Assembly (NCBI GenBank): GCA_964649715.1
Contig: CAZYTH010000003.1
Location: 4,713 to 68,712, forward strand
Origin: an uncultured Candidatus Saccharibacteria bacterium
Lineage (GTDB): Bacteria; Patescibacteriota; Minisyncoccia; Phycocordibacterales; UBA12445
Direction: 5' to 3'
Length of the DNA: 64,000 bases
Shown: in pieces, positions 1 through 64,000 of the stretch
Numbering within the stretch: the first letter of the stretch is position 1
How the letters are laid out: every line of letters starts with the position of its first letter
Translations under genes and position numbers: made by a program
The notes under the pieces: generated by a model
What the model saw: only the letters and a program-made list of their open reading frames with translations
Databases searched by the model: none
What the model was told of the DNA's origin: nothing

Positions 1-372
1 ATATTTCAGCTCTTAATAAAAAAAGATTGCCGAATCTAGAATCAAAAAAACTTTTAACAATATCTGTGTGTGTATTAAAAAGTATCATTCCTGCTATAAA
101 TTTAGATTCATTACCAAGATAAAGTGAATTAAAGAAACAGTTTAGCATTAAAAAAGAAACCAAAAAGGCAAAAAGAATAGCAAAAATTCCGACAATTATT
201 TCTACATCCGAAACATGCCCCAAAAAATAAGCAAACACAAAAATAGTTCCCAATAAAATAGAAAATATCTTTAACACAGAAACTATCTTTTTCCTTATGT
301 AAACAGGTAGATAACTCTCTAAAAATAAAATAGGATAAAAAGAAAGTCTTTTTAATAATTTTGCGATATCTT

Positions 373-753
373 TCATTTATAAAAAATAAGATAAATACCG
401 GCACTAAATAAAGAAATAAGAATAACAGGGAGAAACAACCACAATAAAATAAATATAAAACCCAGAGCAAAACAGAATACAAAAGATACTAATCCGATAA
501 AAATTGTACTTATCCTAATACCAAAACCGACCACCCTCATTAACGTGTTGATTATAATAAAACCAGGATCAAAAAATTTTTTCTTTTCACCACCGAGCCT
601 TCTCCATGGATGAAACAAAGAAAATAATAAAATTTTTACAGAAAAATATTCCAGAACAAAAAATAGAAAATTTTTCCAAATAAAAAAAACGTCCAGTAAC
701 GCTTTCGTATAGTGCCAAATAAAATAATTTATAAGAAATGAAAACAATCCCAT
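373..753 (-). CDS. hypothetical polytopic membrane protein. The alternative-frame ORF 129..482 overlaps it, so this may be one gene with a frameshift or a low-complexity artefact.
   Basis: Hydrophobic 126-aa ORF with no recognisable motif. Confidence 0.3.
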   Translation of the reverse strand: MGLFSFLINYFIWHYTKALLDVFFIWKNFLFFVLEYFSVKILLFSLFHPWRRLGGEKKKFFDPGFIIINTLMRVVGFGIRISTIFIGLVSFVFCFALGFIFILLWLFLPVILISLFSAGIYLIFYK

Positions 754-757
754 TAGT

Positions 758-1729
758 CTATTGTAACACGACAGATGATTGATTCAAATCTTTAGAAGCT
801 TCTCTGAATTTATAAAAAACCTTTTTTCCATAACGAAGATCTACATATTCAATAACACCTCCACTCTTTTTTAGATTATCTATAAATGTATCTGTTTTAA
901 AAGTAATACTCATATTCCTGAGGACACGAACAAGTCTAGATTCGAAATCACCCATATCCTCCTCGGACTTAAGTATACTATTTTGCGCGCTAGCCAAAGA
1001 ATCGTTCAAAACACCTTCTTTTCTCGTTGTAAATTTTATCACCCAATTATTTTTATCACTGTCGCTAATATACAAAGAAAAGTTATTCTCCGGAGTTACT
1101 TCAATGTGTGATATTTTATATTCCTTATTTATGTTTTCTCTTATTATCCCTTCTGCTTGAGAAATGAACATGGATATCTTTTTTAGCTTATCTCCATCCA
1201 TCATTCTTTTGCCTAGTTTGTTATCTTTTTTTAAAATAGAAACCGTATCCTCTCCAAAAATTTTCAATAGAGATGTTTCTTTTTCCTTAACAATATCAAA
1301 AGAAAAACCATTATAATCCAAATAAAAACACTCGGCATGCGGGCACCATACATAGGCTGGTTCCCTCTCCTTTATTATTAATGCTATTTTTTTTAATTCC
1401 AAAAAATTTATTGTTACGTCCTCCGCTCTTAGATATTCTGACAAGATCTTCTCTTTTATTTTGTTTTTCGGATAAATAAAAAGGTTGCTCTTTGGAAAAA
1501 GATAAAAATAGAAACCCGACATTTCCTCTGAAACTACCCCAAAAAGTTCTTTACTTCCCAAAACCTTATTACCTGATATTACGACCTTATCAATTATTAG
1601 ATTATCTTTTTGAAAAACATAGGCCGAATAAACAAATAATGATATTAGAGAAGCAAAAATAAGCGAAATAAATTCGAACGTCTTTTTTCGCTTCATCTTT
1701 TTTCTTGAATTTCTAACTATATCTTTCAA
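758..1729 (-). CDS. ftsQ: FtsQ/DivIB-like cell-division protein.
   Basis: N-terminal basic stretch plus a transmembrane segment, followed by a POTRA-like region (VVISGNKVLGSKEL). Size is typical of FtsQ. Confidence 0.5.
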   Translation of the reverse strand: MKDIVRNSRKKMKRKKTFEFISLIFASLISLFVYSAYVFQKDNLIIDKVVISGNKVLGSKELFGVVSEEMSGFYFYLFPKSNLFIYPKNKIKEKILSEYLRAEDVTINFLELKKIALIIKEREPAYVWCPHAECFYLDYNGFSFDIVKEKETSLLKIFGEDTVSILKKDNKLGKRMMDGDKLKKISMFISQAEGIIRENINKEYKISHIEVTPENNFSLYISDSDKNNWVIKFTTRKEGVLNDSLASAQNSILKSEEDMGDFESRLVRVLRNMSITFKTDTFIDNLKKSGGVIEYVDLRYGKKVFYKFREASKDLNQSSVVLQ

Positions 1730-1825
1730 GTTATATTCTGCTTACAAACATATAATGATTACTGCTAATATTATAACACTTAAACCCCTTTTTAAATAAG
1801 GGGTTATATTTGTGATTTATTTTTT

Positions 1826-3094
1826 TTACTTTGAGATAATATCTTTTCCCCCCATATAGGGCCTCAATACCTCTGGTATTACAACGGAACCGTCTGCTTG
1901 TTGATAATTCTCTAATATAGAAATAAGAATTCTCGGTGTCGCTATGGCTGTATTATTCAAAGAGTGAGCAAATTTCAACTTTCCGTCATCGTCTTTGTAT
2001 TTAATGTTAAGTCTTCTTGTTTGAAAATCATGAAAATAAGAAGCTGAATGAGATTCCCTGTATTTACTATCCGAAGGAACCCAGACCTCAATATCGTATT
2101 TTTTTACCTGACCCTGTCCGAGATCACCTCCACAATTCACAACAACATGATAAGGGATTTTAAGATCCTGCAGAAGTTTCTCTGCATTATTAGTAATCTC
2201 TTCATGTATTTTTACCGAAGCCTCATGACTAGCCTCACACAGAACCACCTGCTCTATTTTCATAAACTCATGAACACGATATATCCCTTTTACATCCTTT
2301 CCATGACTACCTATTTCACGTCTGAAACAAGAAGAAAAAGAAACGAATTTTACAGGAAGTTGTTTTTTTTCCAAAACTTCATTCATATAATATCCCATAG
2401 TTGGAACTTCTGCTGTACCAGCAAGATACATTTCATCCTGAACCTTATATAAATCTTCTTCCCCATGCGGCAAATATCCTGTACCAAAAAAAGATTCTTT
2501 TTTTACAAGTGAGGGACAAAGCATTGGGATAAAACCCCTAGACATCATTTGATCTAAAACATATCTCCAAATAGCAAAACAAAGAGTTACTCCTTCATTT
2601 TTCAAAAAATAACCACGAAAACCGGCGACCTTTGTACCTTTCTCAAAATCAGCAAGATCCAAATCCTCCATAAGCTGAATGTGGTTCTTTGGTACAAAGT
2701 CAAATTTTGGTATCTCCCCCCATGTCTTTAATTCTTTATTTTCAGCGTCAGAAGATCCCTCCGGAACAGACATGTCGGGAATATTGGGAACTTGAAGCAT
2801 AAGTAATCTCCATTTTTTCATCACATCATTCATTCGCTCTTCTTTTTTCTGAAGTTCCTCTTTTAAATTCTTCATCTCAAAAATAAGATCATTTCTTGTC
2901 TGGAGGTCTTGAGCCCCACTAATCTTTGCATTCATTGAATTCTGCCTTGCGCGCATATCGTCAACTTCTTTTATGAGAAAAATTCTATCACCTTCTGCCT
3001 CCAAAAGTTCTTCTATTTTGAAATCTATGCGTTTCTTCCTCGCGGCCTCCTTTATGAGGTCCGAATTTTCTTTAATAAATTTAATATCTAACAT
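1826..3094 (-). CDS. serS: seryl-tRNA synthetase. The likely start is the internal MLDIKFIKEN; the ORF track begins 9 codons upstream.
   Basis: Class II aaRS motifs are present: N-terminal coiled coil, FRREIGSHGKDVKGIYRVHEF, and a GSxxxIxR-like C-terminus. Confidence 0.9.
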   Translation of the reverse strand: MLDIKFIKENSDLIKEAARKKRIDFKIEELLEAEGDRIFLIKEVDDMRARQNSMNAKISGAQDLQTRNDLIFEMKNLKEELQKKEERMNDVMKKWRLLMLQVPNIPDMSVPEGSSDAENKELKTWGEIPKFDFVPKNHIQLMEDLDLADFEKGTKVAGFRGYFLKNEGVTLCFAIWRYVLDQMMSRGFIPMLCPSLVKKESFFGTGYLPHGEEDLYKVQDEMYLAGTAEVPTMGYYMNEVLEKKQLPVKFVSFSSCFRREIGSHGKDVKGIYRVHEFMKIEQVVLCEASHEASVKIHEEITNNAEKLLQDLKIPYHVVVNCGGDLGQGQVKKYDIEVWVPSDSKYRESHSASYFHDFQTRRLNIKYKDDDGKLKFAHSLNNTAIATPRILISILENYQQADGSVVIPEVLRPYMGGKDIISK

Positions 3095-3124
3095 AAAAAG
3101 AATATTAACAAAAAATACCAAAAA

Positions 3125-4015
3125 ATGGTAGTATCTCTCTCAATGACAAAATTAAGAAAATTAAAGTCGGAGGAAATACCCAAAAGGATACTTGAAATAC
3201 CACAACCACCGAAACAGCTATATATTGAAGGAACAATACCAGATGAAGATGAATATTTATTTTTGGCAGTTGTTGGTTCACGAAAATTTTCAACTTATGG
3301 AAAAGAAGCTTGTGAAAAAATAATCTCAGAATTGTCGGGTCAAAATATCGTAATAGTTTCCGGGCTTGCATACGGGATAGATACTTTCGCCCACAAAAGT
3401 GCAATCAAGTATGGTTTAAAAACAGTGGCATTCCCTGGGTCGGGTCTCTCCAGAAAAGTTCTTTATCCTTCAATGAACAGAAAATTAGCAGAAGAAATAT
3501 TAGTGCAAAAAGGGGCCCTAGTTTCTGAATTTGAACCGGAACAGCCTGCTACAACCTACACTTTTCCACAAAGAAACAGAATAATGGCAGGTATATCAAA
3601 TGCTGTCCTTGTGGTAGAGGCAATGGAAAAATCAGGAACCTTGATAACCGCAAGATTGGCCACAGATTACAACCGCGAACTTTTGGTTGTTCCTGGCTCT
3701 ATCTTCTCTCCAAACTCGGCGGGTTCAAACAAACTTATTAATCAAGGGGCCACTCCTGTGTCCTCTGGCGAAGATGTTTTAAGACAACTTGGAATAGATA
3801 TAGATAGAAAACAGAAAGAATTGAATCTAGATAATCCCGAATTCTCAAAAATCGAAAAAATGATTCTAGGGTTTTTGTCTGTGGAACCACTATTAAGAGA
3901 TGAACTTATAAAAAAAACGGGGCTCACCATAAGCGAAGCGAACACAACACTTTCAATTATGGAAATAAAGGGTCTTATCAAAGAATCTATGGGACAAATA
4001 AGAATGGATTTTTAA
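3125..4015 (+). CDS. dprA: DNA processing protein DprA/Smf.
   Basis: Rossmann-like DprA core (LAVVGSRKFSTYGKEA...VSGLAYGIDTFAH...ITARLA) followed by a C-terminal winged-helix-like tail. Confidence 0.85.
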   Translation: MVVSLSMTKLRKLKSEEIPKRILEIPQPPKQLYIEGTIPDEDEYLFLAVVGSRKFSTYGKEACEKIISELSGQNIVIVSGLAYGIDTFAHKSAIKYGLKTVAFPGSGLSRKVLYPSMNRKLAEEILVQKGALVSEFEPEQPATTYTFPQRNRIMAGISNAVLVVEAMEKSGTLITARLATDYNRELLVVPGSIFSPNSAGSNKLINQGATPVSSGEDVLRQLGIDIDRKQKELNLDNPEFSKIEKMILGFLSVEPLLRDELIKKTGLTISEANTTLSIMEIKGLIKESMGQIRMDF

Positions 4016-4170
4016 TTATTTTGAATACAATTTTCCCCACACCTCCCATGATTCAATATTTAATATATGGATAGTAAATAGGACTTGAAAAAGTAAACAT
4101 AAATGTTAGTCTTTGCTTTGTCTTTGCTCTTTAAAAATAGACATTTTAAACAGACAAAAGGAGAACACTA

Positions 4171-4509
4171 TTGAGAACATGGCATTCTTTGATCATCTTC
4201 CTTTTTTTCTTTAACCTAATAGCACAAACATCTTTTGCTCAAGAAAATATCTTCCAAGGGAGAATATTTACAAACTCTTTTAAACCAATTAAAAAATACG
4301 AAAGTGACTTTCAAAAAGCCACAAAAGAAAATCCTAAAATATTTGTAAATTTCTTAAACAAACTTTTTAAAAATTTTACAATGAAAGAGAAATTAAGGTT
4401 TTTTTTACTGATCGAAGAAGATCTTGTAACGAACAAAGTCGACCCAAAAGATATTTACAAAATAATAGATCTTGCTCTGGGCCCAAAAACAAAAAAGAAG
4501 AAAGAATAA
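4171..4509 (+). CDS. small secreted hypothetical protein with a TTG start.
   Basis: AAGGAG lies 8 nt upstream of the TTG. Signal-peptide-like N-terminus ending AQTSFAQE, with a Lys-rich tail. Confidence 0.4.
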   Translation: MRTWHSLIIFLFFFNLIAQTSFAQENIFQGRIFTNSFKPIKKYESDFQKATKENPKIFVNFLNKLFKNFTMKEKLRFFLLIEEDLVTNKVDPKDIYKIIDLALGPKTKKKKE

Positions 4510-4674
4510 ATAACGAAATCAACACGTCTGTATAAGAATGAAGAATTTATAGAAACATTCAAGCAGGGCGGACTTCGGTCTGCTCTTTTTAAATTCACAA
4601 AAAACCAAATTTGACTTTTTTGTCAAAAACACATTACTATACTCCAATAACTCTTTGTTTAATTTTTACACTAA

Positions 4675-6840
4675 ATGAAACTTTTAATAGTTGAGTCTCC
4701 GGCAAAAGCAAAAACAATCTCAAAGTATTTGAACAATGAATATAACGTAAAAGCTTCTGTCGGACACATCAGGGATTTACCGAAAAGCAATAAAGATGCC
4801 ATCGACATAGAGGGTGGATTTATCCCCCGCTATGAAATCTCTAAGGGAAAAGAAAAAGTTGTCTCGGAACTTAAAAGTCTATCAAAAAAAGCAGAAGAAA
4901 TACTTCTAGCGCCAGACCCCGATCGAGAAGGAGAAGCCATAGCTTGGCACATAAGCGAAGCTCTTAATTTGAAGAATCCCAAAAGAGTAACTTTCAACGA
5001 AATAACAGAAGAAGCTGTCAAAGAAGCTGTCAAACATCCCCGAAAGATAGATGACAATCTAAAGAAAGCCCAAGAAGCACGACGAGTTTTAGACAGAATT
5101 GTGGGGTACGATTTATCTGGGCTTATCTGGAAAAAAGTTCGCTATGGTTTATCCGCCGGACGTGTTCAGTCCCCCGCCCTTCGTATAATAATGGAGAAAG
5201 AACGCGAAATAAGGGCTTTTATCCCAGAAAATTACTGGGTCATCGAAGCCGACACAAAGACTGCAAAAAACGAACGAGCAACTTTCAAATATTCCGAAGA
5301 GCCCAAGACAGAAGAAGAAGCGGATCTGGTAGTAAAAGCGACCGAGGGTTCTGATTTAACGATCATCAACATCGAAGAAAGCAATTATGCAAGAAAACCC
5401 CGCGCGCCTTTTTCAACATCCACCCTTCAACAATCAGCGAGTTCGCAACTTGGCTTCTCTCCTTCTCGCACAATGAAGATCGCACAAAAACTCTACGAAG
5501 CGGGGCATATTACATACATGAGGACCGATAGCACGAACCTAAGCGATTATGCGATCGCCGGAATAAAGAATGCCATACTAAAAGAATACGGCGACAAATT
5601 CTGGAGTCCAAAAGAATATAAGACTAAAGTAAAGAATGCCCAGGAAGCTCACGAAGCTGTAAGACCTTCAAAATTTGAAAATAAAACAATAATGGGATCG
5701 GAAGAAGAAAAAGATCTCTATGAACTCATTTGGAAAAGGACGGTTGCAAGCCAAATGCCGGATGCTCTATTCATAAAAACAAGAATAATGGCCGAAACAG
5801 AAGATAAGACCATAAAACCATACCAAGTAAACGGCTCACGACTCACATCTCCCGGATGGCTTCTTTGTGACCTCGGTGCTAAGGGAGATGATATTATCTT
5901 ACCTGAGATTAAAAAAGGAGAAAAATTAAAAGTGACCGCAGTAAATTCCGAAGGAAAACAAACCGAACCACCAGGAAGATACTCCGAGGCTGGACTAGTA
6001 AAAGAACTTGAAAAAAGAGGAATTGGACGCCCGAGTACCTATGCTTCTATCATTCAAACCTTGATTTCAAGGGGCTATGTCGAAAAAGAAAATAAATCAC
6101 TCAAACCTACCGATACAGGAGAAGTTGTGAATAATTTCCTCGAAGAACATTTCAGTGGAATAATAAGCGATACATTCACAGCACAAATGGAGGAAGACCT
6201 CGATGACATTGCGAACGGAACAAAAGATTACGAGAAAACCCTGCGAACTTTTTACACGCCCTTTCAAAAGGAAATTAAATCCAAAGATAAAGTCGCAAAA
6301 GTTACCACACTCGGTGAAGCTCCAAAAGATATTAAATGCCCCACATGTGCGGGCAGAATGGTGATAAAACTTGGAAGATCGGGAAAATTCTTGAGCTGTG
6401 AAAAATTTCCTGAATGCGAAGGCGCAAGGACGATGGAAGGCGAAGCGATGGAAGGACCAAAAGAAACCGGCGAAGTTTGTCCCGAATGTAAAGACGGAAA
6501 ACTTGTCGAAAGACATGGAAAATTCGGCACCTTTATCGCCTGTTCAAAATATCCTAAATGTAAATATATAAAAAAAGAGGACGCTGAAGGAAAACCGCTA
6601 AATACGACAGGTGTAAAATGCCCCGAGTGCAAGAACGGCGAACTTGCGGAAAGGCGCGGAAGATTTGGAGTATTTTACAGTTGTACAAATTATCCTAAAT
6701 GCAAATTTGCAATCAAAGCGAAGCCGACTGGCCGAGTCTGCGATAAATGCGGAAGCTTGATGATGGAAGGCACAAAGACGATCCCAGAGAGGTGCTCAAA
6801 TAAGGTTTGCGAGAACCATCGTCCTAAAATTACGAATTAG
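4675..6840 (+). CDS. topA: DNA topoisomerase I with multiple C-terminal zinc-ribbon modules.
   Basis: Toprim N-terminus (LLIVESPAKAKTI), the active-site tyrosine region (HITYMRTDS), and three or more CxxC...CxxC ribbons. Confidence 0.95.
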   Translation: MKLLIVESPAKAKTISKYLNNEYNVKASVGHIRDLPKSNKDAIDIEGGFIPRYEISKGKEKVVSELKSLSKKAEEILLAPDPDREGEAIAWHISEALNLKNPKRVTFNEITEEAVKEAVKHPRKIDDNLKKAQEARRVLDRIVGYDLSGLIWKKVRYGLSAGRVQSPALRIIMEKEREIRAFIPENYWVIEADTKTAKNERATFKYSEEPKTEEEADLVVKATEGSDLTIINIEESNYARKPRAPFSTSTLQQSASSQLGFSPSRTMKIAQKLYEAGHITYMRTDSTNLSDYAIAGIKNAILKEYGDKFWSPKEYKTKVKNAQEAHEAVRPSKFENKTIMGSEEEKDLYELIWKRTVASQMPDALFIKTRIMAETEDKTIKPYQVNGSRLTSPGWLLCDLGAKGDDIILPEIKKGEKLKVTAVNSEGKQTEPPGRYSEAGLVKELEKRGIGRPSTYASIIQTLISRGYVEKENKSLKPTDTGEVVNNFLEEHFSGIISDTFTAQMEEDLDDIANGTKDYEKTLRTFYTPFQKEIKSKDKVAKVTTLGEAPKDIKCPTCAGRMVIKLGRSGKFLSCEKFPECEGARTMEGEAMEGPKETGEVCPECKDGKLVERHGKFGTFIACSKYPKCKYIKKEDAEGKPLNTTGVKCPECKNGELAERRGRFGVFYSCTNYPKCKFAIKAKPTGRVCDKCGSLMMEGTKTIPERCSNKVCENHRPKITN

Positions 6841-6865
6841 TAATTACGAATTTTCAACTCTTTTT

Positions 6866-7060
6866 TGCCTGCCCCGTAGCGAGCTATGCTCTGCTACTGG
6901 GGTCATTCCCGACCTGATCGGGAATCCATGGCTGTGAAAAAACATGGATCCCGGATCGGGGTCCGGGATGACAAGAGAGAGATGCTTCCCGTCATTGCGA
7001 GAAAAGCAAAGCTATCCAGTGTTTGAGTTTGTATGTCATTCCGAGCTTGACCCGGAATCC
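6866..7060. repeat. cluster of GC-rich hairpin repeat units with GTCATT...GGAATCC-type termini, plus additional stem-loops.
   Basis: Units at 6903-6928 (gtcattcccga-cctga-tcgggaatcc), 6991-7017 (gtcattgcgag...ctatcc) and 7035-7060 (gtcattccgag-cttgac-ccggaatcc). A separate hairpin at 6948-6969 reads atcccgga-tcgggg-tccgggat. Confidence 0.7.
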
Positions 7061-7062
7061 AA

Positions 7063-7118
7063 TTTTTTATTCACTATAGTATTATTCCAATTGGAATAAT
7101 ACTATAGTGAATAAAAAA
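7063..7118. repeat. perfect 56-bp AT-rich palindrome with 28-nt arms centred on ccaa|ttgg.
   Basis: ttttttattcactatagtattattccaa followed by its exact reverse complement ttggaataatactatagtgaataaaaaa. Confidence 0.9.
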
Positions 7119-7127
7119 ATAGAACGA

Positions 7128-7152
7128 AAAAAGCGGGGAATATCCCGCTTTT
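7128..7152. terminator. bidirectional intrinsic terminator.
   Basis: aaaaa-GCGGGA-ata-TCCCGC-ttttt. It sits between topA on the plus strand and the converging minus-strand gene. Confidence 0.7.
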
Positions 7153-7165
7153 TAAACTTAACAAA

Positions 7166-7753
7166 TTATCTTTGCGATGAGTTAATCCCGCTCTCAAATT
7201 GTTTGATGATTTGATCATAATTACCACAGATGCTGATTTCAAACAAATAACGAGCCAAGAAATAATTCTCCCTTCCTGTAAACCCTTTTAACGCGAGGTC
7301 CTTAAAAGCCACCGGACACACTTTTTCAAGCTCGCCATAAGACAAACCCCTGAACAGATAAATCAACTTTTCAATATACCTTCCCGGATACTTCCTGATT
7401 GTTTGACGGAAGGAATCGTTGGAAAAAATTTTATCGGCACGCGTAACCCAGAAATAATAATACATTTTTCCGGATTCGCCCTGCGTAGAACACTGGTATC
7501 CCAAACAATAACGACTATCCTTCTTTCCGTATTCATCAGAAGAAATCGGATCGTCGGATGTTTTTCCTTTCATCAATTCAATTCCCGCTAGTAGTTTGGC
7601 ACGAAATTCTTCGTAGAAATATTCATTGAGCACGTGAATTGTGGCAACGACAATATTTTTTTCTTTCAGTCTCTCATACGCCGGGCCGGCATTTGCTGGC
7701 AAAAGCGAGAACAAAAAGAAAAGAACAAGCGAGAGACCAAGAACCTTTTTCAT
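7166..7753 (-). CDS. secreted hypothetical protein.
   Basis: Clear signal peptide (MKKVLGLSLVLFFLFSLLPANA). No recognisable catalytic motif. Confidence 0.5.
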   Translation of the reverse strand: MKKVLGLSLVLFFLFSLLPANAGPAYERLKEKNIVVATIHVLNEYFYEEFRAKLLAGIELMKGKTSDDPISSDEYGKKDSRYCLGYQCSTQGESGKMYYYFWVTRADKIFSNDSFRQTIRKYPGRYIEKLIYLFRGLSYGELEKVCPVAFKDLALKGFTGRENYFLARYLFEISICGNYDQIIKQFESGINSSQR

Positions 7754-7764
7754 GGATTACCTCC

Positions 7765-8184
7765 CTATTTTGCTTCCTCGGAGACATCCGAGCCATTATC
7801 TGATCCGCTGGAAATTTCTTTTATTACCAGATCAACAATCTGTGGCCCATAAACAATGTCGCCATCCTCATTAAACCTCACCAATTTCATTGCCTCGCGA
7901 ATATTGACCGAACCTCTTTTCTTGTTGAGCGTATAAACGAAAAGCGGACCGGACGGAGACTCTTCAACGAAGAAATTAAAGAAAACAGGCTTCATCGAAG
8001 TCAGACATGCTCGCATGAATTGCTGATGAAAAAGATATTTAAGAAATGATATGAACATATCCTCTTTTGTGAGTGGCTTTTTTGATTCCTCATTATTTCC
8101 TTTTTCAATTTCTTTACTCTTTTGCCAACCGAAACGGAATAAAGTGATGACACCAACAGATGACACCAACAAGAATGAGAGCAA
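7765..8184 (-). CDS. membrane-anchored hypothetical protein.
   Basis: N-terminal transmembrane segment followed by a charged soluble domain. Confidence 0.4.
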   Translation of the reverse strand: MLSFLLVSSVGVITLFRFGWQKSKEIEKGNNEESKKPLTKEDMFISFLKYLFHQQFMRACLTSMKPVFFNFFVEESPSGPLFVYTLNKKRGSVNIREAMKLVRFNEDGDIVYGPQIVDLVIKEISSGSDNGSDVSEEAK

Positions 8185-8416
8185 GCAACACCACCAAAAA
8201 CCACATCATAACCACCTCCATTTATGATTTTATCAAAGTCCTGAACCGCCATTCATCCTAACAGAAAAACGCAAAAAGTAAAACAAAAAAGATTCATGAT
8301 TTAGGATATCTCTTAAAAATGTGTTTAATTTTTATTCATAGACAATGAATCGTGAATCATAAATCGTCTTACTCCCTCTTGTCACCATTCATCAATAAAA
8401 GTATTATAATAATCAT

Positions 8417-9934
8417 ATGGTAGCAGAAAAAAATACGGAAAATAACATATGTATCGATTGCTCAAAAGATGTACAAGAAATTTTGACATTAATGACAAGA
8501 CCCACAAAAGAGGATGAGGCTTTAATTCAAAAATCTTACGATTTCGCAAAAGAGGCACATAAAACACACAAAAGACTTTCTGGAGAGCCTTATTTAGTTC
8601 ATCTTGTTAGTACGGCAAAAAATTTAGCAAATATAAAAGCTGATGCTCAAACCGTAGCAGCAGGACTTCTTCATGATGTTCTTGAGGATACTGATACGGC
8701 AAGAGAAACCATACTAAAAAATTTCGGCGAAGACATCCTTTTTATGATAGAAGGCGTAACAAAACTAGGAAAAATAAAATACCACGGCCTAGAGAGACAT
8801 GCCGAAAGCTTAAGAAAGCTTTTTATAGCAACAGCCAAAGATGTTCGAGTTCTTTTAATAAAACTTGCTGATAGATTAAACAATGCAGATACTTTAGAAA
8901 ATTTATTTCAAGTTCGTCCAGACAAAGCAAAAAGAATTGCTGTTGAAACCCTTGAAATATATGCTCCAATTGCTAATAGACTTGGGATGGGACAAATAAA
9001 AGGAAAACTTGAGGATGACGCTTTCCCTTATATACAGCCCGAAGAATATAAGCAAACATTAAAACTTAGACAGACAAAAGCAAAAGAATTCTCCAAGAGA
9101 CTTGAAAAAATAAGCAGGGATCTTGCAAAAAGACTTGTAAAATCTGGAATTGTTAAATTTAAAACAGATTTCAGAGTAAAGCACATCTATAGTCTTTTTA
9201 AAAAACTAGAACGATATAATATGGACATAGATAAAATATATGACATTCTTGCTCTGCGTGTAATCGTTCCTTCAACAGAAGATTGTTATCGTGTTCTCGG
9301 TATTGTTCATAGCACATGGAGACCTCTCCCAGAAAAACTAAAAGATTATATTGCCGTTCCCAAACCAAACGGATATCAAAGTATTCACACTGTTATTTTT
9401 ACCGGAGATGGTGGTATCGTTGAAATACAGATAAGAAGTGAAGTAATGCACGAAGAAGCTGAGTTTGGTATCGCCTCACACCTTTTGTATGACGAACAGG
9501 GCAAACCAAAGAGTGGTGGAAATATAAATAAAGCCGACAAAAGAATACGCTGGATAGACCAACTTATTGAATGGCAAAAGAATATTCATGAATCAGGAAA
9601 TTTTATGGAAAACCTAAAAACTGATTTCTTCAAAAACCAAATCTTTGTTTTTACACCAAAGGGCGATGTTGTTGAGCTCCCTGAAGGATCTGGCCCGATA
9701 GATTTTGCCTACATGATTCATACAGATATTGGAAACCATGCTTTTGGTGCTAAGATAAACGGAAAATTTTCTGCTTTTGATACCACACTCAAAAATAGTG
9801 ATATTGTTGAAATACTCACAAAAGAAAATAGCAAGCCAAGTCAAAAATGGTTTGAATATGCCAAAACTTCTGAAGCAAAAAAAAGAATAAGGATTGCTTT
9901 ATGCAAAAGTGAACCCAAAAACACTAAAAAATAA
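8417..9934 (+). CDS. rel: short RelA/SpoT-homologue (p)ppGpp synthetase/hydrolase. HD, synthetase and TGS domains are present; there is no C-terminal ACT region.
   Basis: HD motif (HLVSTAKNL...LLHDVLEDT), synthetase core (DILALRVIVPSTEDCYRVLG...RPLPEKLKDYIAVPKPNGYQSIH) and TGS (IFVFTPKGDVVELPEGSGPIDFAY). Confidence 0.85.
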   Translation: MVAEKNTENNICIDCSKDVQEILTLMTRPTKEDEALIQKSYDFAKEAHKTHKRLSGEPYLVHLVSTAKNLANIKADAQTVAAGLLHDVLEDTDTARETILKNFGEDILFMIEGVTKLGKIKYHGLERHAESLRKLFIATAKDVRVLLIKLADRLNNADTLENLFQVRPDKAKRIAVETLEIYAPIANRLGMGQIKGKLEDDAFPYIQPEEYKQTLKLRQTKAKEFSKRLEKISRDLAKRLVKSGIVKFKTDFRVKHIYSLFKKLERYNMDIDKIYDILALRVIVPSTEDCYRVLGIVHSTWRPLPEKLKDYIAVPKPNGYQSIHTVIFTGDGGIVEIQIRSEVMHEEAEFGIASHLLYDEQGKPKSGGNINKADKRIRWIDQLIEWQKNIHESGNFMENLKTDFFKNQIFVFTPKGDVVELPEGSGPIDFAYMIHTDIGNHAFGAKINGKFSAFDTTLKNSDIVEILTKENSKPSQKWFEYAKTSEAKKRIRIALCKSEPKNTKK

Positions 9935-9938
9935 TTTT

Positions 9939-10958
9939 TTAAACCGAAAAGTTACTTACAGCGTAAAGGTCGGAATCTGTACAATCCTCAGGGGTACTAT
10001 CATCAATTGCTTCTTCCAATACAACCTGATTTTGCTCTGGATTATTAACATCTGCTATTTTTATATTTTGGTCTAACAAAGGATTAATCATCACCCCACC
10101 AACGGGTATCGAAAGCTTTCCCTTGGACACCATATCAAGGAGTGTTCTTAGATCATCTTTTGAGAAAAAATCTATCGTTATTTTACCACCAAAGTCCCTC
10201 CTCTCAATATGCACCCTTGTTCCAAGCTTTTCTGTTAGTTTGCTTTCCATATCTAAAATATCAGGATCTACAATATATTCCTTTTTTCTAACCTTATCTG
10301 AAGCAATGTGTCTTGAGATAGATTCGGCCTCTCTAACCGTTAATTTCTTATAAATTATCTCCTTATAAAGAGTCATCTGCTCTTCCGGTCTATCACCAAG
10401 CATAAGAAGCGGTCGACAGTGCCCTTCGGTTATCTTGCTCCCAAGAATTCCCTCTTGTATATCTGGAGGCAGAGCTAATATTCTTATACTATTAGACACA
10501 TACTCGCGACTTTTTCCTATCTTGGCGGCTATCTCAATGTGTTTATAATTAAACTTTTCAGCAAGTTGCTGAAAGGCCTTAGCTCTATCTATTAAATTAA
10601 GATCTTCCCTTTGCAAGTTCTCGATTATTGCGAGTTCAAATTTTAAAGCATCTGACTGATCTCCGGTCCGTATAACCACTGGTACCTGCAAAAGACCAGC
10701 GAGTTTTGATGCACGCAGTCTTCTTTCTCCAGAAATTAATTCATACTCAACAGACAAACCACCATCGGGTGTTTCTATCTCTTTTCTCGTAGCCACAAGT
10801 GGCTGAAGAATACCGTACTGCTTAATAGAATCGGAAAGTTCCCTCAGTGACCTGTCTTCAAATTCTTTCCTGGGCTGAAACGGATTTGGCTTTATCTTTC
10901 CAACCTCTATCCAGAAGATAGAGTTACTTATACTATTCTTGCTTTCGATTGGTTCCAT
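9939..10958 (-). CDS. parB: ParB/Spo0J-family partition protein with a long C-terminal extension.
   Basis: ParB box (GILQPLVATRK...ELISGERRLRASKLAG) and an HTH region. No parA is adjacent. Confidence 0.8.
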   Translation of the reverse strand: MEPIESKNSISNSIFWIEVGKIKPNPFQPRKEFEDRSLRELSDSIKQYGILQPLVATRKEIETPDGGLSVEYELISGERRLRASKLAGLLQVPVVIRTGDQSDALKFELAIIENLQREDLNLIDRAKAFQQLAEKFNYKHIEIAAKIGKSREYVSNSIRILALPPDIQEGILGSKITEGHCRPLLMLGDRPEEQMTLYKEIIYKKLTVREAESISRHIASDKVRKKEYIVDPDILDMESKLTEKLGTRVHIERRDFGGKITIDFFSKDDLRTLLDMVSKGKLSIPVGGVMINPLLDQNIKIADVNNPEQNQVVLEEAIDDSTPEDCTDSDLYAVSNFSV

Positions 10959-11064
10959 GAGAATTTTTGTAATTTTAATTGATTATAGATAGATTCTAAC
11001 ACCAAAAATATCTTTTGCAAAAAAACTTTTTTTACTGTATATTTACATAATAAAATTAAAAATT

Positions 11065-11119
11065 GTCGCGGTGGCGGAATGGCAGACCTGCCTGCCGGCA
11101 GGCAGGCGCAATAGACTCG
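11065..11119 (+). pseudogene. partial duplicate of the 5' half of tRNA-Leu(CAA), roughly nt 1-34, interrupted by a 20-nt perfect palindrome.
   Basis: GTCGCGGTGGCGGAATGGCAGAC + CTGCCTGCCGGCAGGCAGGC + GCAATAGACTC. Apart from the insert it matches 11365-11398 with one mismatch. Confidence 0.8.
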
Positions 11120-11121
11120 AT

Positions 11122-11355
11122 ATGTTTTATGTTTACGCAATAAAAAGCATTAAGAGAAAGTATATTTACGTCGGATTGACAAATCATATAGAAAAACGAT
11201 TTAATCAACACAATACAGGCAAAGAGAGGACCACCAAACCTTATCTTCCATACAATTTGATTCACGTAGAAGAATTCAAATTGCGAGTGGAAGCAAGAAA
11301 AAGAGAAAAGTTTCTTAAATCAGGGTCTGGAAAAGAGTATTTGAAATCATTATAG
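11122..11355 (+). CDS. small stand-alone GIY-YIG nuclease-domain protein (UPF0213/YhbQ-like). The ORF-track start at 11071 lies inside the tRNA fragment, so the MFYVYA start is preferred.
   Basis: Y-V-Y motif, Y-V-G-x-T, R...H.N.G and a downstream E (MFYVYAIKS...YIYVGLTNHIEKRFNQHNTG). 78 aa. Confidence 0.75.
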   Translation: MFYVYAIKSIKRKYIYVGLTNHIEKRFNQHNTGKERTTKPYLPYNLIHVEEFKLRVEARKREKFLKSGSGKEYLKSL

Positions 11356-11364
11356 TAATATTTT

Positions 11365-11447
11365 GCCGCGGTGGCGGAATGGCAGACGCAATAGACTCAA
11401 AATCTATCGAGGGCAACCTCATGAGGGTTCGAGTCCCTCCCGCGGCA
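11365..11447 (+). tRNA. tRNA-Leu(CAA), class II with a long variable arm.
   Basis: Acceptor GCCGCGG/CCGCGGC, anticodon stem ATAGA/TCTAT with loop CTCAAAA, long variable arm, T-arm GAGGG-TTCGAGT-CCCTC and discriminator A. No encoded CCA. Confidence 0.9.
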
Positions 11448-11584
11448 CAACAAATCGCTGAAAAGCGATTTTTGTATACGCGGAGCAAGCAAACTTCTTT
11501 GCTTGCGAGGGGGACGAGAAGGGGTTGAGTATATTACGCCGAGCAATGCGAAGGCGGAATACGAAACCCGTACCGAATATGTAA

Positions 11585-11608
11585 TGTTCGAGTCCCTCCC
11601 GCGGCACA
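11585..11608 (+). repeat. direct repeat of the last 22-24 nt of tRNA-Leu (T-loop plus 3' acceptor), about 135 bp downstream of the tRNA. It has the form of an att-like remnant.
   Basis: GTTCGAGTCCCTCCCGCGGCACAA is identical to 11428-11450. Confidence 0.8.
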
Positions 11609-11924
11609 AAAACAAATGGACCGAATGTGAAAACATTCGGTGATTTTGTTTTGTAGGCGTCGGAGGGGCGAGAAAACCGGAAGCGGGTACCGTCGCCGAC
11701 GTAGCAAAGCGAAGTGGCGCACGGTCGCTGAGGCGTAGATCGAGAAATTTTTGTGTAACAAAAATATTCGTGATCGAATCCTCAACCAAAAAACGGGCAG
11801 GCCTCCAATGGCACAATAAAAAACATCTTTCTTTTAAATTTTGTAAACACTAAAAAATATCCGAGCAAGTGAAGTTTTTTTATGCTATTATTTAAATAAT
11901 TAAGAATTAAAAGATAATAAAAAA

Positions 11925-14747
11925 ATGCGAAGGAACATAAAAAACTTTTTCCCCATCATGCTCATTATCATGTGCACTTTTTGGGGAGTTGTGTCGTTTG
12001 CTCAAGAGACAGCAACCGCACCAAACGGGCCATCGGCGCCCGACATGGAAGTAGCGCAAAACCAAGCAAAATCAGAGGCAAGTAAAACGGCCGAAGATAG
12101 AGCCGCAGAAGAATCTGCGGGAATGAGGGCTCAGTTTAAAAGAGAGTTCGGTGCACCGCCGGAAGCTTTTCAAAAACACGAACCACAAAAACCACAATTC
12201 GAACAACCCCAAAGAGTTCCGGATGAAGCGAAAAAATATTTAACAGATGCAGAACTTATTCCGATATACTGTGCGATGACCAAATGGAAGACAGGGCAAT
12301 TCTTCGGTGCAATGAATGCTCTTAAAGAAAACATGTTGCCGGCAATGCAAAAAGCCAAAGATGTTTTGGGCATTACGCTACCTCTGCCCAATATCGACAA
12401 AATGATCGAGGACGGAAAAACAAAAATAAACACTGTATGTTCCACAAAAGTACTTTCCGAGGCCGAGGACACTGTTATGTCATTCACCACCATGGGTCAA
12501 GATCTTGATCAGAACGGGATCGGTGCCTTCATGACCGAATTTGAAAATAAAATGAAAGCAAAAGGCAATGAAATAAAAACAAAGATCGAGGCGATGGTGT
12601 TACCTTTAGTGGAAGAAGAAAAAGCCAAAATACAACCGGAAATAGAAAAAGAGGCGCATTTCTATGTTAAAAATAATATAAAATTTGACCGAGAACCAAG
12701 CCCAGCCGATATTACAGCGGTCAGGACACAAGTTGAAAATTATCTCAAACCAATCATAGAAGCCAAAAAACAGGAAATAACCCAAAAGATCCAATCCAGA
12801 ATAAACGAGATCAAAGATAAAGAAGTTGCGGAAATTGAAGGACTCGGAAAGATGTTCGAGGGAATGGATCAAAAAATAAACGATGCCTCTCAAAAAGGTC
12901 TTGAGGAATACGACCAGTATAAAAAAGAAGCGTTCAGGCTCAGGAAAGAAGTTGTCTTCAAAATACTCGATAAAAACTTAGATGAGGGACTAAAAAAACT
13001 GGATGAGGCAGACAAAGACATCGAAGACGCAAGAAAAGATGACCCTTCTTTAAAGTCTGTTAGTCAGATAAAGTCAGAGATAGCACAGGATAGAAAAAAC
13101 TTGGAATCAAAACTTGAAGTCGCCATGGAGGCTGGAGATGAAATATCTTTCCAGCAGGCGGTCAACGATTTCAAGACAAAATGGGAAGCAGCGAGGGTTG
13201 AAAGCGAAAAAGCCGCCGAACAATCCATGACAAAAGCATGCAATATAGCCAAAGCTGAATTCGGAAAAGCAAAAGGCCAAATGGAAAGCAATCTCGCCAA
13301 ATTGAACAATATACAAAAAAAATGCGAAGGTGTTTTTTCCGATGAGTGTTCAAGTATCGCCGAATTCGGAGACAGATTCGAGACGTTAAAGAACAAAATA
13401 TCTGACATAAGATCAGAAATGGATATGGCCGAAAAAATGTGTGCGGATACGAATATGACGGACAAAGCGAGCATGGTCGCTCTTATGAGAAAGATCCAAA
13501 ACGACGGCGAGGATCTTAAAACATACGGCGACTCCCTGAACGCCGAAAAAACAAGAGTTATCGCCGATTCTGCGGCCAAAGCGTGTTCACAAATAATTCC
13601 ACAAATGGAAGCCGCCAGAACCGAAATAATCAAAAACGACCTCCAGATACTCGAAAATAATTTCAAAAAATGCGAAGGAAAGAACACCGACGATTGCGAT
13701 ATCATAAATCAGGCTTCGCCAAAATTCAAAGAATTTTCCAAAGACTCTTCTTCCTTCTCAGAAAAGATCACTGAAATAGAAAATTTCTGCAAGAACCCAA
13801 CAGGGGAAGCTTTTGAAAAAATATCAATTAGCTGGAATATACTAAAGGAGGAAGGTAATGAACTTCGACTAAAAGGAAAAGAATTACAAAGCGAGATTGC
13901 CGTAACTTTGAGCGAAAAAGCAATCTGTAAGGCAATAGTGCCCCAGATCAACTCCGCAAGAATGGAAGTAACCGCGGGAATTAAAAAAGTTTCCGACACC
14001 CAAAACAACTGTTTCGGAAAGAATGACGAAAAATGTCTCGCAATAAACGCCCTAAAACCGAAACTTGAAGAAATAACAAAAAGATCGAATATTCTTCTAT
14101 CTAGACTGGATGTTTCCCTTTCCGCTTGTGCCAACCCGGGAATCGTAAAACCGAGCCAAGATTTTCTTACCAAAGTTGAACAAAGCGGTATAAAAGAAGA
14201 AGCTACCGCCTTGATAAAATTGGCCAAAGAGTTAGCCGACCTTCAATCAAAAGCCACTCTTTTTGGAAAAGGAATAAAAATAGAAGCTGAAGACGAAATG
14301 TCTACGAAACTTCTTCCCAAAACAGAAAGTTGGCACTCAAGAGAAGAGACGAATCCGAGCTGGAGACCCCCCTTCTTCGGAACGGGTGTTTGGTATCTAT
14401 CAAGGGGTGGAGAGTATCTTCAATACAGATTCGAAGCACCAATATCCGCAAACTATGATATTTGGGTAAGAGACTATGTGGATAATTTCCAGCCGGCCGG
14501 AGTAAGACGAGTCACATATTACATTAACGGCAACAAAGTGATCACTGCACCGGAAGTGACAATGAATAAAAATAAAATAGATGCGAAGATTGGATCATTT
14601 GGTTGGCACAAGATAGCCGGAGCATACAAAATAAATGGAGGAAGTAATATACTTAAAGTCGAAAAAGAAAAAACAACCTCCGGAGCAGCGATACTTGATG
14701 TATTCTATATAACCAACAATCCGAACGACATCCCCCCGGAACTATAA
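11925..14747 (+). CDS. large (940 aa) secreted coiled-coil protein with recurring Cys pairs and a C-terminal beta-sandwich-like domain that may bind carbohydrate or act as an adhesin.
   Basis: Signal peptide, long Lys/Glu-rich heptad-like region with repeated KKCEG...C / NNCFGKNDEKC modules, and a C-terminal NYDIWVRDYVDNF...ILDVFYITNN domain. Confidence 0.7.
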   Translation: MRRNIKNFFPIMLIIMCTFWGVVSFAQETATAPNGPSAPDMEVAQNQAKSEASKTAEDRAAEESAGMRAQFKREFGAPPEAFQKHEPQKPQFEQPQRVPDEAKKYLTDAELIPIYCAMTKWKTGQFFGAMNALKENMLPAMQKAKDVLGITLPLPNIDKMIEDGKTKINTVCSTKVLSEAEDTVMSFTTMGQDLDQNGIGAFMTEFENKMKAKGNEIKTKIEAMVLPLVEEEKAKIQPEIEKEAHFYVKNNIKFDREPSPADITAVRTQVENYLKPIIEAKKQEITQKIQSRINEIKDKEVAEIEGLGKMFEGMDQKINDASQKGLEEYDQYKKEAFRLRKEVVFKILDKNLDEGLKKLDEADKDIEDARKDDPSLKSVSQIKSEIAQDRKNLESKLEVAMEAGDEISFQQAVNDFKTKWEAARVESEKAAEQSMTKACNIAKAEFGKAKGQMESNLAKLNNIQKKCEGVFSDECSSIAEFGDRFETLKNKISDIRSEMDMAEKMCADTNMTDKASMVALMRKIQNDGEDLKTYGDSLNAEKTRVIADSAAKACSQIIPQMEAARTEIIKNDLQILENNFKKCEGKNTDDCDIINQASPKFKEFSKDSSSFSEKITEIENFCKNPTGEAFEKISISWNILKEEGNELRLKGKELQSEIAVTLSEKAICKAIVPQINSARMEVTAGIKKVSDTQNNCFGKNDEKCLAINALKPKLEEITKRSNILLSRLDVSLSACANPGIVKPSQDFLTKVEQSGIKEEATALIKLAKELADLQSKATLFGKGIKIEAEDEMSTKLLPKTESWHSREETNPSWRPPFFGTGVWYLSRGGEYLQYRFEAPISANYDIWVRDYVDNFQPAGVRRVTYYINGNKVITAPEVTMNKNKIDAKIGSFGWHKIAGAYKINGGSNILKVEKEKTTSGAAILDVFYITNNPNDIPPEL

Positions 14748-14781
14748 CATTATTTTATTTTTAACTTTATAACTTGATAAT

Positions 14782-15378
14782 ATGAAAAAACTTAGAACTA
14801 ATCGCGGAATCGCCCCCCTTATTATTCTTCTAGTAATTGCGGTTCTTGCCATCGGTGGAGGTGCGGTCTATCTCAAATCACAAGATAAGCCCATATCCGT
14901 TGAATCAGCCAGAGAAAATATTCTCGGTATACAAAAAGACGAGACACTTGATTCTTTGGAGATAGATACCGAGGGTTTTAATTTCTCTCTATCTTCACTC
15001 CCGGCCATAGAAATAACCGCGCTCAATCTCGAAATACCAAAAATGGAAGTCCCTAAGATTGGCGGATTTAACACCAAACTAAATGTGATCTCGCCCACAA
15101 TAGATAAAAATAAAATAAACATATCGATGCCATCTCTCGCAAATATAACCCCAACGATATCCATTCCATCCAATCCAACAAACATCCCAACCGAAGCTCC
15201 CGCCAATCTGCCGCCGATTGACGTCCCCACAAGTCATACAGACGGGCAAGGCAGTATACCTTCAAGTGGCGGAGCTCCTCAGATAGACTGCTCTCAATTC
15301 CAAATGGTCCCTAGCTGTTCTTATGTTCCGGCAGGCCAAGCACAGGATGCATGTAAAAAATGCTTTCCAAGTAAATAA
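14782..15378 (+). CDS. membrane-anchored Pro/Thr/Ile-rich hypothetical protein.
   Basis: N-terminal transmembrane segment (RGIAPLIILLVIAVLAIGGG). Low-complexity PT-rich region with C-terminal Cys residues. No prepilin G-F-T-L-I-E motif. Confidence 0.5.
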   Translation: MKKLRTNRGIAPLIILLVIAVLAIGGGAVYLKSQDKPISVESARENILGIQKDETLDSLEIDTEGFNFSLSSLPAIEITALNLEIPKMEVPKIGGFNTKLNVISPTIDKNKINISMPSLANITPTISIPSNPTNIPTEAPANLPPIDVPTSHTDGQGSIPSSGGAPQIDCSQFQMVPSCSYVPAGQAQDACKKCFPSK

Positions 15379-15412
15379 ACCCCGTTAAGAAAATTTTTAC
15401 TTAAAAAGACAA

Positions 15413-15988
15413 ATGTACACTGAAAAAATATTTGAATTAAGAAATTTAAAAGGACTTTCTGAAAAACAAATTTCTGAACACTTAAAGCTTTACTCCGGAT
15501 ATGTAAAGAATACAAATAGTCTCCTGGAAAAAATAAGCGAGTTAAGAAACGAAGAAAATGGCGACTCTTATATGTTAGCTGAGCTAAAAAGACGTCTTGG
15601 TTTTGAATGGAACGGAATGAGACTCCACGAATATTATTTTAAAGAACTTGGTGGTGATGGTATTATAATGGAAGGCGCCCTCAAAAATGCGCTTTCAAAC
15701 GAATTTGGATGCTGTGATTCATGGTTGTCAGATTTTAAAAACACCGCTATCCAAAGGGGTGTCGGATGGGCGCTTCTTTGCAAGGACACAGAAACAGGTA
15801 AATTATTTAACATATGGATTGGAGATCACGATGTCGGACATCTCACTGGAACAAAAATAATACTGGCACTCGATATTTGGGAGCATGCTTTTCTTTTGGA
15901 TTATATTCCGTCTCAAAGAAAAAATTACATTGAAGCATTCTTATCCAATTTAAATTGGAAGGTTTTGGAGAAAAGATTCAATAAATAA
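15413..15988 (+). CDS. Fe/Mn superoxide dismutase-family protein, divergent.
   Basis: The C-terminal DIWEHAFLLDY aligns with the canonical DVWEHAYYxDY (Asp/His ligands). His in LHEYYF and EH near the N-terminus align with ligand positions. The second HH of the N-terminal motif is absent. Confidence 0.7.
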   Translation: MYTEKIFELRNLKGLSEKQISEHLKLYSGYVKNTNSLLEKISELRNEENGDSYMLAELKRRLGFEWNGMRLHEYYFKELGGDGIIMEGALKNALSNEFGCCDSWLSDFKNTAIQRGVGWALLCKDTETGKLFNIWIGDHDVGHLTGTKIILALDIWEHAFLLDYIPSQRKNYIEAFLSNLNWKVLEKRFNK

Positions 15989-16021
15989 AAAACCGCACGC
16001 TTTTGCGTACGGTTATAAGGT

Positions 16022-16660
16022 TTATTTTTTCGTCCTCAGCAAACCGCAGTTATCGTCATCATCGACAATGTTTTTTAAATTTTCACAATATTCTGCAAAA
16101 GAGAGTTTGATCATTCCCTCAGTCAAACCCACAGGCAAACCGGAAATACTTTCTGGCTCACCTTCGATCCTCAAGACATATGGCAGAATAAGCGGGTGCT
16201 CGTGATCGAATCCACCGGAATGAAGAAACGGATCACCACTTGCGATGTAATCATCGATCACACCTTCCGAAATATTACCAAACCATATCTTAGCTATATC
16301 GGTTCCCGTAAAACGCTTTTTGGTGGAAGTGTTTACGACGACCACAGAAGTTACCGTTTCCGCAGGATATTTGTTGTGAAGCAAAATAAATCGCTTCGCC
16401 TCTTCGGCACTTGTGGGTTTTTCGAGAATTGTTCCGTTGCAAACCACGACCTGATCGGAGGTGATAAGTATCGCATTTTTTCCGACCCGCGAAAGAAGTG
16501 CATCGGCTTTTGCATTCGCAAGGACCCGCGTCAATTCTACAGGATCTTCAAGGCGGATCGCTTTCTCGTCGATATTTGCCGGCATTACTTCAAATTGATA
16601 TCCCATCGACTCCAAAATTTTCTTTCGGGCAAGAGATTGGGACCCCAGAATGATCTTCAT
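16022..16660 (-). CDS. maf: Maf-family nucleoside-triphosphate pyrophosphatase / septum-formation protein. The start is probably MKIILGS.
   Basis: N-terminal ILGSQSxxRKxIL and the family-typical length. Confidence 0.75.
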   Translation of the reverse strand: MKIILGSQSLARKKILESMGYQFEVMPANIDEKAIRLEDPVELTRVLANAKADALLSRVGKNAILITSDQVVVCNGTILEKPTSAEEAKRFILLHNKYPAETVTSVVVVNTSTKKRFTGTDIAKIWFGNISEGVIDDYIASGDPFLHSGGFDHEHPLILPYVLRIEGEPESISGLPVGLTEGMIKLSFAEYCENLKNIVDDDDNCGLLRTKK

Positions 16661-17045
16661 CCTGCTAAAGCTCTTCACGAATTACGATTTGAACGTTTGG
16701 GGTAAAATACGGGCCTCGAAACAATGTCATACTTTCTCCCGAGCCTCATCTTGTATTGTGACCTCGTCAATTTCTTCTTTTTCTGAGGTGAAGGCAAGGT
16801 GATACGGAGATTATAGATACCAGAACAGTCAAACATTAAACTGCCTCCTTTTTTTATTTATTTTTAAAAGTCCCATTTACCCAAAAAGACTACATTTTCA
16901 AGCCATTTTTGTCAAAAATAGATACGCAGAATTTTTATTTATTTCCCTTCTCTCACCCTCCTTGTTTACGCGGATATGCCACCATCCCCTCGTCCTAACG
17001 AACGGGGTTTTATTGGGATTTATGATTTAGAAATTGTTTAAAGAT

Positions 17046-17086
17046 TAGACCTGCCTACCGATAGGCCTGCCTGCCGGCAATGACGA
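17046..17086. repeat. GC-rich motif related to the palindrome inserted in the tRNA-Leu fragment.
   Basis: AGACCTGCCTaccgataggcCTGCCTGCCGGCA shares AGACCTGCCT and CTGCCTGCCGGCA with 11085-11100. Confidence 0.6.
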
Positions 17087-17093
17087 AAAAAAA

Positions 17094-18104
17094 TTACAAT
17101 AAATCTTTTAATGCCTCTACATGCTTCACAAGCATATTCGCGTAACCCCACTCATTATCATACCACGCCATCACCTTCACCAATTCTCCTCCTACAACCC
17201 TTGTGAGATTAAGATCAGCAACGGATCCATGAGGATTCTGAAGAATATCAGAAGACACTATCGGCTTTTCCGTAACTGTAAATATCCCCTGCCACTCGGG
17301 TTTTTCCGAAGCATCTTTTAATATGTGATTTATTTCTTCGACCGATGTTTTATCCTCTGCAATAAAAGTAAAATCTAAAATTGATCCTGCGGGCACCGGC
17401 ACTCTGAGTGCCATTCCGTCAAACTTCCCCACGAACGAAGGAAGCGCTTTTCCGACAGCCGAAGCTGCACCAGAAGTTGTGGGTACTATATTTTGGGCGG
17501 CTGCTCTTCCCCTTCTCATGTCTTTGTGAAGCTTTGGCATCGGTCCGTCAACAAGACTTTGCTCTGCAGTATACCCGTGCACAGTATTAACCACGGAATA
17601 TTTTATGCCTGGTTTTTTACTCAATATCACCGCTATCGGCATTATAGCATTCGTTGTACAAGAAGCATTTGATGTTATCTTTGATTCAGACAATGAACTT
17701 ACATTCACATTTGGGGTACACATAGGTGTTGTATCATCTTTTGCCGGAGCTGAGATTACAACTCTTTTTGCTCCCGCATCCAGATGTACTTGAGCCTTGT
17801 CTGCCGAAGTAAACCTACCTGTACACTCGACAACGATATCAATATTCAAATCTTTCCACGGAAGCTTAGTCGGTTCAGGTTCCTGAATAAATTTTATAAT
17901 TTTACCCTCAATAACAAGATTACCTCCATTGATTTCAATCTTTTTATTATATCCTCGATACACAGAATCAAACTCGAGAAGATATGCTAGATTATCTAAC
18001 TCACCAAGATCATTAATGGCCACTATTTCCATCTCAGGATTTTCAGAGGCTATCTTAAAAAACTGCCTACCTATTCTTCCAAAACCATTTATTGCTATTC
18101 TCAT
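17094..18104 (-). CDS. gap: glyceraldehyde-3-phosphate dehydrogenase (type I).
   Basis: NGFGRIGR NAD-binding motif and the ASCTTN catalytic Cys motif. Confidence 0.9.
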   Translation of the reverse strand: MRIAINGFGRIGRQFFKIASENPEMEIVAINDLGELDNLAYLLEFDSVYRGYNKKIEINGGNLVIEGKIIKFIQEPEPTKLPWKDLNIDIVVECTGRFTSADKAQVHLDAGAKRVVISAPAKDDTTPMCTPNVNVSSLSESKITSNASCTTNAIMPIAVILSKKPGIKYSVVNTVHGYTAEQSLVDGPMPKLHKDMRRGRAAAQNIVPTTSGAASAVGKALPSFVGKFDGMALRVPVPAGSILDFTFIAEDKTSVEEINHILKDASEKPEWQGIFTVTEKPIVSSDILQNPHGSVADLNLTRVVGGELVKVMAWYDNEWGYANMLVKHVEALKDLL

Positions 18105-18152
18105 CTTTTTAATCCATTACATATTAATAAAATAATTATACTTCATTTGCAC

Positions 18153-18180
18153 AATAAAAAAAATCCGCCCTAGGCGGATT
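18153..18180 (-). terminator. intrinsic terminator downstream of the mltG-like gene.
   Basis: AATCCGCC-ctag-GGCGGATT stem followed by a T-run on the minus strand. Confidence 0.6.
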
Positions 18181-19303
18181 ATCTCAAGTATTTAAACTTA
18201 TTTTCCTTATGTTCTTCAAAAGTAACGGCATAGTGCATGTTCCCCCCTTTATCAGATAGAAAAAACCAATACTTATTCGGGGTCGGGTAAATAGCTGCCA
18301 GAATAGAATCTAAGCCAGGATTAGATATAGGAGCGGGTGGTAAACCCTTATATTTATAAGTATTATAAGGAGAATCAACATCTATATCTCTCAAAGATAC
18401 CTCTGCACTCCCTTTTCCCATTAAATAAACAAACGAAACATCTACTTGAAGAGGCATTCCCACATCTATTCTTCTCCACAAAATATCCGATATAATCTTC
18501 CTTGTCTTTTCTGTTCTCGCCTCCCCCTCTAAGATAGAAGCCATTGTGATTATTTCACTTAACTCTTTCCCTGAGGACAAAATGTCTGAATTTATCTCTT
18601 CAATCCTTTTATAAAAATTAGAATTCATTGCTTCTAAGACTCGTTCTGGTGTTATTTCTTTATCAAAAAAATAAGTATCCGGAAATAGATACCCTTCTCT
18701 ATTTTCCGCTAATAACAAAAATTTACTGCTATCAAAATTTAAAAATTCTTTTGCTAATATTTTAGCAACTCCCCTATTGGTCAATCCTTCTGGTATCGTA
18801 ACCTTCACAACATTCATCCCAAATTCCGTATTAGTCATTTTCGAAACAACATCAAAAATACTAGGTGGTAAATCAAAAACATATCTCCCTGCCACCACGC
18901 CCTTGTTGCCACGAGACCAAACAACTAAAAACCTAAACAAAAGAGGAGATCTTATGACATAATTTTCTCTTAAGTAGATACTGGCTTCTTTTATAGTCAT
19001 TCCAGAATTTATTTCAAGAATTTTGTTGAGAGGAAATTTTGTAGGTGGAAAGAATAAATAATAAAAAAAGAAAACAACAAAAAACAGTAATACAGGAAGA
19101 AAAATTATAAAATTTTCCTTTAAATTTGATAGATTAAAAATGAAAAAATTGCCCGCTTTACGCCAAACAGAAACAGATTTATTACTTTCGTAATTTTCAT
19201 TATTTTTCACGACAAAGCGCTTTTCTTTTTGAGATAACAATTTTTTGTAACTAAACAGGGAGGTTAACAGGTGCCTCAGATCTCTTAGACTCAATTCTTC
19301 CAA
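18179..19303 (-). CDS. mltG: YceG/MltG-family endolytic murein transglycosylase. Its 5' end overlaps the upstream ORF by about 50 nt, so the start is uncertain.
   Basis: N-terminal transmembrane segment and a YceG-like domain (LEGEARTEKTRKIISDILWRRIDVGMPLQVD...YNTYKYKGLPPAPISNPG). Confidence 0.75.
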   Translation of the reverse strand: MEELSLRDLRHLLTSLFSYKKLLSQKEKRFVVKNNENYESNKSVSVWRKAGNFFIFNLSNLKENFIIFLPVLLFFVVFFFYYLFFPPTKFPLNKILEINSGMTIKEASIYLRENYVIRSPLLFRFLVVWSRGNKGVVAGRYVFDLPPSIFDVVSKMTNTEFGMNVVKVTIPEGLTNRGVAKILAKEFLNFDSSKFLLLAENREGYLFPDTYFFDKEITPERVLEAMNSNFYKRIEEINSDILSSGKELSEIITMASILEGEARTEKTRKIISDILWRRIDVGMPLQVDVSFVYLMGKGSAEVSLRDIDVDSPYNTYKYKGLPPAPISNPGLDSILAAIYPTPNKYWFFLSDKGGNMHYAVTFEEHKENKFKYLR

Positions 19304-20510
19304 ATGTTGGAGTTACTGCAACCGCACCCGGGAAGTGATAAATCGTAGCCAGTTCTTCGGTATTAAGAGTTATCGGATTATTATTAAGAAATGGCCTATA
19401 AAAATAACCCCGATTTACATAGGACCTAAATATCTGAGACTTTTTCCTTGCTAATTCACTTCCTATGAAAGGAAGTTTTATAGGGAACTTGGGTGGGCAA
19501 AGAAGTTCCTTCCACCAAACAAGACCCGTTATACTAACGGGCTTAAAACTATTCAAATTAGTTGAACCATATTGTCTAAAAGAAGCAAATAGAGAAGTTA
19601 TGTTGCCAGCATTAAATTTTGTCCTCTTTGTGTTTGCCAAATAAATCGTTCTTATGCCACAATCGAACCCAATCTTAGAGATATTTCTTTCAACAGACTC
19701 AACAACCTCTCTTTCGCCAGCAGTCAATGATACTGGAGTTATTGGAGAAACACCCGGTATTCCTCTTTTTAATATTTTATCAATAACACTTTTTGCGTTA
19801 CCCTTCCAATCTTCTTTTCCAAACCATGTTCCATTTTTATGGAATCTTGGTTGTGCAGCCATAATCATTATTTGTATCCAAACATGTTCACCTGAACCCA
19901 CAGAACCCAAAAATTCTATAGTAGATGTTAGAGGGTCAACCTTTTGTTCCTCCTTAACCAGTTCACGATCAAGACCGTAATCTACATAAGTTTTTATCGG
20001 ATAAGCATCTGCCCTTACCAAAACATGTTCCATTCCAAATAAAGCCCAATCGGAATTAGGCGCATCGTAATTAACAGCCCCTACATAATCTGGCACCTGA
20101 TGCAATTCCGCTTCCGGATATTGTGAATATATATGGTTTTCAATAGAATTTCTTTGCCCCTTTGGTGTTCTTATAAAAAAATGTACATGACCCTCAATAG
20201 ATACTATTTCTAAAGAAAACCACACAGGAACTTTTCCCGTCCACCAATAATCATAAAAAGTCGGGGGGGTCGGAAAATTATAAAAAGAACCAAGAACAAC
20301 CTCCATGGCCTGAGGTGTTTTTTGGTGGTCTTTCGGCAATTTAACCTCAAGAAAGACCCAGTCTATCTTTGAAATAAAATCCCTAACGATGTAGTAACGC
20401 CACAAACGCCAAGAAGTAACGATTAAAATTACAGGCAAAACAAAAGGGATTAAACTCAAAAAAACCCCGAAAAGAGATTGAAATCCTGCACGATAAATAT
20501 CCAAAATCAT
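19251..20510 (-). CDS. hypothetical membrane protein (419 aa).
   Basis: N-terminal transmembrane pair followed by a large extracytoplasmic-looking domain. No known motif. Confidence 0.5.
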   Translation of the reverse strand: MILDIYRAGFQSLFGVFLSLIPFVLPVILIVTSWRLWRYYIVRDFISKIDWVFLEVKLPKDHQKTPQAMEVVLGSFYNFPTPPTFYDYWWTGKVPVWFSLEIVSIEGHVHFFIRTPKGQRNSIENHIYSQYPEAELHQVPDYVGAVNYDAPNSDWALFGMEHVLVRADAYPIKTYVDYGLDRELVKEEQKVDPLTSTIEFLGSVGSGEHVWIQIMIMAAQPRFHKNGTWFGKEDWKGNAKSVIDKILKRGIPGVSPITPVSLTAGEREVVESVERNISKIGFDCGIRTIYLANTKRTKFNAGNITSLFASFRQYGSTNLNSFKPVSITGLVWWKELLCPPKFPIKLPFIGSELARKKSQIFRSYVNRGYFYRPFLNNNPITLNTEELATIYHFPGAVAVTPTFGRIESKRSEAPVNLPV

Positions 20511-21544
20511 ATTATCAAGTATTTTCCGTTTTTGTCTTTTTTAAAATATTTCTTATTTTGAAGATTGACCAAAACGGTATTTTCTTTTATATATCTTTCC
20601 CGCAAAACCTTTTTTAATATATCCTCTTTTGTTTGCGGACCCTTTTCTTCTATTACAAGTTTTATTATATCACGAACTGTCCCTTGACTGTAGCCCCACT
20701 TGGTTAGAGCGTACAAACCTCTTCCAACAAGAACAAATCTTTTATCTTTAATTAATTCGTTGTGACACGTAGCCTCATTTGCACTTTTTCCGAATGTTTG
20801 TTTTATCGCCTTTGCCACCTCCCTAAAATGCATAGGGGAGCCATGTTTTCTTAAAACTAAATAAGCAAGATCTCTTATACCACGAACTCTAACGTTTGGA
20901 GAATTAGAAACACCCCATTCTCCTAACGCATTCTTTCCTATCTTCTTAGATACGTAAATCCATCTCTTTGCGAGTTCCTCACTTCTCAGATCTCTCACAG
21001 TGTCTCCAAGATGGTCTAAAAACTTCATAATCATCTCGCTCTCGGAGATAAGATCGTCTTCAGAAAGACTTTGATAAAGTTTTTTGAGAGAATTTTGAAC
21101 CTTTTCAGCTAATTGAGCGTTAATAGTCCATCTGTGAGAAAATTCATCATCTTCTTTTATTTTTATAAAATCATTTCCAAGTTCCAAATAAAAACTTATA
21201 TGATTCTGAAGTTCTCGGTCACCTGTAAGATGACTCAGGAAATTACTTTCATGAACTATTCCTCCGTATTCATCGAGGTGTTTTTTAAGTTCCTCAAAAG
21301 TAGCCAGATTTTCTGAATAAACGTTTGATTTTCTAATTGAATTTAAAGCAAAATTTTCTATCTGTCTTACACGCTCTCTCGTTATGCCATAACTTTCCCC
21401 AATGGCCTCAAGTGTCATACCTCGACTCCCCAAATCAAGACCGTATCTCTTTTTTATTATATCTCGTGCTCTAACAGGTAGTGCTCCCAAAAGATCTTTT
21501 GTAACCTTCTTTGGATTAAAAGTTAATTTATGCTGTTTGGCCAT
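20507..21544 (-). CDS. DNA-binding protein with an N-terminal sigma-70 region-4-like HTH and a C-terminal HARE-HTH-like domain.
   Basis: LPVRARDIIKKRYGLD...TLEAIGESYGITRERVRQIE (sigma region 4.2 pattern). C-terminal PMHFREVAKAIKQ...HNELIKDKRFVLVGRGLYALTKWGY (HARE-HTH pattern). Confidence 0.6.
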   Translation of the reverse strand: MAKQHKLTFNPKKVTKDLLGALPVRARDIIKKRYGLDLGSRGMTLEAIGESYGITRERVRQIENFALNSIRKSNVYSENLATFEELKKHLDEYGGIVHESNFLSHLTGDRELQNHISFYLELGNDFIKIKEDDEFSHRWTINAQLAEKVQNSLKKLYQSLSEDDLISESEMIMKFLDHLGDTVRDLRSEELAKRWIYVSKKIGKNALGEWGVSNSPNVRVRGIRDLAYLVLRKHGSPMHFREVAKAIKQTFGKSANEATCHNELIKDKRFVLVGRGLYALTKWGYSQGTVRDIIKLVIEEKGPQTKEDILKKVLRERYIKENTVLVNLQNKKYFKKDKNGKYLII

Positions 21545-21624
21545 ATTTTCAAGTTATAACGTTTTGCTAATTTAGTCAATATATAAACATCCTACTCAAA
21601 ATAATAAAAAAATCAACTATCTAA

Positions 21625-22320
21625 TTACCAATCTTTTTTCTTGAGAGCATTGCTAGCGGCATCTTCTTGTGCTTCCTGCTTTGAATGACCTCGACCCTCA
21701 GAAAATAACTCTTCTCCAACGTAAAGACCAACAGTAAAAACTTTATTGTGATCAGGTCCACTTTCACTCAGAGTTTTATAGACTGGAGTTATGCTCATTT
21801 CTTCCTGAGCCTTTTCTTGAAAAAGACTCTTAGGATCCTTCCAGAGAGTTTTTTCGATTATGTTGTCTATCATTGGGAAAAGATTATGAGAAATAAATTC
21901 TTTTGCCTGCCCATAACCACTATCCAGGTATATCGCCCCAATTAAAGCCTCAAAGGTATTTGCTAAAATTACTTGTCTTGCCCTGCCGATATCTTTCGAT
22001 TCCCCTTTAGATAAAAGAAGAAATTCATTCATACCCAAGTCTGCTGCATTTTTAGATAAAGTTACGGTATTTACGAGAGATGCCCTTAGACTAGTTAGCT
22101 CTCCCTCTTGCTTGTCCTTGTATTCCTTATATAAAAATTCGGTGACAACTAGTTCTAAAACAGCATCACCCAAAAATTCCAATCTTTCGTTGTGTGAACC
22201 CAAAGAAAACCTACTTTCGTTTATATAAGATCGATGCGTAAAAGCCTGACGAAGAAGATCCTTATCTTTAAAAGTTACCCCTATTTTTTGTTCGATTATA
22301 GAAAAATCAGGTACGCTCAT
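21625..22320 (-). CDS. rnc: ribonuclease III.
   Basis: RNase III signature (HRSYINE...NERLEFLGDAVLELVV) and a C-terminal dsRBD. Confidence 0.9.
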   Translation of the reverse strand: MSVPDFSIIEQKIGVTFKDKDLLRQAFTHRSYINESRFSLGSHNERLEFLGDAVLELVVTEFLYKEYKDKQEGELTSLRASLVNTVTLSKNAADLGMNEFLLLSKGESKDIGRARQVILANTFEALIGAIYLDSGYGQAKEFISHNLFPMIDNIIEKTLWKDPKSLFQEKAQEEMSITPVYKTLSESGPDHNKVFTVGLYVGEELFSEGRGHSKQEAQEDAASNALKKKDW

Positions 22321-22335
22321 TTTTAAAAAAAATAA

Positions 22336-23238
22336 TTATTGTGAAATTGTTTTTATTGCTTCAGTAATAAGTGGAACAATATCATCGTACATCCTAAGAT
22401 GTAATATTTCCGATATCTCAAACCACCTAGCATCATCCAATCCACCAGTATCTTTTAATTTTAATTCTAAGATATCCTCAGTTTTTCCAAGAAAATAAGA
22501 AACCTTTTTAAGTATCTTACCTTTTTTGGGATCAGAGGCTATATATTCATTTGTGCCTAATTTTTTTATCGGCTCGGCCAATATTCCAATCTCTTCCATA
22601 ACCTCCCTGGAGGCTGCTTCGGCCTCCCTTTCACCATCCTCTATCCTTCCCTTAGAAAGGGTCCAATAACCAAAAATGTCATGCACCATGGCAAAATGAA
22701 TATCTCCATTTTCATTTTTATGATAAACAACCATTCCCCCCAATTTTTCAACCGGAAGATCTTTGGGGTCAATAGGCTCTTGTGTCTTTTTTATTTTTGT
22801 AACCTCATCCTTTCCTGGCTCCCCCATCTCTTTGTATATCGTCCCCATAACACCATTGATAAATTTACCGCTATTTTCTCCCCCAAAAGTTTTTGCTAAT
22901 TCAATAGCCTCATTTATTGCAACCTTCGCGGGAACTTCAGTTTTTTCCATAAATAAAAGTTCATATATACCTATCCTGAGAACATTTCTATCAACAACAG
23001 ATATTCTATCCAACGGCCACTCTGGGGCAGCTTTTGATATAATTGGATCTATTACATCCAATTTATTTATCACACTCTCAAGTAGTGATTCCAAAAAAGA
23101 AAAATCGGTCAACCCAGGACCGAATTCCCCTATATTTTCATGAAGAATGTTTCTCAACTTTGAATTATCACGGCCATTAAAGTCCCACTCAAAAAGGGTT
23201 TGTAAAACGATGCTTCTTGCTAAATGCCTATTGGCCAT
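22336..23238 (-). CDS. nusB: NusB antitermination-factor domain fused to a C-terminal NUDIX hydrolase domain.
   Basis: NusB N-terminus (RHLARSIVLQTLFEWDF...VDRNVLRIGIYELLF). C-terminus carries a perfect Nudix box, GRIEDGEREAEAASREVMEEIGI, matching G-x5-E-x7-REUxEExGU. Confidence 0.75.
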   Translation of the reverse strand: MANRHLARSIVLQTLFEWDFNGRDNSKLRNILHENIGEFGPGLTDFSFLESLLESVINKLDVIDPIISKAAPEWPLDRISVVDRNVLRIGIYELLFMEKTEVPAKVAINEAIELAKTFGGENSGKFINGVMGTIYKEMGEPGKDEVTKIKKTQEPIDPKDLPVEKLGGMVVYHKNENGDIHFAMVHDIFGYWTLSKGRIEDGEREAEAASREVMEEIGILAEPIKKLGTNEYIASDPKKGKILKKVSYFLGKTEDILELKLKDTGGLDDARWFEISEILHLRMYDDIVPLITEAIKTISQ

Positions 23239-23300
23239 ATGATTATTTCAAAATAACAAAAACTAATCGACAAAAATCGACGAAGCAAGCAATCTTAAAC

Positions 23301-23516
23301 TTAAGATCTCTTTGCTTCTTTTTTATTCTTCTTCTCGATCTTCACCATTGTATTTATCTTCTCGTTACCTTTATAATATCCACAAGCAGGACAGACTTCA
23401 TGTCTCTTGGCAAAAGCCGAACACTTGGGACAGCTATAAATGGCTGCACTTTTTAGTGCGTGGTGCGATCTTCTATTCGCGGTATGTGCCCGCGTATGTC
23501 TCATTCTAACTACCAT
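23301..23516 (-). CDS. rpmF: ribosomal protein bL32 with a Lys-rich C-terminal extension.
   Basis: MVVRMRHTRAHTANRRSHHALK and a Cys4 zinc-ribbon-like CPKC...CPACG. Confidence 0.8.
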   Translation of the reverse strand: MVVRMRHTRAHTANRRSHHALKSAAIYSCPKCSAFAKRHEVCPACGYYKGNEKINTMVKIEKKNKKEAKRS

Positions 23517-23880
23517 AGTAAGACCATATTACACTAATCTTATAAAATGGCAAGAGCAAAATAATGATTCATGATTCCATCCTGAATGAAATTATTTCAG
23601 GCAAATTAAGACTTAAAATTTATGAAATAATTTTCAATTTATAATTTTACAATTTTTAATCAATTTACAATAAAATAATTTTTAAAACAAAAGGCCCGCG
23701 ATTTGCGAGCCAATCAACAACCAACGCAGCTATTTCATCTTGTCCCTAATTTGCCTCAAGATACTTTCAATTGACCACAAAGAAACAATGATACTTACTA
23801 GACCGAAAGTTATAACAAGTTCCAAATTCTTCCTCCTTTGAAAAAGTACTCTACCGCAAAAGATTCTATTGCATTTTATA

Positions 23881-23918
23881 AAAAAAACAACCCCTCACCT
23901 TTCAGTTTGGGGTTGTTT
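23881..23918 (-). terminator. intrinsic terminator downstream of the KH-protein gene.
   Basis: AACAACCCC...GGGGTTGTT stem followed by T8 on the minus strand. Confidence 0.6.
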
Positions 23919-23933
23919 TAATTTCAAACAAAA

Positions 23934-24257
23934 TTAAAGTTTGAGATCCTGCATGGCCTCATCAACCGTCTTTGAGGCTGATGATTCGTGGCTCATCCTT
24001 GTGCTTCCCTCCGGTTCGTTAATCTTGAGATTAACTCTAGCATTGTGCTTCATTCCCACAACGCGAAGAAGGGTTCGGATCGCCTTCGCTGTATTTCCGC
24101 TTCGGCCGATTATCTTGCCCATATCGGCAGGATTAACATCCAAAGAAAGAAGGACTCCCATCTCATCGACGGTCCTATTTACTTTGATGTCATTCGGATT
24201 GTCTACCAAAGCTCTTACAACTGCTTCTAGAAATTCCTGATCTTTTTCCATTTTCAA
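23934..24257 (-). CDS. khpA: KH-domain RNA-binding protein (YlqC/KhpA-like), in the usual position downstream of rpsP.
   Basis: KH GxxG loop (IIGRSGNTAKAIRTL). Synteny with rpsP. Confidence 0.7.
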   Translation of the reverse strand: MKMEKDQEFLEAVVRALVDNPNDIKVNRTVDEMGVLLSLDVNPADMGKIIGRSGNTAKAIRTLLRVVGMKHNARVNLKINEPEGSTRMSHESSASKTVDEAMQDLKL

Positions 24258-24419
24258 TTCATTTTCTCTTGTAAAATTGCAGTCATTCGACCTCGTACTG
24301 CTTGGTAGTATTTATATCACATTAGGCACACATAAAGCAAATATAAAAAACAAACCATAATTTTAATGGTTTGTTTTTTTATAAATTTAATTCAGAATTT
24401 TATACTTTAAGGAAACAAA

Positions 24420-24734
24420 TTATGCTTTTGGTGCTTCTGCTGTTTCTGGTTTTGCAGCCCCAACCTTCTTCTTGGGTAAAACGTTCACTTTCTTATCATT
24501 CACTAATTTATTTTTTACCAATATATTGTGAACAGTTCCACTAGCCTTAGCACCAACAGACAGCCAATGACTTATTCTTTCTTTCTTTAATTGTGGCCTC
24601 CCCCCCCTTGCATCATAATGACCCAAGACCTCAGTAAACCTTCCACTCTTAGTGCTGTTTTTGGAGTCGGTAACAACTATCCTAAACGAAGGATCGTGCT
24701 TTTTCCCAACTCGTTGTAATCTAATCATTAACAT
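24420..24734 (-). CDS. rpsP: ribosomal protein bS16.
   Basis: MLMIRLQRVGKKHDPSFRIVVTDS. Confidence 0.9.
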   Translation of the reverse strand: MLMIRLQRVGKKHDPSFRIVVTDSKNSTKSGRFTEVLGHYDARGGRPQLKKERISHWLSVGAKASGTVHNILVKNKLVNDKKVNVLPKKKVGAAKPETAEAPKA

Positions 24735-24811
24735 AGCGGATATACTAACAAAACGTTATTTTTTAGTCAAATTGCCAAAAGACAGACTGAGCAATTATTG
24801 GTGACTTGATA

Positions 24812-24883
24812 TACACACAGAATGGATCGAACCTTCGACCTTTCCTAAGCGAACGGAACACTCTATCGCTGAACTATGTGTGC
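24812..24883 (-). pseudogene. degenerate tRNA-like sequence (72 nt) with several non-canonical features. It may be a tRNA pseudogene or an unusual tRNA.
   Basis: Folds as acceptor GCACACA/TGTGTGT, D-stem GTTC/GAGT with a loop lacking G18G19, anticodon stem TTCCG/AGGAA carrying a G·A mismatch and loop TTCGCTT with U at position 37, and T-arm GAAGG-TTCGATC-CATTC with a G·A mismatch. Confidence 0.3.
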
Positions 24884-25340
24884 AGACCCATAAATCATAG
24901 AGCAAAAAAACACAATAAAGAAAACCCGACAAAATGCCGGGTTTAAAAAAACAAAGACTACTCTTCCTTGAAATTATCAAAAAGGAAGCGTATGCCCTCG
25001 TCGGTGGCAAGAAGGCAAAGCCCCCTCGCGAGAAGAAAACTCTTAAGACCATGGATATCCTCCTTTCCTCGCCAACTATTGACGAGAGAACTAGCCCCAA
25101 ACACCCACCCAATCTCCAGACAAAGAACTTCTAGTCGATTGAGTTCCTTATTGAGTTCCCTGAAGAATCTCTCCTCCTTGTTCTGCATTCAAACACCCCC
25201 CTTCTTTTTCTGTTAATGTTCTAAATACGCCAGTCTTATACACCTAAAAAATTAAAAAGTCAAACAAAAAAAGAACAAACACCACAGAACATCAAAAATA
25301 TTGATTTTAATTTATCTTTTGGTTAGTATAGATATCTAAT

Positions 25341-25411
25341 GGGCCTATAGTATAGCGGTAGAACGCATCCATGGCATGGATGAGGTCGGGGTTCGACTCC
25401 CCGTAGGTCCA
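25341..25411 (+). tRNA. tRNA-Ala(GGC).
   Basis: Acceptor GGGCCTA/TAGGTCC with a G3·U70 pair, anticodon stem CATCC/GGATG with loop ATGGCAT, T-arm CGGGG-TTCGACT-CCCCG. Confidence 0.85.
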
Positions 25412-27087
25412 TAAATAGAGGCAAAACGGGTTTCAAGAAATTGAAATCCGTTTTTGCATTTAAAAATAAGGCTACTATCAGAAATAAAAAGTTCGGAAAA
25501 GATAGTTCTAGCAATTAGCTCTTTTTCTTGTAAATTTGCATTTAAGTAAAAGAATAGGCCATCTTTTATGAGTTCGGAAAGAATTACGACATCTCTAATA
25601 ACTTCCCCCATTGAAACGTCTGATGAAATCTCTTCGTTTTGTATTTCAAGAATCTCAGCATTAAGATTGTCCTCTTCTTCCATGAACGTTTTTGGAGAAT
25701 ATGCTCCCGTCATAAGCAAAGATAATTTATTAGTTCTCAGATATGATAATTTTTCTCTTATTCTTTTCTTTCTACCCTCTCCTTCTTCAATATTTTTAAT
25801 CCTTTTTTCTTCAAATAGCGAGACGTCTTCACTTGTCACAATATTTAAGTTGTTCTTTTCTTCGTCTCTCAACTTTAACATAGACATAAAATCCACAATT
25901 TTTTCTTCCAGAAAATTACCGTTAAAATTTTTCTTAGAATTTTTACAACCTTTAATGCATCTAGAACCATAATACTGGATACCCTTCTGAACATATGGTG
26001 TATATGCACGCCCACACTCAGAACAACGGGCAACGCCACGATAAGGTAACTCTAATTTATTTGTATAACGCAAGCTTACATTCTTCTTCGAGAGTCCTTT
26101 TTGAACTTTATTAAAAAGTTCCTCTGAAATTATGGCCTTGTGACTTTTGCTTGGTATATAAACACCATCACTATTTAAAGTTTTTCCTGTATAAAATTTA
26201 TTTCTGAGTATTTTTTGAACAAGAGTTGCAGTAATTGGTCTGGTGACTTTTTCGATCTTACTCTCGACATCAGTTTCTTCATTTTCCAATATCTCCCCCT
26301 CTGTTCTTCTTCTGCGCATTGGTACTGTCGTCATGCCATGTTCATTAGCCCACCGAGCCAAATCAGCAACGCTCCACTCACCGGTAGTATAATATTCGAA
26401 TAGTTTCTTTACAAAAGGACCCCGAACAGGATCTACCGGCTTATTTTCTGAATTTCCTTCATTTAAATAACCTATCGGAGCCCGATATGTGCAAATCCCG
26501 TCTGCTCGCATTTTTTGAGTAGTAAGCTTAATTTTCTCACTTGTTACCCGAGAATAATGTTCTGCAAACATGCCATCTATGTCCATATGGAGAGCACCCG
26601 AGCTACTTTTCTCATATTTTGCTTGAACAAAACGGAAATCGCATCCATTTTTAATCAACTTACGAATCAAAGTATCATCTGCTTTATTTCTACTGATGCG
26701 ATCCCAACAAAGACAGATAACACCCTTAAAAAATTTCTTACTCAAAAAATAAGTAAGTCTCTGAAATTTTGGTCGGTCTATTCGATATTGGACTAAACCC
26801 TCTTCTGTGAAATTGATATCTTCATCTTGTTTGTAACCAGATTGTTTCTCTGAAATTATTCCGTTATGACAAAAACCTTTTATATCAACGGGGGCAATGG
26901 GCAATTTTTCTTTCTTTGCAAACTTGGAATTTTCGAATTTCTGGTATTCCAAAGAATTTTTCTGTGAATCGGCCTCATCTGTACTCTTTCTGTTGTAAAT
27001 TAAATAACCATCACGATACTTACCGCTCAATATTTCCTTCTCGATATCTTTTTGTCTTTTGTTTATTTGTGTTTTATTTTTTGACAT
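25345..27087 (-). CDS. large serine recombinase (phage-integrase type). The ORF reads through the antisense of tRNA-Ala for its last ~24 codons.
   Basis: N-terminal resolvase domain with the catalytic Ser (YNRKSTDEADSQKNSLEYQ), a recombinase domain, a zinc ribbon (CSECGRAYTPY...C..GC) and a C-terminal coiled coil. Confidence 0.85.
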   Translation of the reverse strand: MSKNKTQINKRQKDIEKEILSGKYRDGYLIYNRKSTDEADSQKNSLEYQKFENSKFAKKEKLPIAPVDIKGFCHNGIISEKQSGYKQDEDINFTEEGLVQYRIDRPKFQRLTYFLSKKFFKGVICLCWDRISRNKADDTLIRKLIKNGCDFRFVQAKYEKSSSGALHMDIDGMFAEHYSRVTSEKIKLTTQKMRADGICTYRAPIGYLNEGNSENKPVDPVRGPFVKKLFEYYTTGEWSVADLARWANEHGMTTVPMRRRRTEGEILENEETDVESKIEKVTRPITATLVQKILRNKFYTGKTLNSDGVYIPSKSHKAIISEELFNKVQKGLSKKNVSLRYTNKLELPYRGVARCSECGRAYTPYVQKGIQYYGSRCIKGCKNSKKNFNGNFLEEKIVDFMSMLKLRDEEKNNLNIVTSEDVSLFEEKRIKNIEEGEGRKKRIREKLSYLRTNKLSLLMTGAYSPKTFMEEEDNLNAEILEIQNEEISSDVSMGEVIRDVVILSELIKDGLFFYLNANLQEKELIARTIFSELFISDSSLIFKCKNGFQFLETRFASIYGPTGSRTPTSSMPWMRSTAIL

Positions 27088-27447
27088 TGTTTTCTTTTTT
27101 AACTCGACTTTTTGGTATCTCGACGCCTTCAGAAATAAGTCTTTTGCGAATAATCATAAATATTTTACCAAGTTCTCTTAAAGAATTAACATTTTCTAAA
27201 TTAAGTGTGATATCTGGGCTATCAAAAACAATATCTAAATTTGGACGAATACTTGCAGTTACAGAGGGGTCTAAAAGCATCAAGGGAGCCTTTAAGGGAA
27301 CATTCTCTAATTTTTTTTTATTTTTTTTATACATTTTAACTCTTTGTTAAAAATTATTAAACTTAAACTTTAATTATATTTATCAGTTGATGGTACGAAA
27401 CCAGGATATCTTGAAAAAATGAAATTTCGGGACTTTTTATTGTATCC

Positions 27448-27720
27448 TCATAACTTCAAATCAAAAAACCTGGAGTGTTTCGCTGGTTCATCCCCTAATC
27501 TATAATATTTGTGAATTTTCACGCAATTATCACACACACTCCTAACAGGTTCATCGGCTTTCATCTGTGAATTAACCTGGAGTGCGTTAAGGCAATCAAA
27601 GCAAAACCTATTAGAACACTCAAAGCAGATATCCATGGGATTTTGATAATTTCTGGGACTTTTACACTTATGACATTTTTCTTTAAAATTCTTAAATTTA
27701 TTATTGTTACCATTTAACAT
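27448..27720 (-). CDS. small Cys-rich zinc-finger protein.
   Basis: CHKCKSP...CFECSNRFCFDC...CDNC. Confidence 0.4.
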   Translation of the reverse strand: MLNGNNNKFKNFKEKCHKCKSPRNYQNPMDICFECSNRFCFDCLNALQVNSQMKADEPVRSVCDNCVKIHKYYRLGDEPAKHSRFFDLKL

Positions 27721-29053
27721 GTCTTTTAAGCTTAGATGTGGACAAAATTTGAGGAGTTTTTCCTAAAGTTGAGGTTTTACTCATTAGGGAGTTTTTTGTC
27801 TCATTTTTAATAATAATTTTCCTACTTTTTTCTTTCATATTTTTAATTGTTTTATTTTTTCTTGTAAGAAGAACTAGCCTAAAAATACAAAGTAATATCC
27901 AAGAGATATTTCTAACGATTTTGAGGCTGACAACTCGCTATATATTTTCCATTCTGTTAAAATTAATTTTTAATGAAAAAAATAAAAATCACATTAATAT
28001 TTAAAGCTAAAATAAAAAATCTTAATGACGAGTTGCTAAAATGGTAAGTTGGCTAAATAATGCCTGAATCCTAAAAGCTTGAGTCTAATAGATTGAAAAT
28101 AAATGCTATTCTGCTATATGTGGTTTTCAAATTTCCTCTGATTTCAAATCAGTAACCTGAGTTTATCAAAGCCATAGAAAAATAAAAATAAAAACGTGGA
28201 TAACTTTAGTTTCAAATATTATTATGTTAAAAATAATTAATTGCTGGTTAGTCTACATAACATTTTTGCCATATTTCACGCAAAACATCTCTCTGAATTG
28301 ATATTTAAACCGAAACATAAGTCCACAAAATTGGGGTTTTTTGGCAATCCAGTGGTAAAATTTTTTCACAACACACTTGCTACAAAAAGTTAAGTATTTG
28401 AATTGGCTATTTTTTTTTAGACTATGTTAATATTAGAAGGTTGGTTCTCCATCTAAAAGATGGAGTTGAGACAAATAAAGGCTTTGACTTTGCCCAGCTA
28501 CCGAGGAAGAACAACTTTCTTGAAAAACGGTAAAAACCACCAAGGTGGAAAGGTGAAATAATAAAGTTTTTATATTTTGTTCTTTTATAAATAGGTTGGT
28601 TATTATCTAATCGCAAGAATACCAACCTCATGCACAGCTGAAGAGACGATTAGTTAGACGTGTTTTGTCGAACCTAGGAGGCCGTCAATACGTCTATAAA
28701 CAAAAGATCCATATTGGTATCGCAGATAACAGGTGCTCCGTCTGCGGGAGATACGAAAGCCAGTATGGAGATAAACCATCCACTTGGGATTGGTTAAGAC
28801 AACCGAGCATTGGGTTAACACCCAGACGTTAACAAACTGTGGTATCGTAAAATATTTACCACTGGAAACACCCGGATTTTTTTGAGTCACATTCTTTTCA
28901 ATCATATTAACCTGTAAAAGAAAGCGGATAAAAACAATTCTTCAGCCAAAAAGAACCGTGGGGGGCCCAGGCCAAACACCAGTTTTTATATCAGGACCAG
29001 TATGGTTTCAATAAACCAATTTGGTCCAAAATATAATATTCTGTTGTTTGGTT

Positions 29054-29088
29054 AAAAAAAGGAGGCCGGCCCGAAGGGGACGGCCTCC
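29054..29088 (-). terminator. strong intrinsic terminator on the minus strand inside the ORF-free region.
   Basis: GGAGGCCG-loop-CGGCCTCC followed by T7 on the minus strand. Confidence 0.6.
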
Positions 29089-29212
29089 TTGTAACTAGTT
29101 AATATTTTAAACAAAGTATTAACGTATTTTGCGAAATATTTTGTTCTTTGTGTTTAAAGTTTTTTTCAATAACATTTGATAAGAATGGTATCTGGTATCC
29201 TTTTGTTTTTTG

Positions 29213-29235
29213 GACCTTAATGGGTCCTTTTTTTG
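29213..29235 (+). terminator. intrinsic terminator on the plus strand.
   Basis: GGACC-ttaat-GGGTCC followed by TTTTTTT. Confidence 0.55.
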
Positions 29236-29502
29236 CTATTGACCCCGGCATCAGGCTGGTAGCAAGAAGATAACAAAAGTTTTTTGGGTCGCTGACAAGT
29301 TTTTTTATTTTTGTGTGTGAATATAATCAAAATATTGAAAGTCCTTTGAAATGCTGGCGAGATGGTCTGGGTGCAGAATTTTGTCCTCTATGGGGTCAAC
29401 TTATCCTCCCTCCCCCCTTTTTAGTGTTTTTAAAAAGAACATTAAAACGGGGCGAGAGGTTCGATAAGCCCTTAGATTATAAGAATTAAGTACACACTGC
29501 GA

Positions 29503-29670
29503 TGGCTAAAATAAAAGTCAAAACAGGTGGTGTCGCTCCCAATTCGGGGCAATATCAAGTTTCGGGAACGAAACACGAGATTACCCTGTCTAAAGGTGAG
29601 CGTGTTCCTCCTTATGGAGGAAAGGCAAAAGCTTTTGTTCTTGTCGATAAGACAAAACATAAGTAAGTAG
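29503..29670 (+). CDS. small (55 aa) basic protein of unknown function, below the ORF-track cutoff.
   Basis: ATG-initiated ORF MAKIKVKTGGVAPNSGQYQVSGTKHEITLSKGERVPPYGGKAKAFVLVDKTKHK. It sits immediately upstream of, and co-oriented with, the RNase H-like gene. Confidence 0.35.
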
Positions 29671-29724
29671 CCGATCACTGAACTTTTCTCGTCAGCATTT
29701 TAGGGGATTTTTTATTTTTTAAAC

Positions 29725-30519
29725 ATGTACGACCAAAATGCTGTAAAAATATATACAGATGGTTCTGCCAAGCCTAATCCAGGCAAGGGTGGTGTTGGTA
29801 TGGTTGTGGAGTTCCCAGACAATTTTAGCCTTGAAAATTTAGAATTAAATGAGGGTTATTTCATAAGCAATAATAATCGTATGGAATTGAGAGCGTGTAT
29901 ACATGCGCTTGAGTGGCTTTAGGGATATATATTCACCAGGGCCATTATCATAACCAATTCCGAATATGTCTGTTCAAATCACAAAAACGCTCCCTTTTGG
30001 AAAAAGAACCACTGGACCACCTCTGAGGGGAGGCCCTATGAAAATGTTGACCTTTGGGACACGTTCCTAAAAAACCGACAGAAAATAAGGTTTCCTGTCG
30101 AGTTGGTTTGGGAAAAGGGCAAAAAAAGGCCAATACTTATTCGCGTAGATGAACTTGCAAAAACGGGGGCCGATAGCCCGACAAAAATAGACCATGGTTT
30201 TCAACCTGGTAAATTTACCTCATCCAGAACACTGGGCGGAAAAACCGCCACGTTATATTCTTCGATGGGTGAGGAAATATTAATTCGTGTATATAAAAAA
30301 CGTATCTATGGCAAAAATGAAAACGCGATATATAAAATAACCTTCGATATTTATGATGAAATTAAGGGTATTTATACGGAAAAACGCTATGCTTATCTTA
30401 AGAATAATACCGTAGACCTAAAAAGAAATAATTGCTATCGCGTGGTATTTAATGACGATCCTAAGTTTCCGATGATTATTAAGGCGACAGAAATCGAGTA
30501 TCTGAAAAATAAAAACTGA
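29725..30519 (+). pseudogene. RNase HI-like gene with a C-terminal extension of about 110 aa. It is interrupted by a single in-frame TAG at 29920-29922, and catalytic residues are substituted.
   Basis: IYTDGSAKPNPGKGGVGMVV and NRMELRACIHALEWL match the RNase H N-terminus. After the TAG the same frame continues through IIITNSEYV...NVDLWDTFL...VDELAKTGA (Asp70 becomes Asn and the HxxH His is absent) into the 30103..30519 ORF. Confidence 0.6.
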
Positions 30520-30528
30520 GCCAGCACG

Positions 30529-31194
30529 CTACTTCTCAAAATTTATTCGCTTATAAATGGCCCTAGTGGTTTCCACATCTCTTTTGCAGTAGTCGCAAAT
30601 CTCTTTTACCTTGCCCGCTTTGTAGAAGTCATAGACTTGTGAACCATCTATTCCATCCTTTGGTGTAGGAATACCAAGCGCCAAGGCAACGTGCTCCAAT
30701 CCGGCCCCTTTTGTCTCTGTCCATTTGGACCATTCGTGCATAGTGTCGTATATAGGATCATGCCTATATCGAGCAAAATTAAGGTCTCTTGATGGTTTTA
30801 TACCGAGAACAATGGATCTCTGATACAGGAATTTAAAGTCGAAACCGAAGATATTGTGACCAATAAATAAATCTGCGTCTTTCACAAGATCCCAGAATTT
30901 TTGGAGTGTTTCCTTCTCGTTCTCTGGGTTACAGATAACTTCCGTCTCATCGTCATTTATTGCGTAAGCGATACAAAGAACACGGCCAAAGCCTCCATCG
31001 AAAGAGGTTCCTCTTACATAGTCATCAAATTTTGCCTCCTCCTTTTCTGGTAAATATTCCTCTACGACGACCTCCTCGGACATTTCTTTTCTTTTATTCT
31101 TCTTTTCTAATTTCTTTTGGAAGAGAAATCGGAGCGCCTCGTGCTTGCTCTCATCTGCCGGCAGTGTTTCTATATCAAAATATATTTTTTTCAT
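30529..31194 (-). CDS. DEDD-type 3'-5' exonuclease (RNase H-fold, PolB-exonuclease-like).
   Basis: YFDIETLP (Exo I), GHNIFGFDFKFL (Exo II) and YCKRDVETTRAIY (Exo III, Y-x3-D). Confidence 0.65.
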   Translation of the reverse strand: MKKIYFDIETLPADESKHEALRFLFQKKLEKKNKRKEMSEEVVVEEYLPEKEEAKFDDYVRGTSFDGGFGRVLCIAYAINDDETEVICNPENEKETLQKFWDLVKDADLFIGHNIFGFDFKFLYQRSIVLGIKPSRDLNFARYRHDPIYDTMHEWSKWTETKGAGLEHVALALGIPTPKDGIDGSQVYDFYKAGKVKEICDYCKRDVETTRAIYKRINFEK

Positions 31195-31336
31195 TTGTTA
31201 TTTTATTAAATTCCATTTATCAAGGAAATATCCCATTTCGTGATTTCTATTGCCAAGATATATTTTTTCATTTTAATTTTAATGCTAATAAATTACTTTT
31301 TTTATTATACGCCCATTGCGTAAATAATAAAAATAA

Positions 31337-31364
31337 AACAGGCCCGAGATGAGCCTGTTTTTTA
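31337..31364. terminator. hairpin terminator. An identical 26-nt copy occurs at 33340-33365.
   Basis: AACAGGCCCGAGATGAGCCTGTT followed by TTTTT. Confidence 0.55.
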
Positions 31365-31381
31365 GAAACTTGGTTTAAGAA

Positions 31382-31642
31382 TTAAAGAAACACTTCAATT
31401 GCACCCTCCCCTCCGTCCTGAATCTTGGATGGTCTGTATTTTATTCCATTCTTATTTAAAAAACTCTCCACAAAAGGTTTTAAGATTGGGCCATTTTCTC
31501 TGTAACTTGCCTTACCTGTAATAATTCTTATGTGTCTTGGTCTTTTATCCGCCAATAATTCATGAAGAACAATTTCTGCATCCCTTCTGGTGTGGCCATG
31601 AAAATCTATTTCCTCACTGGGGATTTGTTCGTATTTGTTCAT
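31382..31642 (-). CDS. Smr (small MutS-related) domain protein.
   Basis: IDFHGHTRRDAEIVLHELL...IRIITGKA matches the Smr pattern DLHG...A and ITGKG. Confidence 0.7.
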   Translation of the reverse strand: MNKYEQIPSEEIDFHGHTRRDAEIVLHELLADKRPRHIRIITGKASYRENGPILKPFVESFLNKNGIKYRPSKIQDGGEGAIEVFL

Positions 31643-31646
31643 GAAT

Positions 31647-32393
31647 TTATTTATTCACAGAAAACACTTCTCCATATTCAGTATTCAATTTTTCTGCAAA
31701 TTCGTATATTCGATTATATGACATGCCAAAAGAAACCGACTGAGGAATAACACAAAAAGAAGTTTTATCTGTCTTTGTAAAATACATTTGTCTTGTTATC
31801 CCATTGGGCGTTTTTCCAATTATTTCTGCCCAAGTTCCATCGTTTAAATATCTTAAGGAATAAAAAATAACCAAAACAGGAGCGTGCTTCTCTATTAAAT
31901 GTTTTAATTCTTGAATTCGCTTGGGTTTATAAGTAGTGAGATACTCCTTTCTGGAACTCAGCCCTTGCAATCCATATTCTCTATATAACCATGTTGACTC
32001 ATCGGCTTTTTTCGACGGTAATGGCATAAGCTCGATAGCGGCGCTTTCTTTTATTGCACTATCACCAAAGATTAGTCCTTGGTGTTCACGAATTTCCTGT
32101 TGAGATGGTATTCGGCGATTCTTTAAATATAGATAGAGAGCAATTGGATATCTCCATGTTGGTTGTACGGGAAAGGGTTCTTGAAACCACCTCATAAATT
32201 TCGGCAAATGAGATAAATCCTGACGTAAATCTACCATTGATTTTCCATCACAAGCAAGCATGAGATCTTCAAGTTCTGTTTCTGTAACGTCACCAAGACC
32301 CTCTTCCATTCCAATAAACCACACCTTTGCATCAAGGCTTCCATACCCCCAAAAGTTTTTTATTCTATTTTGTAAAATGTCTGGTGTGATCAT
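31647..32393 (-). CDS. hypothetical protein (248 aa), possibly a divergent uracil-DNA-glycosylase-superfamily fold. This is weak.
   Basis: WFIGMEEGLGD loosely resembles UDG motif A (GxxPG). It sits in an operon with Smr and SppA. Confidence 0.4.
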   Translation of the reverse strand: MITPDILQNRIKNFWGYGSLDAKVWFIGMEEGLGDVTETELEDLMLACDGKSMVDLRQDLSHLPKFMRWFQEPFPVQPTWRYPIALYLYLKNRRIPSQQEIREHQGLIFGDSAIKESAAIELMPLPSKKADESTWLYREYGLQGLSSRKEYLTTYKPKRIQELKHLIEKHAPVLVIFYSLRYLNDGTWAEIIGKTPNGITRQMYFTKTDKTSFCVIPQSVSFGMSYNRIYEFAEKLNTEYGEVFSVNK

Positions 32394-32482
32394 AAAATAT
32401 GTAGGTAATTAAGAATTTAATGTCGGCCATTCCAATAATGAAACTATATGAGATTCTACTTCTTTACTGTTCTGATCCAATA

Positions 32483-33301
32483 TTAATATTCGCAGACATT
32501 TATCTCTCCCATATCCACGCCCAGGATATCCGCTAAATATTCTTTAACTTCATATAGCCCTCCGATCTTGTCTATAAGGCCCGCCTCGATGGCTTTTGGA
32601 GGGATAATTGTTGATCCGTCAGCAAACTTGGCGACGTCTGAAATATCCAGTCCCCTGTTTGTGGCAATATCTTTAACCATAACTTCATGAAAATGTTCGA
32701 GGTCTTTCATTATCATTTGTCTTTCTGTATAAGTTAGAGGCCTGTCACCGTTAAACATGTCTTTATACTTACCTGATTGAAATTGATTGTAGTTGTATCC
32801 TTCTTTTTTGCTTTTCTCAACATCGTCAAAGAAAGATTGTATTATTGCAATAGAACCCAAGTCTGAAAATTCAGAAGCGAAAATTTTGTCTGCTCCAGTA
32901 GCAAGATGATAAGCGGCGGAGGTTCCTTGTTCTTTTATCAGTGCAACTGTTGGCTTTTTAACTCTTTTTAACGCTCTAGATATTTCTTGCCCAATCACTG
33001 GGCTTCCTCCTCCTGAATCTATCTCAATGATGATTGCCTCAACTTCTGGGTCTTCGTCTGCTTCTTCTATCAGGTCATAAATATCTCCAGCGACCGCTTC
33101 ATCTGTCCAGTCTTCGTTTCCCCCATTCTTATAACTTACGATCTCACCTCTTACTGGTATCTTTGCAACGTTGCAGTCACTGGAATAATCTTCCGGCTCA
33201 ATTATTACGTATAAAACAGAGACAAGAACTAAAAGGAGAAAGGACATTGCGACAGTGTCGAAGAATCTTCTCCATGTTATTTTTGAGAGGATGTTTTTCA
33301 T
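32483..33301 (-). CDS. sppA: signal peptide peptidase SppA (S49, 36K type).
   Basis: N-terminal transmembrane segment and EAIIIEIDSGGGSPVIGQEI...KPTVALIKEQGTSAAYHLATGADKIFA (Ser-Lys dyad region). Confidence 0.8.
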   Translation of the reverse strand: MKNILSKITWRRFFDTVAMSFLLLVLVSVLYVIIEPEDYSSDCNVAKIPVRGEIVSYKNGGNEDWTDEAVAGDIYDLIEEADEDPEVEAIIIEIDSGGGSPVIGQEISRALKRVKKPTVALIKEQGTSAAYHLATGADKIFASEFSDLGSIAIIQSFFDDVEKSKKEGYNYNQFQSGKYKDMFNGDRPLTYTERQMIMKDLEHFHEVMVKDIATNRGLDISDVAKFADGSTIIPPKAIEAGLIDKIGGLYEVKEYLADILGVDMGEINVCEY

Positions 33302-33341
33302 TTGATTATCAATTTAGCTTTTAAATTAAAATGATGCAAGA

Positions 33342-33364
33342 AACAGGCCCGAGATGAGCCTGTT
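33342..33364. repeat. second copy of the 31337 terminator hairpin, downstream of the 928-aa gene.
   Basis: AACAGGCCCGAGATGAGCCTGTT identical to the 31337 copy. The T-run is weak. Confidence 0.5.
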
Positions 33365-33384
33365 TTAACAAATCTATTTTAAAA

Positions 33385-36171
33385 TTAAAATCCAAACCAA
33401 GACCAGAAACGAGACCATACACTTTTCTTCACAACCGGAGGTTCTGTGTGTGTTGTGCTTGCGGTAAGTGTGGGCGTGGTTGTGGTACTAATAATTGGCA
33501 CAGGAGAGCCCGTTATCCAAGAGGCCAGACGACTAAACCAGGATAATTTCGATTGCTCCATTCGTGGAGGTGTCCTTTGGTCAGAAAATTCTTTATCTAA
33601 ATCTTTTGATTCAATAACGATCGATTCCTTAACAATAGACTCCTTCATTGGTTGAGCTTGCTGAGTTTGTTCTTCTGTTTTTTCCTGTACCTGAATAGCT
33701 TTTGGCTGTTCTACTACTTTCCCTGTAATTTGTTCTTTAGGGCTGGTAATTAATTCTCCTTTTTTATCTGTTTTAGCAATAAATAATTTTAGGGATTTAA
33801 GCTTATTCGCATCCATATTTTCTAAGGCTGAAAATTTAGAGTTAATATTGATCGGAATACTAGATAATGCACCCAAATTATTAAACCAATTATTTATTAC
33901 ATTCATAGATAATATTAACCCCATGGTATTATCTTCTCCAACATACCCACCCGAAGGTATTCCTATAAACTTACCGTTCTTTAAATAGGCGCCACCGCCA
34001 GAACTTCCGTGCTCTAAAATAGCAGTAGTTTTAAAATAATCTCCACTGTCGTCGATTCCACTAAAATCACCACTTGTGTACGTTAACTTTTTACCGAAAG
34101 CTGCAGGGTAACCGTAAGTTAAAATCTTTTCACCTAAAGCAATACTTATATTGCCCCTTGTGATATCAATGGGTGTAAAATTTATATTTCCGGAATTTCT
34201 AATTTTTAATAAAGCGATATCTTTATCCGGTGATGTCTTAACAACGTCAGCCACAAACCATCCATAGGGTTCATCGTCAAAATTGTTTATAAATCCAACA
34301 TAACAGCCTACGGTCTCAGAAATAACATGTTTATTGGTCAGAATAATTCCGATCGCATTAATTATCGTACCAGACCCCTGCGATGCAGATTGCGCATCAA
34401 CCGGACAAATAAGTTTTACTGTGGCCTTTAAAATCTTATCCTGGTTTACAACTTCTATAGACTCATCTGGTGGAGGTTGTGGCGGTCTATTTGGGGGTGT
34501 GCAGTATCTATCTGTAATGGGTGGTGCTGTTTGAACGTTAGGACAATCATAGGTTTTAGTACAAGTTCGGCTTTGTATTCCAGAAATAGAACATTCTCCC
34601 CAATAAGAACAGGTCCATTCATCAGCTGTACAAGATGGAATATAGGAACAAGATTGGGTCGTTATTGGCGAAGCAACTCCACCTTCACAATTTGATATCT
34701 TATTACATGTTCTTGATTGTGTTCTGTTTGCAGAACAAGCAGACCAACCACCACAGGACCAATCGCTAGAAGTACAAGGTGGCATATAAGTGCAATTCTG
34801 ACTTAAAATTGGACCACCACCAACACAACCATTCGGCAATGAAGAAATTATTGTTCTTGTTTGGGTTCCGTTAGAAGAACATGTGGACCATTCAGAATAT
34901 GTCCACGAAGTACATGTGGGTGGAATATATGTACAGTTTTGAATTATCACTGGCTCATATGTTCCGGTACAGATATCTGAATTTTTATTACATACTCTGG
35001 TTTGTTTACCACTAGGATTACACGCACCCCAAACACCGCAAGTATAATCATCAGCGTCACATGCTGGGCTACAAGATTGGGTTGTTGCCGGAGAGGGGGT
35101 ATCGATTAAAGAACAATCATTTGTCTTTGTGCATGTTCTATTCTGAGATCCACTGCGAGAGCAGGTGCTCCATGATTCGCATGTCCATGTGTCAGATATA
35201 CAGGCAGGGGTACATGCTTGGGTCGTAATTGGGGGAGGAGTTGTTATTCCAGGACAATCCAAAGACATGTAGCATGATCTTGTTTGCGAACCGTCTATTG
35301 AACATGAATTCCAATCATTACATATCCATGTATCAGCAGTACAAGTAGGAACATAGGTACAAGACTGCGTTGTGGCTGGTGATGGATCGTTTGTAAGCGG
35401 ACAATCATATGTCCTCGTGCATGTTCTGGTCTGGGTGCCATTAGACTGACATCCGGCCCAGCTTCCGCAAGACCAAGTATCAGCAGTACATTCTGGTGTG
35501 CAAGATTGAGTCGTTTCCGGCGACGGTGTATCTACCGCAGGACAATCTAATGCCTTGGTACAGGCTCTAGATTGATTACCGTACAGAGAACAAGAACTCC
35601 ATGACCCACAATCCCAAATATCTTGAGCGCAATGATCCTTAAGGAAAAAGCTACCCGATAGATAAGATGATGGCTGAGCGGTATTGTAACTCACCTCCCT
35701 ATAACAAGTATCTGTGGTGCATTTTTGTGCACAACTATCAACTTCACAAATTGGGGCCCTACCAAAGACTGTAGGAATTTCAATTTTCAGATTAACCGCC
35801 TTATTGTCGTAGCAAGATGGATCGGCGTATAATGAAGAAAAATAATTTAATGGGACTTTTAATATTATCTGGGAATCACTCCAAGAAATAACATTACTGT
35901 TAGATACTTCGGGAATTGAAGCGTTGACATAACTAACCCCGCAGCTATCGTTGATATACGCATACCCACTAACGTAACCCAACCCACTACTGTTGCGCTG
36001 AAAATGCGTAAAACGCCAAGAGCTATTAAAATTACCACCATTTATAGTAATGGTATCACCAGGAGAAATAATACTTGGGGTAATAGATGTAATAAAAGGC
36101 TCCCCGACTGCTAACGACGTGCCACCAAAAACGAAGAACAACGTAACCACAAACAACAGAATTTTTTTCAT
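33385..36171 (-). CDS. 928-aa secreted multidomain protein. It has an N-terminal IPT/TIG-like domain, eight tandem thrombospondin type-1-like Cys repeats, a trypsin-like (S1/Do-type) serine protease domain and a Thr-rich, Trp-rich C-terminal tail.
   Basis: Signal peptide. Repeats of about 47 aa follow the pattern W-x-C-x-x-W-S-x-C-S-x(3-4)-Q-(S/T)-R-x-C-T...DCP...TTQSC. Protease motifs: TNKHV (His), DIALLKI (Asp) and GSSGGGAY (Ser). Confidence 0.8.
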   Translation of the reverse strand: MKKILLFVVTLFFVFGGTSLAVGEPFITSITPSIISPGDTITINGGNFNSSWRFTHFQRNSSGLGYVSGYAYINDSCGVSYVNASIPEVSNSNVISWSDSQIILKVPLNYFSSLYADPSCYDNKAVNLKIEIPTVFGRAPICEVDSCAQKCTTDTCYREVSYNTAQPSSYLSGSFFLKDHCAQDIWDCGSWSSCSLYGNQSRACTKALDCPAVDTPSPETTQSCTPECTADTWSCGSWAGCQSNGTQTRTCTRTYDCPLTNDPSPATTQSCTYVPTCTADTWICNDWNSCSIDGSQTRSCYMSLDCPGITTPPPITTQACTPACISDTWTCESWSTCSRSGSQNRTCTKTNDCSLIDTPSPATTQSCSPACDADDYTCGVWGACNPSGKQTRVCNKNSDICTGTYEPVIIQNCTYIPPTCTSWTYSEWSTCSSNGTQTRTIISSLPNGCVGGGPILSQNCTYMPPCTSSDWSCGGWSACSANRTQSRTCNKISNCEGGVASPITTQSCSYIPSCTADEWTCSYWGECSISGIQSRTCTKTYDCPNVQTAPPITDRYCTPPNRPPQPPPDESIEVVNQDKILKATVKLICPVDAQSASQGSGTIINAIGIILTNKHVISETVGCYVGFINNFDDEPYGWFVADVVKTSPDKDIALLKIRNSGNINFTPIDITRGNISIALGEKILTYGYPAAFGKKLTYTSGDFSGIDDSGDYFKTTAILEHGSSGGGAYLKNGKFIGIPSGGYVGEDNTMGLILSMNVINNWFNNLGALSSIPININSKFSALENMDANKLKSLKLFIAKTDKKGELITSPKEQITGKVVEQPKAIQVQEKTEEQTQQAQPMKESIVKESIVIESKDLDKEFSDQRTPPRMEQSKLSWFSRLASWITGSPVPIISTTTTPTLTASTTHTEPPVVKKSVWSRFWSWFGF

Positions 36172-36288
36172 TTTTTTTTAACTACTAACAATTTAATTAT
36201 TTTTTAATTATACTCCTATCAAAATAATAATAAAAATAAAGGTGGCCCGAAAATGGACCACCGTTTATTATCCCCCATCATCCCCTCT

Positions 36289-36504
36289 CTACACCTCAAA
36301 AGACTGTATATACTCCTCCGCCTCAGGATAAGACAGGGATTGAATGTATGAGAGACTTTGTTCCCTGTCTTCTTGCTCGTGGACATTTCTATAGATGAGT
36401 TCTGTGAGTTTTCGTAACTGTTCCCTCGTAATACCTCTTTCATTTTCTTCTCGTAGATATTTGTTGTGGTAGTAGACCCTACTATCTAGCGTATTTTTAG
36501 ACAT
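36289..36504 (-). CDS. small hypothetical protein.
   Basis: ORF only. Acidic with a coiled-coil-like sequence. Confidence 0.3.
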   Translation of the reverse strand: MSKNTLDSRVYYHNKYLREENERGITREQLRKLTELIYRNVHEQEDREQSLSYIQSLSYPEAEEYIQSFEV

Positions 36505-36528
36505 ATATATTTTTTAAGTTTGTAATAT

Positions 36529-37197
36529 CTAACGAAGTCCAATGTAAGATGAAATGGAATCACTAGCTTCAGCTTTCGTCATGTGAGGGATCTCTTCTAA
36601 AAGTTTCTGCTTTTCCTCGTCGTGATAAACATGACGCTTTATGAGAACGGCAAGAAGTTCTTTTTGTCTTTCTGTAATGGGAACTTCTTTTGGGGTATTT
36701 TCAGCCTCAGAGGAAACATTACTTGTCGGCATATCCTCAAGATCCTGAGTGAATATATCAGAAAGGCCCGTCGTGCGTATCACGGCGCTAACAAAGGCGC
36801 GTTTTTCTGCGAGCTTAATTGTTGTATTGGGATTGTTTTGATGGTCTTTTAGTTGTGATGATCCTCGGCCCTCGCCAACTATTTTATTATCTCGACCCAA
36901 CAGACACTTATAGGCAACTAAACCCTCCACACCCGGAAAACATGCCATTGTATCCGAGTCTTTCTCGAAACGAGACACGAGTCCCCAGACCGAGGCCAAC
37001 TTCTCGGCCCCTCCCTTTGCTAAACTCTTCTTACCTTTAATAACGAAATAGTCTTGGCCCTCTCGGAGTAATGGCATTACTTGCGAGATAAAGTAAGATC
37101 GTCTCAAAAGTAAATCATCCACCCCCTGTTTAAAGCTCTGGAGCGCTTCTGTATTTCCAAGGCGAACCATACCTTTATCTATTGTTTCTGTATTCAT
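36529..37197 (-). CDS. putative phage single-strand annealing protein (ERF-like). This is weak.
   Basis: GGAEKLASVWGLVSRFEKDSD resembles the ERF core (SSYARKYcLnGLFGIDD). Context includes an exonuclease and a recombinase. Confidence 0.35.
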   Translation of the reverse strand: MNTETIDKGMVRLGNTEALQSFKQGVDDLLLRRSYFISQVMPLLREGQDYFVIKGKKSLAKGGAEKLASVWGLVSRFEKDSDTMACFPGVEGLVAYKCLLGRDNKIVGEGRGSSQLKDHQNNPNTTIKLAEKRAFVSAVIRTTGLSDIFTQDLEDMPTSNVSSEAENTPKEVPITERQKELLAVLIKRHVYHDEEKQKLLEEIPHMTKAEASDSISSYIGLR

Positions 37198-37207
37198 TTG
37201 TTTTTAA

Positions 37208-37426
37208 TTATCTTCTTTTAATAACTACGGCCCCGTCTGAATAATCGATATCTATCTTCTGGCCCACACGGAAGCCAAATCGATAAAGGATGCTATTAGC
37301 TATCCTTATCATTGGCTTCTGGATGCCAGATTTTAGGCGACAATATTTTCCGGTCGCATAATTGACTGTCATATGTTTTCTCATTTGACTGGCAAAGGGG
37401 TAACTTGTAGATAATAGAAAAGGCAT
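37208..37426 (-). CDS. AbrB/MazE-like swapped-hairpin DNA-binding protein. The true start may be the internal MIRIAN.
   Basis: C-terminal GQKIDIDYSDGAVVIKRR matches the SpoVT/AbrB pattern. Confidence 0.45.
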   Translation of the reverse strand: MPFLLSTSYPFASQMRKHMTVNYATGKYCRLKSGIQKPMIRIANSILYRFGFRVGQKIDIDYSDGAVVIKRR

Positions 37427-37683
37427 ATCTTGCGAGGAAAACGTTTGATAACTTTCCCGTCCTTATCTTTCTTCTCAATAATGACAGTAGATCTGATAAC
37501 TCCTTTTTCACCCTTGCGAACTTTGTAACCGTTAGCCAGCCATTTCTCATATGTAAGGCAATTGGTGTAAGGGTCAAATATTTTTCCCTCTTCCTCTCCC
37601 CATATGGAAATTATCTGCTGACGCACATCTTCATAGGTCTCTTTTGATCCTGTATAATTGGATTTTTCTTTTATTTCCAACAT
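37381..37683 (-). CDS. DUF1738/ArdC-N-like ssDNA-binding domain protein.
   Basis: YTNCLTYEKWLANGYKVRKGEKGVI resembles the ArdC_N W.T..QA...G..VRKGEKG motif. Confidence 0.4.
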   Translation of the reverse strand: MLEIKEKSNYTGSKETYEDVRQQIISIWGEEEGKIFDPYTNCLTYEKWLANGYKVRKGEKGVIRSTVIIEKKDKDGKVIKRFPRKICLFYYLQVTPLPVK

Positions 37684-37948
37684 ATTTTTTCTTCTAAACG
37701 AATAATAAAAAACCAGTGACTAGCTGGCTTGGACATAACATCCGAGAAAAGGGTGATAATCATAAAACCAAAAAGTAATGATGATGTAGGGAAAATAAAA
37801 GAAGGAAGTAGCTATATTCGTCTGTTTCTAAATTGGTCAGGGGGGGTTGTTTCATTTGGGACCCCCAGACGACAAAAGACACTGTGGGTAAGGAACTTAT
37901 CTCTGTTTTTTATGCTTTTTAAAAGTTGGACTATTGTAAAATGTATGT

Positions 37949-38518
37949 ATGGATAGAATATTAGTTGAAAGCTGTTTTTCGCTTGATATAAGCCAGTTTA
38001 AGGGAGATATTATGCGCTTTAAGAGCTCATGTGAAAGTGTGGCTGGACTATATGCCACAAAGCATGATGAAAAAGAGATAAAGATAGATTATGTCATTGA
38101 AGATGATGGACACGATGGGATAATCCGGTTATCGATTAATGGTGCCAGTTCGCAGGGCATTGTGCTCTGTGACAAGGTGCTGACTTATGGGAGTAGAACA
38201 TATTTTACCTGTGAATGTGGTTCTTTGTTCTCAAGGCTGTATATGGTGCCAAATAGCACAGCCTTAAAATGCCGAAAATGCCACCATTTGAAATACGAGA
38301 TAAATTCATTCAATAGGAATAGCAAACATGGGAAACTTTTCCTAGCTATGCACTTTGCGCTTAAAGCCACAAAGGAAAGAGAGACTGTGAAAAGAATGTT
38401 TATTAATGGGCGTTATACAAAAGCTTTTATTCGTAGCCTAAGAACAGCTAACAAAGCTGGGTGGACAGGTTACAGTAGGGAGGCCAGGAGGCTTCTGAGG
38501 GCTATGTGGTTTACGTAG
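37949..38518 (+). CDS. zinc-ribbon hypothetical protein.
   Basis: CDKV...CECG...CRKCHH. Confidence 0.4.
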   Translation: MDRILVESCFSLDISQFKGDIMRFKSSCESVAGLYATKHDEKEIKIDYVIEDDGHDGIIRLSINGASSQGIVLCDKVLTYGSRTYFTCECGSLFSRLYMVPNSTALKCRKCHHLKYEINSFNRNSKHGKLFLAMHFALKATKERETVKRMFINGRYTKAFIRSLRTANKAGWTGYSREARRLLRAMWFT

Positions 38519-38887
38519 AGGGTTTTTATGTAGCACAGAGCATTTTACACAGGGTTCAGTGCACAGGGCGAGGAGCACGGAATACAGGGCACAGGGCATA
38601 GAGCATAGAATTCCGTAAATGGTTTGAGTGGGGATGTAGAGACCCTTCTTAAAATTAAATCTTGCCCTGACGATACTGACGATGTTTTTTGAATATTTAT
38701 ACTAAAGAAAGGAGGTGTTTTATTTCTTTTTTGGTTAATTGTGGGGGGGGTAGCTTCCCGAAAAGATTACTATCTAATGATTTTAACTGTTGAATTTTCA
38801 AAAATTTGCTTCAATTCTTTAATGCTTAATTTAATAGAATCAGAGTGCTTACAAAGTTCTGAAATCCATTTTTCTAGTCCACAAAAA

Positions 38888-40027
38888 TTATCTTATCACC
38901 CCTCCGCCTAAACATATTTCTCCGTCATAAAGCACAAGGGATTGTCCCGAGGCAATAGACTCTTCCGGCTCATCGAAAATAATTCTCGCTTTCTTTGTTC
39001 GAGAATGAACTTCGCTCAAAATACATGGTTTCAAATCTTCCCGATACCTTATTCGTGCTGAATATTTTTTATTCGAATCAGGAAACTCTCCTTTTATCCA
39101 GCTAACATTCTCTATCTCTATTTCGGTTCTTGAAGAAACTTCTTCTTTTTTATTATGAGAAACAACTAATATATTTTTCTTTATGTTCTTATCTACAATA
39201 TAATATGGCGCATTGTCTACACCATCTGGCGAATTTTTTGTGATACCAAAACCATGCCTCTCTCCTATTGAATAAAAAGGAGATCCATTGTGTTCACCAA
39301 TAATTTCCCCCGCTTCGTTCAAAACCTTGCCCTTTTTAAATTTTATATATCTCTTCAAAAATTCCTTCGTATCTATCTTGCCCAAAAAACAAAGGCCCTG
39401 ACTGTCTTTCTTGCTAGCTGTCGGCAAGCCAAATTTTTCTGCCAGTCTTCTGACCTCGCTTTTTTCCAAATACCCGACAGGAAACAAAGTTTTTGATAAC
39501 TGCTTTTGTGTAAGTGTCCACAGAAAGTAAGATTGATCTTTGTTCTTGTCTTCTCCTGCAAGCAAGTTATATTCTAATTTTAAATTTTTATTTGAATTTT
39601 TGATTTTTGATTTTTGATTTTTGATTTCACAGACACGCGCGTAATGTCCCGTTGCAACAAAATCGGCCCCGTTCCTTATCGCCCAATCAAAAAAAGAACC
39701 AAATTTAACCTTCTTGTTACACATGACATCTGGATTTGGAATCCTGCCAGCCTTATATTCTGATATCATATAATCAACGACGCCTTTCTTATATTCCTTT
39801 TCAAGATTTATAGTAATGAAAGGTATCTGAAGGACCGCAGCACACCTCATCGCATCTCTTCTCTCTTCTTTCCAGCCACAAGGAAGCCATTCTGGTGACC
39901 AGACTTTTATAAAAACCCCCGTCACTTCATAGCCTAATTTTTTAAGTAATGCAGCGGAAACAGAAGAATCTACACCGCCAGACATTCCAACGAAAACTCG
40001 ACCTTTGTTTGCTATTGTTTTGTTCAT
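38888..40027 (-). CDS. mnmA: tRNA 2-thiouridylase MnmA, with a low-complexity insert encoded by a 7-nt microsatellite.
   Basis: PP-loop SGGVDSS, catalytic Cys residues and a C-terminal barrel. Insert KNQKSKIKNSNKN lies at 39594-39628. Confidence 0.9.
   Translation of the reverse strand: MNKTIANKGRVFVGMSGGVDSSVSAALLKKLGYEVTGVFIKVWSPEWLPCGWKEERRDAMRCAAVLQIPFITINLEKEYKKGVVDYMISEYKAGRIPNPDVMCNKKVKFGSFFDWAIRNGADFVATGHYARVCEIKNQKSKIKNSNKNLKLEYNLLAGEDKNKDQSYFLWTLTQKQLSKTLFPVGYLEKSEVRRLAEKFGLPTASKKDSQGLCFLGKIDTKEFLKRYIKFKKGKVLNEAGEIIGEHNGSPFYSIGERHGFGITKNSPDGVDNAPYYIVDKNIKKNILVVSHNKKEEVSSRTEIEIENVSWIKGEFPDSNKKYSARIRYREDLKPCILSEVHSRTKKARIIFDEPEESIASGQSLVLYDGEICLGGGVIR
39594..39628. repeat. microsatellite (gattttt)x4.5 inside the mnmA coding sequence.
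   Basis: gaatttttgatttttgatttttgatttttgatttc. Confidence 0.85.
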
Positions 40028-40127
40028 CTTTTTATTTTACAGAATATTATAATGATATTTAGAATAAGACATAAAAATAAAAATGAAAGCCCCGAACCAA
40101 AATTACTTTATGGCACGGGGCTAAATT

Positions 40128-40535
40128 TTATTTAACCTTTTCGGCTAATCCACCTCTTGGTGTCGCCTCTTTTACAAAGTCTTCAAAAACATCCCGCTTC
40201 TCTACCCTCTTGTACTTGAAAATAAGAGGAGGCAACTCTTTTGAAACAAAAGCCACCAGACTGTTGTTTCTTTTCTTTACGATAACCGGAAATGCTTTTT
40301 CTCCACCATCCAAAACAACAACACCGGAAGAAACCACCTCATAGATGTCATTTTCTTCCAAAACCGAACTTGCGTCAACGACAGTTCCGACACCACAAGC
40401 AACGAAGGACACGATCATGAGGAAACCAACTAATGTTACAAAAAAAAGTTTAAGAAATCCGTCTTTAATAGAAAAATTGTTAGTCATTTGAACAAAAACA
40501 AAAAGAGAAAACAAACCCAACAAAAACATTTCCAT
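40128..40535 (-). CDS. hypothetical membrane protein.
   Basis: Two N-terminal transmembrane segments. Confidence 0.4.
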   Translation of the reverse strand: MEMFLLGLFSLFVFVQMTNNFSIKDGFLKLFFVTLVGFLMIVSFVACGVGTVVDASSVLEENDIYEVVSSGVVVLDGGEKAFPVIVKKRNNSLVAFVSKELPPLIFKYKRVEKRDVFEDFVKEATPRGGLAEKVK

Positions 40536-40636
40536 TAAAATTCCCCCTATTATTTTTCAAAGTCCAAACGAATAATATATCAAAAAAGGATAAAGTCAAT
40601 AGTGTTTACGGCGTTTCTTTTTGCAACAATGAATGC

Positions 40637-42547
40637 ATGTCCCAAATAAAGATCGCAACGGTTATACCAATATCTGGTGGTATTTTTAAAGAATCATTAA
40701 CTTATTTCACGAACAAAGACATCGAAATCGGTTCGCTTGTCTTTGTTCCTGTGCGAAAAAATAAAATCCCAGCAATCTTGATATCTCAAAAACCGACCGA
40801 GGAACTAAAAATAGAACTAAAAAACTCCAATTTTGAACTCAGGAAATTAGATTCTGCAATAAATGGTAAAATCCTTTCTCCTGAATTCATAAGGGCAACA
40901 GAAAAGACTTCTGATTATTTTGCCGCAAACACGGGGCAGGTAATAAATAATTTTATTTCCAATTCTTTTTTAAAATCCTTAGAAAAAACAAAAGGTGATG
41001 GTTTTTATCGAAACGTTAAAGGTGTAGAAAATAAAAAAAATGTAGCTGAGTCTTTTTTGGTGCAAGGCGAAAATGACGAAAGAATGGCATTTTACAAAAG
41101 TCTTATCAGAGAAGAGTTTGTAAAAAATTCTTCCATCTTTTTATTTTTCCCAACAATTCACGAATTAAATATTTTTAGCGAATTACTCAAACGAGGGATA
41201 GAAGACTATACCATCATCTTAAAACACGAGGACTCTTCAAAAAAAATGCTTTCTAATTTTAATCGGATAAATTCAACAAAACATCCTCTCCTTGTCATGG
41301 GAACTCCGACTTTTGCATTTATGCTAAATGAAAAATTTGGCACAATAATAATAGAAAAAGAAAGCTCTCCTGCCTATAAATGCATAGGAAGACCCAACGT
41401 GGATTCAAGATATTTCCTTGAAGAAATTTCTAAGCAATATGGAATAAAAACTTTTCTGGGGGATGTTGTATTGCGAATAGAAACACTCTTTGGCAGAGAC
41501 GAGAATACACACCAACCGTCTTCTCTTTTTAAATTTAAATCTTTCAACAATACCGCCAGAAAGATCATCGATATGAATAAAGAGGAAAAAGGAAAAACAA
41601 TATTAAGCAAAGAAGTCTTATCTATTCTCAAAAGAACAGTTGAAGAAAAAGAAAACACACTGCTACTATCAACAAGAAAAGGACTTGCATCAGCCGCTTG
41701 TTGTCACGATTGTGGAACATTGATTGATTGTTTAAAGTGTGGAGGAACAACTGTTCTTCACAAAAAAATGGGATTTAATATTTTTACCTGCCACAAATGT
41801 GGACAATCACATAAAACCGATTCTCTTTGCAAAAAATGTGGCAGTTGGGATATAAGAACTATCGGTTTTGGAACCGAAAAAATAGAAGAAGAGGTGAATA
41901 AAGTTATCGATCAAAAAGCAGTAAAAAGAATGGATGGAAATAACGTCAAAAACCACAAAGAAGGGAAGGTGTTAATAAATGAATTTTTATCCAAAAAAGG
42001 AAATGTACTTATTGGAACAGAAATGGCACTTTTTTACCTAACTGAACCAATCGATAATATAATAATTGTGTTACCTGATACATTGTTTTCTATTCCGGAC
42101 TTCAAAATGAATGAAAGGATTTTTAGCTATCTAACAAATGCAAGATTGATGTCTACAAATAACTTCATTATTCAAACGAGATTACCCGATATAAATATTT
42201 TTGAAAAAATTATGCAGGGAGATTTACTTCAATTTTACAGAGAAGAATTGAACGAAAGAAAAATATTCGGCTATGGACCGTACAAAACAATCATCAAAAT
42301 AACGCTTGAAGATAAAAAAGACGTGGCTGAAAAAGAAATGGATTCTATATTTGAAACATTAAAAACATGGAACCCAGAAAAATACAAAACCAAGTCCCGT
42401 TCTTCAAAAGACAAAATAATGGCTAATCTTCTAATTAAAATAGACAAAAAAGATTGGCCAACCGGAGAAAATAAAAAATTATTGAAATTTCTTCGTTCGC
42501 TTCCTCCTAACTATATCATAAAAGTAGACCCCGATAGTATAATGTAA
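40637..42547 (+). CDS. priA: primosomal protein N' (PriA)-like with degenerate helicase motifs.
   Basis: PriA N-terminus and the Cys-rich zinc-binding insert (CCHDCGTLIDCLKCGGTTVLH...CHKCG...CKKCGS). No GxGKT Walker A, and DEEH reads EKES. Confidence 0.65.
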   Translation: MSQIKIATVIPISGGIFKESLTYFTNKDIEIGSLVFVPVRKNKIPAILISQKPTEELKIELKNSNFELRKLDSAINGKILSPEFIRATEKTSDYFAANTGQVINNFISNSFLKSLEKTKGDGFYRNVKGVENKKNVAESFLVQGENDERMAFYKSLIREEFVKNSSIFLFFPTIHELNIFSELLKRGIEDYTIILKHEDSSKKMLSNFNRINSTKHPLLVMGTPTFAFMLNEKFGTIIIEKESSPAYKCIGRPNVDSRYFLEEISKQYGIKTFLGDVVLRIETLFGRDENTHQPSSLFKFKSFNNTARKIIDMNKEEKGKTILSKEVLSILKRTVEEKENTLLLSTRKGLASAACCHDCGTLIDCLKCGGTTVLHKKMGFNIFTCHKCGQSHKTDSLCKKCGSWDIRTIGFGTEKIEEEVNKVIDQKAVKRMDGNNVKNHKEGKVLINEFLSKKGNVLIGTEMALFYLTEPIDNIIIVLPDTLFSIPDFKMNERIFSYLTNARLMSTNNFIIQTRLPDINIFEKIMQGDLLQFYREELNERKIFGYGPYKTIIKITLEDKKDVAEKEMDSIFETLKTWNPEKYKTKSRSSKDKIMANLLIKIDKKDWPTGENKKLLKFLRSLPPNYIIKVDPDSIM

Positions 42548-42560
42548 AATAAATAACTTT

Positions 42561-43142
42561 TTGATTTTTTTATCCATTTTTATTAATATGACCTTTATGT
42601 CAAAAATAAAAATAGTTCAACATGAAGATTCTGTTTTGAGACAAATTGCAAAAGAGGTCCCAGTAGAAGATATTGGGGCTCCAAAAATTAAAAAAATAAT
42701 AGAAGACATGAAAAGCGCCATGGATGCTACTTATGACGGCGTAGCTATAGCCGCTCCGCAAATAGGAATATCACTCCGTATTTTTATGATATCTCCAAAA
42801 GCTTTTCTAAAAGAGGGAGAAAATTTTAACGAAAAAGAATTATCAGAAAAAGAACATCCTGTTTTTATAAACCCCAGGATAATAAAATTATCTTCAAAAA
42901 CCACAAGGCTAGACGAGGGGTGTTTGAGTGTTCGTGGTATATTTGGAAAAGTAAGAAGGGCAGAAAAGGCAACGATTGAAGCATATAATGAAAATGGTAA
43001 AAAATTCACACGGGGGGCAAGTGGACTAATAGCAGAAATATTTCAACATGAAATTGAACATCTTAACGGTGTACTCTTCACAGACACCGCCACAGATTTA
43101 TACCAACTCACCACAGAAGAAAAGGTAAAAAATGAAAAATAA
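42561..43142 (+). CDS. def: peptide deformylase.
   Basis: GVAIAAPQIG, EGCLS and QHEIEHLNG motifs. Confidence 0.85.
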   Translation: MIFLSIFINMTFMSKIKIVQHEDSVLRQIAKEVPVEDIGAPKIKKIIEDMKSAMDATYDGVAIAAPQIGISLRIFMISPKAFLKEGENFNEKELSEKEHPVFINPRIIKLSSKTTRLDEGCLSVRGIFGKVRRAEKATIEAYNENGKKFTRGASGLIAEIFQHEIEHLNGVLFTDTATDLYQLTTEEKVKNEK

Positions 43143-44010
43143 AAAAACTCAAATAGTTTTTTGGGGCACATCTAAATTTAGTGTCTTTGTCTTGGAGGAA
43201 ATGGAGAGGTGCGGATTTTTACCAGAAGCCATCGTCACCACACCAGATAAACCAAGGGGAAGAAATCTTATTATTAATCCCCCTCCAGTAAAGATATGGG
43301 CAGAAAAAAGAAATATAACACTATACCAACCAATATCACTAAAAGATTTTACCCTACCTGGCAAATACGAAGTCTTTGTTCTTGCTGCATATGGGAAAAT
43401 AATACCGAAAAACATATTGAACATCCCAATGCACGGGTTTATTAATGTGCACCCTTCTCTTCTCCCTAAATGGAGAGGTGCTAGCCCCATACAATCAAGT
43501 ATTTTGGCAGGTGAAAAAGAAAACGGTGTTTCTGTAATACTGTTGGATGAGGAAATGGACCATGGCCCGATAATAAAAAAAGAGAGAAATATTATTGCAA
43601 ATGAAACACAAACTTATGTTGAACTTGAGGAAAGACTAGCTCGTATTGGAGGAAAAATGGTTTGCGAAATAATTCCCGAATGGATAAATGGGCAAATAAA
43701 AACAATCCCGCAAGCAGAATCAGATGCAACTTATTGCAAAAAGATAGACAAAAAAGATGGTTTTATACCCCCGGAAATTATATTAGGAAAAGAAAAAGAT
43801 CAGGAAAAAATAATTTTAGCCGAAAGAAAGGTTCGGGCACTAAACCCAGATCCCGGCACGTTTACCATTCTTAATATTAATAAAACAGAAAAACGTATTA
43901 AAATTTTGAGCGCAAAAATTATCGAAAATATATTCGTTCCGGAAAAAATTATTCCCGAAGGGAAAAAAGAAATGAAATGGGAAGACTTTTTAAGAGGCCA
44001 CAAAATATAA
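43132..44010 (+). CDS. fmt: methionyl-tRNA formyltransferase.
   Basis: IVFWGT...NVHPSLLPKWRGASPIQ. Usual def-fmt synteny. Confidence 0.9.
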   Translation: MKNKKTQIVFWGTSKFSVFVLEEMERCGFLPEAIVTTPDKPRGRNLIINPPPVKIWAEKRNITLYQPISLKDFTLPGKYEVFVLAAYGKIIPKNILNIPMHGFINVHPSLLPKWRGASPIQSSILAGEKENGVSVILLDEEMDHGPIIKKERNIIANETQTYVELEERLARIGGKMVCEIIPEWINGQIKTIPQAESDATYCKKIDKKDGFIPPEIILGKEKDQEKIILAERKVRALNPDPGTFTILNINKTEKRIKILSAKIIENIFVPEKIIPEGKKEMKWEDFLRGHKI

Positions 44011-44106
44011 AAGTGGAACCATTCCCATAAAATACTTTTTTAAATACTAAAAGCAAAAGCCCCTAACAAAGGGGCCTTCGTAGAAAACAAATTAAAAAAT
44101 TATCTT

Positions 44107-44754
44107 CTATTTTATGCTTATGCTTTCTATTAAAACATCAACCAAGGGATGATCACCTCTTGCCTTATCTGTATCGACTCCTTCTATTTTCAAAACAACA
44201 TCCATTCCTTCCTTAACTCTCCCAAAGGCTGTATATGCTCCATCTAACCATGGCGTGGATTCAGCAGTAACAATAAAGAATTGACTCCCGTTTGTATTTC
44301 GACCAGCATTTGCCATTGCCAAGACACCACGAACAAGGAGGACATCGTTTATCTCATCCTGAAACTGGTAACCAGGACCACCCATTCCATGAGTAGACCA
44401 ATCATCTAATTTAGTATTTGGATCACCTCCCTGGATCATAAAATCTTTAATTACACGATGAAACTTTGTTCCATTATAAAAACCTGAATTAGCAAGTTTT
44501 ATAAAATTACCAACAGTCAAAGGAGCTTTTTCTCCATAAAGCTCAAGAATGATATCGCCGTAGTTGGTTTTCATAACAGCCTCATATGTCCTCTTTTCGC
44601 TCATTTCTACCATTGTTTCTTCTTTATTTTCTAAATTTTCTAATAAAATTTCTTCGGACTCTTCGCTAGAACCACCCATTCCATAAAAAGCTCCGATGGC
44701 TAAAATAACCACAACCACCAAAGAAGCTACTATAGAAAAATTTTTATTTTCCAT
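44107..44754 (-). CDS. ppiB: cyclophilin-type peptidyl-prolyl isomerase with an N-terminal membrane anchor.
   Basis: FHRVIKDFMIQGGDP and GYQFQDE. Confidence 0.85.
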   Translation of the reverse strand: MENKNFSIVASLVVVVILAIGAFYGMGGSSEESEEILLENLENKEETMVEMSEKRTYEAVMKTNYGDIILELYGEKAPLTVGNFIKLANSGFYNGTKFHRVIKDFMIQGGDPNTKLDDWSTHGMGGPGYQFQDEINDVLLVRGVLAMANAGRNTNGSQFFIVTAESTPWLDGAYTAFGRVKEGMDVVLKIEGVDTDKARGDHPLVDVLIESISIK

Positions 44755-44821
44755 TGATTCGTGTTATCTTCTAGATTCGCTTATAATACTTCTATATTAA
44801 AACAGAAAAATAATAATTTCA

Positions 44822-46741
44822 ATGGCAAAAGACAAGGACAAATATAAACGTTGCATAATATCTCTCACAAAAAAAGGAGAAGGTTTTGGGGTGTGTGATG
44901 GTATTAAAAAAGATATATTTATTTCAAAAGACAAGTTAAAAGGTGCTCTTCATGGCGACACCGTTCTTATACAAATTGAAAATGAAAAATATTGGGAAGG
45001 CAGAGTCACCAAAATCGAAGAACGTGCAAAGGAAGAATTTTCTGGCACCATCCAAAAAGATAAAGTTGGCTACTTTGTGATACCAAAAGATCAAAAAGCT
45101 CAACAAATAAAAATATTAATTAAAGATCTCGGCGAATATATATTTAAAGAAGGAGATGTGGTTGCTGTCAAAATAACGGACTGGAAAAACGGGAATGAGA
45201 TGCCAGAGGGAAAAATAATAAAAAGACTCGGAGTGGCTGGCGACAACAATACCGAAATGGAAGCAATAGCTTTTGAGCATGGATTTCAACAAGGCCACGG
45301 CGGAGCGCTCATAAAAGAGGCAGAAGAAATAAATCATAACGGAATAGGAGAGAATGATATAAAAGGTAGGCGCGACTTCAGAAGCGTGGTCACGTTTACG
45401 ATAGACCCCGACGATGCGAAAGATTTTGATGATGCGCTTTCAATAAGACCAACGGATGAAGGTAAATTTGAGATAGGCATACACATCGCAGACGTATCTC
45501 ACTATGTTAAACCTGGCTCAGTCTTAGACAAAGAGGCTTTAAAAAGAAGCACTTCAGTCTATTTGGTAGATAGGGTGATTCCGATGCTTCCAGAAATACT
45601 TTCTAATAATTTATGTTCTCTCTTGCCAAATAAAGACAGATTGACTTTTTCCGCCGTGTTTATAATAGACACTTCAGGCAATATACATGACGAATGGTTC
45701 GGTAAAACAATCATTCATTCAGACAGAAGATTCACATATGATGATGTGCAAAAGATTATTGAAACCGGTTCGCCAGAAGATGGAGAAAAATTTAATAAAG
45801 AGATATTGATGCTTCAAAAGATCGCAAAGAAACTCCGCAAAGAAAGATTTGCCAATGGGTCTGTTTCTCTCGATTCCGTTGAAATAAAATTTAAATTAGA
45901 CGAAAAAGGTAAACCTATCGGCGTATACAAAAAAGTCCAAAATGATGCCAATAAACTAGTTGAAGAATTCATGCTTCTTGCAAATAAAAAGGTTGCGGGA
46001 AAAATATTCAAACGAGGTGACGACGCCGGAAAAATTTTCGTATACAGAAATCACGAACTTCCAGACAGCGACAAGCTTGAAGGACTAAAAGAAGTTCTTG
46101 TTAACTTCAGATATAATATTCCACAAAAAGTAGGCATCGATTCAAAGGTTTTGAATAAAATAATCGAGGAATTTGAAGGGAAAATGGAAAGATCCCTTGT
46201 AATGTGGATAATACTTCGTTCAATGTCTAAGGCCGATTATTCTACCGAAAATTTAGGACACTTCGGACTTGCGTTTGATTCATATACCCATTTCACCTCG
46301 CCGATAAGAAGATATCCGGATGTTATGGTGCACCGCTTACTTGATGCCCACCTTCAAAATCAAAAAATAAAACAGGACAAGAAAGATTACGAAAAAATCT
46401 GTAAACATGCATCTGAGATGGAAAGAAGAGCAATGAATGCTGAACGAGAATCGATAAAATACAAACAAGTTGAATTCGTTTTAGATAAGATAGGAGAAAC
46501 TTTCGACGGGATAATCACAGGGGTAACCGACTGGGGAATGTTTATTGAGGCACAGGAAATTTTTTGTGAGGGTATGGTATCCCTTCGAGACATTAAAGAT
46601 GACCACTATTCAATTGACAAAAAAGGGTTCACACTTGTCGGTCAAAAAACGAACAAAAAATACCGCATAGGTGATGCGGTACGAGTTGAACTCATTTCTG
46701 CAAACCTAAAGAACAGGACGATTGACTTTCGATTAATCTAA
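44822..46741 (+). CDS. rnr: ribonuclease R.
   Basis: RNB domain (RRDFRSVVTFTIDPDDAKDFDDALS), cold-shock/OB N-terminal and S1 C-terminal domains. Confidence 0.9.
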   Translation: MAKDKDKYKRCIISLTKKGEGFGVCDGIKKDIFISKDKLKGALHGDTVLIQIENEKYWEGRVTKIEERAKEEFSGTIQKDKVGYFVIPKDQKAQQIKILIKDLGEYIFKEGDVVAVKITDWKNGNEMPEGKIIKRLGVAGDNNTEMEAIAFEHGFQQGHGGALIKEAEEINHNGIGENDIKGRRDFRSVVTFTIDPDDAKDFDDALSIRPTDEGKFEIGIHIADVSHYVKPGSVLDKEALKRSTSVYLVDRVIPMLPEILSNNLCSLLPNKDRLTFSAVFIIDTSGNIHDEWFGKTIIHSDRRFTYDDVQKIIETGSPEDGEKFNKEILMLQKIAKKLRKERFANGSVSLDSVEIKFKLDEKGKPIGVYKKVQNDANKLVEEFMLLANKKVAGKIFKRGDDAGKIFVYRNHELPDSDKLEGLKEVLVNFRYNIPQKVGIDSKVLNKIIEEFEGKMERSLVMWIILRSMSKADYSTENLGHFGLAFDSYTHFTSPIRRYPDVMVHRLLDAHLQNQKIKQDKKDYEKICKHASEMERRAMNAERESIKYKQVEFVLDKIGETFDGIITGVTDWGMFIEAQEIFCEGMVSLRDIKDDHYSIDKKGFTLVGQKTNKKYRIGDAVRVELISANLKNRTIDFRLI

Positions 46742-46825
46742 AAAATATAGGTTCAATAAAAAAATTGACAAATTGCATAACGTGTTATAAGGTAAATTAG
46801 TAATAGAACTTTAAAAGGAGGTTTT

Positions 46826-47059
46826 ATGATCTCAACGATTGGCTTCATCGTCTTTGGGGCACTGCTTGCATACGAATTCATCGCCTACTGGCTGGGGATC
46901 TTGGGCACTTATCTTTCGGCCACCAAAAGTATCCAAGAAGATGGTCTTCGGGGGGTCATCGGCAAAGCGGAAGACATCTGGGTCCGATTCTGGACGAGGT
47001 CTCTCGTTCCAATCCTGATGATTTGTTTCTGTTTCTACCTCCGAAATATCGGCCTCTGA
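46826..47059 (+). CDS. small two-transmembrane protein at the edge of a GC-rich island.
   Basis: AAAGGAGG Shine-Dalgarno 5 nt upstream of the ATG. GC content is well above the flanks. Confidence 0.45.
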   Translation: MISTIGFIVFGALLAYEFIAYWLGILGTYLSATKSIQEDGLRGVIGKAEDIWVRFWTRSLVPILMICFCFYLRNIGL

Positions 47060-47095
47060 TATTTTCTTGGCCACACAGAAGCCCTGCACACAAAA

Positions 47096-47185
47096 TGCGG
47101 GGTTTTTCTTTGCCCTTTTTATGAGCGAGGTTCAACCTCGCTCATAAAAAAAAGAAAACCCCGCACTTACGTGAAGTTGCGGGGT
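47096..47185. repeat. compound GC-rich hairpin set. It acts as a minus-strand terminator for 47199..47630 and also contains nested and alternative stems.
   Basis: TGCGGGGTTTTTCTTT pairs with AAAGAAAACCCCGCA. The inner palindrome is ATGAGCGAGGTT-c-AACCTCGCTCAT. CCCCGCA can alternatively pair with the downstream TGCGGGG. Confidence 0.6.
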
Positions 47186-47198
47186 CGGTAAAGAACAA

Positions 47199-47630
47199 TC
47201 AGAAGGAGGGGATCCGAGCAAACGGACTGCTCTTGGAGGTCATCGGGGCGCAACCCCGAAGTCGCCAGTCGGTCTCGGTCTTGGAAACTGGGGTGGCGGG
47301 TGGGGTCTTCGGCTTGGCGACCGGAGCATTGAATCCCGGATCTTCCCAGACAAGACCTCCTCGAGGCGTGGTGTCGAGAGGCACATTCGCCTCCTCGTCG
47401 ACCTCGTCGATTTCCTGAATTTCAAAAGCCACCGTCGCGAAGAAGCGAGACTTTTCCTTCTTTTCCCTCCTCCCTTCGTCGTCCCAGCTCATCGGCCTAC
47501 CGCGGGACTTGGCGCGAATGCGGGCGAAGTGCGACTTGATCGCCTTCTCCTTCACTCCGCCCTTCGTCATCACCACCTTCACCGCCTCGGCCAGATACTC
47601 GAACCACCAGTCGTATAATTCCCAATCCAT
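47199..47630 (-). CDS. hypothetical protein encoded in strongly GC-rich DNA (roughly 55-60% by eye, against an AT-rich background), likely recently acquired.
   Basis: GC-ending codons (ctc, gtc, gcc, ggc) unlike the neighbours. A terminator lies downstream. The protein MDWELYDWWFEYLAEAVKVV... has no recognised motif. Confidence 0.45.
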   Translation of the reverse strand: MDWELYDWWFEYLAEAVKVVMTKGGVKEKAIKSHFARIRAKSRGRPMSWDDEGRREKKEKSRFFATVAFEIQEIDEVDEEANVPLDTTPRGGLVWEDPGFNAPVAKPKTPPATPVSKTETDWRLRGCAPMTSKSSPFARIPSF

Positions 47631-47860
47631 ATTCTTCTCCTTTCAAAAATTGTATTTTCAATTATCTATTATATATTATAAACCTATTTTATATGTTTTG
47701 TCAAGATTTTTGTTGTTTCCCCTTTTGTTTTAGGGCTATTTTTAAAAAATATCCTATCCCCCATCTGAGTCCGACAACCTATCTGAATTACAAAAAAAAC
47801 GGGTAGTTTAAAAAAGCACCTTACAAAGGTGCTTCGTTTTCAACAAAAAAATTAGTTTTA

Positions 47861-48115
47861 TTATTTTTTAAGTGGCCCAATAAGACCTTCGGCTTCGGCC
47901 AAAATTTTTGTCTTCTCCTCCTCAGACAGTCCAATAATCTTTTCCATTCCGATAAGCTCTCCGCTTCTTTTCAGATAACACTCGTGGTTGTGCGAGTCCC
48001 AAGAAAGAGGATTATCACCACCACTCTCTCTGGAGACACCACGAAACCAGCACAGATAAGCCAATAATTCTCTAAAATAAAAAGATTTAAGGGCATTAAA
48101 TGTCTTATCCATCAA
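47861..48115 (-). CDS. small hypothetical protein.
   Basis: ORF only. Confidence 0.3.
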   Translation of the reverse strand: MMDKTFNALKSFYFRELLAYLCWFRGVSRESGGDNPLSWDSHNHECYLKRSGELIGMEKIIGLSEEEKTKILAEAEGLIGPLKK

Positions 48116-48303
48116 AACCCCCTTTTCTCATCATCATAAAAGAAAAAAATCAAAATAATTACCGATGCAATAGAAAGAAATAGGGCAATAAAAAAATCCA
48201 TATTCTCCCTCTCTTTTTTTAAAGAACCTTATTGGTGACAAATTAACACAGTTGCAAACAACATTCAATAATAAAACACTTTCTCTAAAATAATTTGTTT
48301 TTT

Positions 48304-50484
48304 TTATTTAGCGATTGTCACAGCTTCATCAAACTTTATTGAAAGTAGCTTAGACACACCGTCACCCCCCATAGTTACACCATAAAGTATTCCCGCGCGA
48401 GACATAGTCTCTCTATTGTGAGTAACGACAATAAGCTGAGAGATTTTTGAAAGATTCTCGAGCATATCTCCATATTTCTTTGAGTTAGACTCATCTAGTG
48501 CCGCATCTGTCTCGTCAAGAACTAAAAATGGAGGCGGATTCACCTGGGATACCGCAAAAAGAAGAGCAATTGACGTAAGCGCTCTTTCTCCTCCAGAAAG
48601 CATCGTGAGGCCTTTTATTTTTTTTCTCGGCAAATTAACATTTATATCTATGCCAGCCTCAGGCTTCTTTTCGTCTTTTTCCATAAAATTTTCACTTTTT
48701 GGATTTTCAGCATTTTCTTCGAACAATCTCTCTTCGGTTGTTTTCTTCTTTTCGGGGAAATTAAGAGTGAGCTCCGCTGAACCTCCACCGAACATCGACA
48801 CAAAAAATTCCTGAAATTGCTTATTTATTTTTTCCAACCCCTTTTTAAATTCAATGTCTATCTTTTCAGAAAGTTCCAACATCAAAGAACGCAAGCCTTC
48901 TGCACTGTCGACAAGATCGGCAACTTCTTTCTCTAAAAACTTTTCTCTCTCTTCGGTCTCATTATATTCTTTAAGGACATCTTCTCCCGCATTTCCCATA
49001 TCTTCAAGTCTTATTTTTATTCTTTCTATCTTTCTCCTTCTTTCTTCCTGCATAATCCTTGGCTCGTTATCTATTTGTGTTTCGATTCCTCCAAAATCCT
49101 TATAATTAACAGCCTCCCTTCCAGCCAATACGACCGCCTCGGTAAGTTCCATCTTAAAAGCACCCTCTTCCAGCAAAAGTTTTTCTTCTTTAGCCCGAAC
49201 AGCATTTAATTGTGCCAATATTTCGCTTTTTTCCGCACGCAAAAGATACAGCGCCCTCTCCGAATCCCTGAATTCATCCTTTTTATTCTCTAAACCAGAT
49301 TTGATCGAGGATATTTCACCACCAACTCGCGATTCGCTTTCGCACAGAGAGACGATCATCTTCTCAAATTCCCCCCGCTTGGTTCTTAACTCCGAAACTT
49401 CCCTTTCTCTCTCTTTCCTAAGCTCATCTTCCCTGCTTTCATCTAATGTCTTCACTACCACTTGTCCGCAATAAGAACAGACTTTCTCCCCCTTATCATT
49501 TACTTTTATGTTTTTATTATGATTCCCCCTCTCCATGTCACACTTTATTTCTATCAAAGCATCTAATCTGCCAATCTCTCTTTCTAGGTTGGTTTTTTTG
49601 TTTCTAATTTCCAGAAGATTTACCTCTAAATCCTTCATTTTGTCGGAAGATTCCTTTGGCAAAACATTGACTTCTGCAAGCATCTGGCTCAACCTCGCTG
49701 TTTCCGCATCTATATTCTTTATTTGTTCTTCAGGTAAGGTTCGATTCTTTAAAATATCCGCTCTGAAATTATTCAGGTAATTATCTTCTCTTTTAAAATA
49801 TTCTTTATATAGGTTTATTAGCTCGAGTCTCATCTCCTCCGCCTTTTTTACTTGCTCAATCTGTTTTCTGAGAAAACGAAGATGGGGAGCTATTTCTCTT
49901 CTTAAAGACTCTACCTCTTTTATATTTTCTTTGGTCTTTTGGAGCTTTTTTTCGCTTTCCTCTTTTTTATATTGATAAACCTTAAGACCAAGGGCATCTT
50001 CTATCATCTCTCGTCTCTCAAATATATTTGCATTCAAAATCCTATCAGCTTCACCCTGACTAATTATATGATGACTAGACACACCCAAAGACACAGCCGA
50101 GAGGAGTTCTATCACATCTTTTAAGCGAACCTTGCTCCCATTTATATAATATTCGTTTGTTCCATCACGATAGATATGGCGAGATATTGCGACCTCGTCG
50201 AACTCCAAATTGAATTTTCTCTCTTTGTTATCAAACACAACCAGAACGCTTGCGTGGTTCAGTTTTGAGTAACCGGCAGAACCGTTGAAGATTAGGTCTT
50301 CTCCCCTCTTCCCTCTAAGCGATTTCAGTGACTGTTCTCCAAGCGCCCAGCGAAGCGCCTCGGCTACGTTTGATTTACCAGATCCATTTGGACCCACAAC
50401 CGCCGTTATAGAAGACTCAAAGTCTAAAACCGTCTTTTTTGCAAAAGACTTAAAACCAAGCAATTCTACTCGTTTTAGATTCAC
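48304..50484 (-). CDS. smc: short (726 aa) SMC-family ATPase. A CxxC motif sits where a hinge would be expected, in the middle of the coiled coil.
   Basis: N-terminal head (LLGFKSFAKKTVLDFESSITAVVGPNGSGKSNVAEALRWALGEQS). C-terminal signature and D-loop (LSGGERALTSIALLFAV...FLVLDETDAALDESN...GVTM). KVCSYCGQVV lies in the coiled-coil midpoint. Confidence 0.8.
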   Translation of the reverse strand: MNLKRVELLGFKSFAKKTVLDFESSITAVVGPNGSGKSNVAEALRWALGEQSLKSLRGKRGEDLIFNGSAGYSKLNHASVLVVFDNKERKFNLEFDEVAISRHIYRDGTNEYYINGSKVRLKDVIELLSAVSLGVSSHHIISQGEADRILNANIFERREMIEDALGLKVYQYKKEESEKKLQKTKENIKEVESLRREIAPHLRFLRKQIEQVKKAEEMRLELINLYKEYFKREDNYLNNFRADILKNRTLPEEQIKNIDAETARLSQMLAEVNVLPKESSDKMKDLEVNLLEIRNKKTNLEREIGRLDALIEIKCDMERGNHNKNIKVNDKGEKVCSYCGQVVVKTLDESREDELRKEREREVSELRTKRGEFEKMIVSLCESESRVGGEISSIKSGLENKKDEFRDSERALYLLRAEKSEILAQLNAVRAKEEKLLLEEGAFKMELTEAVVLAGREAVNYKDFGGIETQIDNEPRIMQEERRRKIERIKIRLEDMGNAGEDVLKEYNETEEREKFLEKEVADLVDSAEGLRSLMLELSEKIDIEFKKGLEKINKQFQEFFVSMFGGGSAELTLNFPEKKKTTEERLFEENAENPKSENFMEKDEKKPEAGIDINVNLPRKKIKGLTMLSGGERALTSIALLFAVSQVNPPPFLVLDETDAALDESNSKKYGDMLENLSKISQLIVVTHNRETMSRAGILYGVTMGGDGVSKLLSIKFDEAVTIAK

Positions 50485-50600
50485 TTATGTATTATAGCAA
50501 TTTTATAAAATACAGGAAACACAAAATTATTATGAAATTCTTTTACGTTAAAGCCAAAATAAAAAAACTCCCACCAAGGTGAGAGTAAAAATATCTTATT

Positions 50601-50837
50601 TTAGACAAAGAGACAAAGAATAGACAACGCAGATAAAATAATAAAAACAGTGGCGAAGATAACTTTTATATTATTATCATAAATGAAACTTTCATGATCT
50701 TCATTGTCATACTTGGTATCAATACCTAATTTCTGAGGAATGATTGCGTCTTCCTTGTGACAAACTTCACATTTGTCTAAAGAAACACAAAATGTGGATT
50801 GTCTTGGATCGCATGAAATACAAACCTTCTTTTTCAT
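50601..50837 (-). CDS. small Cys-rich protein with a C-terminal transmembrane segment.
   Basis: CISCDP...C...CEVCH and a hydrophobic tail. Confidence 0.35.
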   Translation of the reverse strand: MKKKVCISCDPRQSTFCVSLDKCEVCHKEDAIIPQKLGIDTKYDNEDHESFIYDNNIKVIFATVFIILSALSILCLFV

Positions 50838-51272
50838 CCTAAAAACCTCCCTAAATAAATTTCTTTTAAATTTATTGCCAGGTCATATAACAAATTGCCA
50901 AAGCAAATAAAATTTGTTTCAAATGTGCTTATTTCAAGAAGCAAGATAACACAAGGGAAAAATAAAATCAAAAATCCATCTTAAAAAATATCAAACAAAA
51001 ATTTAACCCCACCTTATTTGGGCGGGGTTTTTGTCTTTATTCCTCCTTCTTCACCGGGACATTGTCATTCCGATCGAGACCGAGGAGCTTTCGCTCCTGG
51101 TCCAACATCTTCTGGGAGACGACGAGGCCATCGGACGAAATCCAGAGTTCCATACTTCCTCCTTAAATTTTTGATCAAACTTGATTCCTATTTAACTATA
51201 CACCTATATTTACGTTTTGTCAATACATTTATTTATGAAAAAGCTCCGAAGTTATTTCGGAGCAAAAAATCC

Positions 51273-51941
51273 TTATTTATCAAGGCTATAATAGGGATAA
51301 CCACATTTCATCGGCAGTGCCTCAAGGAAGAACCAGTCAAGAGTTGGTGTATCCCTCTTCATAAAGATACCGGGGGCAGATGACTTACCGTAGCGAGAAC
51401 CTAGGGCACCGACATTGTGCCTATTTAAGGTTTCGGTATGAATGCAAAGAGAGATTAGCTCCTCAACCACCATCGGTTTTTTTTGATTATTTCTGATAAC
51501 CCTTTCCACATCCGAGGGAACATATCCTCTGCCCTCCCAACCGTCATTAACATCAAAAATGTAATACGGCTCCTTCGGTAATTCCCTTCCATTTTCAATC
51601 CCGGACACATCGATCTCGATAGTTCCAGTGGAATCATTTTTCTTTACCATTTCCATTTGTCTCACATAAGAAAGCCACGACTCCGGAATAACCGGAAGAA
51701 AAGGGACGTTCCCCCTTCTTGTCCTAATCCCAAGCGCGCGCTCGGCTACTCGCATTTTTTCCCGATAAAGCCTGTCAATAATAAATTCCGGACAACCCCG
51801 ATCATCCAGACGGTCGATCTGTTCGTCAAAAAGATCAAGTAGTTCGTTCAATCGGCCCCATTCATCCTTCTCGCTCTGGCATTGAACCGAAAAAAACAGA
51901 ACGAACAACAAAACTAAGATAAGGTATCGGCTTGCTTTCAT
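51273..51941 (-). CDS. secreted hypothetical protein with moderately elevated GC.
   Basis: Signal peptide MKASRYLILVLLFVLFFSVQCQS. Confidence 0.5.
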   Translation of the reverse strand: MKASRYLILVLLFVLFFSVQCQSEKDEWGRLNELLDLFDEQIDRLDDRGCPEFIIDRLYREKMRVAERALGIRTRRGNVPFLPVIPESWLSYVRQMEMVKKNDSTGTIEIDVSGIENGRELPKEPYYIFDVNDGWEGRGYVPSDVERVIRNNQKKPMVVEELISLCIHTETLNRHNVGALGSRYGKSSAPGIFMKRDTPTLDWFFLEALPMKCGYPYYSLDK

Positions 51942-52069
51942 TTATCCTCCTTTTATTATCAAAAAACTATTACAATGAGAGATGGTAGCAAAAAACCAAA
52001 AAAATTGAAATTGGGGCATCGAATCAAAAAATATGTTAAAATATCAAAGTTAATAATTAAGATAAAATT

Positions 52070-52372
52070 ATGAAAAACACAGACAAAATGACCGATGATT
52101 TTCTTAAAAACAAGGGGTTCGATCAAGAAGGCAATCCGATCGAAGAAGGTACTGCAAAAGAAAATGAAAAAAAAGCCGAGGAAACAGTAGAAAATTTAAT
52201 AAAAAAGATATCTGAGTTAAACAGTGAAGATTTAAACAATTTTAGAAATGCCTTGCTAAACAACAACATGGAGTCTGAAGAAAAATTAAACGAGGGACAA
52301 AAAAATCTTCTTCTTGAATTAAGGAAAAAAGGCCTGGATAAAATACTAAAAATCGAAGATTTAACTTTTTAA
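52070..52372 (+). CDS. small acidic hypothetical protein.
   Basis: ORF only. Confidence 0.35.
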   Translation: MKNTDKMTDDFLKNKGFDQEGNPIEEGTAKENEKKAEETVENLIKKISELNSEDLNNFRNALLNNNMESEEKLNEGQKNLLLELRKKGLDKILKIEDLTF

Positions 52373-52390
52373 AATAGGAATACAAAAAAA

Positions 52391-52419
52391 CCACACAAGA
52401 TTACTTTGTGTGGTTTTTG
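52391..52419. terminator. bidirectional hairpin terminator. It is copy 1 of a near-identical pair.
   Basis: aaaaaaCCACACAAgattactTTGTGTGGttttt. Confidence 0.6.
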
Positions 52420-52430
52420 TTGGTTGGAAA

Positions 52431-52868
52431 TTACTTGTCAACCAACTCGGCTTCAGAAACCTGTTCTTTCTTCGCCCCAAAAACAGATTTTTCAAAATGC
52501 TTACAGTTCTTGCAACAATCCATCAGATTGTTTTGAAGAAGTCTTTCCATGTTCCGCAAAAAAGCCTCTTGTTCTTTTCTTGCGCGATTATTTTGAATAT
52601 CAACATTTTCAATCATTCTCTCCAGAACACGACCGAACTTATCCGCCAGATTAGAATGCATATTGCGCCGAATGTTTTGTTCGGTAGCTTTAATAATAAA
52701 CTCAGAAAAAAGTTTCGCAAAAAGTGCTATAAGAAAAATACCTGTCCAATAGTGCCCAACGGTCACAGCGTTCATGGCGGCCAAAAAAATACTAAAACAC
52801 AAAAACAAACTCCAAAACATAGACGTTCCCTCCTTTTCAACGAACTTTAACCGTAAACAAGCTAACAT
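52431..52868 (-). CDS. membrane hypothetical protein flanked by the paired terminators.
   Basis: N-terminal transmembrane segments. Confidence 0.45.
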   Translation of the reverse strand: MLACLRLKFVEKEGTSMFWSLFLCFSIFLAAMNAVTVGHYWTGIFLIALFAKLFSEFIIKATEQNIRRNMHSNLADKFGRVLERMIENVDIQNNRARKEQEAFLRNMERLLQNNLMDCCKNCKHFEKSVFGAKKEQVSEAELVDK

Positions 52869-53003
52869 AGATAAAAAAACCCGTAAAGACTGTGGAAGAA
52901 TATTTAAATTTTGATCTTAAACCTTTCTGCCGGTTGACGAGAATTGCAACTTATTAGCCTCTTAATTAATTCTTTTTTGTAAAGACAACCAGCAGGTAAA
53001 AAA

Positions 53004-53036
53004 CCACCCAAGATTACTTTGTGTGGTTTTTGTTTT
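53004..53036. terminator. copy 2 of the hairpin terminator, with one stem mismatch.
   Basis: aaaaaaCCACCCAAgattactTTGTGTGGttttt. Confidence 0.6.
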
Positions 53037-55635
53037 TCTCTTTTTTGCAATTTGTCCCGGAAAGACACTTCTTTAGGTATTTGGCTGTATACGAAGTTTT
53101 GTGATTTGAAACCTCTTCCGGTGTACCAGTAACAATTATCTTTCCTCCATCTTCCCCTCCTTCGGGACCCATATCTATTATATAATCAGCGCTCTTCACT
53201 ACATCCATATTATGCTCTATTACGATCACGGTATTGCCCCTGTTGACCAAGCGGTGAAGTATCCCTATCAAATTTTTTACATCTTCATAATGAAGACCGA
53301 TTGTGGGCTCGTCCAAAAGATAAACAGTCCTCTCTGTGTGCGGTCTATAAAACTCGGAAGCTATCTTTACCCTCTGCGATTCTCCGCCGGAAAGTGTTGT
53401 GGCGGATTGCCCCAGCTCAAGATATCCAAGGCCAACATCGAGAAGGCAATCAAGCCTATCGGATATGGCCGGAATGTCTTTAAAAAATACAGCGGCCTCT
53501 TCAACCGTCATCTTTAGAACATCGTATATATTTTTCCCTTTATATTTTACCTGTAAAGTCTCTTTATCAAATCGCTTACCGAGGCAAACATCACACGGCA
53601 CATAAACTGTCGGCAGAAAGTGCATCTGAACAGATATCATTCCGTTTCCCTCGCAAGTTTCGCACCTTCCTCCCTTCACGTTAAAAGAAAATCTACCAGG
53701 CTTCCACCCTCTGACCCTAGCGTCTTCAGTATAGGAGAACATATCTCTTATGTGTGTCCATGCACCTGTATATGTCGCAGGATTGGATCTTGGAGTCCTT
53801 CCTATCGGAGATTGATCGATCAAAACGACCCTAGAAACGTACTCTGATCCCAAAAAATTCTTACAGTTTATTGTTTCTTTCGGACCGCGCCACCTCATCA
53901 ACTTCGCATCTAAATTTTTGTGTATAATATCATACATTAAGGTAGATTTTCCGGAACCAGAAACACCTGTAATGCAGACGAGTCGGCCCAAAGGAACATC
54001 GGTGTTCAAGCCACAAAGACTGTTAACCTTTCCGCCGATTATCTTGAGACTCCCCTTTTCCTTATTTCTCCTTTTTTCGGGGAGCTCCACCCCCTTATCC
54101 CCCCTCAAATAATCCAGCGTTAGGGACTTTCCTTCGGGGTGTTTTTTCTTATCTGTTATAAGCTCTTCTGTGCTACCTTCAATAACGATATTGCCACCAT
54201 GAACCCCAGCTCCGGGACCAATATCCACCAAATGATCGGAAGAAAATATTGTATCCTCGTCATGCTCAACAACAATAATCGTATTACCAAGATCTCTTAA
54301 TTTATGGAGAGTTTTTACCAACTGCTCATTGTCTCTTGAGTGTAAGCCGATCGTCGGCTCATCAAGCACATAAAGAGCCCCCACAAGGTGGGAGCCAAGC
54401 TGTGATGCGAGCCTTATTCTCTGCGCCTCACCACCAGAAAGGGTTCCCGCCCTTCTGTCGAGTGTAAGATAACCAAGTCCAACATCAAGCATAAATTTTA
54501 AACGCGAGTTTATTTCTCTTGTAAGAACTCTGGATATCTCCTCTTCGCGAGGAGTCATTTTAATATCTCTAAAAAACTGATCGGCCTCTTTTATAGAAAG
54601 AGATGAAAGTTCAACAATATTCTTCCCGCCGATACGAACCTGAAGCGCTTCTTGCTTCAGACGAAGACCGTTGCAGGCTGAGCATATCTTTTCGCTCCAC
54701 AAAGATTCTGTCCCTATGCCATGGCATTCTGGACAAGCGCCATAAGGAGAATTAAATGAAAAAAGTCTCGGCTCTATTTCGACGAAAGAAAAGCCGTCGT
54801 TCGGACAAGTATATCTGGCAGACATCGCAAACTCCTCCCATTTCTTTCCTAAATCTGATAACCGAAGCTTCCCCCCATCATAAGAAAATACGACTCTCAC
54901 AGTGTCTTCGGCAAGAGAAAGCGCAAGCGGAACAGACTCAGATAGTCTTTCTTTTATTTTCTCCATATCACCTATTTCTATCTCATCAACAAGAATATCA
55001 ATATCGTGTTTTTTGTTTTTATCAAGAACAATCCTCTCCCTTAAGTGACACAAATCTCCATCAACTCGAGCCTTGACGTATCCCTTTCCTAAATAATCAT
55101 ATAAGAGCTGATAATATTCCCCCTTTCTACCCCTTACAACCGGAGCAAAAATAAGAATACGAGAAATTTCATCCTTTCTCTCGGAAACATTTACTTTGTT
55201 TAAAATAAATTGAATTATCTCGTCGTTTGATAATTTTTTTATAGGCTCGCTACATAAGAGACAGTGTGGAATACCTATTCTGGCATAAAGAACACGTAAA
55301 TAATCATATATCTCGGTTATTGTTGCGACAGTAGACCTTGGGTTGGCCGAGTGTGATTTCTGATCAATAGAGATAGCTGGAGAAAGACCCGTTATTTCGT
55401 CAACATCGGGCTTCTGAAATTGCTTTAGAAACTGGCGAGCATAAGAAGAAAGTGATTCAACGTATCGCCTCTGACCTTCGGCAAATATCGTATCAAACGC
55501 AAGAGATGATTTTCCAGACCCAGAAAGACCAGTGAAAACCACCATCTTTCCTCGTGGGATTTCTAGGTCTATATTCTTCAGGTTGTGGGTTCGTGCTCCC
55601 TTAATTATTATTTTTTCCTCTTTTTTCTTATCCAT
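53014..55635 (-). CDS. uvrA: excinuclease ABC subunit A.
   Basis: Two ABC cassettes (GLSGSGKSS / GVSGSGKST), zinc fingers and LSGGE signatures. Confidence 0.95.
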
Positions 55636-55980
55636 CTTTTTTAATTAAGCGACACAGTATACATTTTTTATGAATGACTTGCAAGTATGTCAATAATGTG
55701 TTTGTATGATATATAGTTCTTTCTAAAAAGGAGGTGATTCTGTGGGATTATTTTTCATTGTTGTGGCCGTCGTTCTCGTAGGCATTATTATCTCGTGCAT
55801 CACAAACAAAGAATAACCTTGGTATCAGTAAGCCACCCTCTCTTGGGGTGGTTTTTAAAATTTGTTGCAACAAAACCAAATATATGTTTCTATTCTTTCA
55901 GAATAGGGCAATTTTAAATATAGAAGTTCTCATGTTTGTTTTAAAAAATTTAGCGCAAATCCATAAAACAAGGAGGGGAA

Positions 55981-56583
55981 ATGAAATTTAATTTAGAACG
56001 TTCTTCTGTAACACTTAAAATATCGATTATAAAAATAAATGATAAAAATTTTTACCGAATATCATCTTTCAGGTGGGGACCGCTTCTGGTTCCAACAAAC
56101 AAACTTGAAATAAAAATTGTTCCCGATGCATTAAAAAGCATAAGTTATATTCTTGTAGATGTGGTTGATCCGAATACCTCTGTTAATCACCCGTGCAAAG
56201 AAGCGATCATCGCAGGTGAGAAAGAAGAGGATTTGAGAGAGTACTTCAGGAATTCCAACGTCCCTTTTCCAGAACACAAAAACAGCCTGACAGAGATGCA
56301 GAATTCTCTTGTCTGTCTTGCGGGAAGAGAAAAACTTACACAAGAACAAAAAGAGAGCCTGATTGAAGAAATTCAAGGCCTTTGTAACCACAAAAATACA
56401 GTGTTCGCATTTGACGGCAAAGAACAAATTTTCACCCTTTGTGCTTTTTGCGGAAAAGAAGAAAAATTCCTCTTTACTAGATCAACGATAATCAAGCTAA
56501 AGAAGATGGGTTTTAGAACAATCGACATCAAGGTTCTCTTCTCAAGAAAAAAGCGTCTTTTTAAAAAACTTGGTATTGAGTAA
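55981..56583 (+). CDS. hypothetical protein between uvrA and uvrB.
   Basis: ORF with a downstream terminator at 56592-56625 (CCCGCC...GGCGGG followed by a T-run). Confidence 0.5.
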   Translation: MKFNLERSSVTLKISIIKINDKNFYRISSFRWGPLLVPTNKLEIKIVPDALKSISYILVDVVDPNTSVNHPCKEAIIAGEKEEDLREYFRNSNVPFPEHKNSLTEMQNSLVCLAGREKLTQEQKESLIEEIQGLCNHKNTVFAFDGKEQIFTLCAFCGKEEKFLFTRSTIIKLKKMGFRTIDIKVLFSRKKRLFKKLGIE

Positions 56584-56631
56584 GCAGTATCACCACCCCG
56601 CCCCACAAAGGCGGGTTTTTATTTTTTGTTT

Positions 56632-58686
56632 TTAAATTTTAAATTTTTGAAGCTCTTTAATCTCATCTCTCAAAATGGCGGCGGTCTCAAAATCAAGTAT
56701 TTTTACCGCTTCGTTCATTTGTCTTTCTTTTTCTTTTATTAGAGCCCTTGGATCTTTTTGGAGCAACACGCTATCTATTTCGAGAAGCCTCCCAACGGCT
56801 TTATTGTGCTTCATCTCGAGAGTATCAGTAATATCACTGATATTTTTCTTTATAGTCTTTGGTGTAATACCATTCTTTTTATTATATTCAAGCTGTCTCT
56901 TCCTTCTTCTGTTGGTCTCATCTATGGCTCTCTTCATGGAGCCGGTCATATTATCTGCATAAAGTATCACACGGCCATTCACGTTTCTTGCCGCTCTTCC
57001 TATTGTTTGAATAAGAGCAGTCTCTGAACGCAAAAATCCCTCCTTATCCGCATCCAAAATTCCAATGAGCGATACCTCGGGCAGATCGAGTCCTTCGCGA
57101 AGCAAGTTTACCCCGACAAGACAATCAAATTTACCTTTCCTAAATTCAGTTAAAATCTTTATCCTTTCTATCGTCTTTATGTCGCTATGCAAATATTCAG
57201 CTTTGATTTTTTTACCCTTTAGATAATCAGAAAATTCCTCCGCCATTTTCTTTGTAAGAGTAGTTACGAGGACGCGGTCGCCTTTTGCAATGGTTCTTTT
57301 AGTCTCTTCAATCAAATCTTTGACTTGACCGGGATACGAACACGGATTCCCGTCTGCACGAGAATGACAAACAGAAGGCATTATCGGCTTCACAAAAAGC
57401 TCAGGATCTATCAAGCCGGTTGGTCTAATTATCTGTTCCACTATCTGAGCAGATTTTTCTTTTTCATACTCATCAGGAGTTGCCGAGGTATAAATTATCT
57501 GACCGACCCTTTCGCTAAATTCATTGAATCTAAGAGGTCTATTATCAAGAGCGGACGGCAGTCTAAAACCAAACTCAATAAGTGTTTTTTTTCTTGATTG
57601 ATCACCGGCGTACATCCCTCTTATCTGAGGCACGGTAACATGTGACTCATCTATTATTGTAAGAAAATCAGGTTTTCCTTTTTCATCTTTAGGAAAATAA
57701 GAGAGCAAAGTATCTGGAGCCTCCCCGGCTTTCCTACCAGATAGATGTCTTGAGTAGTTTTCTACGCCGTTGCAGTATCCAACCTCATTTATCATCGCAA
57801 TGTCATAGTTGGTTCTTCTTTTTAGTCTTTCTGCTTCAAGTATTTTCTTTTCCTTTTTAAGCTGTCTTAATCTTTCGGCTAATTCTATCCCAATATCCTT
57901 AATAGCTCTCTCTCTTTCTTCTTGCGGAATTAAAAAGTGTTTTGCGGGAAATATGAAAACAGAACCCTCTTCTCCGATTATTTTTCTTGATATAGGATCT
58001 ATTAAGTGTATCTTTTCTATTTTTTGTGTCGAACCACCAGAAAGTTGAATACTCCAAATATTCTTCTCTGAAGATGGCATTATTTCAACAGTATTTCCTA
58101 TCGCACGAAATGTACCCGGAGACAGATCCGCTGTTGTTCTTTCAAAGTGAATAAAAACTAATTTCTTCAACAAAGAAATCCTCTCTACAACATCCCCCTT
58201 ATTGATCATTAAATTTTCCTCTTTGTATTCCCTTGGGTTTCCCAGGCCGTAAATACAAGACACAGAAGCAACAATTATCACATCCTTTCTCGAAAGAAGT
58301 GCTTGTGTTGAGGCGTGTCTTAATCTTTCTATCTCCTCATTAATTTTAGCGTCTTTTTCTATATAGGTATCAGTTATTGGCATATAAGCCTCCGGCTGGT
58401 AATAATCATAATAAGAAACAAAATAATGAACAGCATTATTTGGGAAAAATTGCCTGTATTCTTCTGCGAGCTGAGCAGCTAGGGTTTTATTGTGGGCAAT
58501 CACGAGTACTGGCTTATTAAATTTCTGAATTACATTTGCAATCGTAAACGTCTTACCCGATCCCGTAACCCCAAAAAGTGTCTGATGAGAAGAACCTTCT
58601 TTTAGTCCCTTAAGTAAACTTGAAATAGCTTCGGGTTGGTCTCCTGAAGGTTTAAATGGGCTATTAATTTTAAAGTTGTATTTCAT
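56632..58686 (-). CDS. uvrB: excinuclease ABC subunit B. The start is at MKYNFKINS.
   Basis: FKPSGDQPEAI and GVTGSGKTFT, helicase motifs, and a C-terminal UVR domain. Confidence 0.95.
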   Translation of the reverse strand: MKYNFKINSPFKPSGDQPEAISSLLKGLKEGSSHQTLFGVTGSGKTFTIANVIQKFNKPVLVIAHNKTLAAQLAEEYRQFFPNNAVHYFVSYYDYYQPEAYMPITDTYIEKDAKINEEIERLRHASTQALLSRKDVIIVASVSCIYGLGNPREYKEENLMINKGDVVERISLLKKLVFIHFERTTADLSPGTFRAIGNTVEIMPSSEKNIWSIQLSGGSTQKIEKIHLIDPISRKIIGEEGSVFIFPAKHFLIPQEERERAIKDIGIELAERLRQLKKEKKILEAERLKRRTNYDIAMINEVGYCNGVENYSRHLSGRKAGEAPDTLLSYFPKDEKGKPDFLTIIDESHVTVPQIRGMYAGDQSRKKTLIEFGFRLPSALDNRPLRFNEFSERVGQIIYTSATPDEYEKEKSAQIVEQIIRPTGLIDPELFVKPIMPSVCHSRADGNPCSYPGQVKDLIEETKRTIAKGDRVLVTTLTKKMAEEFSDYLKGKKIKAEYLHSDIKTIERIKILTEFRKGKFDCLVGVNLLREGLDLPEVSLIGILDADKEGFLRSETALIQTIGRAARNVNGRVILYADNMTGSMKRAIDETNRRRKRQLEYNKKNGITPKTIKKNISDITDTLEMKHNKAVGRLLEIDSVLLQKDPRALIKEKERQMNEAVKILDFETAAILRDEIKELQKFKI

Positions 58687-58984
58687 AATATTATTCCATA
58701 TTTTATACAACTTATCTTAATCTTTGTAAACAAAGAAGAAAAACCCTAGAACGTTTTTCTATCTCAAATAAGGCTAGCAATAAAATAATTTTAATTTTAT
58801 TCAGCAGAAGCGGTCTCGCTTATTTTTTCGTCTTCAACCAAAACCATAGGTGTATCAACTCTATTTATCGCAAGAAAAATACCCCCAAATAAAAACAAAA
58901 GGATAAAAGCCCACAAAAGTTTAATATTCATAAATATTTACTATAATCTTAATAATAAACCTACAGTGAATAAAAAACAAATAA

Positions 58985-59476
58985 TTATAAACCAGGGCAA
59001 TTAACAGCTTTTTGATATCCGGCGGACTCTGCCTCCTCGCGAGTTGAAAAACTTATTAAATTCGCCGATAATATTCTTCTTGCACCAATACAGTCCGACA
59101 AATAATATTTTGTGCCATTTCTTGATGCCACAAATATTTCTTTTTTATTATCGACTGCGGTCAAAACACCTTCCTCTCCGTCCCCAGAAAAACCATTTGA
59201 TTCGGGTTTCGTTGTATCTTTGATGGTAATTGGTGTTTTTCTCTCTGTTATCACCGAAAGCCTACCTATCCCGATTCCCAAAAAAATAGAAAAAAATATC
59301 AGTAAGATCAAAAAAAATTCTTCTAGAAACGAATGCTTCTTTTTTAAAAATTCCCTGATAAAAAAGATGGTCTTGTTGCCAATGTGCCGAAAATATGCCA
59401 TGAGGTTGCTTTTTTCTTTGAAATGCTTTAGTATTTCCATATCACAAAAGATTAATATATTTTTTATTAAAAGCAA
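58985..59476 (-). CDS. hypothetical membrane protein.
   Basis: Central transmembrane segment and a C-terminal YYLSDC...GY..A.NCPG region. Confidence 0.4.
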   Translation of the reverse strand: MLLIKNILIFCDMEILKHFKEKSNLMAYFRHIGNKTIFFIREFLKKKHSFLEEFFLILLIFFSIFLGIGIGRLSVITERKTPITIKDTTKPESNGFSGDGEEGVLTAVDNKKEIFVASRNGTKYYLSDCIGARRILSANLISFSTREEAESAGYQKAVNCPGL

Positions 59477-59545
59477 AATCTATAAACTGATTTTCCAGTA
59501 TTATCGTGGACTTTCTGTCTTTATAGATTTTATGAAATAAACATT

Positions 59546-59818
59546 ATGGCACATACAAAAGCTGGCGGTAGCGCAAAAAACCTTACCGACTCAAAACCAA
59601 AATATCTCGGGACAAAACTTTACGCCGGAGAAAAAGCTAAAGTGGGATCTATTATAATCAGACAAAGAGGCTCTGTTATTATGTCTGGGGAAAATACAAA
59701 AATGGGAAAAGATCACACAATATTTGCGATAAAAGAGGGAATCGTATTTTTTAATACCAAAAGAAAGAAGAGCTTTGACGGAAAAACTCATATAAAAAAA
59801 GTTGTGAATGTAAAATAG
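59546..59818 (+). CDS. rpmA: ribosomal protein bL27.
   Basis: MAHTKAGGSAKN...IIRQRGS. Confidence 0.85.
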   Translation: MAHTKAGGSAKNLTDSKPKYLGTKLYAGEKAKVGSIIIRQRGSVIMSGENTKMGKDHTIFAIKEGIVFFNTKRKKSFDGKTHIKKVVNVK

Positions 59819-59875
59819 TCAAAACAAACCATGATTTTAAAAAGCTACCTAAGTTAGGTAGCTTTTTGTTATTAT

Positions 59876-60349
59876 TCATTTCACTTTATAAGGACAATTA
59901 ATTCTTGAATCTAAACGATCATTTTCGATTTGAGAAATAATAATACCAAACATTTTCTGACGATCTTTCCTTTTTGGCATCTCAATCAATTTTCTCAGAA
60001 TACTTTTTTCACCCGCTCGTGTTATGGCGTTGGGATAATTATATCGTTGTTGTGTCGGATATCTTCCATTAAAAAAAGTCACAGAAACACTGACCACAAG
60101 AAATTCAGAATTTATTGTATCGTCATCCTTCAAATAATAAGCAACATTCTTTTCATGGCGATTCGCTCCGTCAGATATGCAAAATTCATCGGAAACGTAA
60201 TAATATATATTATATTTTTCACCGTCGAGCACAACTTCAACCTTCCGATACTCAAAAGACTGAGGTGTTCCTAAAAAGTAAAAGATTAAATAACATATCA
60301 AATAGAGAACAAAAAAAAGGAAAAAAGCCAAAATAATTTGCATCTGCAA
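59876..60349 (-). CDS. hypothetical membrane-anchored protein.
   Basis: N-terminal transmembrane segment. Confidence 0.4.
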   Translation of the reverse strand: MQMQIILAFFLFFVLYLICYLIFYFLGTPQSFEYRKVEVVLDGEKYNIYYYVSDEFCISDGANRHEKNVAYYLKDDDTINSEFLVVSVSVTFFNGRYPTQQRYNYPNAITRAGEKSILRKLIEMPKRKDRQKMFGIIISQIENDRLDSRINCPYKVK

Positions 60350-60474
60350 CCGCCTTTCTTTTTAATTATCGAATTGATTTTATTTTAAAAAAACAAGTCT
60401 TCAAGTAAAATACCACAATATCATAGAAAACAAAAATGCCCCTTTGATTTACAAAGGGGCATTGATTTTGTTTT

Positions 60475-60915
60475 CTATTCTTTCGCCGCATTTATCTTCA
60501 ATTTTACCTTATGGTTTTTGTTGCCAATTTTTATCAGAAAATCATGATCACCTTCTGTTTTTATTGGATTCTCTATATCTATTTCCTTGGGACCAATCAC
60601 AATTCCCAAATCAACCAAAGATGAGATAATGTCTTCTTTTTTTATGGCAGCAAACAATCCACCATCTTTATTCCCCTTGGCAACTATACACAAATCGTTG
60701 ATACCTTTTATCTTTTCTAGCAACAGTGTCTCTTTATTTTTCTGGTCTTCATCCGCCTTCTTCTTCATCGCGTCTATTTTTTTAATAATTTTTTCATCAG
60801 CAATCTCAGCCAATTTATTTTTCAAAAGATAATTCCTAGCATAACCATCCGAGACATCTTTTACCTCAAACCTTTTTCCAATCTTGGGAACATCATTTAA
60901 AAGTATGACTTTCAT
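60475..60915 (-). CDS. rplI: ribosomal protein bL9.
   Basis: MKVILLNDVPKIGKRFEVKDVSDGYARNYL. Confidence 0.85.
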   Translation of the reverse strand: MKVILLNDVPKIGKRFEVKDVSDGYARNYLLKNKLAEIADEKIIKKIDAMKKKADEDQKNKETLLLEKIKGINDLCIVAKGNKDGGLFAAIKKEDIISSLVDLGIVIGPKEIDIENPIKTEGDHDFLIKIGNKNHKVKLKINAAKE

Positions 60916-61049
60916 TAATATTACTTAACTAATTATTATTAAATCTAATTAAAAGTAATATAGTTTAATTAATTAAAAATGTAAATATCAAAAATCAAAA
61001 TTACAATTTAAAATTTAAAATTATCTGGTCAACTTTGCGTACGAAACAG

Positions 61050-62396
61050 TTACTTTCCTTTCAATAAATATTCCACCGCCCTATTTAACTGAGGGTCAAT
61101 TCCAGCAGAAAAATCTTCTTTCGTAAAAGGAACAACAATGTCGGGAGTTAAACCAAAATCAGAAATAGAATGCCCATTTGGAGTCAACCACTTAGCAACT
61201 GTTATCTTCAAAAAAGTATTATCTGTTACAGGAATCAACTCCTGAACCGAACCTTTTCCAAAGGTTTTTTCACCCACCAATTTCGCAATATCATGTTCCC
61301 TTAAAGCCCCAGCCAATATTTCGGAAGCGGAAGCAGAACCCATATCAACCAATATAACCATTCTTAAATTTTTATTAAAAATATCATAACCCTTGCTTCT
61401 GTGTACTCTATCGGGAATATTGCTGTTCTTGCCAAATGCCTCTGTTACAACAACTTTTCCTGGGGAAAGAAACCAACTGGCCATATCCACAGAAGCTTCA
61501 AGATATCCACCAGGATTACCCCTAAGATCCAAAAGTAGCTTGTCTGAGCCGGATAAAATAAATTTTTTCAAAGCCTCTCTAAAAAGATCTGCAGAAGGAG
61601 CAGAGAAATTAAAAAGTCTTATAACAAAAATACCATCATCTCGAAGACCATTACCTGAATTATTACCTCTGATGGGGTTTCCATCTTTAGCCTTACCATT
61701 ACCTAATTGAATTGTAGGAATATCTATCGTGTCTCTTGTTATCTTAAAATCAATCAAATCTTCTTCCCCCTCTCTCGCAACCTTAAAAGATATTGATGTT
61801 CCTTTCTTGCCCCTTATCAAAGATACTGCTTCTTCTGTGCTCATTCCAAAAGTACTTTTGTCTTCGATAGAGACAATCTTGTCTCCAGCTCTTACTCCAG
61901 CTCTTTTGGCGGGTGTACCTTCAAGTGGAGCCACGATGGTTATAACACTATCCTTTATTCCAAGCTCCATCCCAACCCCCTCAAAAGTTCCGCTTATTTC
62001 ACTCTGAAAACTTTTTGCTTGCTCTGGTGGCATAAAAACTGAATAGGGATCACCAAGCGAACCAACCAACCCAGATATGGCGCCCCAAACCTTATCTTGA
62101 TCTGACGGCATCCTTTTGGCCAAAGTCGATGTAGCAGAGGACGTCGCAGTGATAGCAATATCTTCATTAAAAACATCGCCATTAACATATTTTTGATTTA
62201 TAAGATTCCACGCCTTCCAAAAAGGAGCAAAATCAGTCTCAACGGGAATAATGGGTTCTTTGTTCTTTAATGTAATAGCTTTTTCTATTTCCGGACGAGA
62301 ATCATATCCGACACCCATACCCAAAAGAAAAGAAACCCCGATAACCAAGATAGAAACAAAAAAAGAATTTATTTTTTTCCAATCAAACATAAACAA
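61050..62396 (-). CDS. ctpA: C-terminal processing peptidase (S41).
   Basis: PDZ domain followed by LDLRGNPGG and the Ser/Lys catalytic region. Confidence 0.85.
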   Translation of the reverse strand: MFMFDWKKINSFFVSILVIGVSFLLGMGVGYDSRPEIEKAITLKNKEPIIPVETDFAPFWKAWNLINQKYVNGDVFNEDIAITATSSATSTLAKRMPSDQDKVWGAISGLVGSLGDPYSVFMPPEQAKSFQSEISGTFEGVGMELGIKDSVITIVAPLEGTPAKRAGVRAGDKIVSIEDKSTFGMSTEEAVSLIRGKKGTSISFKVAREGEEDLIDFKITRDTIDIPTIQLGNGKAKDGNPIRGNNSGNGLRDDGIFVIRLFNFSAPSADLFREALKKFILSGSDKLLLDLRGNPGGYLEASVDMASWFLSPGKVVVTEAFGKNSNIPDRVHRSKGYDIFNKNLRMVILVDMGSASASEILAGALREHDIAKLVGEKTFGKGSVQELIPVTDNTFLKITVAKWLTPNGHSISDFGLTPDIVVPFTKEDFSAGIDPQLNRAVEYLLKGK

Positions 62397-62628
62397 AATA
62401 TAAAATTAAATTTTACTAGGATAAATAATTATGACACAAATCAACGGTTTGATACAAGCACCGATATCCAACGAGGGTATGGACTTATTTATTTTTTAGG
62501 TTATACTGTCTCCTATTATTAAATAACACTGTTCATTTCTTACTTTAAGGTCACGAAGTTGAACAGGACCCCCTTGTTCCATTAAAAGGGAATGTCCCAA
62601 ATAATAAAACGGGGAAAATGGTAAAAAA

Positions 62629-63780
62629 ATGTCAACACTTTTAGATAAAATTTCGAGTGCAAGAAATGCACACTTCATGGAGAAGGTCTTAAAAGACGCT
62701 CCTGTGGCCCTGCAAATGGGTCAGCTTGTAGAGGGAAGAGTTATTGGTCACGACAAACTAAGACTCTATATAGACATTAAACCTTTTGGAACCGCGCTTA
62801 TCTATGGAAGAGAATATTTAAACGCAAGAGACGTAATCAAAAACACAAAAGAGGGTGATTCCATTACAGCGAAAATAGTTGAGCCAGAGACAGAAGATGG
62901 TTATATTGGACTTTCGCTAAAAGAAGCAAGGCAGGCTGTTGTATGGGGGGAAGCAGAGGACGCCATAAAAAACAAAACGGCATTTGAACTTTTAGTAAAA
63001 GACGCTAATAAGGGCGGACTAATGCTAGACTGGCAAAATATTTCTGGTTTTTTGCCTGCTTCACAATTAAAAGAAGAACATTATCCAAGAATAAGCGACG
63101 GCAACAAAGACAGAATATTAGATGAGCTAAGAAAACTCGTCGGAAAGAAGATTTTTGTCAATATAATCGGTGCTACTCCGAAAGAAGATAAACTAATTTT
63201 CTCAGAAAAAAATGTCGATCAAAAAGATCGAACTGAGCTTGTGGAAAAATACAAAGTCGGAGATGTCCTAGACGGAGAAGTCACTGGTGTCGTTGATTTT
63301 GGAATTTTTGTTAAAGTTGAAAGTGGACTAGAGGGACTAGTACATATTTCAGAACTGGACTGGTCTCTAGTAGAAAATCCAAGAAAATTATTCAGTGTCG
63401 GAGATAAAGTTAAGGTTCAAGCGATAGAAATAAAAGATGGGAAAATATCACTCTCTATAAAATCCTTAAAAGAAAACCCATGGAAAAATGCTGAGTCGAA
63501 ATACAAAAAAGGGATGAAGGTTTCAGGGCTTCCAATAAAATACAATAAACACGGCGTACTTGTAAGCATTGAAGAAGGCGTTGCTGGTCTTGTCCATATC
63601 TCAAATTTTGGTACAGAAGATGTTATGAAGCAAAAACTCGAGCTTGGTAAAAGCTACGACTTTACAATAAACTTATTTGAACCAAAAGACCAAAGAATGA
63701 CGCTCGTTCTTGCTGGACAAGAAACAAAAGAAGAAAAATCGGGAGAGAAAAAAGAAGAAACAAAAAAGAAAGAGGAATAG
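62629..63780 (+). CDS. rpsA: ribosomal protein bS1-like with four S1 repeats.
   Basis: Repeated S1 OB-fold motifs (GQLVEGRVI..., GDVLDGEVTGVVDFGIFVKV..., GDKVKVQAIEI...). Confidence 0.8.
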   Translation: MSTLLDKISSARNAHFMEKVLKDAPVALQMGQLVEGRVIGHDKLRLYIDIKPFGTALIYGREYLNARDVIKNTKEGDSITAKIVEPETEDGYIGLSLKEARQAVVWGEAEDAIKNKTAFELLVKDANKGGLMLDWQNISGFLPASQLKEEHYPRISDGNKDRILDELRKLVGKKIFVNIIGATPKEDKLIFSEKNVDQKDRTELVEKYKVGDVLDGEVTGVVDFGIFVKVESGLEGLVHISELDWSLVENPRKLFSVGDKVKVQAIEIKDGKISLSIKSLKENPWKNAESKYKKGMKVSGLPIKYNKHGVLVSIEEGVAGLVHISNFGTEDVMKQKLELGKSYDFTINLFEPKDQRMTLVLAGQETKEEKSGEKKEETKKKEE

Positions 63781-63848
63781 AGCGAGGTTTCAGTAAAAAG
63801 GAATATTTAATTTTAATATTCCAAATTCTATCCCAATACTCAACCAAA

Positions 63849-63888
63849 AACAACAAAACCCCACTTTTTTGGGGTTTTGTTGTTTTTG
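63849..63888 (+). terminator. intrinsic terminator after rpsA.
   Basis: AACAACAAAACCCCA...TGGGGTTTTGTTGTT followed by TTT. Confidence 0.65.
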
Positions 63889-64000
63889 ATAAAAATTTTT
63901 TTAATTATAGAGGCTCATAGCCTTCTCTCTACCCTCTTTTATCATCACCGTTGTAGCTGTGGCCAGTCTCTTGCTTATTTTTTTTAAATCCTCCATTTCT

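Follow-up and report, generated by a model that had tools for sequence, protein, structure and literature searches.

Gene content of the locus

The interval described here lies between two host genes, rpsP and mnmA, in a window of 64,000 nucleotides (the whole stretch of DNA that was analysed). Its features are listed below in window coordinates, with the supporting evidence in brackets.

24420-24734: rpsP, left flank, with a KH-domain gene
25341-25411, + strand: host tRNA-Ala(GGC) (ARAGORN; Rfam, 57.1 bits; junction comparison)
25345-27087, - strand: large serine recombinase (integrase), integrated form, 580 aa (Pfam; family alignment; AF2/Foldseek of a homologue)
25407-25411: GTCCA as attL core, the discriminator base preceded by the final 4 nt of the acceptor stem (junction comparison)
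27074-27334, - strand: c1, 86 aa; its stop end and the integrase start share 14 nt
27448-27720, - strand: Cys-rich zinc-ribbon protein, 90 aa (weak FYVE and Zn_ribbon_Nudix matches)
27721-29500, no strand: AT-rich stretch of about 1.75 kb without a credible ORF (ORF list)
29502-29666, + strand: YjzC-like small ORF, 54 aa (Pfam YjzC, E 7e-4, under the cut-off)
29725-30519, + strand: RNase H-like gene (Pfam RNase_H matches its N-terminal piece at E 2e-11)
30529-31194, - strand: DEDD 3'-5' exonuclease related to the PolB exonuclease domain (DNA_pol_B_exo2 PF10108, E 4e-18; PHROG 403, E 2e-23)
31382-33301, - strand: block of Smr (86 aa), a 248-aa unknown protein and an S49/SppA protease (272 aa) with a membrane anchor
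31382-31642, - strand: Smr, within that block (Pfam)
32483-33301, - strand: Peptidase_S49/SppA, within that block (Pfam; NCBIfam SppA_dom, E 3.5e-42)
33385-36171, - strand: 928-aa secreted protein with a signal peptide, Cys-rich repeats of ~47 aa and a trypsin/HtrA-like domain (Trypsin_2, E 1e-17; catalytic motifs)
36529-37683, - strand: three small genes, encoding a 222-aa, a 72-aa SymE/AbrB-like and a 100-aa ArdC-N-like protein
37949-38518, + strand: c2, 189 aa, zinc-ribbon type (homologues; alignment)
38770-38880, - strand: displaced native integrase 3' end (P' arm of attP), 36 codons GLEKWISELCKHSDSIKLSIKELKQIFENSTVKIIR then TAG
38877-38881: attR core GTCCA, with caaaaa and the mnmA stop codon (38888-38890) to its right
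38888-40027: mnmA, convergent, complete, right flank

A preliminary description made from the sequence alone had named many of these genes, and much of it withstood comparison with databases. Gene calls agree that rpsP on the left and mnmA on the right are housekeeping flanks; Pfam recovers the DEDD exonuclease, Smr and SppA (the last also NCBIfam). The RNase H-like gene, matched by Pfam, is probably a pseudogene, as had been proposed: single-frame translation shows one frame throughout with a single in-frame TAG (29920-29922), and its ITDS motif carries an Asp-to-Asn change at the catalytic Asp. Other names fared less well. The AbrB-like and ArdC-N-like assignments are marginal (E 0.0015, under the cut-off, for the SymE/AbrB-like match; 22.8 bits against a cut-off of 22.6 for ArdC-N), and the label "ERF-like" finds no support for the 222-aa protein, which matches nothing in Pfam, NCBIfam or PADLOC and only PHROG 10048, of unknown function. 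The 928-aa protein does contain a trypsin-like domain, but the TSP1 repeats ascribed to it find no support, with no Pfam match even at E<=5; its Cys-rich repeats follow the motif W-x-C-x2-W-x2-C-S-x3-G-x-Q-x-R-x-C, present in at least five copies spaced by 47-49 aa.

The 1.75 kb stretch had been called ORF-free and structured. It is indeed devoid of ORFs, but structure is local rather than broad: there are a few strong hairpins (for example 29058-29092), and folding z-scores fall below -5 at 28950-29170 and 29475-29624, while ranging from -3.6 to +1.3 up to 28950. The stretch contains no Rfam family and has no similarity to 148 related loci; it is possible that it represents an origin or decayed genes. 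Two identical 26-nt hairpins (31336-31361 and 33341-33366) flank the Smr–SppA block. An S49 homologue (37.5% identity) is found 4.9 kb upstream of the integrase gene in one related locus (L078), and cargo resembling the 928-aa protease in two others (L054 and L080). We regard the cargo – secreted S49 and trypsin-like proteases, DEDD exonuclease and Smr – as accessory. The scanned cargo ORFs include no virion, conjugation or defence genes (Pfam, PHROGs, NCBIfam, PADLOC).

Two further genes are conserved with the integrase. The most conserved partner is c1, a homologue of which abuts the integrase gene in 60 of 81 loci; it has no match in Pfam, PHROG, NCBIfam or PDB, and its AF2 model combines a disordered segment (residues 1-37) with a single confident helix (46-68). 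Large serine integrases require a separate recombination directionality factor to excise; as a guess, c1 is a candidate for such a directionality factor or for a regulatory one. The second, c2, has homologues in 25 loci (the window included), usually ~250 nt upstream of the integrase gene. In the window it occupies the far end of the element, where it would be convergent with the integrase tail in the circular form. Its alignment (A4) contains four invariant cysteines (C88/C90/C108/C111), and searches of PDB and Pfam returned no match.

A large serine integrase

The recombinase matches Pfam families Resolvase (PF00239, E 2e-14, residues 30-197) and Recombinase (PF07508, E 8e-12) and, weakly, Zn_ribbon_recom (PF13408, 18.7 bits against a cut-off of 25.3). 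R33/S35/D37 are invariant among 20 and among 53 aligned homologues, and the family alignment also shows four invariant cysteines at 355/358/377/381. In the AF2 model of a homologue (P0015), strands at 347-383 are followed by helices at 402-446 and 459-510. Foldseek aligns this model with the integrases of SPbeta, phiC31, LI and Bxb1 at E 1.6e-16 to 1e-5, and its 22 best PDB matches (every match with E <= 0.001) are large serine integrases only. As in phiC31, Bxb1, SPbeta SprA, Listeria A118/LI, TP901-1, XisF and Ccr, the enzyme begins with a resolvase-type catalytic domain that holds the nucleophilic serine, continues with a recombinase domain, and follows this with a zinc ribbon bearing a long coiled coil. 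Sequence identity to these known enzymes is very low: phmmer found no match in PDB, and the family profile retrieved TP901-1 alone (E 0.0025).

A split integrase gene and its att sites

The integrase stop codon is situated 4 nt from the 5' end of tRNA-Ala, and the last ~22 codons are therefore antisense to the tRNA. That the recombinase ORF adjoins tRNA-Ala and reads its antisense had been noticed at the outset, and the ARAGORN call and ORF coordinates agree. Residues 1-558 are encoded by the element; the last 22 (the GPTGSRTPTSSMPWMRSTAIL region) come from the antisense tRNA. The native end of the gene is found at the opposite side of the interval, directly after the mnmA stop. A tail HMM matches here at 38788-38877, on the integrase strand, and nowhere else in the window; since the HMM was built from 22 native tails together with the window remnant itself, the E value of 4.8e-12 is partly circular, and the displaced tail was also located by a regular expression that is independent of the HMM. 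The native integrase comprises 594 codons, of which insertion takes away the last 36 and adds 22 antisense-tRNA codons. For a homologue, the modelled native tail consists of a flexible linker followed by an amphipathic helix.

The split gene provided the means of locating the att cores, which had escaped recognition in the preliminary description. Their common sequence is GTCCA, the sole block shared by the two junctions (attL ...ccccgtagGTCCAtaaatagagg; attR ...ttttctaGTCCAcaaaaattatcTTA); junction and repeat comparison found no tRNA repeat longer than these 5 nt. At attL the core forms the final 5 nt of the tRNA, which is still intact after insertion, with host DNA on its left side and element DNA on its right. 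At attR the 6 nt to the right of the core (caaaaa) are the former 3' flank of the tRNA. Judged by sequence, the 5-bp core of the window and the 4-11 nt cores that six relatives have at the tRNA end are consistent with the short-core attP x attB recombination of serine integrases, whose known members likewise recombine at short att sites that share a very small identical core and lack a long repeat. Rebuilding attP gives back an ORF that ends ...RFASIYGLEKWISELCKH...IIR-stop and can be aligned with the tails of the family; attB, rebuilt likewise, consists of the tRNA 3' end, caaaaa and the mnmA stop codon. The predicted junctions are CTCTATTTATGGACTAGAAAAATGGATTTC for attP and ...GTAGGTCCACAAAAATTATCTTA for the empty site, in which tRNA-Ala(GGC) adjoins mnmA. 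Which dinucleotide inside GTCCA was the crossover point is not fixed by the sequence.

On the basis of the split integrase gene, the att cores and comparison with related hosts (below), we conclude with considerable confidence that the interval 25412-38881 constitutes an integrative element of 13,470 bp, in a Paceibacteria-like member of the Patescibacteria, that entered the 3' end of tRNA-Ala(GGC) by means of its own large serine recombinase. The proposal of an integrated serine-recombinase element, and with it the mobile-element reading of the interval, is thereby supported. The limits first given, with tRNA-Ala as left and mnmA as right boundary, hold to within ~20 nt; the right end at 38860 was roughly placed, but the attR core ends 21 nt further.

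In the mechanism that we propose, the recombinase would join attP, inside the last ~110 nt of its own gene, to attB at the extreme 3' end of tRNA-Ala(GGC), a tRNA originally separated by 6 nt from the stop codon of mnmA, which is convergent with it. Crossover within the 5-bp core would keep the tRNA whole and leave no long direct repeat. Insertion would split the integrase gene, retaining 558 native codons plus 22 antisense-tRNA codons at the tRNA and displacing the native 36-codon tail by 13.5 kb to a position beside mnmA. With attP in the 3' end of the integrase gene, insertion would thus exchange the last 36 amino acids for an antisense-tRNA peptide. Excision to a circle may proceed by attL x attR recombination, probably aided by c1.

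Host flanks in relatives

Three genus-level relatives, the closest available (L144, L145 and L147; mnmA 67-70% identical), keep RNase R–PPIase–fmt–def–priA–mnmA on one side and rpsP–KH–NusB on the other, with tRNA-Ala(GGC) between the flanks. None contains a homologue of any gene from 25345-38880. The preliminary description would have been contradicted by interval genes that are core to the lineage, or by the same gene order without a recombinase; in these three genomes the flanks are kept and the element genes are absent, an outcome that does not refute it. An empty site in which tRNA-Ala is followed directly by mnmA, also anticipated, was not found: the nearest genomes (MnmA 67-74% identical) hold other DNA there. 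In L147 the uninterrupted tRNA-Ala(GGC) is followed by CAAAAT, as compared to CAAAAA at the window attR.

A family of related elements

The integrase has more than 860 homologues at E <= 1e-10; for the 120 best, identity is 54-61% and the alignment covers 91-99% of the length. The family is confined to Patescibacteria. The element corresponds to no known phage or plasmid: among 50,697 phage and 72,556 plasmid records no identity exceeds 27%, and in IMG/VR none exceeds 25%. Of the 74 loci whose gene end can be read, 43 end in antisense tRNA (41 stop inside it and two read through) and 27 have a native tail. The tRNAs at the 43 antisense ends are Glu-CTC (22), Glu-TTC (13), Ala-TGC (4), Leu (3) and Arg (1). 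The 120 best cluster representatives include at least 70 tRNA-type tails and 38 native tails. Detached tails lie 7.3-9.7 kb upstream of the integrase gene in nine further loci, and well-delimited relatives measure 7-10 kb. About a third of the family carries the native tail, and since some of these loci belong to very long contigs and have no tRNA in their vicinity, a native tail does not always denote a free circle.

One relative does have the properties of a circle. L073 is a closed 11.7-kb circle (11,834 bp with a 127-bp terminal repeat) with a native tail and an intact attP; its cargo includes a methyltransferase and an 867-aa protein. Its DNA homology to integrated L067 (89%), L090, L077, L079 and L083 ends at 7451-7456, within the GTGACCCC core. 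Two contigs (L107 and L139) begin at an attP-type junction and continue through the element to attL. Relatives presumably replicate as small plasmids, several with a Prim-Pol/AAA_25 replicase or a Walker-type ATPase: Prim-Pol+PriCT_1+AAA_25 is found in L093, and the Walker A/B ATPase family in 17 loci.

These data bear on the nature of the element. Serine integrases are typical of temperate phages (phiC31, Bxb1 and SPbeta among them), the DEDD exonuclease matches phage DNA-polymerase PHROGs, the 222-aa protein matches a PHROG, and S49/ClpP-like proteases can serve in head maturation (a weak match to NF045542, 30 bits against a cut-off of 120). A prophage nevertheless seems quite unlikely. Pfam (ORFs >=60 aa scanned) and PHROGs (ten ORFs) yielded no family of capsid, portal, terminase, tail or lysis proteins, 13.5 kb is very small for a tailed phage, the integrase lacks close relatives among GenBank phages and in IMG/VR at the identities given above, the well-delimited relatives are smaller still, and the circular L073 is without virion genes.

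We give even less credence to an integrative conjugative or mobilizable element, or to a developmentally excised element of the "skin" type (SpoIVCA, XisF), whose removal restores a gene, either of which we hold to be highly improbable. XisF is the best NCBIfam match of the integrase (67 bits, far under the cut-off of 375), and ArdC-N-like proteins are common on conjugative plasmids; however, Pfam and NCBIfam scans revealed no relaxase/oriT, coupling protein or type IV secretion family, and no host gene is interrupted, the tRNA being intact and mnmA complete. Moreover, many genomes carry members of the family, inserted at tRNAs of four kinds, which implies mobile behavior rather than a fixed developmental switch.

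Present state of the window element

If the element integrated by the proposed route, it may since have become a fixed island, unable to excise or replicate. We consider this possible, though on balance doubtful. No replicase can be recognised in the window element, in contrast to relatives; the RNase H gene has both an in-frame stop and a changed catalytic residue; 1.75 kb are without ORFs or conservation; and the conserved C-terminal helix is gone from the integrase. Against this, the integrase ORF is full length with every family-invariant residue present, the 36-codon tail remnant is still open (recognised at the partly circular E of 4.8e-12), c1 and c2 are intact, both att cores are identical, and attP-type junctions occur alongside related elements that are integrated in this same way. 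Taken as an integrative element, the window copy may, given the absence of replication genes, the RNase H pseudogene and the ORF-free stretch, be non-autonomous or decaying and perhaps immobile today.

Comparison with known integration systems

The most interesting point, in our view, is not the cargo but the fact that, in a large family restricted to Patescibacteria, attP is placed within the integrase gene, at its 3' end. In the library of literature searched, there is no description of an in-gene attP with tail exchange for a serine integrase. As compared to the known large serine integrases, the present element differs in having attP inside the integrase coding region, in targeting tRNA 3' ends, and in possessing an extra conserved C-terminal helix that is exchanged on insertion.

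Two further parallels come from systems with tyrosine recombinases. "Suicidal" integrases of the SSV type, from archaeal viruses and plasmids, have their site in the integrase ORF, target a tRNA and leave the gene partitioned to the ends of the element (PMC7253208). The window integrase shares the in-ORF attP, the tRNA target and the insertion-split gene. The SSV-type enzymes are tyrosine recombinases of hyperthermophilic archaea whose gene is disrupted, whereas ours is a serine recombinase of Patescibacteria, by domains and by fold, that loses only the last 36 of 594 codons and gains 22 antisense-tRNA codons. Islander islands likewise depend on tyrosine integrases; the island restores the split tRNA, and the tRNA piece that was displaced stays at its far end (PMC4383910). 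Shared with the window element are site-specific insertion at a tRNA, a working tRNA left behind and an integrase gene beside it. Here, in contrast, the sole recombinase is of the serine type, only 5 nt are common to the junctions, and the far-end fragment is integrase in place of a displaced tRNA 3' repeat.

A third parallel concerns the protein product, since insertion alters the C-terminus of an element protein and free and integrated forms make different versions of it. Some mycobacteriophages (Broussard et al. 2013) are said to have integration-dependent immunity, with attP inside the repressor gene; the repressor C-terminus is reportedly altered on insertion, and the integrase is a tyrosine recombinase. 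Unlike in those phages, the altered protein here is the recombinase itself; that the changed C-terminus has a regulatory consequence, such as control of directionality, is something we only hypothesize.

The insertion splits the integrase gene

The element (25412–38881; 13,470 bp) lies between a tRNA-Ala gene and mnmA, and carries a gene for a large serine recombinase (int). The following features delimit it:

Left of the element: rpsP and a KH-domain gene
25341–25411, + strand: tRNA-Ala(GGC)
25345–27087, − strand: integrase ORF, 580 aa, with Resolvase, Recombinase and weak zinc-ribbon domains
25407–25411: core of attL, ...ccccgtagGTCCAtaaatagagg
38877–38881: core of attR, ...ttttctaGTCCAcaaaaattatcTTA
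38888–40027: mnmA, right of the element

The integrase stop codon falls within the tRNA gene, 4 nt from its 5′ end; the last ~22 codons are therefore antisense tRNA. Searches for direct and inverted repeats did not reveal the att sites; the core is only 5 nt long, and the preliminary description had anticipated short, imperfect att sites. A family alignment showed two types of C-terminus following a conserved ...NRFxxxCDPT: tails such as GNRTP..., produced by reading the tRNA T-arm in reverse, and a conserved tail, xWLSELLxL...I..SLDEL.... One tail of the second type is present in the window, at 38880–38770 on the integrase strand, directly after the mnmA stop codon (GLEKWISELCKHSDSIKLSIKELKQIFENSTVKIIR, then a stop). 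An HMM of the tail matches this remnant with E 4.8e-12, a score that is partly circular since the HMM includes the remnant itself, and finds no second match in the whole window.

The only sequence common to both junctions is GTCCA. Swapping the arms around this core predicts an attP, CTCTATTTATGGACTAGAAAAATGGATTTC, in which the integrase frame is open again and ends in a tail of the family type, and an attB, CCCCGTAGGTCCACAAAAATTATCTTATCAC, in which the tRNA 3′ end is followed by 6 nt (caaaaa) and then by the mnmA stop. The reconstructed native integrase consists of residues 1–558 plus GLEKWISELCKHSDSIKLSIKELKQIFENSTVKIIR. As insertion splits the integrase gene, the sequence of any family member reveals both of its ends directly, a simple rule by which these elements and their attP and attB sites can be mapped in metagenomes. 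The predicted attP has no exact match in IMG/VR. Dyad symmetry around its core was considered and set aside: the conserved motifs are offset asymmetrically by about 8–10 nt, and we claim no half-site model.

A family of elements at tRNA 3′ ends

A protein search returned more than 860 integrase homologues at E <= 1e-10, the best 120 of which are 54–61% identical and 532–607 aa long (mostly 555–600). The gene for the closest homologue with genomic context likewise ends inside an antisense tRNA, there tRNA-Glu. Eighty metagenome loci and two earlier loci, with one duplicate contig removed, gave 81 for analysis, and the end of the gene was readable in 74. The integrase stops inside an antisense tRNA in 41 of the 74 and reads through in two; the targets in these 43 loci are tRNA-Glu-CTC (22), Glu-TTC (13), Ala-TGC (4), Leu (3) and Arg-CCT (1). 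The native tail, displaced in the window, is retained in 27 of the 74, with no tRNA nearby. Among the best 120 cluster representatives at least 70 tails are of the tRNA type and 38 are native. In nine further loci the tail is detached and lies 7.3–9.7 kb upstream of int on the same strand; in six of the nine both attP and attB could be reconstructed, with shared cores of 4–11 nt that always lie at the tRNA acceptor end or discriminator base. The family is large and well delimited, and consists of small (7–13.5 kb) elements that insert precisely at tRNA 3′ ends by means of a serine integrase.

Free forms are also represented. Contig L073 (11,834 bp) has the native tail and is circular, as its 127-bp terminal direct repeat indicates; in nucleotide comparison its homology to integrated relatives (89% to L067) stops at 7451–7456, inside the GTGACCCC core. 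Two other contigs, L107 and L139, start at an attP-type junction and pass through the element into attL; the samples from which they come therefore contain copies that are free or in tandem.

Some loci show further arrangements. At L111 (1937–2133) and L114 (3376–3530) the integrase ORF spans the whole antisense tRNA-Ala(TGC) and continues for ~27–41 more codons. Extra tail remnants beside one integrase gene at L077 (342–425 and 3752–3829), L116 (125–175 and 673–723), L132 (3189–3275) and L141 (10803–10892) suggest successive or tandem insertions at one tRNA. Native-tail integrases at L056 (from a 788-kb contig), L112 (128 kb), L066, L085, L119 and others have no tRNA within 10 kb, and adjoin a divergent HTH gene and the gene for a ~170-aa protein; they may belong to large episomes or to elements with a different attachment arrangement.

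The insertion site in relatives

Identical-protein look-ups of the window's integrase, S16 and MnmA gave no record and no sibling with identical proteins, and the collections contain no sibling genome. The window derives from a Paceibacteria/Nomurabacteria-like member of the Patescibacteria, and among species-representative genomes the best MnmA matches are all MAGs of this group; as candidates for an empty site these were rejected, being at most 65% identical and differing in gene order. The nearest MnmA proteins in the protein database are 67–74% identical. In three relatives' contigs the order RNase R-PPIase-fmt-def-priA-mnmA forms one flank and rpsP-KH-(L32)-NusB/NUDIX the second, with tRNA-Ala(GGC) between them; these contigs contain no homologues of the window genes at 25345–38880. 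A search for interval genes that are core to the lineage, named in the preliminary description as a way to overturn its reading, thus left that reading standing. The interval between the flanks is itself variable in the three relatives, holding 3.5–6 kb of unrelated genes, and is not a clean empty site. On contig L147 an intact tRNA-Ala(GGC) is followed by CAAAAT; in the window's attR the core is followed by CAAAAA.

A genus-level relative (L144/L145, 9141–11732) has a 2.6-kb block exactly between the mnmA stop and the tRNA-Ala(GGC) 3′ end, the position of the element in the window. The block encodes a 110-aa protein, HIT, Hypoth_Ymh and an HNH nuclease, and contains neither a recombinase nor an integrase-tail remnant. 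In the window, a second tRNA-Ala (anticodon CGC; 24811–24884, with a rather low Rfam score of 38.9 bits) lies on the opposite strand, 456 nt left of tRNA-Ala(GGC), and the spacer between the two holds short overlapping ORFs only.

The integrase and its tail

R33/S35/D37 and four zinc-ribbon cysteines are invariant in the aligned homologues. The native-tail homologue P0015, as modelled with AF2 (mean pLDDT 78.6), comprises, in order, a catalytic domain, a recombinase domain, a beta ribbon, two long antiparallel helices (402–510) and a small alpha/beta unit; it ends in a low-confidence linker (549–557) and a C-terminal helix (555–581, pLDDT 76–86). The DNA crossover maps to the linker. The best 22 PDB matches of the model (every match with E <= 0.001) are all large serine integrases, to which sequence similarity is almost nil. 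Phage, plasmid and viral collections contain no relative of the integrase above 27%, and IMG/VR no close relative.

The DNA of the tail conserves TGG-nTT-TCn-GAA, including synonymous positions, which makes this motif a likely part of the attP site. Farther along, hydrophobic positions at helical spacing are conserved and third bases vary freely, a pattern that points to protein-level selection on the distal tail.

On a further reading, which we consider unlikely, the rearrangement of DNA might itself determine which of two versions of the recombinase is made, and thereby the direction of the reaction. The integrase encoded by the free circle would then end in a conserved amphipathic C-terminal helix and be suited to attP × attB insertion. 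In the inserted copy an arbitrary tRNA-antisense peptide would take the place of the helix and confer a different activity: the enzyme would be either competent for attL × attR excision, together with the co-translated c1 protein (a conserved partner of int), or locked. If true, a serine integrase with a self-contained directionality switch would be spread through Patescibacteria, and that phylum would gain its first natural integrative plasmid backbone for use in genetic tools. Much of bacterial diversity belongs to the Patescibacteria (candidate phyla radiation), in which, to our knowledge, hardly any mobile elements have been described and genetic tools are few. Serine integrases are important enzymes in genome engineering, to which a clade with many natural tRNA-end specificities is of interest, as is an exchangeable C-terminal helix if it affects directionality.

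Relation to known systems

Judged from its sequence, the recombinase belongs with the large serine integrases on the tests of class membership, and the element appears to work like a serine-integrase prophage or element. Three linked differences set it apart from these: attP falls within the coding sequence of the integrase, integration targets tRNA genes at their 3′ end, and insertion exchanges a conserved C-terminal helix. The literature searched contains no description of a serine integrase with attP inside its gene, or of such elements in Patescibacteria, and absence there is not proof of novelty. The closest concept is that of the archaeal SSV-type "suicidal" tyrosine integrases, which, according to PMC7253208, similarly have the site within their own ORF. 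Islander-type tRNA islands, as described in PMC4383910, use tyrosine integrases and leave behind a tRNA fragment, whereas the element leaves an integrase fragment.

Conserved partners and cargo

The small protein c1, a candidate directionality factor, adjoins or overlaps the start of int in 60 of the 81 loci (window copy 27074–27334); its model has a disordered N-terminal half and one confident helix. A second partner, c2 (~200 aa, four Cys), occurs in 25 loci (window copy 37949–38518). Neither matches a known family, and profiles of c1, c2 and c4, a Walker-type ATPase family of the relatives, have no matches among PDB sequences. Many relatives carry replication-type genes, either Prim-Pol+PriCT_1+AAA_25 or a ~460-aa Walker A/B ATPase with a DUF5659 protein. 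Their cargo includes a methyltransferase and an 867-aa protein on the L073 circle, an S49 protease 37.5% identical to the window's (L078), and Cys-repeat or trypsin-like proteins (L054, L080). Since scans of the element's cargo ORFs found no virion, conjugation or defence genes, we read the family as small integrative, plasmid-like elements; PADLOC reported no defence system on the element, with matches only to a generic protease domain. The cargo of secreted proteases and restriction-modification genes suggests that surface and defence traits travel with the elements from one epibiotic cell to another.

The copy in the window, the largest, is without replication genes and includes a pseudogene as well as 1.75 kb of non-coding sequence. 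It may be decaying, or may rely on others; present immobility is possible, if somewhat doubtful. Most of the cargo assignments in the preliminary description were borne out, the "ERF-like" and "TSP1" calls finding no support. The RNase H-like gene (29725–30519) is a single frame with one TAG at 29920–29922; its third catalytic Asp is replaced by Asn (ITNS), and its 138-aa C-terminal extension is of no recognised type. The 1.75 kb region described as ORF-free and structured is indeed ORF-free, and shows no structure beyond local hairpins. It has no Rfam match at gathering threshold or at E <= 1, resembles neither any related locus nor other parts of the window, and retains no protein remnant of the relatives' genes.

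A strong hairpin with a U-run (25421–25457; dG −22.5 kcal/mol, z −5.25) lies on the tRNA strand, 10 nt past the tRNA-Ala 3′ end and inside the integrase coding region, and could be a putative terminator of the tRNA transcript after insertion. As a general idea, a tRNA terminator supplied by the element was rejected: the hairpin is weak in 44 relatives (median z −1.7), and their U-run is merely Lys-Lys-Gly codons read backwards. Elsewhere, two identical 26-nt hairpins (AAACAGGCCCGAGATGAGCCTGTTTT; + strand, 31336–31361 and 33341–33366) flank the block of Smr, 248-aa and SppA genes; zero copies are expected by chance, and there is no third in the window. Near attR, in the stretch that separates the c2 gene from the remnant of the integrase tail, a 28-bp unit in two tandem copies (CAGGGCACAGGGCAAAGAGCACAGAATA; 38557–38611) could be a putative protein-binding site.

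Follow-up and report, generated by a model that had tools for sequence, protein, structure and literature searches.

The question raised by this locus is how a sharply bounded stretch of GC-rich coding sequence came to lie in the AT-rich genome of a member of the Patescibacteria (CPR). The window, that is, the whole stretch of 64,000 nucleotides that was analysed, has its strongest GC peak at 46826-47630, with the RNase R gene (rnr; TIGR02063, 697 bits) on one side and the gene of a short SMC protein (TIGR02168, 548 bits) on the other. In a 400-nt sliding profile, the GC content reaches a maximum of 0.605 at 47201, ~4.9 sd above the window mean of 0.370 (sd 0.048). In a 60-nt profile, the steps up and down match the start codons of two small ORFs, at 46826 (p77, 77 aa, plus strand) and 47630 (p143, 143 aa, minus strand). 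All three codon positions are GC-rich, with GC1/2/3 of 0.56/0.49/0.74 in p143 and 0.46/0.41/0.63 in p77, and GC3 in the remaining 47 ORFs of the window is 0.33 +/- 0.065, its maximum of 0.51 belonging to an ORF that overlaps a tRNA. The synonymous-codon scores of p143 and p77 are -0.26 and -0.25 vs +0.10 +/- 0.05 for the other ORFs; as an example of this bias, lysine is encoded by AAG in 13 of 13 cases vs 29% in the background. The composition and codon usage of the island are strongly atypical for the host genome. Values of 0.56/0.49/0.74 are presumably those of a gene equilibrated at a genome GC of ~58-60%, if relations of the Muto-Osawa type apply. Next to the island, the promoter spacer between p143 and p84, the neighbouring gene on the SMC side, has a GC content of only 0.27, and GC3 is 0.40 in the last 30 codons of rnr, 0.37-0.43 in p84, and 0.27 in the last 30 codons of SMC; no GC3 gradient from the island into these three genes was found. 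The first-pass annotation had described an abrupt rise in GC between rnr and the SMC side and a preference of the 143-aa ORF for GC-ending codons. Both descriptions hold, and against the GC heterogeneity of the surroundings the island remains the highest 400-nt peak in the whole 64 kb. Terminator-like island ends, which had also been proposed, were not recovered: the ends are AT-rich promoters, and the terminators sit mid-island between the convergent genes.

Both ORFs are real, convergent protein-coding genes, predicted to be transcribed separately, and not chance ORFs, since their homologues keep the reading frame, dN/dS is below 1, and as many as five lineages retain the promoter, Shine-Dalgarno, and terminator signals (Table 1). 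In the codon alignment, p143 homologues with 46-52% identity keep the frame across several in-frame indels. Comparison of p143 with its counterpart in lineage L001 gives a dN of 0.31 and a dS of 0.94 (dN/dS about 0.33), and the codon positions in the called frame follow the order GC3 > GC1 > GC2. The p143 promoter boxes, TTGACA and TATA(T/C)AAT, are (near-)invariant across the window, L001, L003, L090, and L088. Judged from its homologues, p77 is a genuine gene too, and its product is a conserved protein with two predicted transmembrane spans. These homologues occupy the same locus position in L003 (57% identity) and L088 (30%) and are preceded there by TTGACA/TATAAT-like boxes and an AAGGAGG Shine-Dalgarno sequence. 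The perfect Shine-Dalgarno sequence that had been assigned to a plus-strand 77-aa membrane ORF was confirmed. The p77 promoter was missed by the promoter scan because its spacer is shorter than 16 nt.

Table 1. Features of the GC-rich island and its SMC-proximal side, in window coordinates.
Feature	Coordinates	Strand	Description
p77 promoter-like region	46765..46791	+	TTGACA (46765-46770), 15-nt spacer, TGtTATAAG (extended -10 type); read from the sequence
p77 Shine-Dalgarno sequence	46816..46821	+	AGGAGG, ATG 4 nt downstream; conserved in L003 and L088
p77	46826..47059	+	77-aa small membrane protein, predicted; two hydrophobic spans by hydropathy (~residues 1-27 and 59-77); GC3 0.63
p77 intrinsic terminator	47078..47111	+	Stem GAAGCCCTGCA / TGCGGGGTTTT and T-run; equivalent hairpin and T-run in L001, L003, and L088
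Perfect 17-bp palindrome	47116..47150		TTTTTATGAGCGAGGTT-C-AACCTCGCTCATAAAAA, with T and A runs on its flanks
p143 intrinsic terminator	47146..47188	-	CCCCGCA, 12 nt, TGCGGGG, then TTTTCTTTTTTTT (minus-strand reading); nearly invariant in L001, L003, and L088
p143	47199..47630	-	143-aa soluble protein, predicted; GC3 0.74; homologues P0002-P0007
p143 Shine-Dalgarno sequence	47637..47641	-	AGGAG, ATG 6 nt away; kept in 5/5 lineages
p143 promoter	47675..47704	-	TTGACA, 18 nt, TATAAT; 12/12 matches
p84 terminator hairpin	47808..47836	-	AAGCACCTT / AAGGTGCTT and T-run, after p84
p84	47861..48115	-	84-aa all-helical protein, predicted; third module member; GC3 0.39, native composition

GC islands in AT-rich genomes are often structured non-coding RNAs. 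The island could be an RNA of this kind, with the ORFs as by-products of its GC-richness, and the GC-rich sequence within a 37% GC genome and the several overlapping ORFs in other frames would fit such an origin. Nevertheless, this explanation is very improbable. No Rfam family was found at the gathering score, and the sub-threshold matches, with E up to 10, were hairpin-driven terminator matches only. The mRNAs fold no better than shuffled sequences (z of +0.10, -0.30, and +1.24), and it is the protein that is conserved, since indels stay in frame and the variation includes synonymous changes. Even the codons of the invariant C-terminal motif of p143 mostly differ synonymously between homologues.

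Strong folding is found instead in the terminator region: compared with shuffled sequences, the 144-nt spacer is far more stable, the z-score being -8.3 for the plus strand and -7.4 for the minus strand. What had been described as a compound terminator consists of two gene-specific intrinsic terminators that have the stem CCCCGCA/TGCGGGG in common, with the palindrome between them. The earlier observation that CCCCGCA can pair with either of two TGCGGGG copies was borne out: CCCCGCA lies at 47159-47165, between the TGCGGGG copies of 47096-47102 and 47178-47184, and alternative pairings are therefore possible, as the same 7-nt stem serves both terminators. Nothing in this region points to a regulatory switch based on such pairings. 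The 17-bp palindrome is specific to the window, being absent from L001, L003, and L088, and is probably an extra bidirectional terminator. The arrangement resembles the back-to-back Rho-independent terminators of convergent genes, in which each gene has a GC-rich stem and a U-tract that are kept in relatives; it differs from them in the common 7-nt stem and in the window-specific palindrome. A further hairpin follows p84, and p143 would therefore form a separate transcription unit. In L003, L090, and L088, an equivalent hairpin lies ahead of the p143 promoter.

The island genes belong to a larger arrangement. p84 lies outside the GC island because its composition is native, and its homologues always adjoin p143. 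The SMC/rnr junction is also where the three genes p84, p143, and p77 are found in other, divergent lineages of Paceibacteria, of which there are at least four: L001, L003/L090, L088, and L089. The order in L003 is SMC, p84, p143, convergent p77, and rnr; L088 shares this order, has additional small ORFs, and continues, as the window does, with the PPIase and fmt genes. The L001-type contigs stop just past p143, and the synteny with L001 covers that part alone. Synonymous sites of SMC are saturated against the window in L003, L088, and L001. Homologues of the module are absent from 80 related species representatives searched by tblastn and profile HMM, whose SMC proteins are 48-75% identical; this set includes L008 and L009, which are as near to the window as L003 and L088. 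Judged from this distribution, the genes form a lineage-restricted, patchy accessory module of a small Paceibacteria (Patescibacteria/CPR) group, and the module is old at the SMC/rnr locus.

These observations bear on the first-pass annotation, which had proposed the recent horizontal acquisition of a new cassette, that is, a small foreign piece of DNA inserted between rnr and SMC. The extreme composition with its break in codon usage would suit such an event, as would the absence of the genes from the 80 representatives and the fact that the junction admits unrelated, at times GC-rich, cargo in other lineages. The same block at the same junction in divergent lineages is, however, not what a recent insertion leaves behind, because order, promoters, and terminators are common to lineages whose SMC dS is saturated; the orthologues in L001, L003/L090, L088, and L089 lie in this arrangement. 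Between 46742 and 48303, neither mobility-gene ORFs nor a tRNA were found, and direct repeats flanking the island were limited to weak AT-rich ones of no meaningful kind. The closest GC-rich relative, L001, is already separated by a dS of about 0.94. Conserved synteny thus largely refutes a recent insertion as far as sequence comparison can tell, and we consider it improbable. The proposal of a horizontal origin stands in part: the atypical composition, a history of its own, the variable junction, and the absence from 80 representatives agree with it, and the recent arrival as a new insertion falls away.

An artefact also had to be considered, namely, an 800-bp piece of another organism spliced into the contig during assembly or binning. 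The source is a metagenome-assembled genome and the GC steps are abrupt, as would be expected of a chimera. Yet the GC-rich genes are homologous to and syntenic with genes of relatives, and the steps occur at start codons beside conserved native promoters. Moreover, AT-rich p84 is followed by GC-rich p143 in three independent L001-type assemblies (Logan SRR27197511, JGI 3300009782, and ENA ERZ761564). Since the GC step recurs in a sister lineage that was assembled independently, a generic assembly artefact is ruled out, and a chimera specific to this contig is hardly credible.

The junction itself proved to be variable. The convergent SMC/rnr pair is retained in 56 of the 80 related species representatives, with gaps of 7-3567 bp that hold unrelated cargo. 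In L017, the gap contains another GC-rich ORFan, with a GC3 of 0.76 and flanks of 0.37. The GC-rich junction cargo of L017, L041, L027, L020, and L029 resembles neither the window nor the cargo of the other four, and none of it matched Rfam. Comparison of these gaps shows that in Paceibacteria the SMC/rnr junction is hypervariable and recombines. Conserved core genes are known to flank hot spots of integration or recombination. The present junction is similar to such hot spots in that the cargo of the SMC/rnr gap varies and a breakpoint lies at the cargo edge; in contrast to them, it carries no mobile-element or defence genes here but a conserved module of three small genes that have promoters of their own. 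The recombination landscape is treated in a published review (PMC11879095). A replication terminus or dif site was considered as a cause of the variable junction and rejected, as no extremum of the cumulative GC skew occurs at the locus. The AT-rich string at ~47660-47685 that resembles dif lies across the p143 promoter and is regarded as a chance occurrence.

Among three usable taxa, of which either L001 or L003 would be the replaced one, a breakpoint was located at ~47920 (47900..47950) with a maximum chi-square of 74.5, a value reached in 0/1000 permutations. Sliding identity switches at ~47920 as well: the nearest relative of L001 is L003 on the SMC side and the window on the p143 side. 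L001 and L003 have amino acid identities of 94% in the SMC C-terminus and 67% in p84, with dS values of 1.6 and 0.95. For p143, the window and L001 are 64% identical vs 48-53% for the other comparisons, and their dS is 0.94 vs saturated values, a figure that selection on GC3 would likewise reduce. The grouping of the window with L001 returns in the AT-rich p84-p143 spacer (informative sites 30/16/6) and in the terminators (20/4/7), so that a GC bias common to both is no explanation for it. A history different from that of the flanks is thus shown for the segment that starts in the 3' end of p84 and includes p143 and the terminators, a difference that points to exchange of the GC-rich allele between related lineages by homologous recombination. 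Two further comparisons carry no signal. Changes between S (G/C) and W (A/T) are not polarisable, because the state in L003, which is saturated, is independent of that in the window and L001 (S in L003 at 52% of the sites with S in both and at 45% of those with W in both). The p143 deletions specific to the window are uninformative as phylogenetic markers, the long form being present in the outgroup P0004. Natural competence and a retained capacity for homologous recombination are reported for Patescibacteria, as is gene exchange mostly within the group (PMC12455944).

The explanation that we regard as somewhat probable is that the genes are a resident accessory module whose GC-rich allele moves by homologous recombination, i.e., allelic replacement, and not by the insertion of a new cassette. 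The old p84/p143/p77 module would hold the hypervariable place where the core genes SMC and rnr converge, and the oddity of its allele would lie in coding sequences that are GC-rich at all codon positions, the third most of all. Such an allele would have been swapped between related lineages by allelic replacement, having gained its GC-richness in some member of that gene pool with a higher GC content, and would so far be only partly ameliorated. The amelioration model for compositionally atypical genomic islets is reportedly owed to Lawrence and Ochman. A sharp break in GC and codon usage, ORFan genes, and a patchy occurrence among relatives are features that the locus has in common with such islets; it differs in its size of 0.8 kb, in lacking an integrase, tRNA, or direct repeats, and in its high GC content within an AT-rich host, whereas acquired genes tend to be AT-rich, as noted in Lassalle et al. 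2015 (PMC4450053). Orthologues at the same locus in divergent relatives speak for an old module that persisted or underwent allelic replacement rather than for insertion.

Within this explanation, import from a GC-richer gene pool as the source of the composition is the less certain part. Relatives do include Paceibacteria with flanks of 57-63% GC. Against import, no member of the family, among ~7 proteins known, occurs in a GC-rich genome, and the GC step lies exactly at both start codons. The AT-rich promoter spacer and the terminators were co-inherited, and the exchanged allele would therefore already have been a GC-rich gene body in AT-rich surroundings, a configuration not expected if the donor's genome was GC-rich.

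These difficulties lead to the possible but doubtful alternative that a native module has its GC-richness maintained in place, by GC-biased gene conversion at a hot spot or by selection for G/C-ending codons. Codon selection could act on mRNA stability against AU-preferring RNases or through the tuning of expression by rare codons. The GC3 excess of the module over the local background is +0.41 in the window, +0.35 in L001, +0.15 to +0.2 in L088, +0.15 for p143 of L003, and slight in L089. Being present in every lineage seen (5/5, to varying extent), the excess suggests a force that acts in place. The sole exception is p77 of L003, which is not elevated (GC3 0.33) and speaks against such a force. 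In relatives with backgrounds of 0.25-0.40, the GC3 of one and the same orthologous gene ranges from 0.43 to 0.77, and the window and L001 keep values of 0.73-0.74 despite their dS of about 0.94. The coincidence of the GC step with the coding-sequence boundaries of p143 and p77, next to a co-inherited promoter spacer that remains at 0.27 GC, fits maintenance in place as well. So does the recombination demonstrated within the same segment, as gene conversion of this type predicts a raised GC3 in recombining bacterial genes, according to the parts of PMC4450053 that concern it. The likeness to the bacterial process outlined there lies in a recombining segment with increased GC, the third positions most of all; the differences lie in a far larger magnitude, a step at gene edges, and the lack of a gradient. 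An excess of +0.41 in GC3 far exceeds the average differences between recombinant and non-recombinant bacterial genes given in those passages, and no gradient extends into rnr, p84, or SMC. GC1 and GC2 are raised too, a pattern that looks less like selection on codons than like pressure from mutation or conversion. The folding z-scores of the mRNAs, near zero, imply that selection for RNA structure is not the cause. An active maintenance of GC-richness confined to gene bodies, in several lineages of an AT-rich CPR background, by strong gene conversion or by codon selection in two genes with strong predicted promoters, is unlikely. If true, it would represent an extreme, sharply bounded, gene-specific optimum of base composition in bacteria.

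A hypervariable, recombining SMC/rnr junction is in keeping with published accounts in which the DNA exchange of Patescibacteria takes place mainly within the group. Whichever force has shaped it, the locus offers a compact test case for the determinants of gene-level GC content in bacteria. There is also a value for annotation: two "hypothetical" ORFs of a metagenome-assembled genome prove to be genuine and conserved, and the GC step that raised suspicion is very probably no chimera.

The first-pass annotation had considered the cassette genes to be without known function, and homology and family searches of p143 and p77 indeed came back empty. Nor do the window proteins have a recorded name or accession. 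None of the sequence profiles in Pfam, PHROGs, PADLOC, NCBIfam, or the PDB matched p143, p77, or p84, apart from a weak match of p84 to 2LTD; in the PADLOC/PHROGs search for anti-phage and phage-derived genes, the sole match was phrog_6524, a function-less family, at E = 9e-4. The AF2 model of p84 (pLDDT 89.9) consists of three helices and has no significant fold match in the PDB (best E = 3.2). Its identity as a PC4-like/YdbC (DUF2128) ssDNA-binding protein, suggested by the 2LTD profile match (E = 0.058), was rejected, the model being all-helical and not beta-beta-beta-beta-alpha and Pfam giving no match. The AF2 model of p143 was of low confidence (pLDDT 57) and for this reason was kept out of the fold search. 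Searches of 5.8 and 1.8 billion sequences bring the p143 family to ~7 proteins in total, the latter, a search of representatives, adding only three distant ones; when the family alignments were run against viral, genome, and metagenome contigs, nothing more was found. p143 begins with N-terminal helices (~residues 3-80), followed by a variable disordered part and the motif D-x-R-x-R-x-C-A-P-x-T-S-K-S-S-P-F-x-x-I, which in the C-terminal 20-mer of the window protein reads TDWRLRGCAPMTSKSSPFARI. The motif may be a docking peptide. As the strictly invariant C-terminal part of a very small uncharacterised family, this peptide provides a tractable handle in the search for a binding partner.

The GC-rich island between the convergent core genes SMC and rnr (RNase R) is best read as the GC-rich, recombining allele of a module that is old and lineage-restricted, and not as a cassette that was inserted recently. 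This module consists of p84, p143 and p77 (84, 143 and 77 aa), and the SMC gene flanking it is short (726 aa). The abrupt rise in GC at this place, already noticed in the first-pass annotation, is the highest peak in 64 kb: in 400-nt windows, the maximum is 0.605 at 47201 versus a window mean of 0.370 (sd 0.048). At 60-nt resolution, the rise starts at about 46820 and the fall is complete at about 47610. These edges are the start codons of the convergent ORFs p77 and p143. The anomaly is mainly codon-level. GC1 and GC2 are 0.56 and 0.49 in p143 and 0.46 and 0.41 in p77. The GC-ending codons of p143, earlier described as unlike those of its neighbours, were confirmed, and the other window ORFs (n = 47) have a GC3 of 0.33 +/- 0.065. 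On a synonymous-codon score, p143 and p77 fall nearly 7 sd under the remaining window genes; for example, lysine is encoded by AAG in 13 of 13 cases versus 29% in the background. Sliding-window GC and codon usage both mark this stretch as atypical. The spacers upstream of p77 and p143 are typical of the host (GC 0.23 and 0.27), and only the 139-nt spacer between the two genes is raised (0.45), because of its terminator stems.

Features in the window and in the loci of relatives
Feature	Location	Strand	Detail
p77	start codon 46826	+	77 aa
TGCGGGG	47096-47102, 47178-47184
Perfect palindrome	47116-47150		17 bp
CCCCGCA	47159-47165
p77 terminator			CCCTGCA, 7 nt, TGCGGGG, then TTTTTCTTT
p143 terminator		opposite to p77's	CCCCGCA, 12 nt, TGCGGGG, then TTTTCTTTTTTTT
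p143	start codon 47630	-	143 aa
p84	47861-48115	-	84 aa
SMC	48304-50484	-
GIY-YIG-like ORF	11071-11355		94 aa
tRNA-Leu(CAA) repeat region	11365-11612		context 11071-11816
tRNA-Leu(CAA), last 27 nt	11427-11453
Second copy of these 27 nt	11586-11612		96% identity
tRNA-Ala pair	24811-25412	divergent	CGC, GGC anticodons
928-aa ORF	33385-36171	-
Additional small ORFs	L088 2453-4342; L089 257-406
ORFan	L017 12420-13187		255 aa
SMC/rnr gaps, 380-740 bp	L041 12254-12681; L027 4602-5117; L020 12266-13006; L029 12242-12625

p143 and p77 are both genes. A homology search with the 143-aa protein returned homologues that are few and in the same reading frame. The full-length ones have 160 and 161 aa (52% and 46% identity), and the few remoter members have in common three motifs as well as a C-terminal peptide that is invariant, D-x-R-x-R-x-C-A-P-x-T-S-K-S-S-P-F-x-x-I. 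The codon alignment contains several in-frame indels, the invariant motif differs synonymously at most codons, and dN is 0.31 against L001, a relative's locus carrying part of the module. Homologues of p77 lie at the same position in the module-bearing loci L003 (57% identity) and L088 (30%), and all of them have its two hydrophobic spans. The p143 promoter, TTGACA-18-TATAAT, is a 12/12 consensus match; five lineages keep both it and the Shine-Dalgarno sequence, and the p84 terminator precedes it. The Shine-Dalgarno sequence and promoter-like boxes of p77 are likewise kept in relatives. A structured RNA was ruled out: Rfam gave no match in the island, only hairpin artefacts over the terminators, and mRNA folding z-scores are near zero (+0.10, -0.30, +1.24).

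The p77-p143 spacer has folding z-scores of -8.3 and -7.4, one per strand. A compound terminator with alternative structures had been proposed here. Its heptamers and palindrome are present; taken gene by gene, the spacer holds two gene-specific terminators, with no sign of a switch. Both are kept in L001, L003 and L088. The palindrome lies in the middle, bordered on either side by A and T runs, and it was found in the window alone among these four. We see in this arrangement ordinary back-to-back termination.

Searches of Pfam, PHROGs, PADLOC, NCBIfam and PDB sequences gave no match assigning a function to the module proteins. The p143 family is new and tiny. Its AF2 model is of low confidence (pLDDT 57), suggesting helices at 3-21, 27-41 and 49-80 followed by disorder, and we take the C-terminal 20-mer, which is invariant, to be a putative docking peptide for some partner. 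The model of p84 is confident (pLDDT 89.9) and shows an all-helical three-helix protein; a fold search with it gave no significant match. A weak, near full-length profile match of p84 to ssDNA-binding YdbC (2LTD, E = 0.058) is probably spurious given the all-helical fold, and a YdbC/PC4 identity was rejected. A link of the junction with the replication terminus was also checked and found to be without support.

By its SMC relatives, the window belongs to a Patescibacteria (Paceibacteria/Parcubacteria) MAG. The module is found in other lineages. The gene order in L003 is SMC, p84 homologue, p143 homologue, and then the convergent p77 homologue and RNase R. L088, with a p143 homologue of only about 31-36% identity, has the same order plus three additional small ORFs, and downstream a PPIase and then a formyltransferase follow exactly as in the window. 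Five further loci (L001, L091, L092, L090 and L089) carry p84 and then p143. The junction is the same and SMC synonymous sites are saturated between the window and the module-bearing lineages; therefore, the module has long been resident there. An assembly chimera as the source of the island is made less likely by the repeated, independent assembly of AT-rich p84 adjoining GC-rich p143 in L001, L091 and L092 (Logan, JGI and ENA). In the remoter lineages, the additional ORFs are one of 48 aa, one of 49 aa with a single TM span, which lies between p84 and the homologue of p143 (in both L088 and L089), and a highly charged one of 116 aa that follows the p143 homologue.

Presence in siblings proved uneven. 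The same junction is occupied by the module in L003 and L088, but tblastn, and a profile HMM run against six-frame ORFs, found homologues of p143, p77 and p84 in 0 of 80 Paceibacteria species representatives, whose SMC has 48-75% identity to that of the window. In 56 of the 80, SMC and rnr are neighbours as a convergent pair, with gaps of 7-3567 bp filled by unrelated genes. In the loci of the 80 (L008-L087), SMC lies at about 10001-12280 and the gap comes after it. Two of these species (L008, L009) are as near to the window in SMC (74-76%) as L003 and L088, yet carry other cargo. The junction is thus hypervariable in related Paceibacteria. Its cargo includes a Y-family polymerase-like gene, an aminotransferase, toxin-antitoxin-like pairs and ORFans. 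In L017, an unrelated ORFan without a Pfam, PHROG or PADLOC match has a GC of 0.59, with GC3 at 0.76, and its flanks have a GC of 0.37; therefore, the window is not the sole case of GC-rich cargo there. Gaps in four other representatives (L041, L027, L020, L029) have GC of 0.43-0.49 versus about 0.35-0.39 in the flanks. Their ORFs all look implausible, they have no Rfam match and no likeness to one another or to the window, and they may be non-coding elements of no known kind.

The p143 segment has a history separate from that of its flank. L001 groups with L003 by the SMC C-terminus and p84 (amino acid identity 94% and 67%; dS 1.6 and 0.95 versus 2.4-3.4 to the window). By p143, L001 groups with the window (identity 64% versus 48-53%; dS 0.94 versus saturated values for other pairs). 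In sliding identity, the nearest relative switches near 47950-47900, and maximum chi-square on three-taxon informative sites places the breakpoint at about 47920 (chi-square 74.5; reached by 0 of 1000 permutations). L001+L003 and window+L001 sites number 147 and 63 on the SMC side and 64 and 160 on the p143 side. The AT-rich p84-p143 spacer (30/16/6 for window+L001, L001+L003 and window+L003) and the terminators (20/4/7) also group window with L001; therefore, this is no artefact of shared GC bias. These results are evidence for allelic exchange via homologous recombination, and the recombinant lineage is either L001 or L003. A second breakpoint lies past the reach of L001-type contigs.

GC3 of island genes and their homologues
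Gene	GC3	Local background
Window p143	0.74	0.33
Window p77	0.63	0.33
L001 / L091 / L092 p143	0.73-0.77	0.37-0.41
L088 p143 homologue	0.53	0.39-0.40
L088 116-aa ORF	0.63	0.39-0.40
L088 p77	0.59	0.39-0.40
L003 / L090 p143	0.44-0.45	0.24-0.30
L003 p77	0.33	0.24-0.30
L089 p143 homologue	0.43	0.40 and 0.22 (neighbours)

The composition of p84 is native-like in every lineage, and p143 and p77 lie at or over background in all of them, by very unequal amounts. The broader, better supported statement is that the module is resident at the junction and its allele recombines; more narrowly, a GC-rich allele would have equilibrated in a GC-richer relative and then been imported. The GC1/GC2/GC3 pattern of the island is one that we take to be that of a genome with about 58-60% GC, relatives with 57-63% GC occur, and the junction demonstrably takes in GC-rich DNA. 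By a rough two-state calculation (19 S/W differences at 82 comparable third positions), import calls for an ancestral GC3 of about 0.86, a possible value. For polarising synonymous changes, L003 proved to be saturated. Maintenance in place, by some force that holds the p143 and p77 gene bodies GC-rich, is rather unlikely. Such a force would fit the GC step, which falls precisely at the limits of the coding sequences, the co-inheritance of the AT-rich spacer with GC-rich coding sequence and the excess shown by all lineages. Recombination, which gBGC requires according to PMC4450053, is present in the p143 segment. However, GC shows no gradient into rnr, p84 or SMC, p77 of L003 lacks the elevation, the size of the effect is very large, and RNA structure is not in excess. 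Import from a GC-richer relative is favoured over maintenance in place. The recent horizontal cassette originally suggested holds for the foreign-like composition, the separate history and the variable site, but not for recent insertion, the module being old and syntenic. Features of this kind are already known, either as compositional islets or as accessory ORFans in a hot spot flanked by core genes; the island would be of more interest if its GC-richness proved to be actively maintained.

Other features of the window were also observed. The second-highest GC patch (0.515) is the tRNA-Leu(CAA) repeat region, where the end of the tRNA recurs 159 nt downstream; Rfam gave no match there beyond the tRNA. 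The repeat looks like an att-type duplication from integration at the tRNA 3' end, and the GIY-YIG-like ORF lies directly upstream. SMC has about 716-760 aa here and in all relatives, versus 1181 positions in the TIGR02168 model; it scores 548 bits, just short of the cutoff of 567 bits, its best-matching stretch lies inside the N-terminal 309 residues, and its coiled coil appears strongly shortened in the clade. The two tRNA-Ala genes are about 450 bp apart. The 928-aa ORF has a GC2 of 0.52 versus GC1 of 0.38 and GC3 of 0.30, which is unusual for the genome, and it may encode a low-complexity or repeat-rich protein or be in the wrong frame.

What the first reader, a model, noticed from the sequence alone, without database searches (positions are those of the whole stretch)
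48304..50484. Miniaturised SMC-like ATPase with a CxxC motif in place of a hinge
The head domains are clearly SMC-like (GPNGSGKSN ... LSGGE ... LDETDAALD ... GVTM). The protein is only 726 aa and has no hinge domain. A CxxC (KVCSYCGQVV) sits at the midpoint of the coiled coil, reminiscent of the Rad50/SbcC zinc hook. No sbcD/mre11 or scpA/scpB is adjacent. This could be a reduced condensin or a hybrid SMC/Rad50-type protein.
Basis: partly seen in the sequence, partly recalled or inferred. Interest (0 to 1): 0.55.

Follow-up and report, generated by a model that had tools for sequence, protein, structure and literature searches.

The report
Hinge-less mini Smc with zinc hook
This is the chromosome-folding Smc protein of a tiny Paceibacteria (CPR) bacterium: it has lost the universal hinge domain and about half of its arms, and it carries a conserved Rad50-like CxxC motif at the tip that probably joins two copies through a zinc ion.

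Summary
A 726-aa ORF on the minus strand (48304-50484) has intact SMC ATPase motifs, no hinge domain, and a CxxC at aa 336-339.

It is the Smc orthologue, not SbcC/Rad50. The Smc model scores 548 bits against about 57 for Rad50. The best solved-structure matches are bacterial Smc heads. In 66 of 82 related loci the gene follows rnc, as smc does in B. subtilis.

The short hinge-less form is the norm in Paceibacteria. All 150 best 50%-identity cluster representatives are 643-782 aa, and at least 551 reference genomes carry relatives. Most have a helical hairpin at the tip and no cysteine.

The window's clade has an invariant C-x-x-C-x-Q, usually the only cysteines in the protein. A second clade (Nomurabacteria-type) has CPLCG. 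Apex profiles of both clades find the Pyrococcus Rad50 zinc hook as the best of 177,635 PDB sequences (E 0.02 and 2.5e-5).

Most likely mechanism: a homodimer joined by one zinc ion held by four cysteines. This mirrors the engineered, functional B. subtilis Smc(Zh) chimera.

Not shown: zinc binding, ScpAB in these genomes, absence of a second Smc. I found no prior description. Verdict: new variant of a known kind, interest about 0.66.

The parts
48304..50484 (-). smc gene: 726-aa hinge-less mini-Smc (GTG start, TAA stop)
   Evidence: ORF list and translation. SMC_N 8e-66. TIGR02168 548 bits. Exact protein P0001 is in NCBI on a 93-kb contig.
49984..50484 (-). N-terminal half of the ABC ATPase head (aa 1-167), with Walker A aa 31-38 (nt 50371-50394), invariant R57 and Q-loop Q143
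   Evidence: Aligns 1:1 with B. subtilis Smc residues 1-209. Motifs. Invariant columns.
49537..49983 (-). N-terminal arm helix (aa 168-316), with a kink at aa 272-277. The neck (aa 168-230) is highly conserved.
   Evidence: AF2 secondary structure. Conservation 0.5-0.76 in the neck against 0.25-0.45 in the distal arm.
49435..49536 (-). Apex (aa 317-350), non-helical, sequence MERGNHNKNIKVNDKGEKVCSYCGQVVVKTLDES. It takes the place of the hinge.
   Evidence: AF2 model shows short strands at 326-328 and 334-336, pLDDT 50-62. Translation. No SMC_hinge hit.
49468..49479 (-). CxxC (C336-S-Y-C339), the putative half of an intermolecular Cys4 zinc site (zinc hook). It is followed by G340 and the invariant Q341.
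   Evidence: Translation. Invariant in 41 of 41 hook-bearing relatives. Apex profile best matches Rad50 hook 1l8d and 6zff with CxxCG aligned.
48895..49434 (-). C-terminal arm (aa 351 to about 530): helix 351-454, loop 455-475, helices 476-496 and 500 onward. It includes the Smc 'joint' and the conserved ERIKIRLEDMG...EY..ER motif.
   Evidence: AF2. Aligns with B. subtilis Smc head-proximal coiled coil in 5xg3 (query 487-578). Best Foldseek hit is Smc head + coiled coil + joint, 5xei.
48304..48894 (-). C-terminal half of the head (aa about 531-726): FGGG 565-568, signature LSGGE 629-633 (nt 48586-48600), Walker B LVLDE 654-658 (nt 48511-48525), D-loop, H-loop H689
   Evidence: Column conservation 0.8-0.9.
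48658..48750 (-). Lineage-specific, Lys/Glu-rich, disordered insertion in the C-head (aa 579-609), absent from B. subtilis Smc
   Evidence: Gap between aligned stretches 487-578 and 610-721 against 5xg3. pLDDT below 50. The same kind of insertion is seen in the hook-less relative P0041, aa 604-628.
50485..50500 (-). TTGCTATAAT (extended -10-like) ending 6 nt before the GTG. The gene probably has its own promoter and a very short or absent leader.
   Evidence: Read directly from the sequence. The two-hexamer scan did not list it, so this is weak.
50567..50586 (-). Terminator-like hairpin plus T-run closing the upstream 78-aa ORF, so smc is a separate transcription unit
9939..10958 (-). ParB (339 aa) with the GERRLRA box, the likely chromosomal loader of Smc. 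It is context, not part of the gene.
   Evidence: Pfam ParB_N, HTH_ParB and ParB_C. Sequence. Its role in loading is inferred from B. subtilis (PMC5344682, PMC4785775).

Best explanation
The gene encodes the organism's Smc, the core ATPase of bacterial condensin, in a miniaturised form typical of Paceibacteria.

Each 726-aa chain folds back on itself. This puts a normal Smc ABC-ATPase head with conserved neck and joint at one end of an arm of about 150-185 residues (roughly 22-25 nm, about half of B. subtilis Smc). The other end carries a 34-residue loop with C336-x-x-C339.

The hinge domain has been lost. Two chains are proposed to be held together at the tip by one Zn2+ bound by the four cysteines of two CxxC motifs, as in the Rad50/SbcC zinc hook.

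The heads then engage and disengage with ATP. A kleisin (ScpA, with ScpB) would close the ring. The complex would be loaded at ParB and translocate or extrude DNA like canonical Smc-ScpAB.

Shown:
- Smc identity of the head, neck and joint.
- Absence of a hinge.
- Positional orthology of the family.
- Invariance of the CxxC.
- Sequence-profile similarity of the apex to the Rad50 hook.

Inferred:
- Zinc binding and dimerisation through the CxxC.
- Presence of ScpAB.
- Loading by ParB.
- Loop extrusion.
For: 1. Smc identity.
- TIGR02168 SMC_prok_B scores 548 bits. The best Rad50 model scores 57, RecN 42 and ASRP 69.
- phmmer finds B. subtilis Smc heads 5xg3 and 3zgx at 1e-90 to 1e-92.
- Foldseek's best hits are Smc head + joint and Smc-ScpA complexes. 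Rad50 appears only at ranks 29-30.
- All ATPase motifs are intact.

2. Orthology.
- In 66 of 82 related loci the order is (rnhB-rpmF-)nusB-rnc-smc-x-rnr-rpsP-khpA-trmD.
- B. subtilis has rncS directly upstream of smc, in the order rncS/smc/ftsY (PMC1188057).
- In the window's own clade the locus is uvrB-uvrA-smc...rnr, conserved down to 55% identity.

3. No hinge.
- Pfam gives no hit at E<=1.
- None of 240 listed relatives carries PF06470.

4. CxxC.
- C336, C339 and Q341 are invariant.
- The two cysteines are usually the only ones in the protein.
- No other conserved metal ligand is present in the apex. A complete Cys4 site therefore needs two chains.

5. Rad50-hook similarity.
- The apex profile of the window clade ranks 1l8d and 6zff first and second of 177,635 PDB sequences (E 0.022 and 0.09).
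- The profile of the second hook clade gives E 2.5e-5 and 1.7e-4 for the same two entries, with CPxCG aligned.

6. Feasibility.
- B. subtilis Smc with its hinge replaced by the P. furiosus Rad50 zinc hook supports normal growth. The authors concluded that the fold of the dimerisation domain is irrelevant (PMC5344682).
- The reverse swap also works in Rad50, according to that paper's title and abstract listing (PMC6969161); I did not read its text.

7. Neck conservation is much higher than in the distal arms, which suggests a retained binding partner.

8. A ParB with GERRLRA lies in the window.
Against: - Zinc binding and dimerisation are not tested.
- The AF2 apex has low confidence (pLDDT 50-62). 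It is a longer loop than the tight Rad50 hook.
- The Rad50-hook match for the window's own clade is only marginal (E 0.02). CPxCG is a generic zinc-knuckle motif, so the similarity may be convergent.
- Most of the family has no cysteine at the apex yet presumably works. A hook is therefore not required for the hinge-less architecture.
- ScpA and ScpB were not found in the 64-kb window or in any flank examined. Whole genomes could not be searched.
- A second, canonical Smc elsewhere in the genome is not excluded.
- The arm is shorter than any engineered arm that worked in B. subtilis (253-267 aa).
- No parS was found in the window.
Confidence: 0.6

Rival explanations
1. It is the Smc orthologue, but the CxxC is not an intermolecular zinc hook. 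It could be an intramolecular structural knuckle capping the hairpin, a redox-sensitive disulfide, or a docking site for another protein. Dimerisation would then rely on arm-arm contacts, the heads and the kleisin.
For: Most of the family lacks any apex cysteine and has a helical hairpin instead, so apex metal bridging is dispensable in this architecture. The AF2 apex is a low-confidence 34-residue loop rather than a tight hook. The Rad50 match for this clade is only E 0.02.
Against: Only two cysteines are conserved, with no other conserved His, Cys, Asp or Glu ligand in the apex. One chain therefore cannot complete a zinc site. Strict invariance of both Cys plus Q341 argues for a precise function. 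A second clade has an even more Rad50-like CPLCG hook. Neighbouring small ORFs are not conserved, so no obvious partner exists.
Confidence: 0.25
2. It is a paralogue of Smc with a different job, for example repair or tethering. A canonical hinge-bearing Smc would be encoded elsewhere in the genome.
For: Whole genomes could not be inspected. In the window's clade the gene sits next to uvrA-uvrB.
Against: The family occupies the ancestral rnc-smc...rpsP-khpA-trmD position. All 150 best cluster representatives are short. These genomes are very small, with near-complete contigs of 0.5-0.7 Mb. Smc duplication is said to be unknown in prokaryotes (PMC12153180).
Confidence: 0.07
3. It is simply SbcC/Rad50, the ATPase of the SbcCD/Mre11-Rad50 nuclease.
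For: CxxC at the coiled-coil apex, no hinge, and size in the SbcC/Rad50 range. A weak SbcC_Walker_B hit (E 0.054).
Against: Rad50 models score 49-57 bits against cut-offs of 700-1087, while the Smc model scores 548. PDB and Foldseek rank Smc far above Rad50. No Mre11/SbcD is present in the window or flanks. The gene shows smc-type synteny.
Confidence: 0.03
4. It is an SMC-like component of an anti-phage or anti-plasmid system (Lamassu LmuB, MADS mad3, Wadjet JetC).
For: PADLOC mad3 scores 200 bits and LmuB 87 bits.
Against: These scores are generic head similarity, far below the Smc score. The flanking ORFs have no PADLOC hits. The neighbourhood is housekeeping and syntenic across hundreds of species. 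No effector or partner genes are present.
Confidence: 0.02

Closest known systems
Bacterial Smc of Smc-ScpAB condensin (B. subtilis Smc; TIGR02168)
   Same: Head, neck and joint sequence and fold (548 bits; 5xg3 6e-92; Foldseek 5xei). All ATPase motifs are present. The genomic position downstream of rnc is shared across the family. A ParB is present in the window.
   Different: No hinge domain (PF06470). Arms are about 150-185 aa instead of 344. A CxxC loop sits at the apex. The C-head has a 31-aa disordered insertion. The protein scores just below the NCBIfam cut-off (567), so NCBI names it 'AAA family ATPase'.
Engineered B. subtilis Smc(Zh) and Mini-Smc (Burmann et al. 2017, PMC5344682)
   Same: Smc heads and arms with a zinc hook in place of the hinge. 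The chimera supports normal growth, which shows that the architecture can work.
   Different: That construct is artificial, uses the P. furiosus Rad50 hook, and worked only with arms of at least about 253 aa. The protein here is natural, has its own hook sequence and has shorter arms.
Rad50/SbcC zinc hook (PDB 1L8D, 6ZFF)
   Same: CxxC (often CPxCG) at the apex of an antiparallel coiled coil, with two cysteines per chain. The apex profiles of both hook clades rank it as their best PDB match.
   Different: The heads are not Rad50-type and no Mre11/SbcD partner is present. In the window's clade the CxxC lies in a longer loop (15-25 residues on the N-terminal side) and is followed by an invariant Gln.
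Archaea-specific SMC-related proteins (ASRP: ClsN/coalescin, Sph1/2; PMC9389158)
   Same: SMC-superfamily ATPases of about 600 aa with a zinc-hook motif and no hinge, implicated in chromosome organisation.
   Different: A different family (NF045487 69 bits against a cut-off of 300). ASRPs are archaeal and are not the Smc orthologue.
'Hinge-less SMC' of marine Actinobacteria-like organisms (PMC12153180, 2025)
   Same: Smc-type heads with a coiled coil and no hinge, found in metagenomes.
   Different: Those proteins are reported to lack the CXXC motif, are assigned to Actinomycetes and are described as a small cluster. The family here is from Paceibacteria, is very large and has hook-bearing clades.

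Membership tests
Smc (bacterial condensin ATPase) | ABC-type head split between the N- and C-termini, with Walker A, Q-loop, signature, Walker B, D-loop and H-loop | tested here: met
   Motifs located. SMC_N 8e-66. 5xg3 6e-92.
Smc (bacterial condensin ATPase) | Passes the curated equivalog model TIGR02168 (cut-off 567.35 bits) | tested here: not met
   548.3 bits, just below the cut-off, because the hinge and half of the arm positions of the 1181-position model are unmatched.
Smc (bacterial condensin ATPase) | Long intramolecular antiparallel coiled coil with a head-proximal joint | tested here: met
   AF2 helices 168-316 and 351-565 with matched breaks. The best Foldseek hit is Smc head + coiled coil + joint. 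The arm is about half the usual length.
Smc (bacterial condensin ATPase) | Central hinge dimerisation domain (PF06470) | tested here: not met
   No hit at E<=1. The apex is a 34-residue loop. None of 240 relatives has PF06470.
Smc (bacterial condensin ATPase) | Orthologous genomic position (rnc-smc) | tested here: met
   Met for the family: 66 of 82 loci have rnc directly upstream, as in B. subtilis. In the window itself rnc lies 26 kb away (21625-22320) and the locus is uvrB-uvrA-smc.
Smc (bacterial condensin ATPase) | Kleisin and kite partners ScpA and ScpB in the same genome | not testable with these tools
   Absent from the 64-kb window and all flanks.
Rad50/SbcC | CxxC zinc hook at the coiled-coil apex | tested here: inconclusive
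   The motif is present and invariant. The apex profile hits 1l8d at E 0.022 for the window clade and 2.5e-5 for the second clade. Metal binding is not testable here.
Rad50/SbcC | Rad50/SbcC-type head (curated models) | tested here: not met
   NF002572 57 bits against 1087, NF003034 49 against 700, SbcC_Walker_B E 0.054.
Rad50/SbcC | Mre11/SbcD nuclease partner, usually adjacent | tested here: not met
   None among 50 window ORFs or in the flanks of relatives.
Archaea-specific SMC-related protein (ASRP/ClsN) | Passes NF045487 (cut-off 300) | tested here: not met
   68.7 bits.
RecN | Passes TIGR00634 (cut-off 408) | tested here: not met
   42 bits.
Lamassu LmuB / MADS mad3 defence ATPases | Specific model match plus partner or effector genes nearby | tested here: not met
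   mad3 200 bits and LmuB 87 bits, which is generic head similarity only. Neighbours have no PADLOC hits. The context is housekeeping.

The most novel reading that the evidence does not exclude
Across a whole class of ultra-small bacteria (Paceibacteria), the single condensin Smc has dispensed with the hinge and half of its arms. At least two lineages have then separately fitted the tip with a Rad50-type zinc hook, or one ancestor had it and several lineages lost it.

If true, nature has repeated the Smc(Zh) experiment. The hinge fold, its DNA-binding surface and a roughly 50-nm arm would not be required for a working bacterial condensin. A 2 x 726-aa zinc-bridged SMC would be the smallest natural loop-extruder candidate.
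Probability: 0.5. Interest if true: 0.75.

Novelty: new variant of a known kind. Interest (0 to 1): 0.66.

Why it matters
The hinge is treated as a defining, universal part of SMC proteins. It has been implicated in dimerisation, DNA binding and DNA entry.

A large natural lineage whose only Smc lacks the hinge would be independent evolutionary evidence that the nature of the dimerisation module is not critical. That conclusion has so far been drawn from engineered chimeras. The sub-clades that use a Rad50-like zinc hook strengthen the point.

Three further consequences follow:
- It gives a compact natural SMC (about 22-25 nm arms) for structural and single-molecule work on how arm length relates to function.
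- It links the SMC and Rad50 architectures in a way that bears on how the superfamily diversified.
- It explains why these genes are annotated only as 'AAA family ATPase' in NCBI MAG records: they fall just under the Smc model cut-off.

Tried and rejected
Readings rejected:
- SbcC/Rad50, RecN, ASRP and defence-system readings, rejected on model scores and context.
- The conserved small neighbour ORFs as possible partners. The 78-aa CxxC-rich ORF upstream and the 84-aa and 143-aa ORFs downstream have no counterpart in 85 related loci.

Searches that found nothing useful:
- parS in the window: only one 3-mismatch site, which is at chance level.
- ScpA/ScpB: Pfam on 50 window ORFs, a motif scan, and 10-kb flanks of four relatives all found nothing. 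This does not show absence from the genome.
- Literature for ScpA in Patescibacteria: nothing relevant.
- Supplement of PMC5344682 for CPR entries: none.

Tool failures:
- Exact look-up of the window protein's contig: not on record.
- The first AF2 job failed and was rerun.
- The profile search of apex alignment A2 against the 5.8-billion-protein set returned nothing, not even family members. This is probably a filter or word-index artefact, and it cost one search.
- The Foldseek afdb50 library was unavailable.

Caveat on the trees: the NJ trees are crude (no outgroup, no bootstrap). I use them only together with pairwise identities to say that the two hook clades are not each other's closest relatives.
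Full report
**1. Observation**

The finding's coordinates contain one long ORF on the minus strand (48304-50484, GTG start, 726 aa). The plus-strand translation is full of stops.

- Walker A GPNGSGKS, aa 31-38.
- Q-loop SQGE, aa 142-145.
- Signature LSGGE, aa 629-633.
- Walker B LVLDE, aa 654-658.
- D-loop DAALD, H-loop VVTHN and GVTM.
- KVCSYCGQVV, with the CxxC at aa 336-339.

Pfam gives SMC_N over aa 3-711 (8e-66) and no SMC_hinge at E<=1. The start is supported by 1:1 alignment with B. subtilis Smc from residue 1. A TTGCTATAAT element lies directly upstream, preceded by a terminator-like hairpin that closes the previous ORF.

**2. What kind of SMC-superfamily protein it is**

- The curated Smc model TIGR02168 scores 548 bits, just under its 567-bit cut-off.
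- Rad50 models score 49-57 bits, RecN 42 and the archaeal ASRP model 69.
- Against PDB sequences the best matches are B. subtilis Smc head constructs (5xg3 6e-92, 3zgx 1e-90). Rad50 appears only at about 1e-12.
- The alignment to 5xg3 covers the N-head and neck (1-209), the head-proximal C-terminal coiled coil (487-578) and the C-head (610-721). A 31-residue insertion lies between the last two.

An AlphaFold2 model was built from 34 relatives (mean pLDDT 73). It shows:
- an N-terminal arm helix, aa 168-316;
- a 34-residue non-helical apex, aa 317-350, containing the CxxC;
- a C-terminal arm, aa 351-565, with a loop at 455-475.

Foldseek places the model closest to 'Smc head with coiled coil and joint' (5xei, 1e-26) and to Smc-ScpA complexes. 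Rad50 ranks 29-30. PADLOC gives only generic head matches (mad3 200 bits, LmuB 87 bits) and nothing for the neighbours.

The protein is therefore Smc by its head, neck and joint. It lacks the hinge and about half of the arm. The arm is about 150-185 aa, against 344 aa in B. subtilis.

**3. Context and orthology**

The window is ordinary chromosome of a low-GC (about 37%) bacterium.
- On the upstream side of the gene lie uvrB and uvrA.
- On the downstream side lie RNase R, a cyclophilin, fmt, def, priA and mnmA.
- Elsewhere in the window are parB, topA, dprA, relA/spoT, serS, gap, rnc, a nusB-NUDIX fusion, L9 and S1.

None of 50 ORFs tested is ScpA, ScpB, SbcC or SbcD/Mre11. The uvrB-uvrA-smc...rnr-PPIase order is kept in relatives of 72% and 55% identity.

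A scan of one genome per GTDB species found at least 551 genomes with a relative. The best 80 are all Paceibacteria/Parcubacteria lineages: Vogel-, Yonath-, Lloyd-, Taylor-, Kaiser- and Adlerbacteria, and Minisyncoccia.

In 66 of 82 loci RNase III lies immediately upstream on the same strand. The wider order is dnaE-rnhB-rpmF-nusB-rnc-smc-x-rnr-rpsP-khpA-trmD-rpoBC. In B. subtilis, rncS is directly upstream of smc in the rncS/smc/ftsY region (PMC1188057). From my own knowledge, rpsP-ylqC-rimM-trmD follow there.

The family thus sits at the ancestral smc position. This is the strongest argument that it is the Smc orthologue rather than a side branch.

**4. The short form is the rule in this lineage**

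- The first homologue search returned thousands of hits. The best 120 were all 663-782 aa and had no hinge domain.
- An exhaustive HMMER scan of 1.84 billion cluster representatives gave 30,928 hits. All 150 best representatives were 643-782 aa.
- Only 8 of these 150 carry a mid-chain CxxC. The majority have no cysteine at the apex, and often none in the whole protein.
- An AF2 model of one such protein (P0041, pLDDT 81) shows two extra helices (328-347, 351-373) forming a helical hairpin at the tip. It has no hinge fold.

**5. The CxxC**

In the window's clade (37-41 sequences, down to about 42% identity) the motif is C-x-x-C-[GAKN]-Q, mostly CPYCGQ. C336, C339 and Q341 are invariant, and usually there are no other cysteines. 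The surrounding apex is otherwise variable (column conservation about 0.25). It contains no other conserved metal ligand, so a four-ligand site needs two chains.

A profile of 22 apex segments was searched against all PDB sequences. It ranks the P. furiosus Rad50 zinc hook first and second (1l8d E 0.022, 6zff E 0.09), with the CxxCG aligned. This is marginal on its own.

One GTDB hit (L060) carries CPLCGN. Searching with it uncovered a second, large clade of Nomurabacteria-type proteins of 706-729 aa. All 120 listed members have CP[LTMV]CG at the apex and only 2-3 cysteines. Their hook is compact: GRIEGMLEAKENKVKI[AS]GRCPLCGNEI. Its profile hits the same two Rad50 hook entries at E 2.5e-5 and 1.7e-4.

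The two hook clades are not each other's nearest relatives:
- The window protein is 54% identical to its nearest hook-less relative and 50% to the nearest member of the second clade.
- The second clade is 65% identical to a hook-less 750-aa protein and 52% to the first clade.
- Crude NJ trees agree.

The hook was therefore gained at least twice or lost several times. I cannot say which.

**6. Mechanism**

The best-supported reading is a homodimeric Smc whose tips are bridged by one zinc ion bound by 2 + 2 cysteines. The zinc site takes over the constitutive dimerisation role of the hinge.

The architecture is known to work. Burmann et al. replaced the B. subtilis hinge with the P. furiosus Rad50 zinc hook and obtained normal growth. 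They concluded that the fold of the dimerisation domain is irrelevant. Shortened 'Mini-Smc' variants worked only at discrete arm lengths, the shortest being 253-267 aa. Natural hinge-bearing Smc show arm-length modes at 238, 341 and 515 aa, and possibly at 163 aa (PMC5344682). The title of a second paper states that the hook and an SMC hinge are interchangeable in Rad50 (PMC6969161); I saw only its title and abstract listing.

The arm here (about 150-185 aa) lies near that possible minor mode. It is shorter than any engineered functional arm.

The neck is far better conserved than the distal arm, which suggests a retained kleisin-binding site. A ParB with a GERRLRA box is in the window. ScpAB, zinc binding, ParB-dependent loading and DNA translocation are all inferences.

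**7. Rivals**

| Reading | Confidence | Main point |
|---|---|---|
| CxxC is not a dimerising hook (intramolecular knuckle, redox switch or docking site) | 0.25 | Kept alive by the cysteine-free majority and the low-confidence apex model |
| Paralogue, with a canonical Smc elsewhere | 0.07 | Argued against by synteny and tiny genomes, but whole genomes were not checked |
| SbcC/Rad50 | 0.03 | Tested and not met |
| Defence-system ATPase | 0.02 | Tested and not met |

**8. Novelty**

Full-text searches found several related items:
- the engineered Smc(Zh);
- Rad50 and SbcC hooks;
- archaeal ASRP/ClsN proteins with hooks;
- a 2025 report of 'hinge-less SMC' from marine Actinobacteria-like organisms that explicitly lack CXXC.

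They found no description of a natural bacterial Smc orthologue with a zinc hook, or of the Paceibacteria hinge-less family. The library omits most subscription journals, so prior description cannot be excluded.

Some members have been public since 2015. A few are named 'Chromosome partition protein Smc', but most are named 'AAA family ATPase'. This is consistent with the score falling just below the NCBIfam cut-off.

I rate it a new variant of a known kind, with interest about 0.66.

Noticed in passing
Relatives P0034-P0120, P0121-P0268; model m337615860a5f (P0041 aa 317-379): Most Paceibacteria mini-Smc have neither a hinge nor any apex cysteine. AF2 predicts a helical hairpin (two helices of about 20 residues) at the tip. 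How these proteins dimerise at the apex, if they do, is unexplained.
   Followed up: partly
L060 3001-5142; P0269-P0388: A second hook clade (Nomurabacteria-type, 706-729 aa) has a compact GRCPLCGNEI hook. It matches the Pyrococcus Rad50 hook at E 2.5e-5. Its closest relative outside the clade is a hook-less 750-aa protein (65% identity).
   Followed up: partly
window 25340-38520: A probable integrated mobile element. A large serine recombinase (25345-27087) abuts tRNA-Ala(GGC). It is followed by about 3 kb of very small ORFs, a PolB-exonuclease-like protein (30529-31194), an S49 peptidase, a 928-aa trypsin-like protein and an ArdC-N-like ORF (37381-37683). GC skew changes sign around 28-30 kb.
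   Followed up: no
window 31336-31361 and 33341-33366: A perfect 26-nt direct repeat, AAACAGGCCCGAGATGAGCCTGTTTT, that is itself a hairpin (terminator-like). It flanks the S49-peptidase/248-aa gene pair.
   Followed up: no
window 22336-23238 (-): A NusB-NUDIX fusion protein (300 aa). It is conserved next to rnc in at least 62 Paceibacteria loci.
   Followed up: partly
window 11925-14747 (+): A 940-aa secreted, coiled-coil-rich protein with repeated Cys-containing segments and no Pfam match.
   Followed up: no
window 50601-50837 (-): A 78-aa ORF directly upstream of smc with two CxxC pairs and a C-terminal hydrophobic helix. It is not conserved in related loci, so it is probably unrelated to the Smc hook.
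   Followed up: yes
window 48658-48750 (-), aa 579-609 of the Smc: A Lys/Glu-rich disordered insertion in the C-terminal head between the FGGG strand and the signature motif. It is present in both hook-bearing and hook-less family members and absent from B. subtilis Smc.
   Followed up: partly
window 20507-21544 (-): A protein combining sigma-70 region 4 with a HARE-HTH domain, an unusual architecture, next to rnc.
   Followed up: no
window 9939-10958 (-): ParB with a GERRLRA box but no adjacent ParA. No convincing parS site exists in the 64-kb window (best match has 3 mismatches, chance level).
   Followed up: partly
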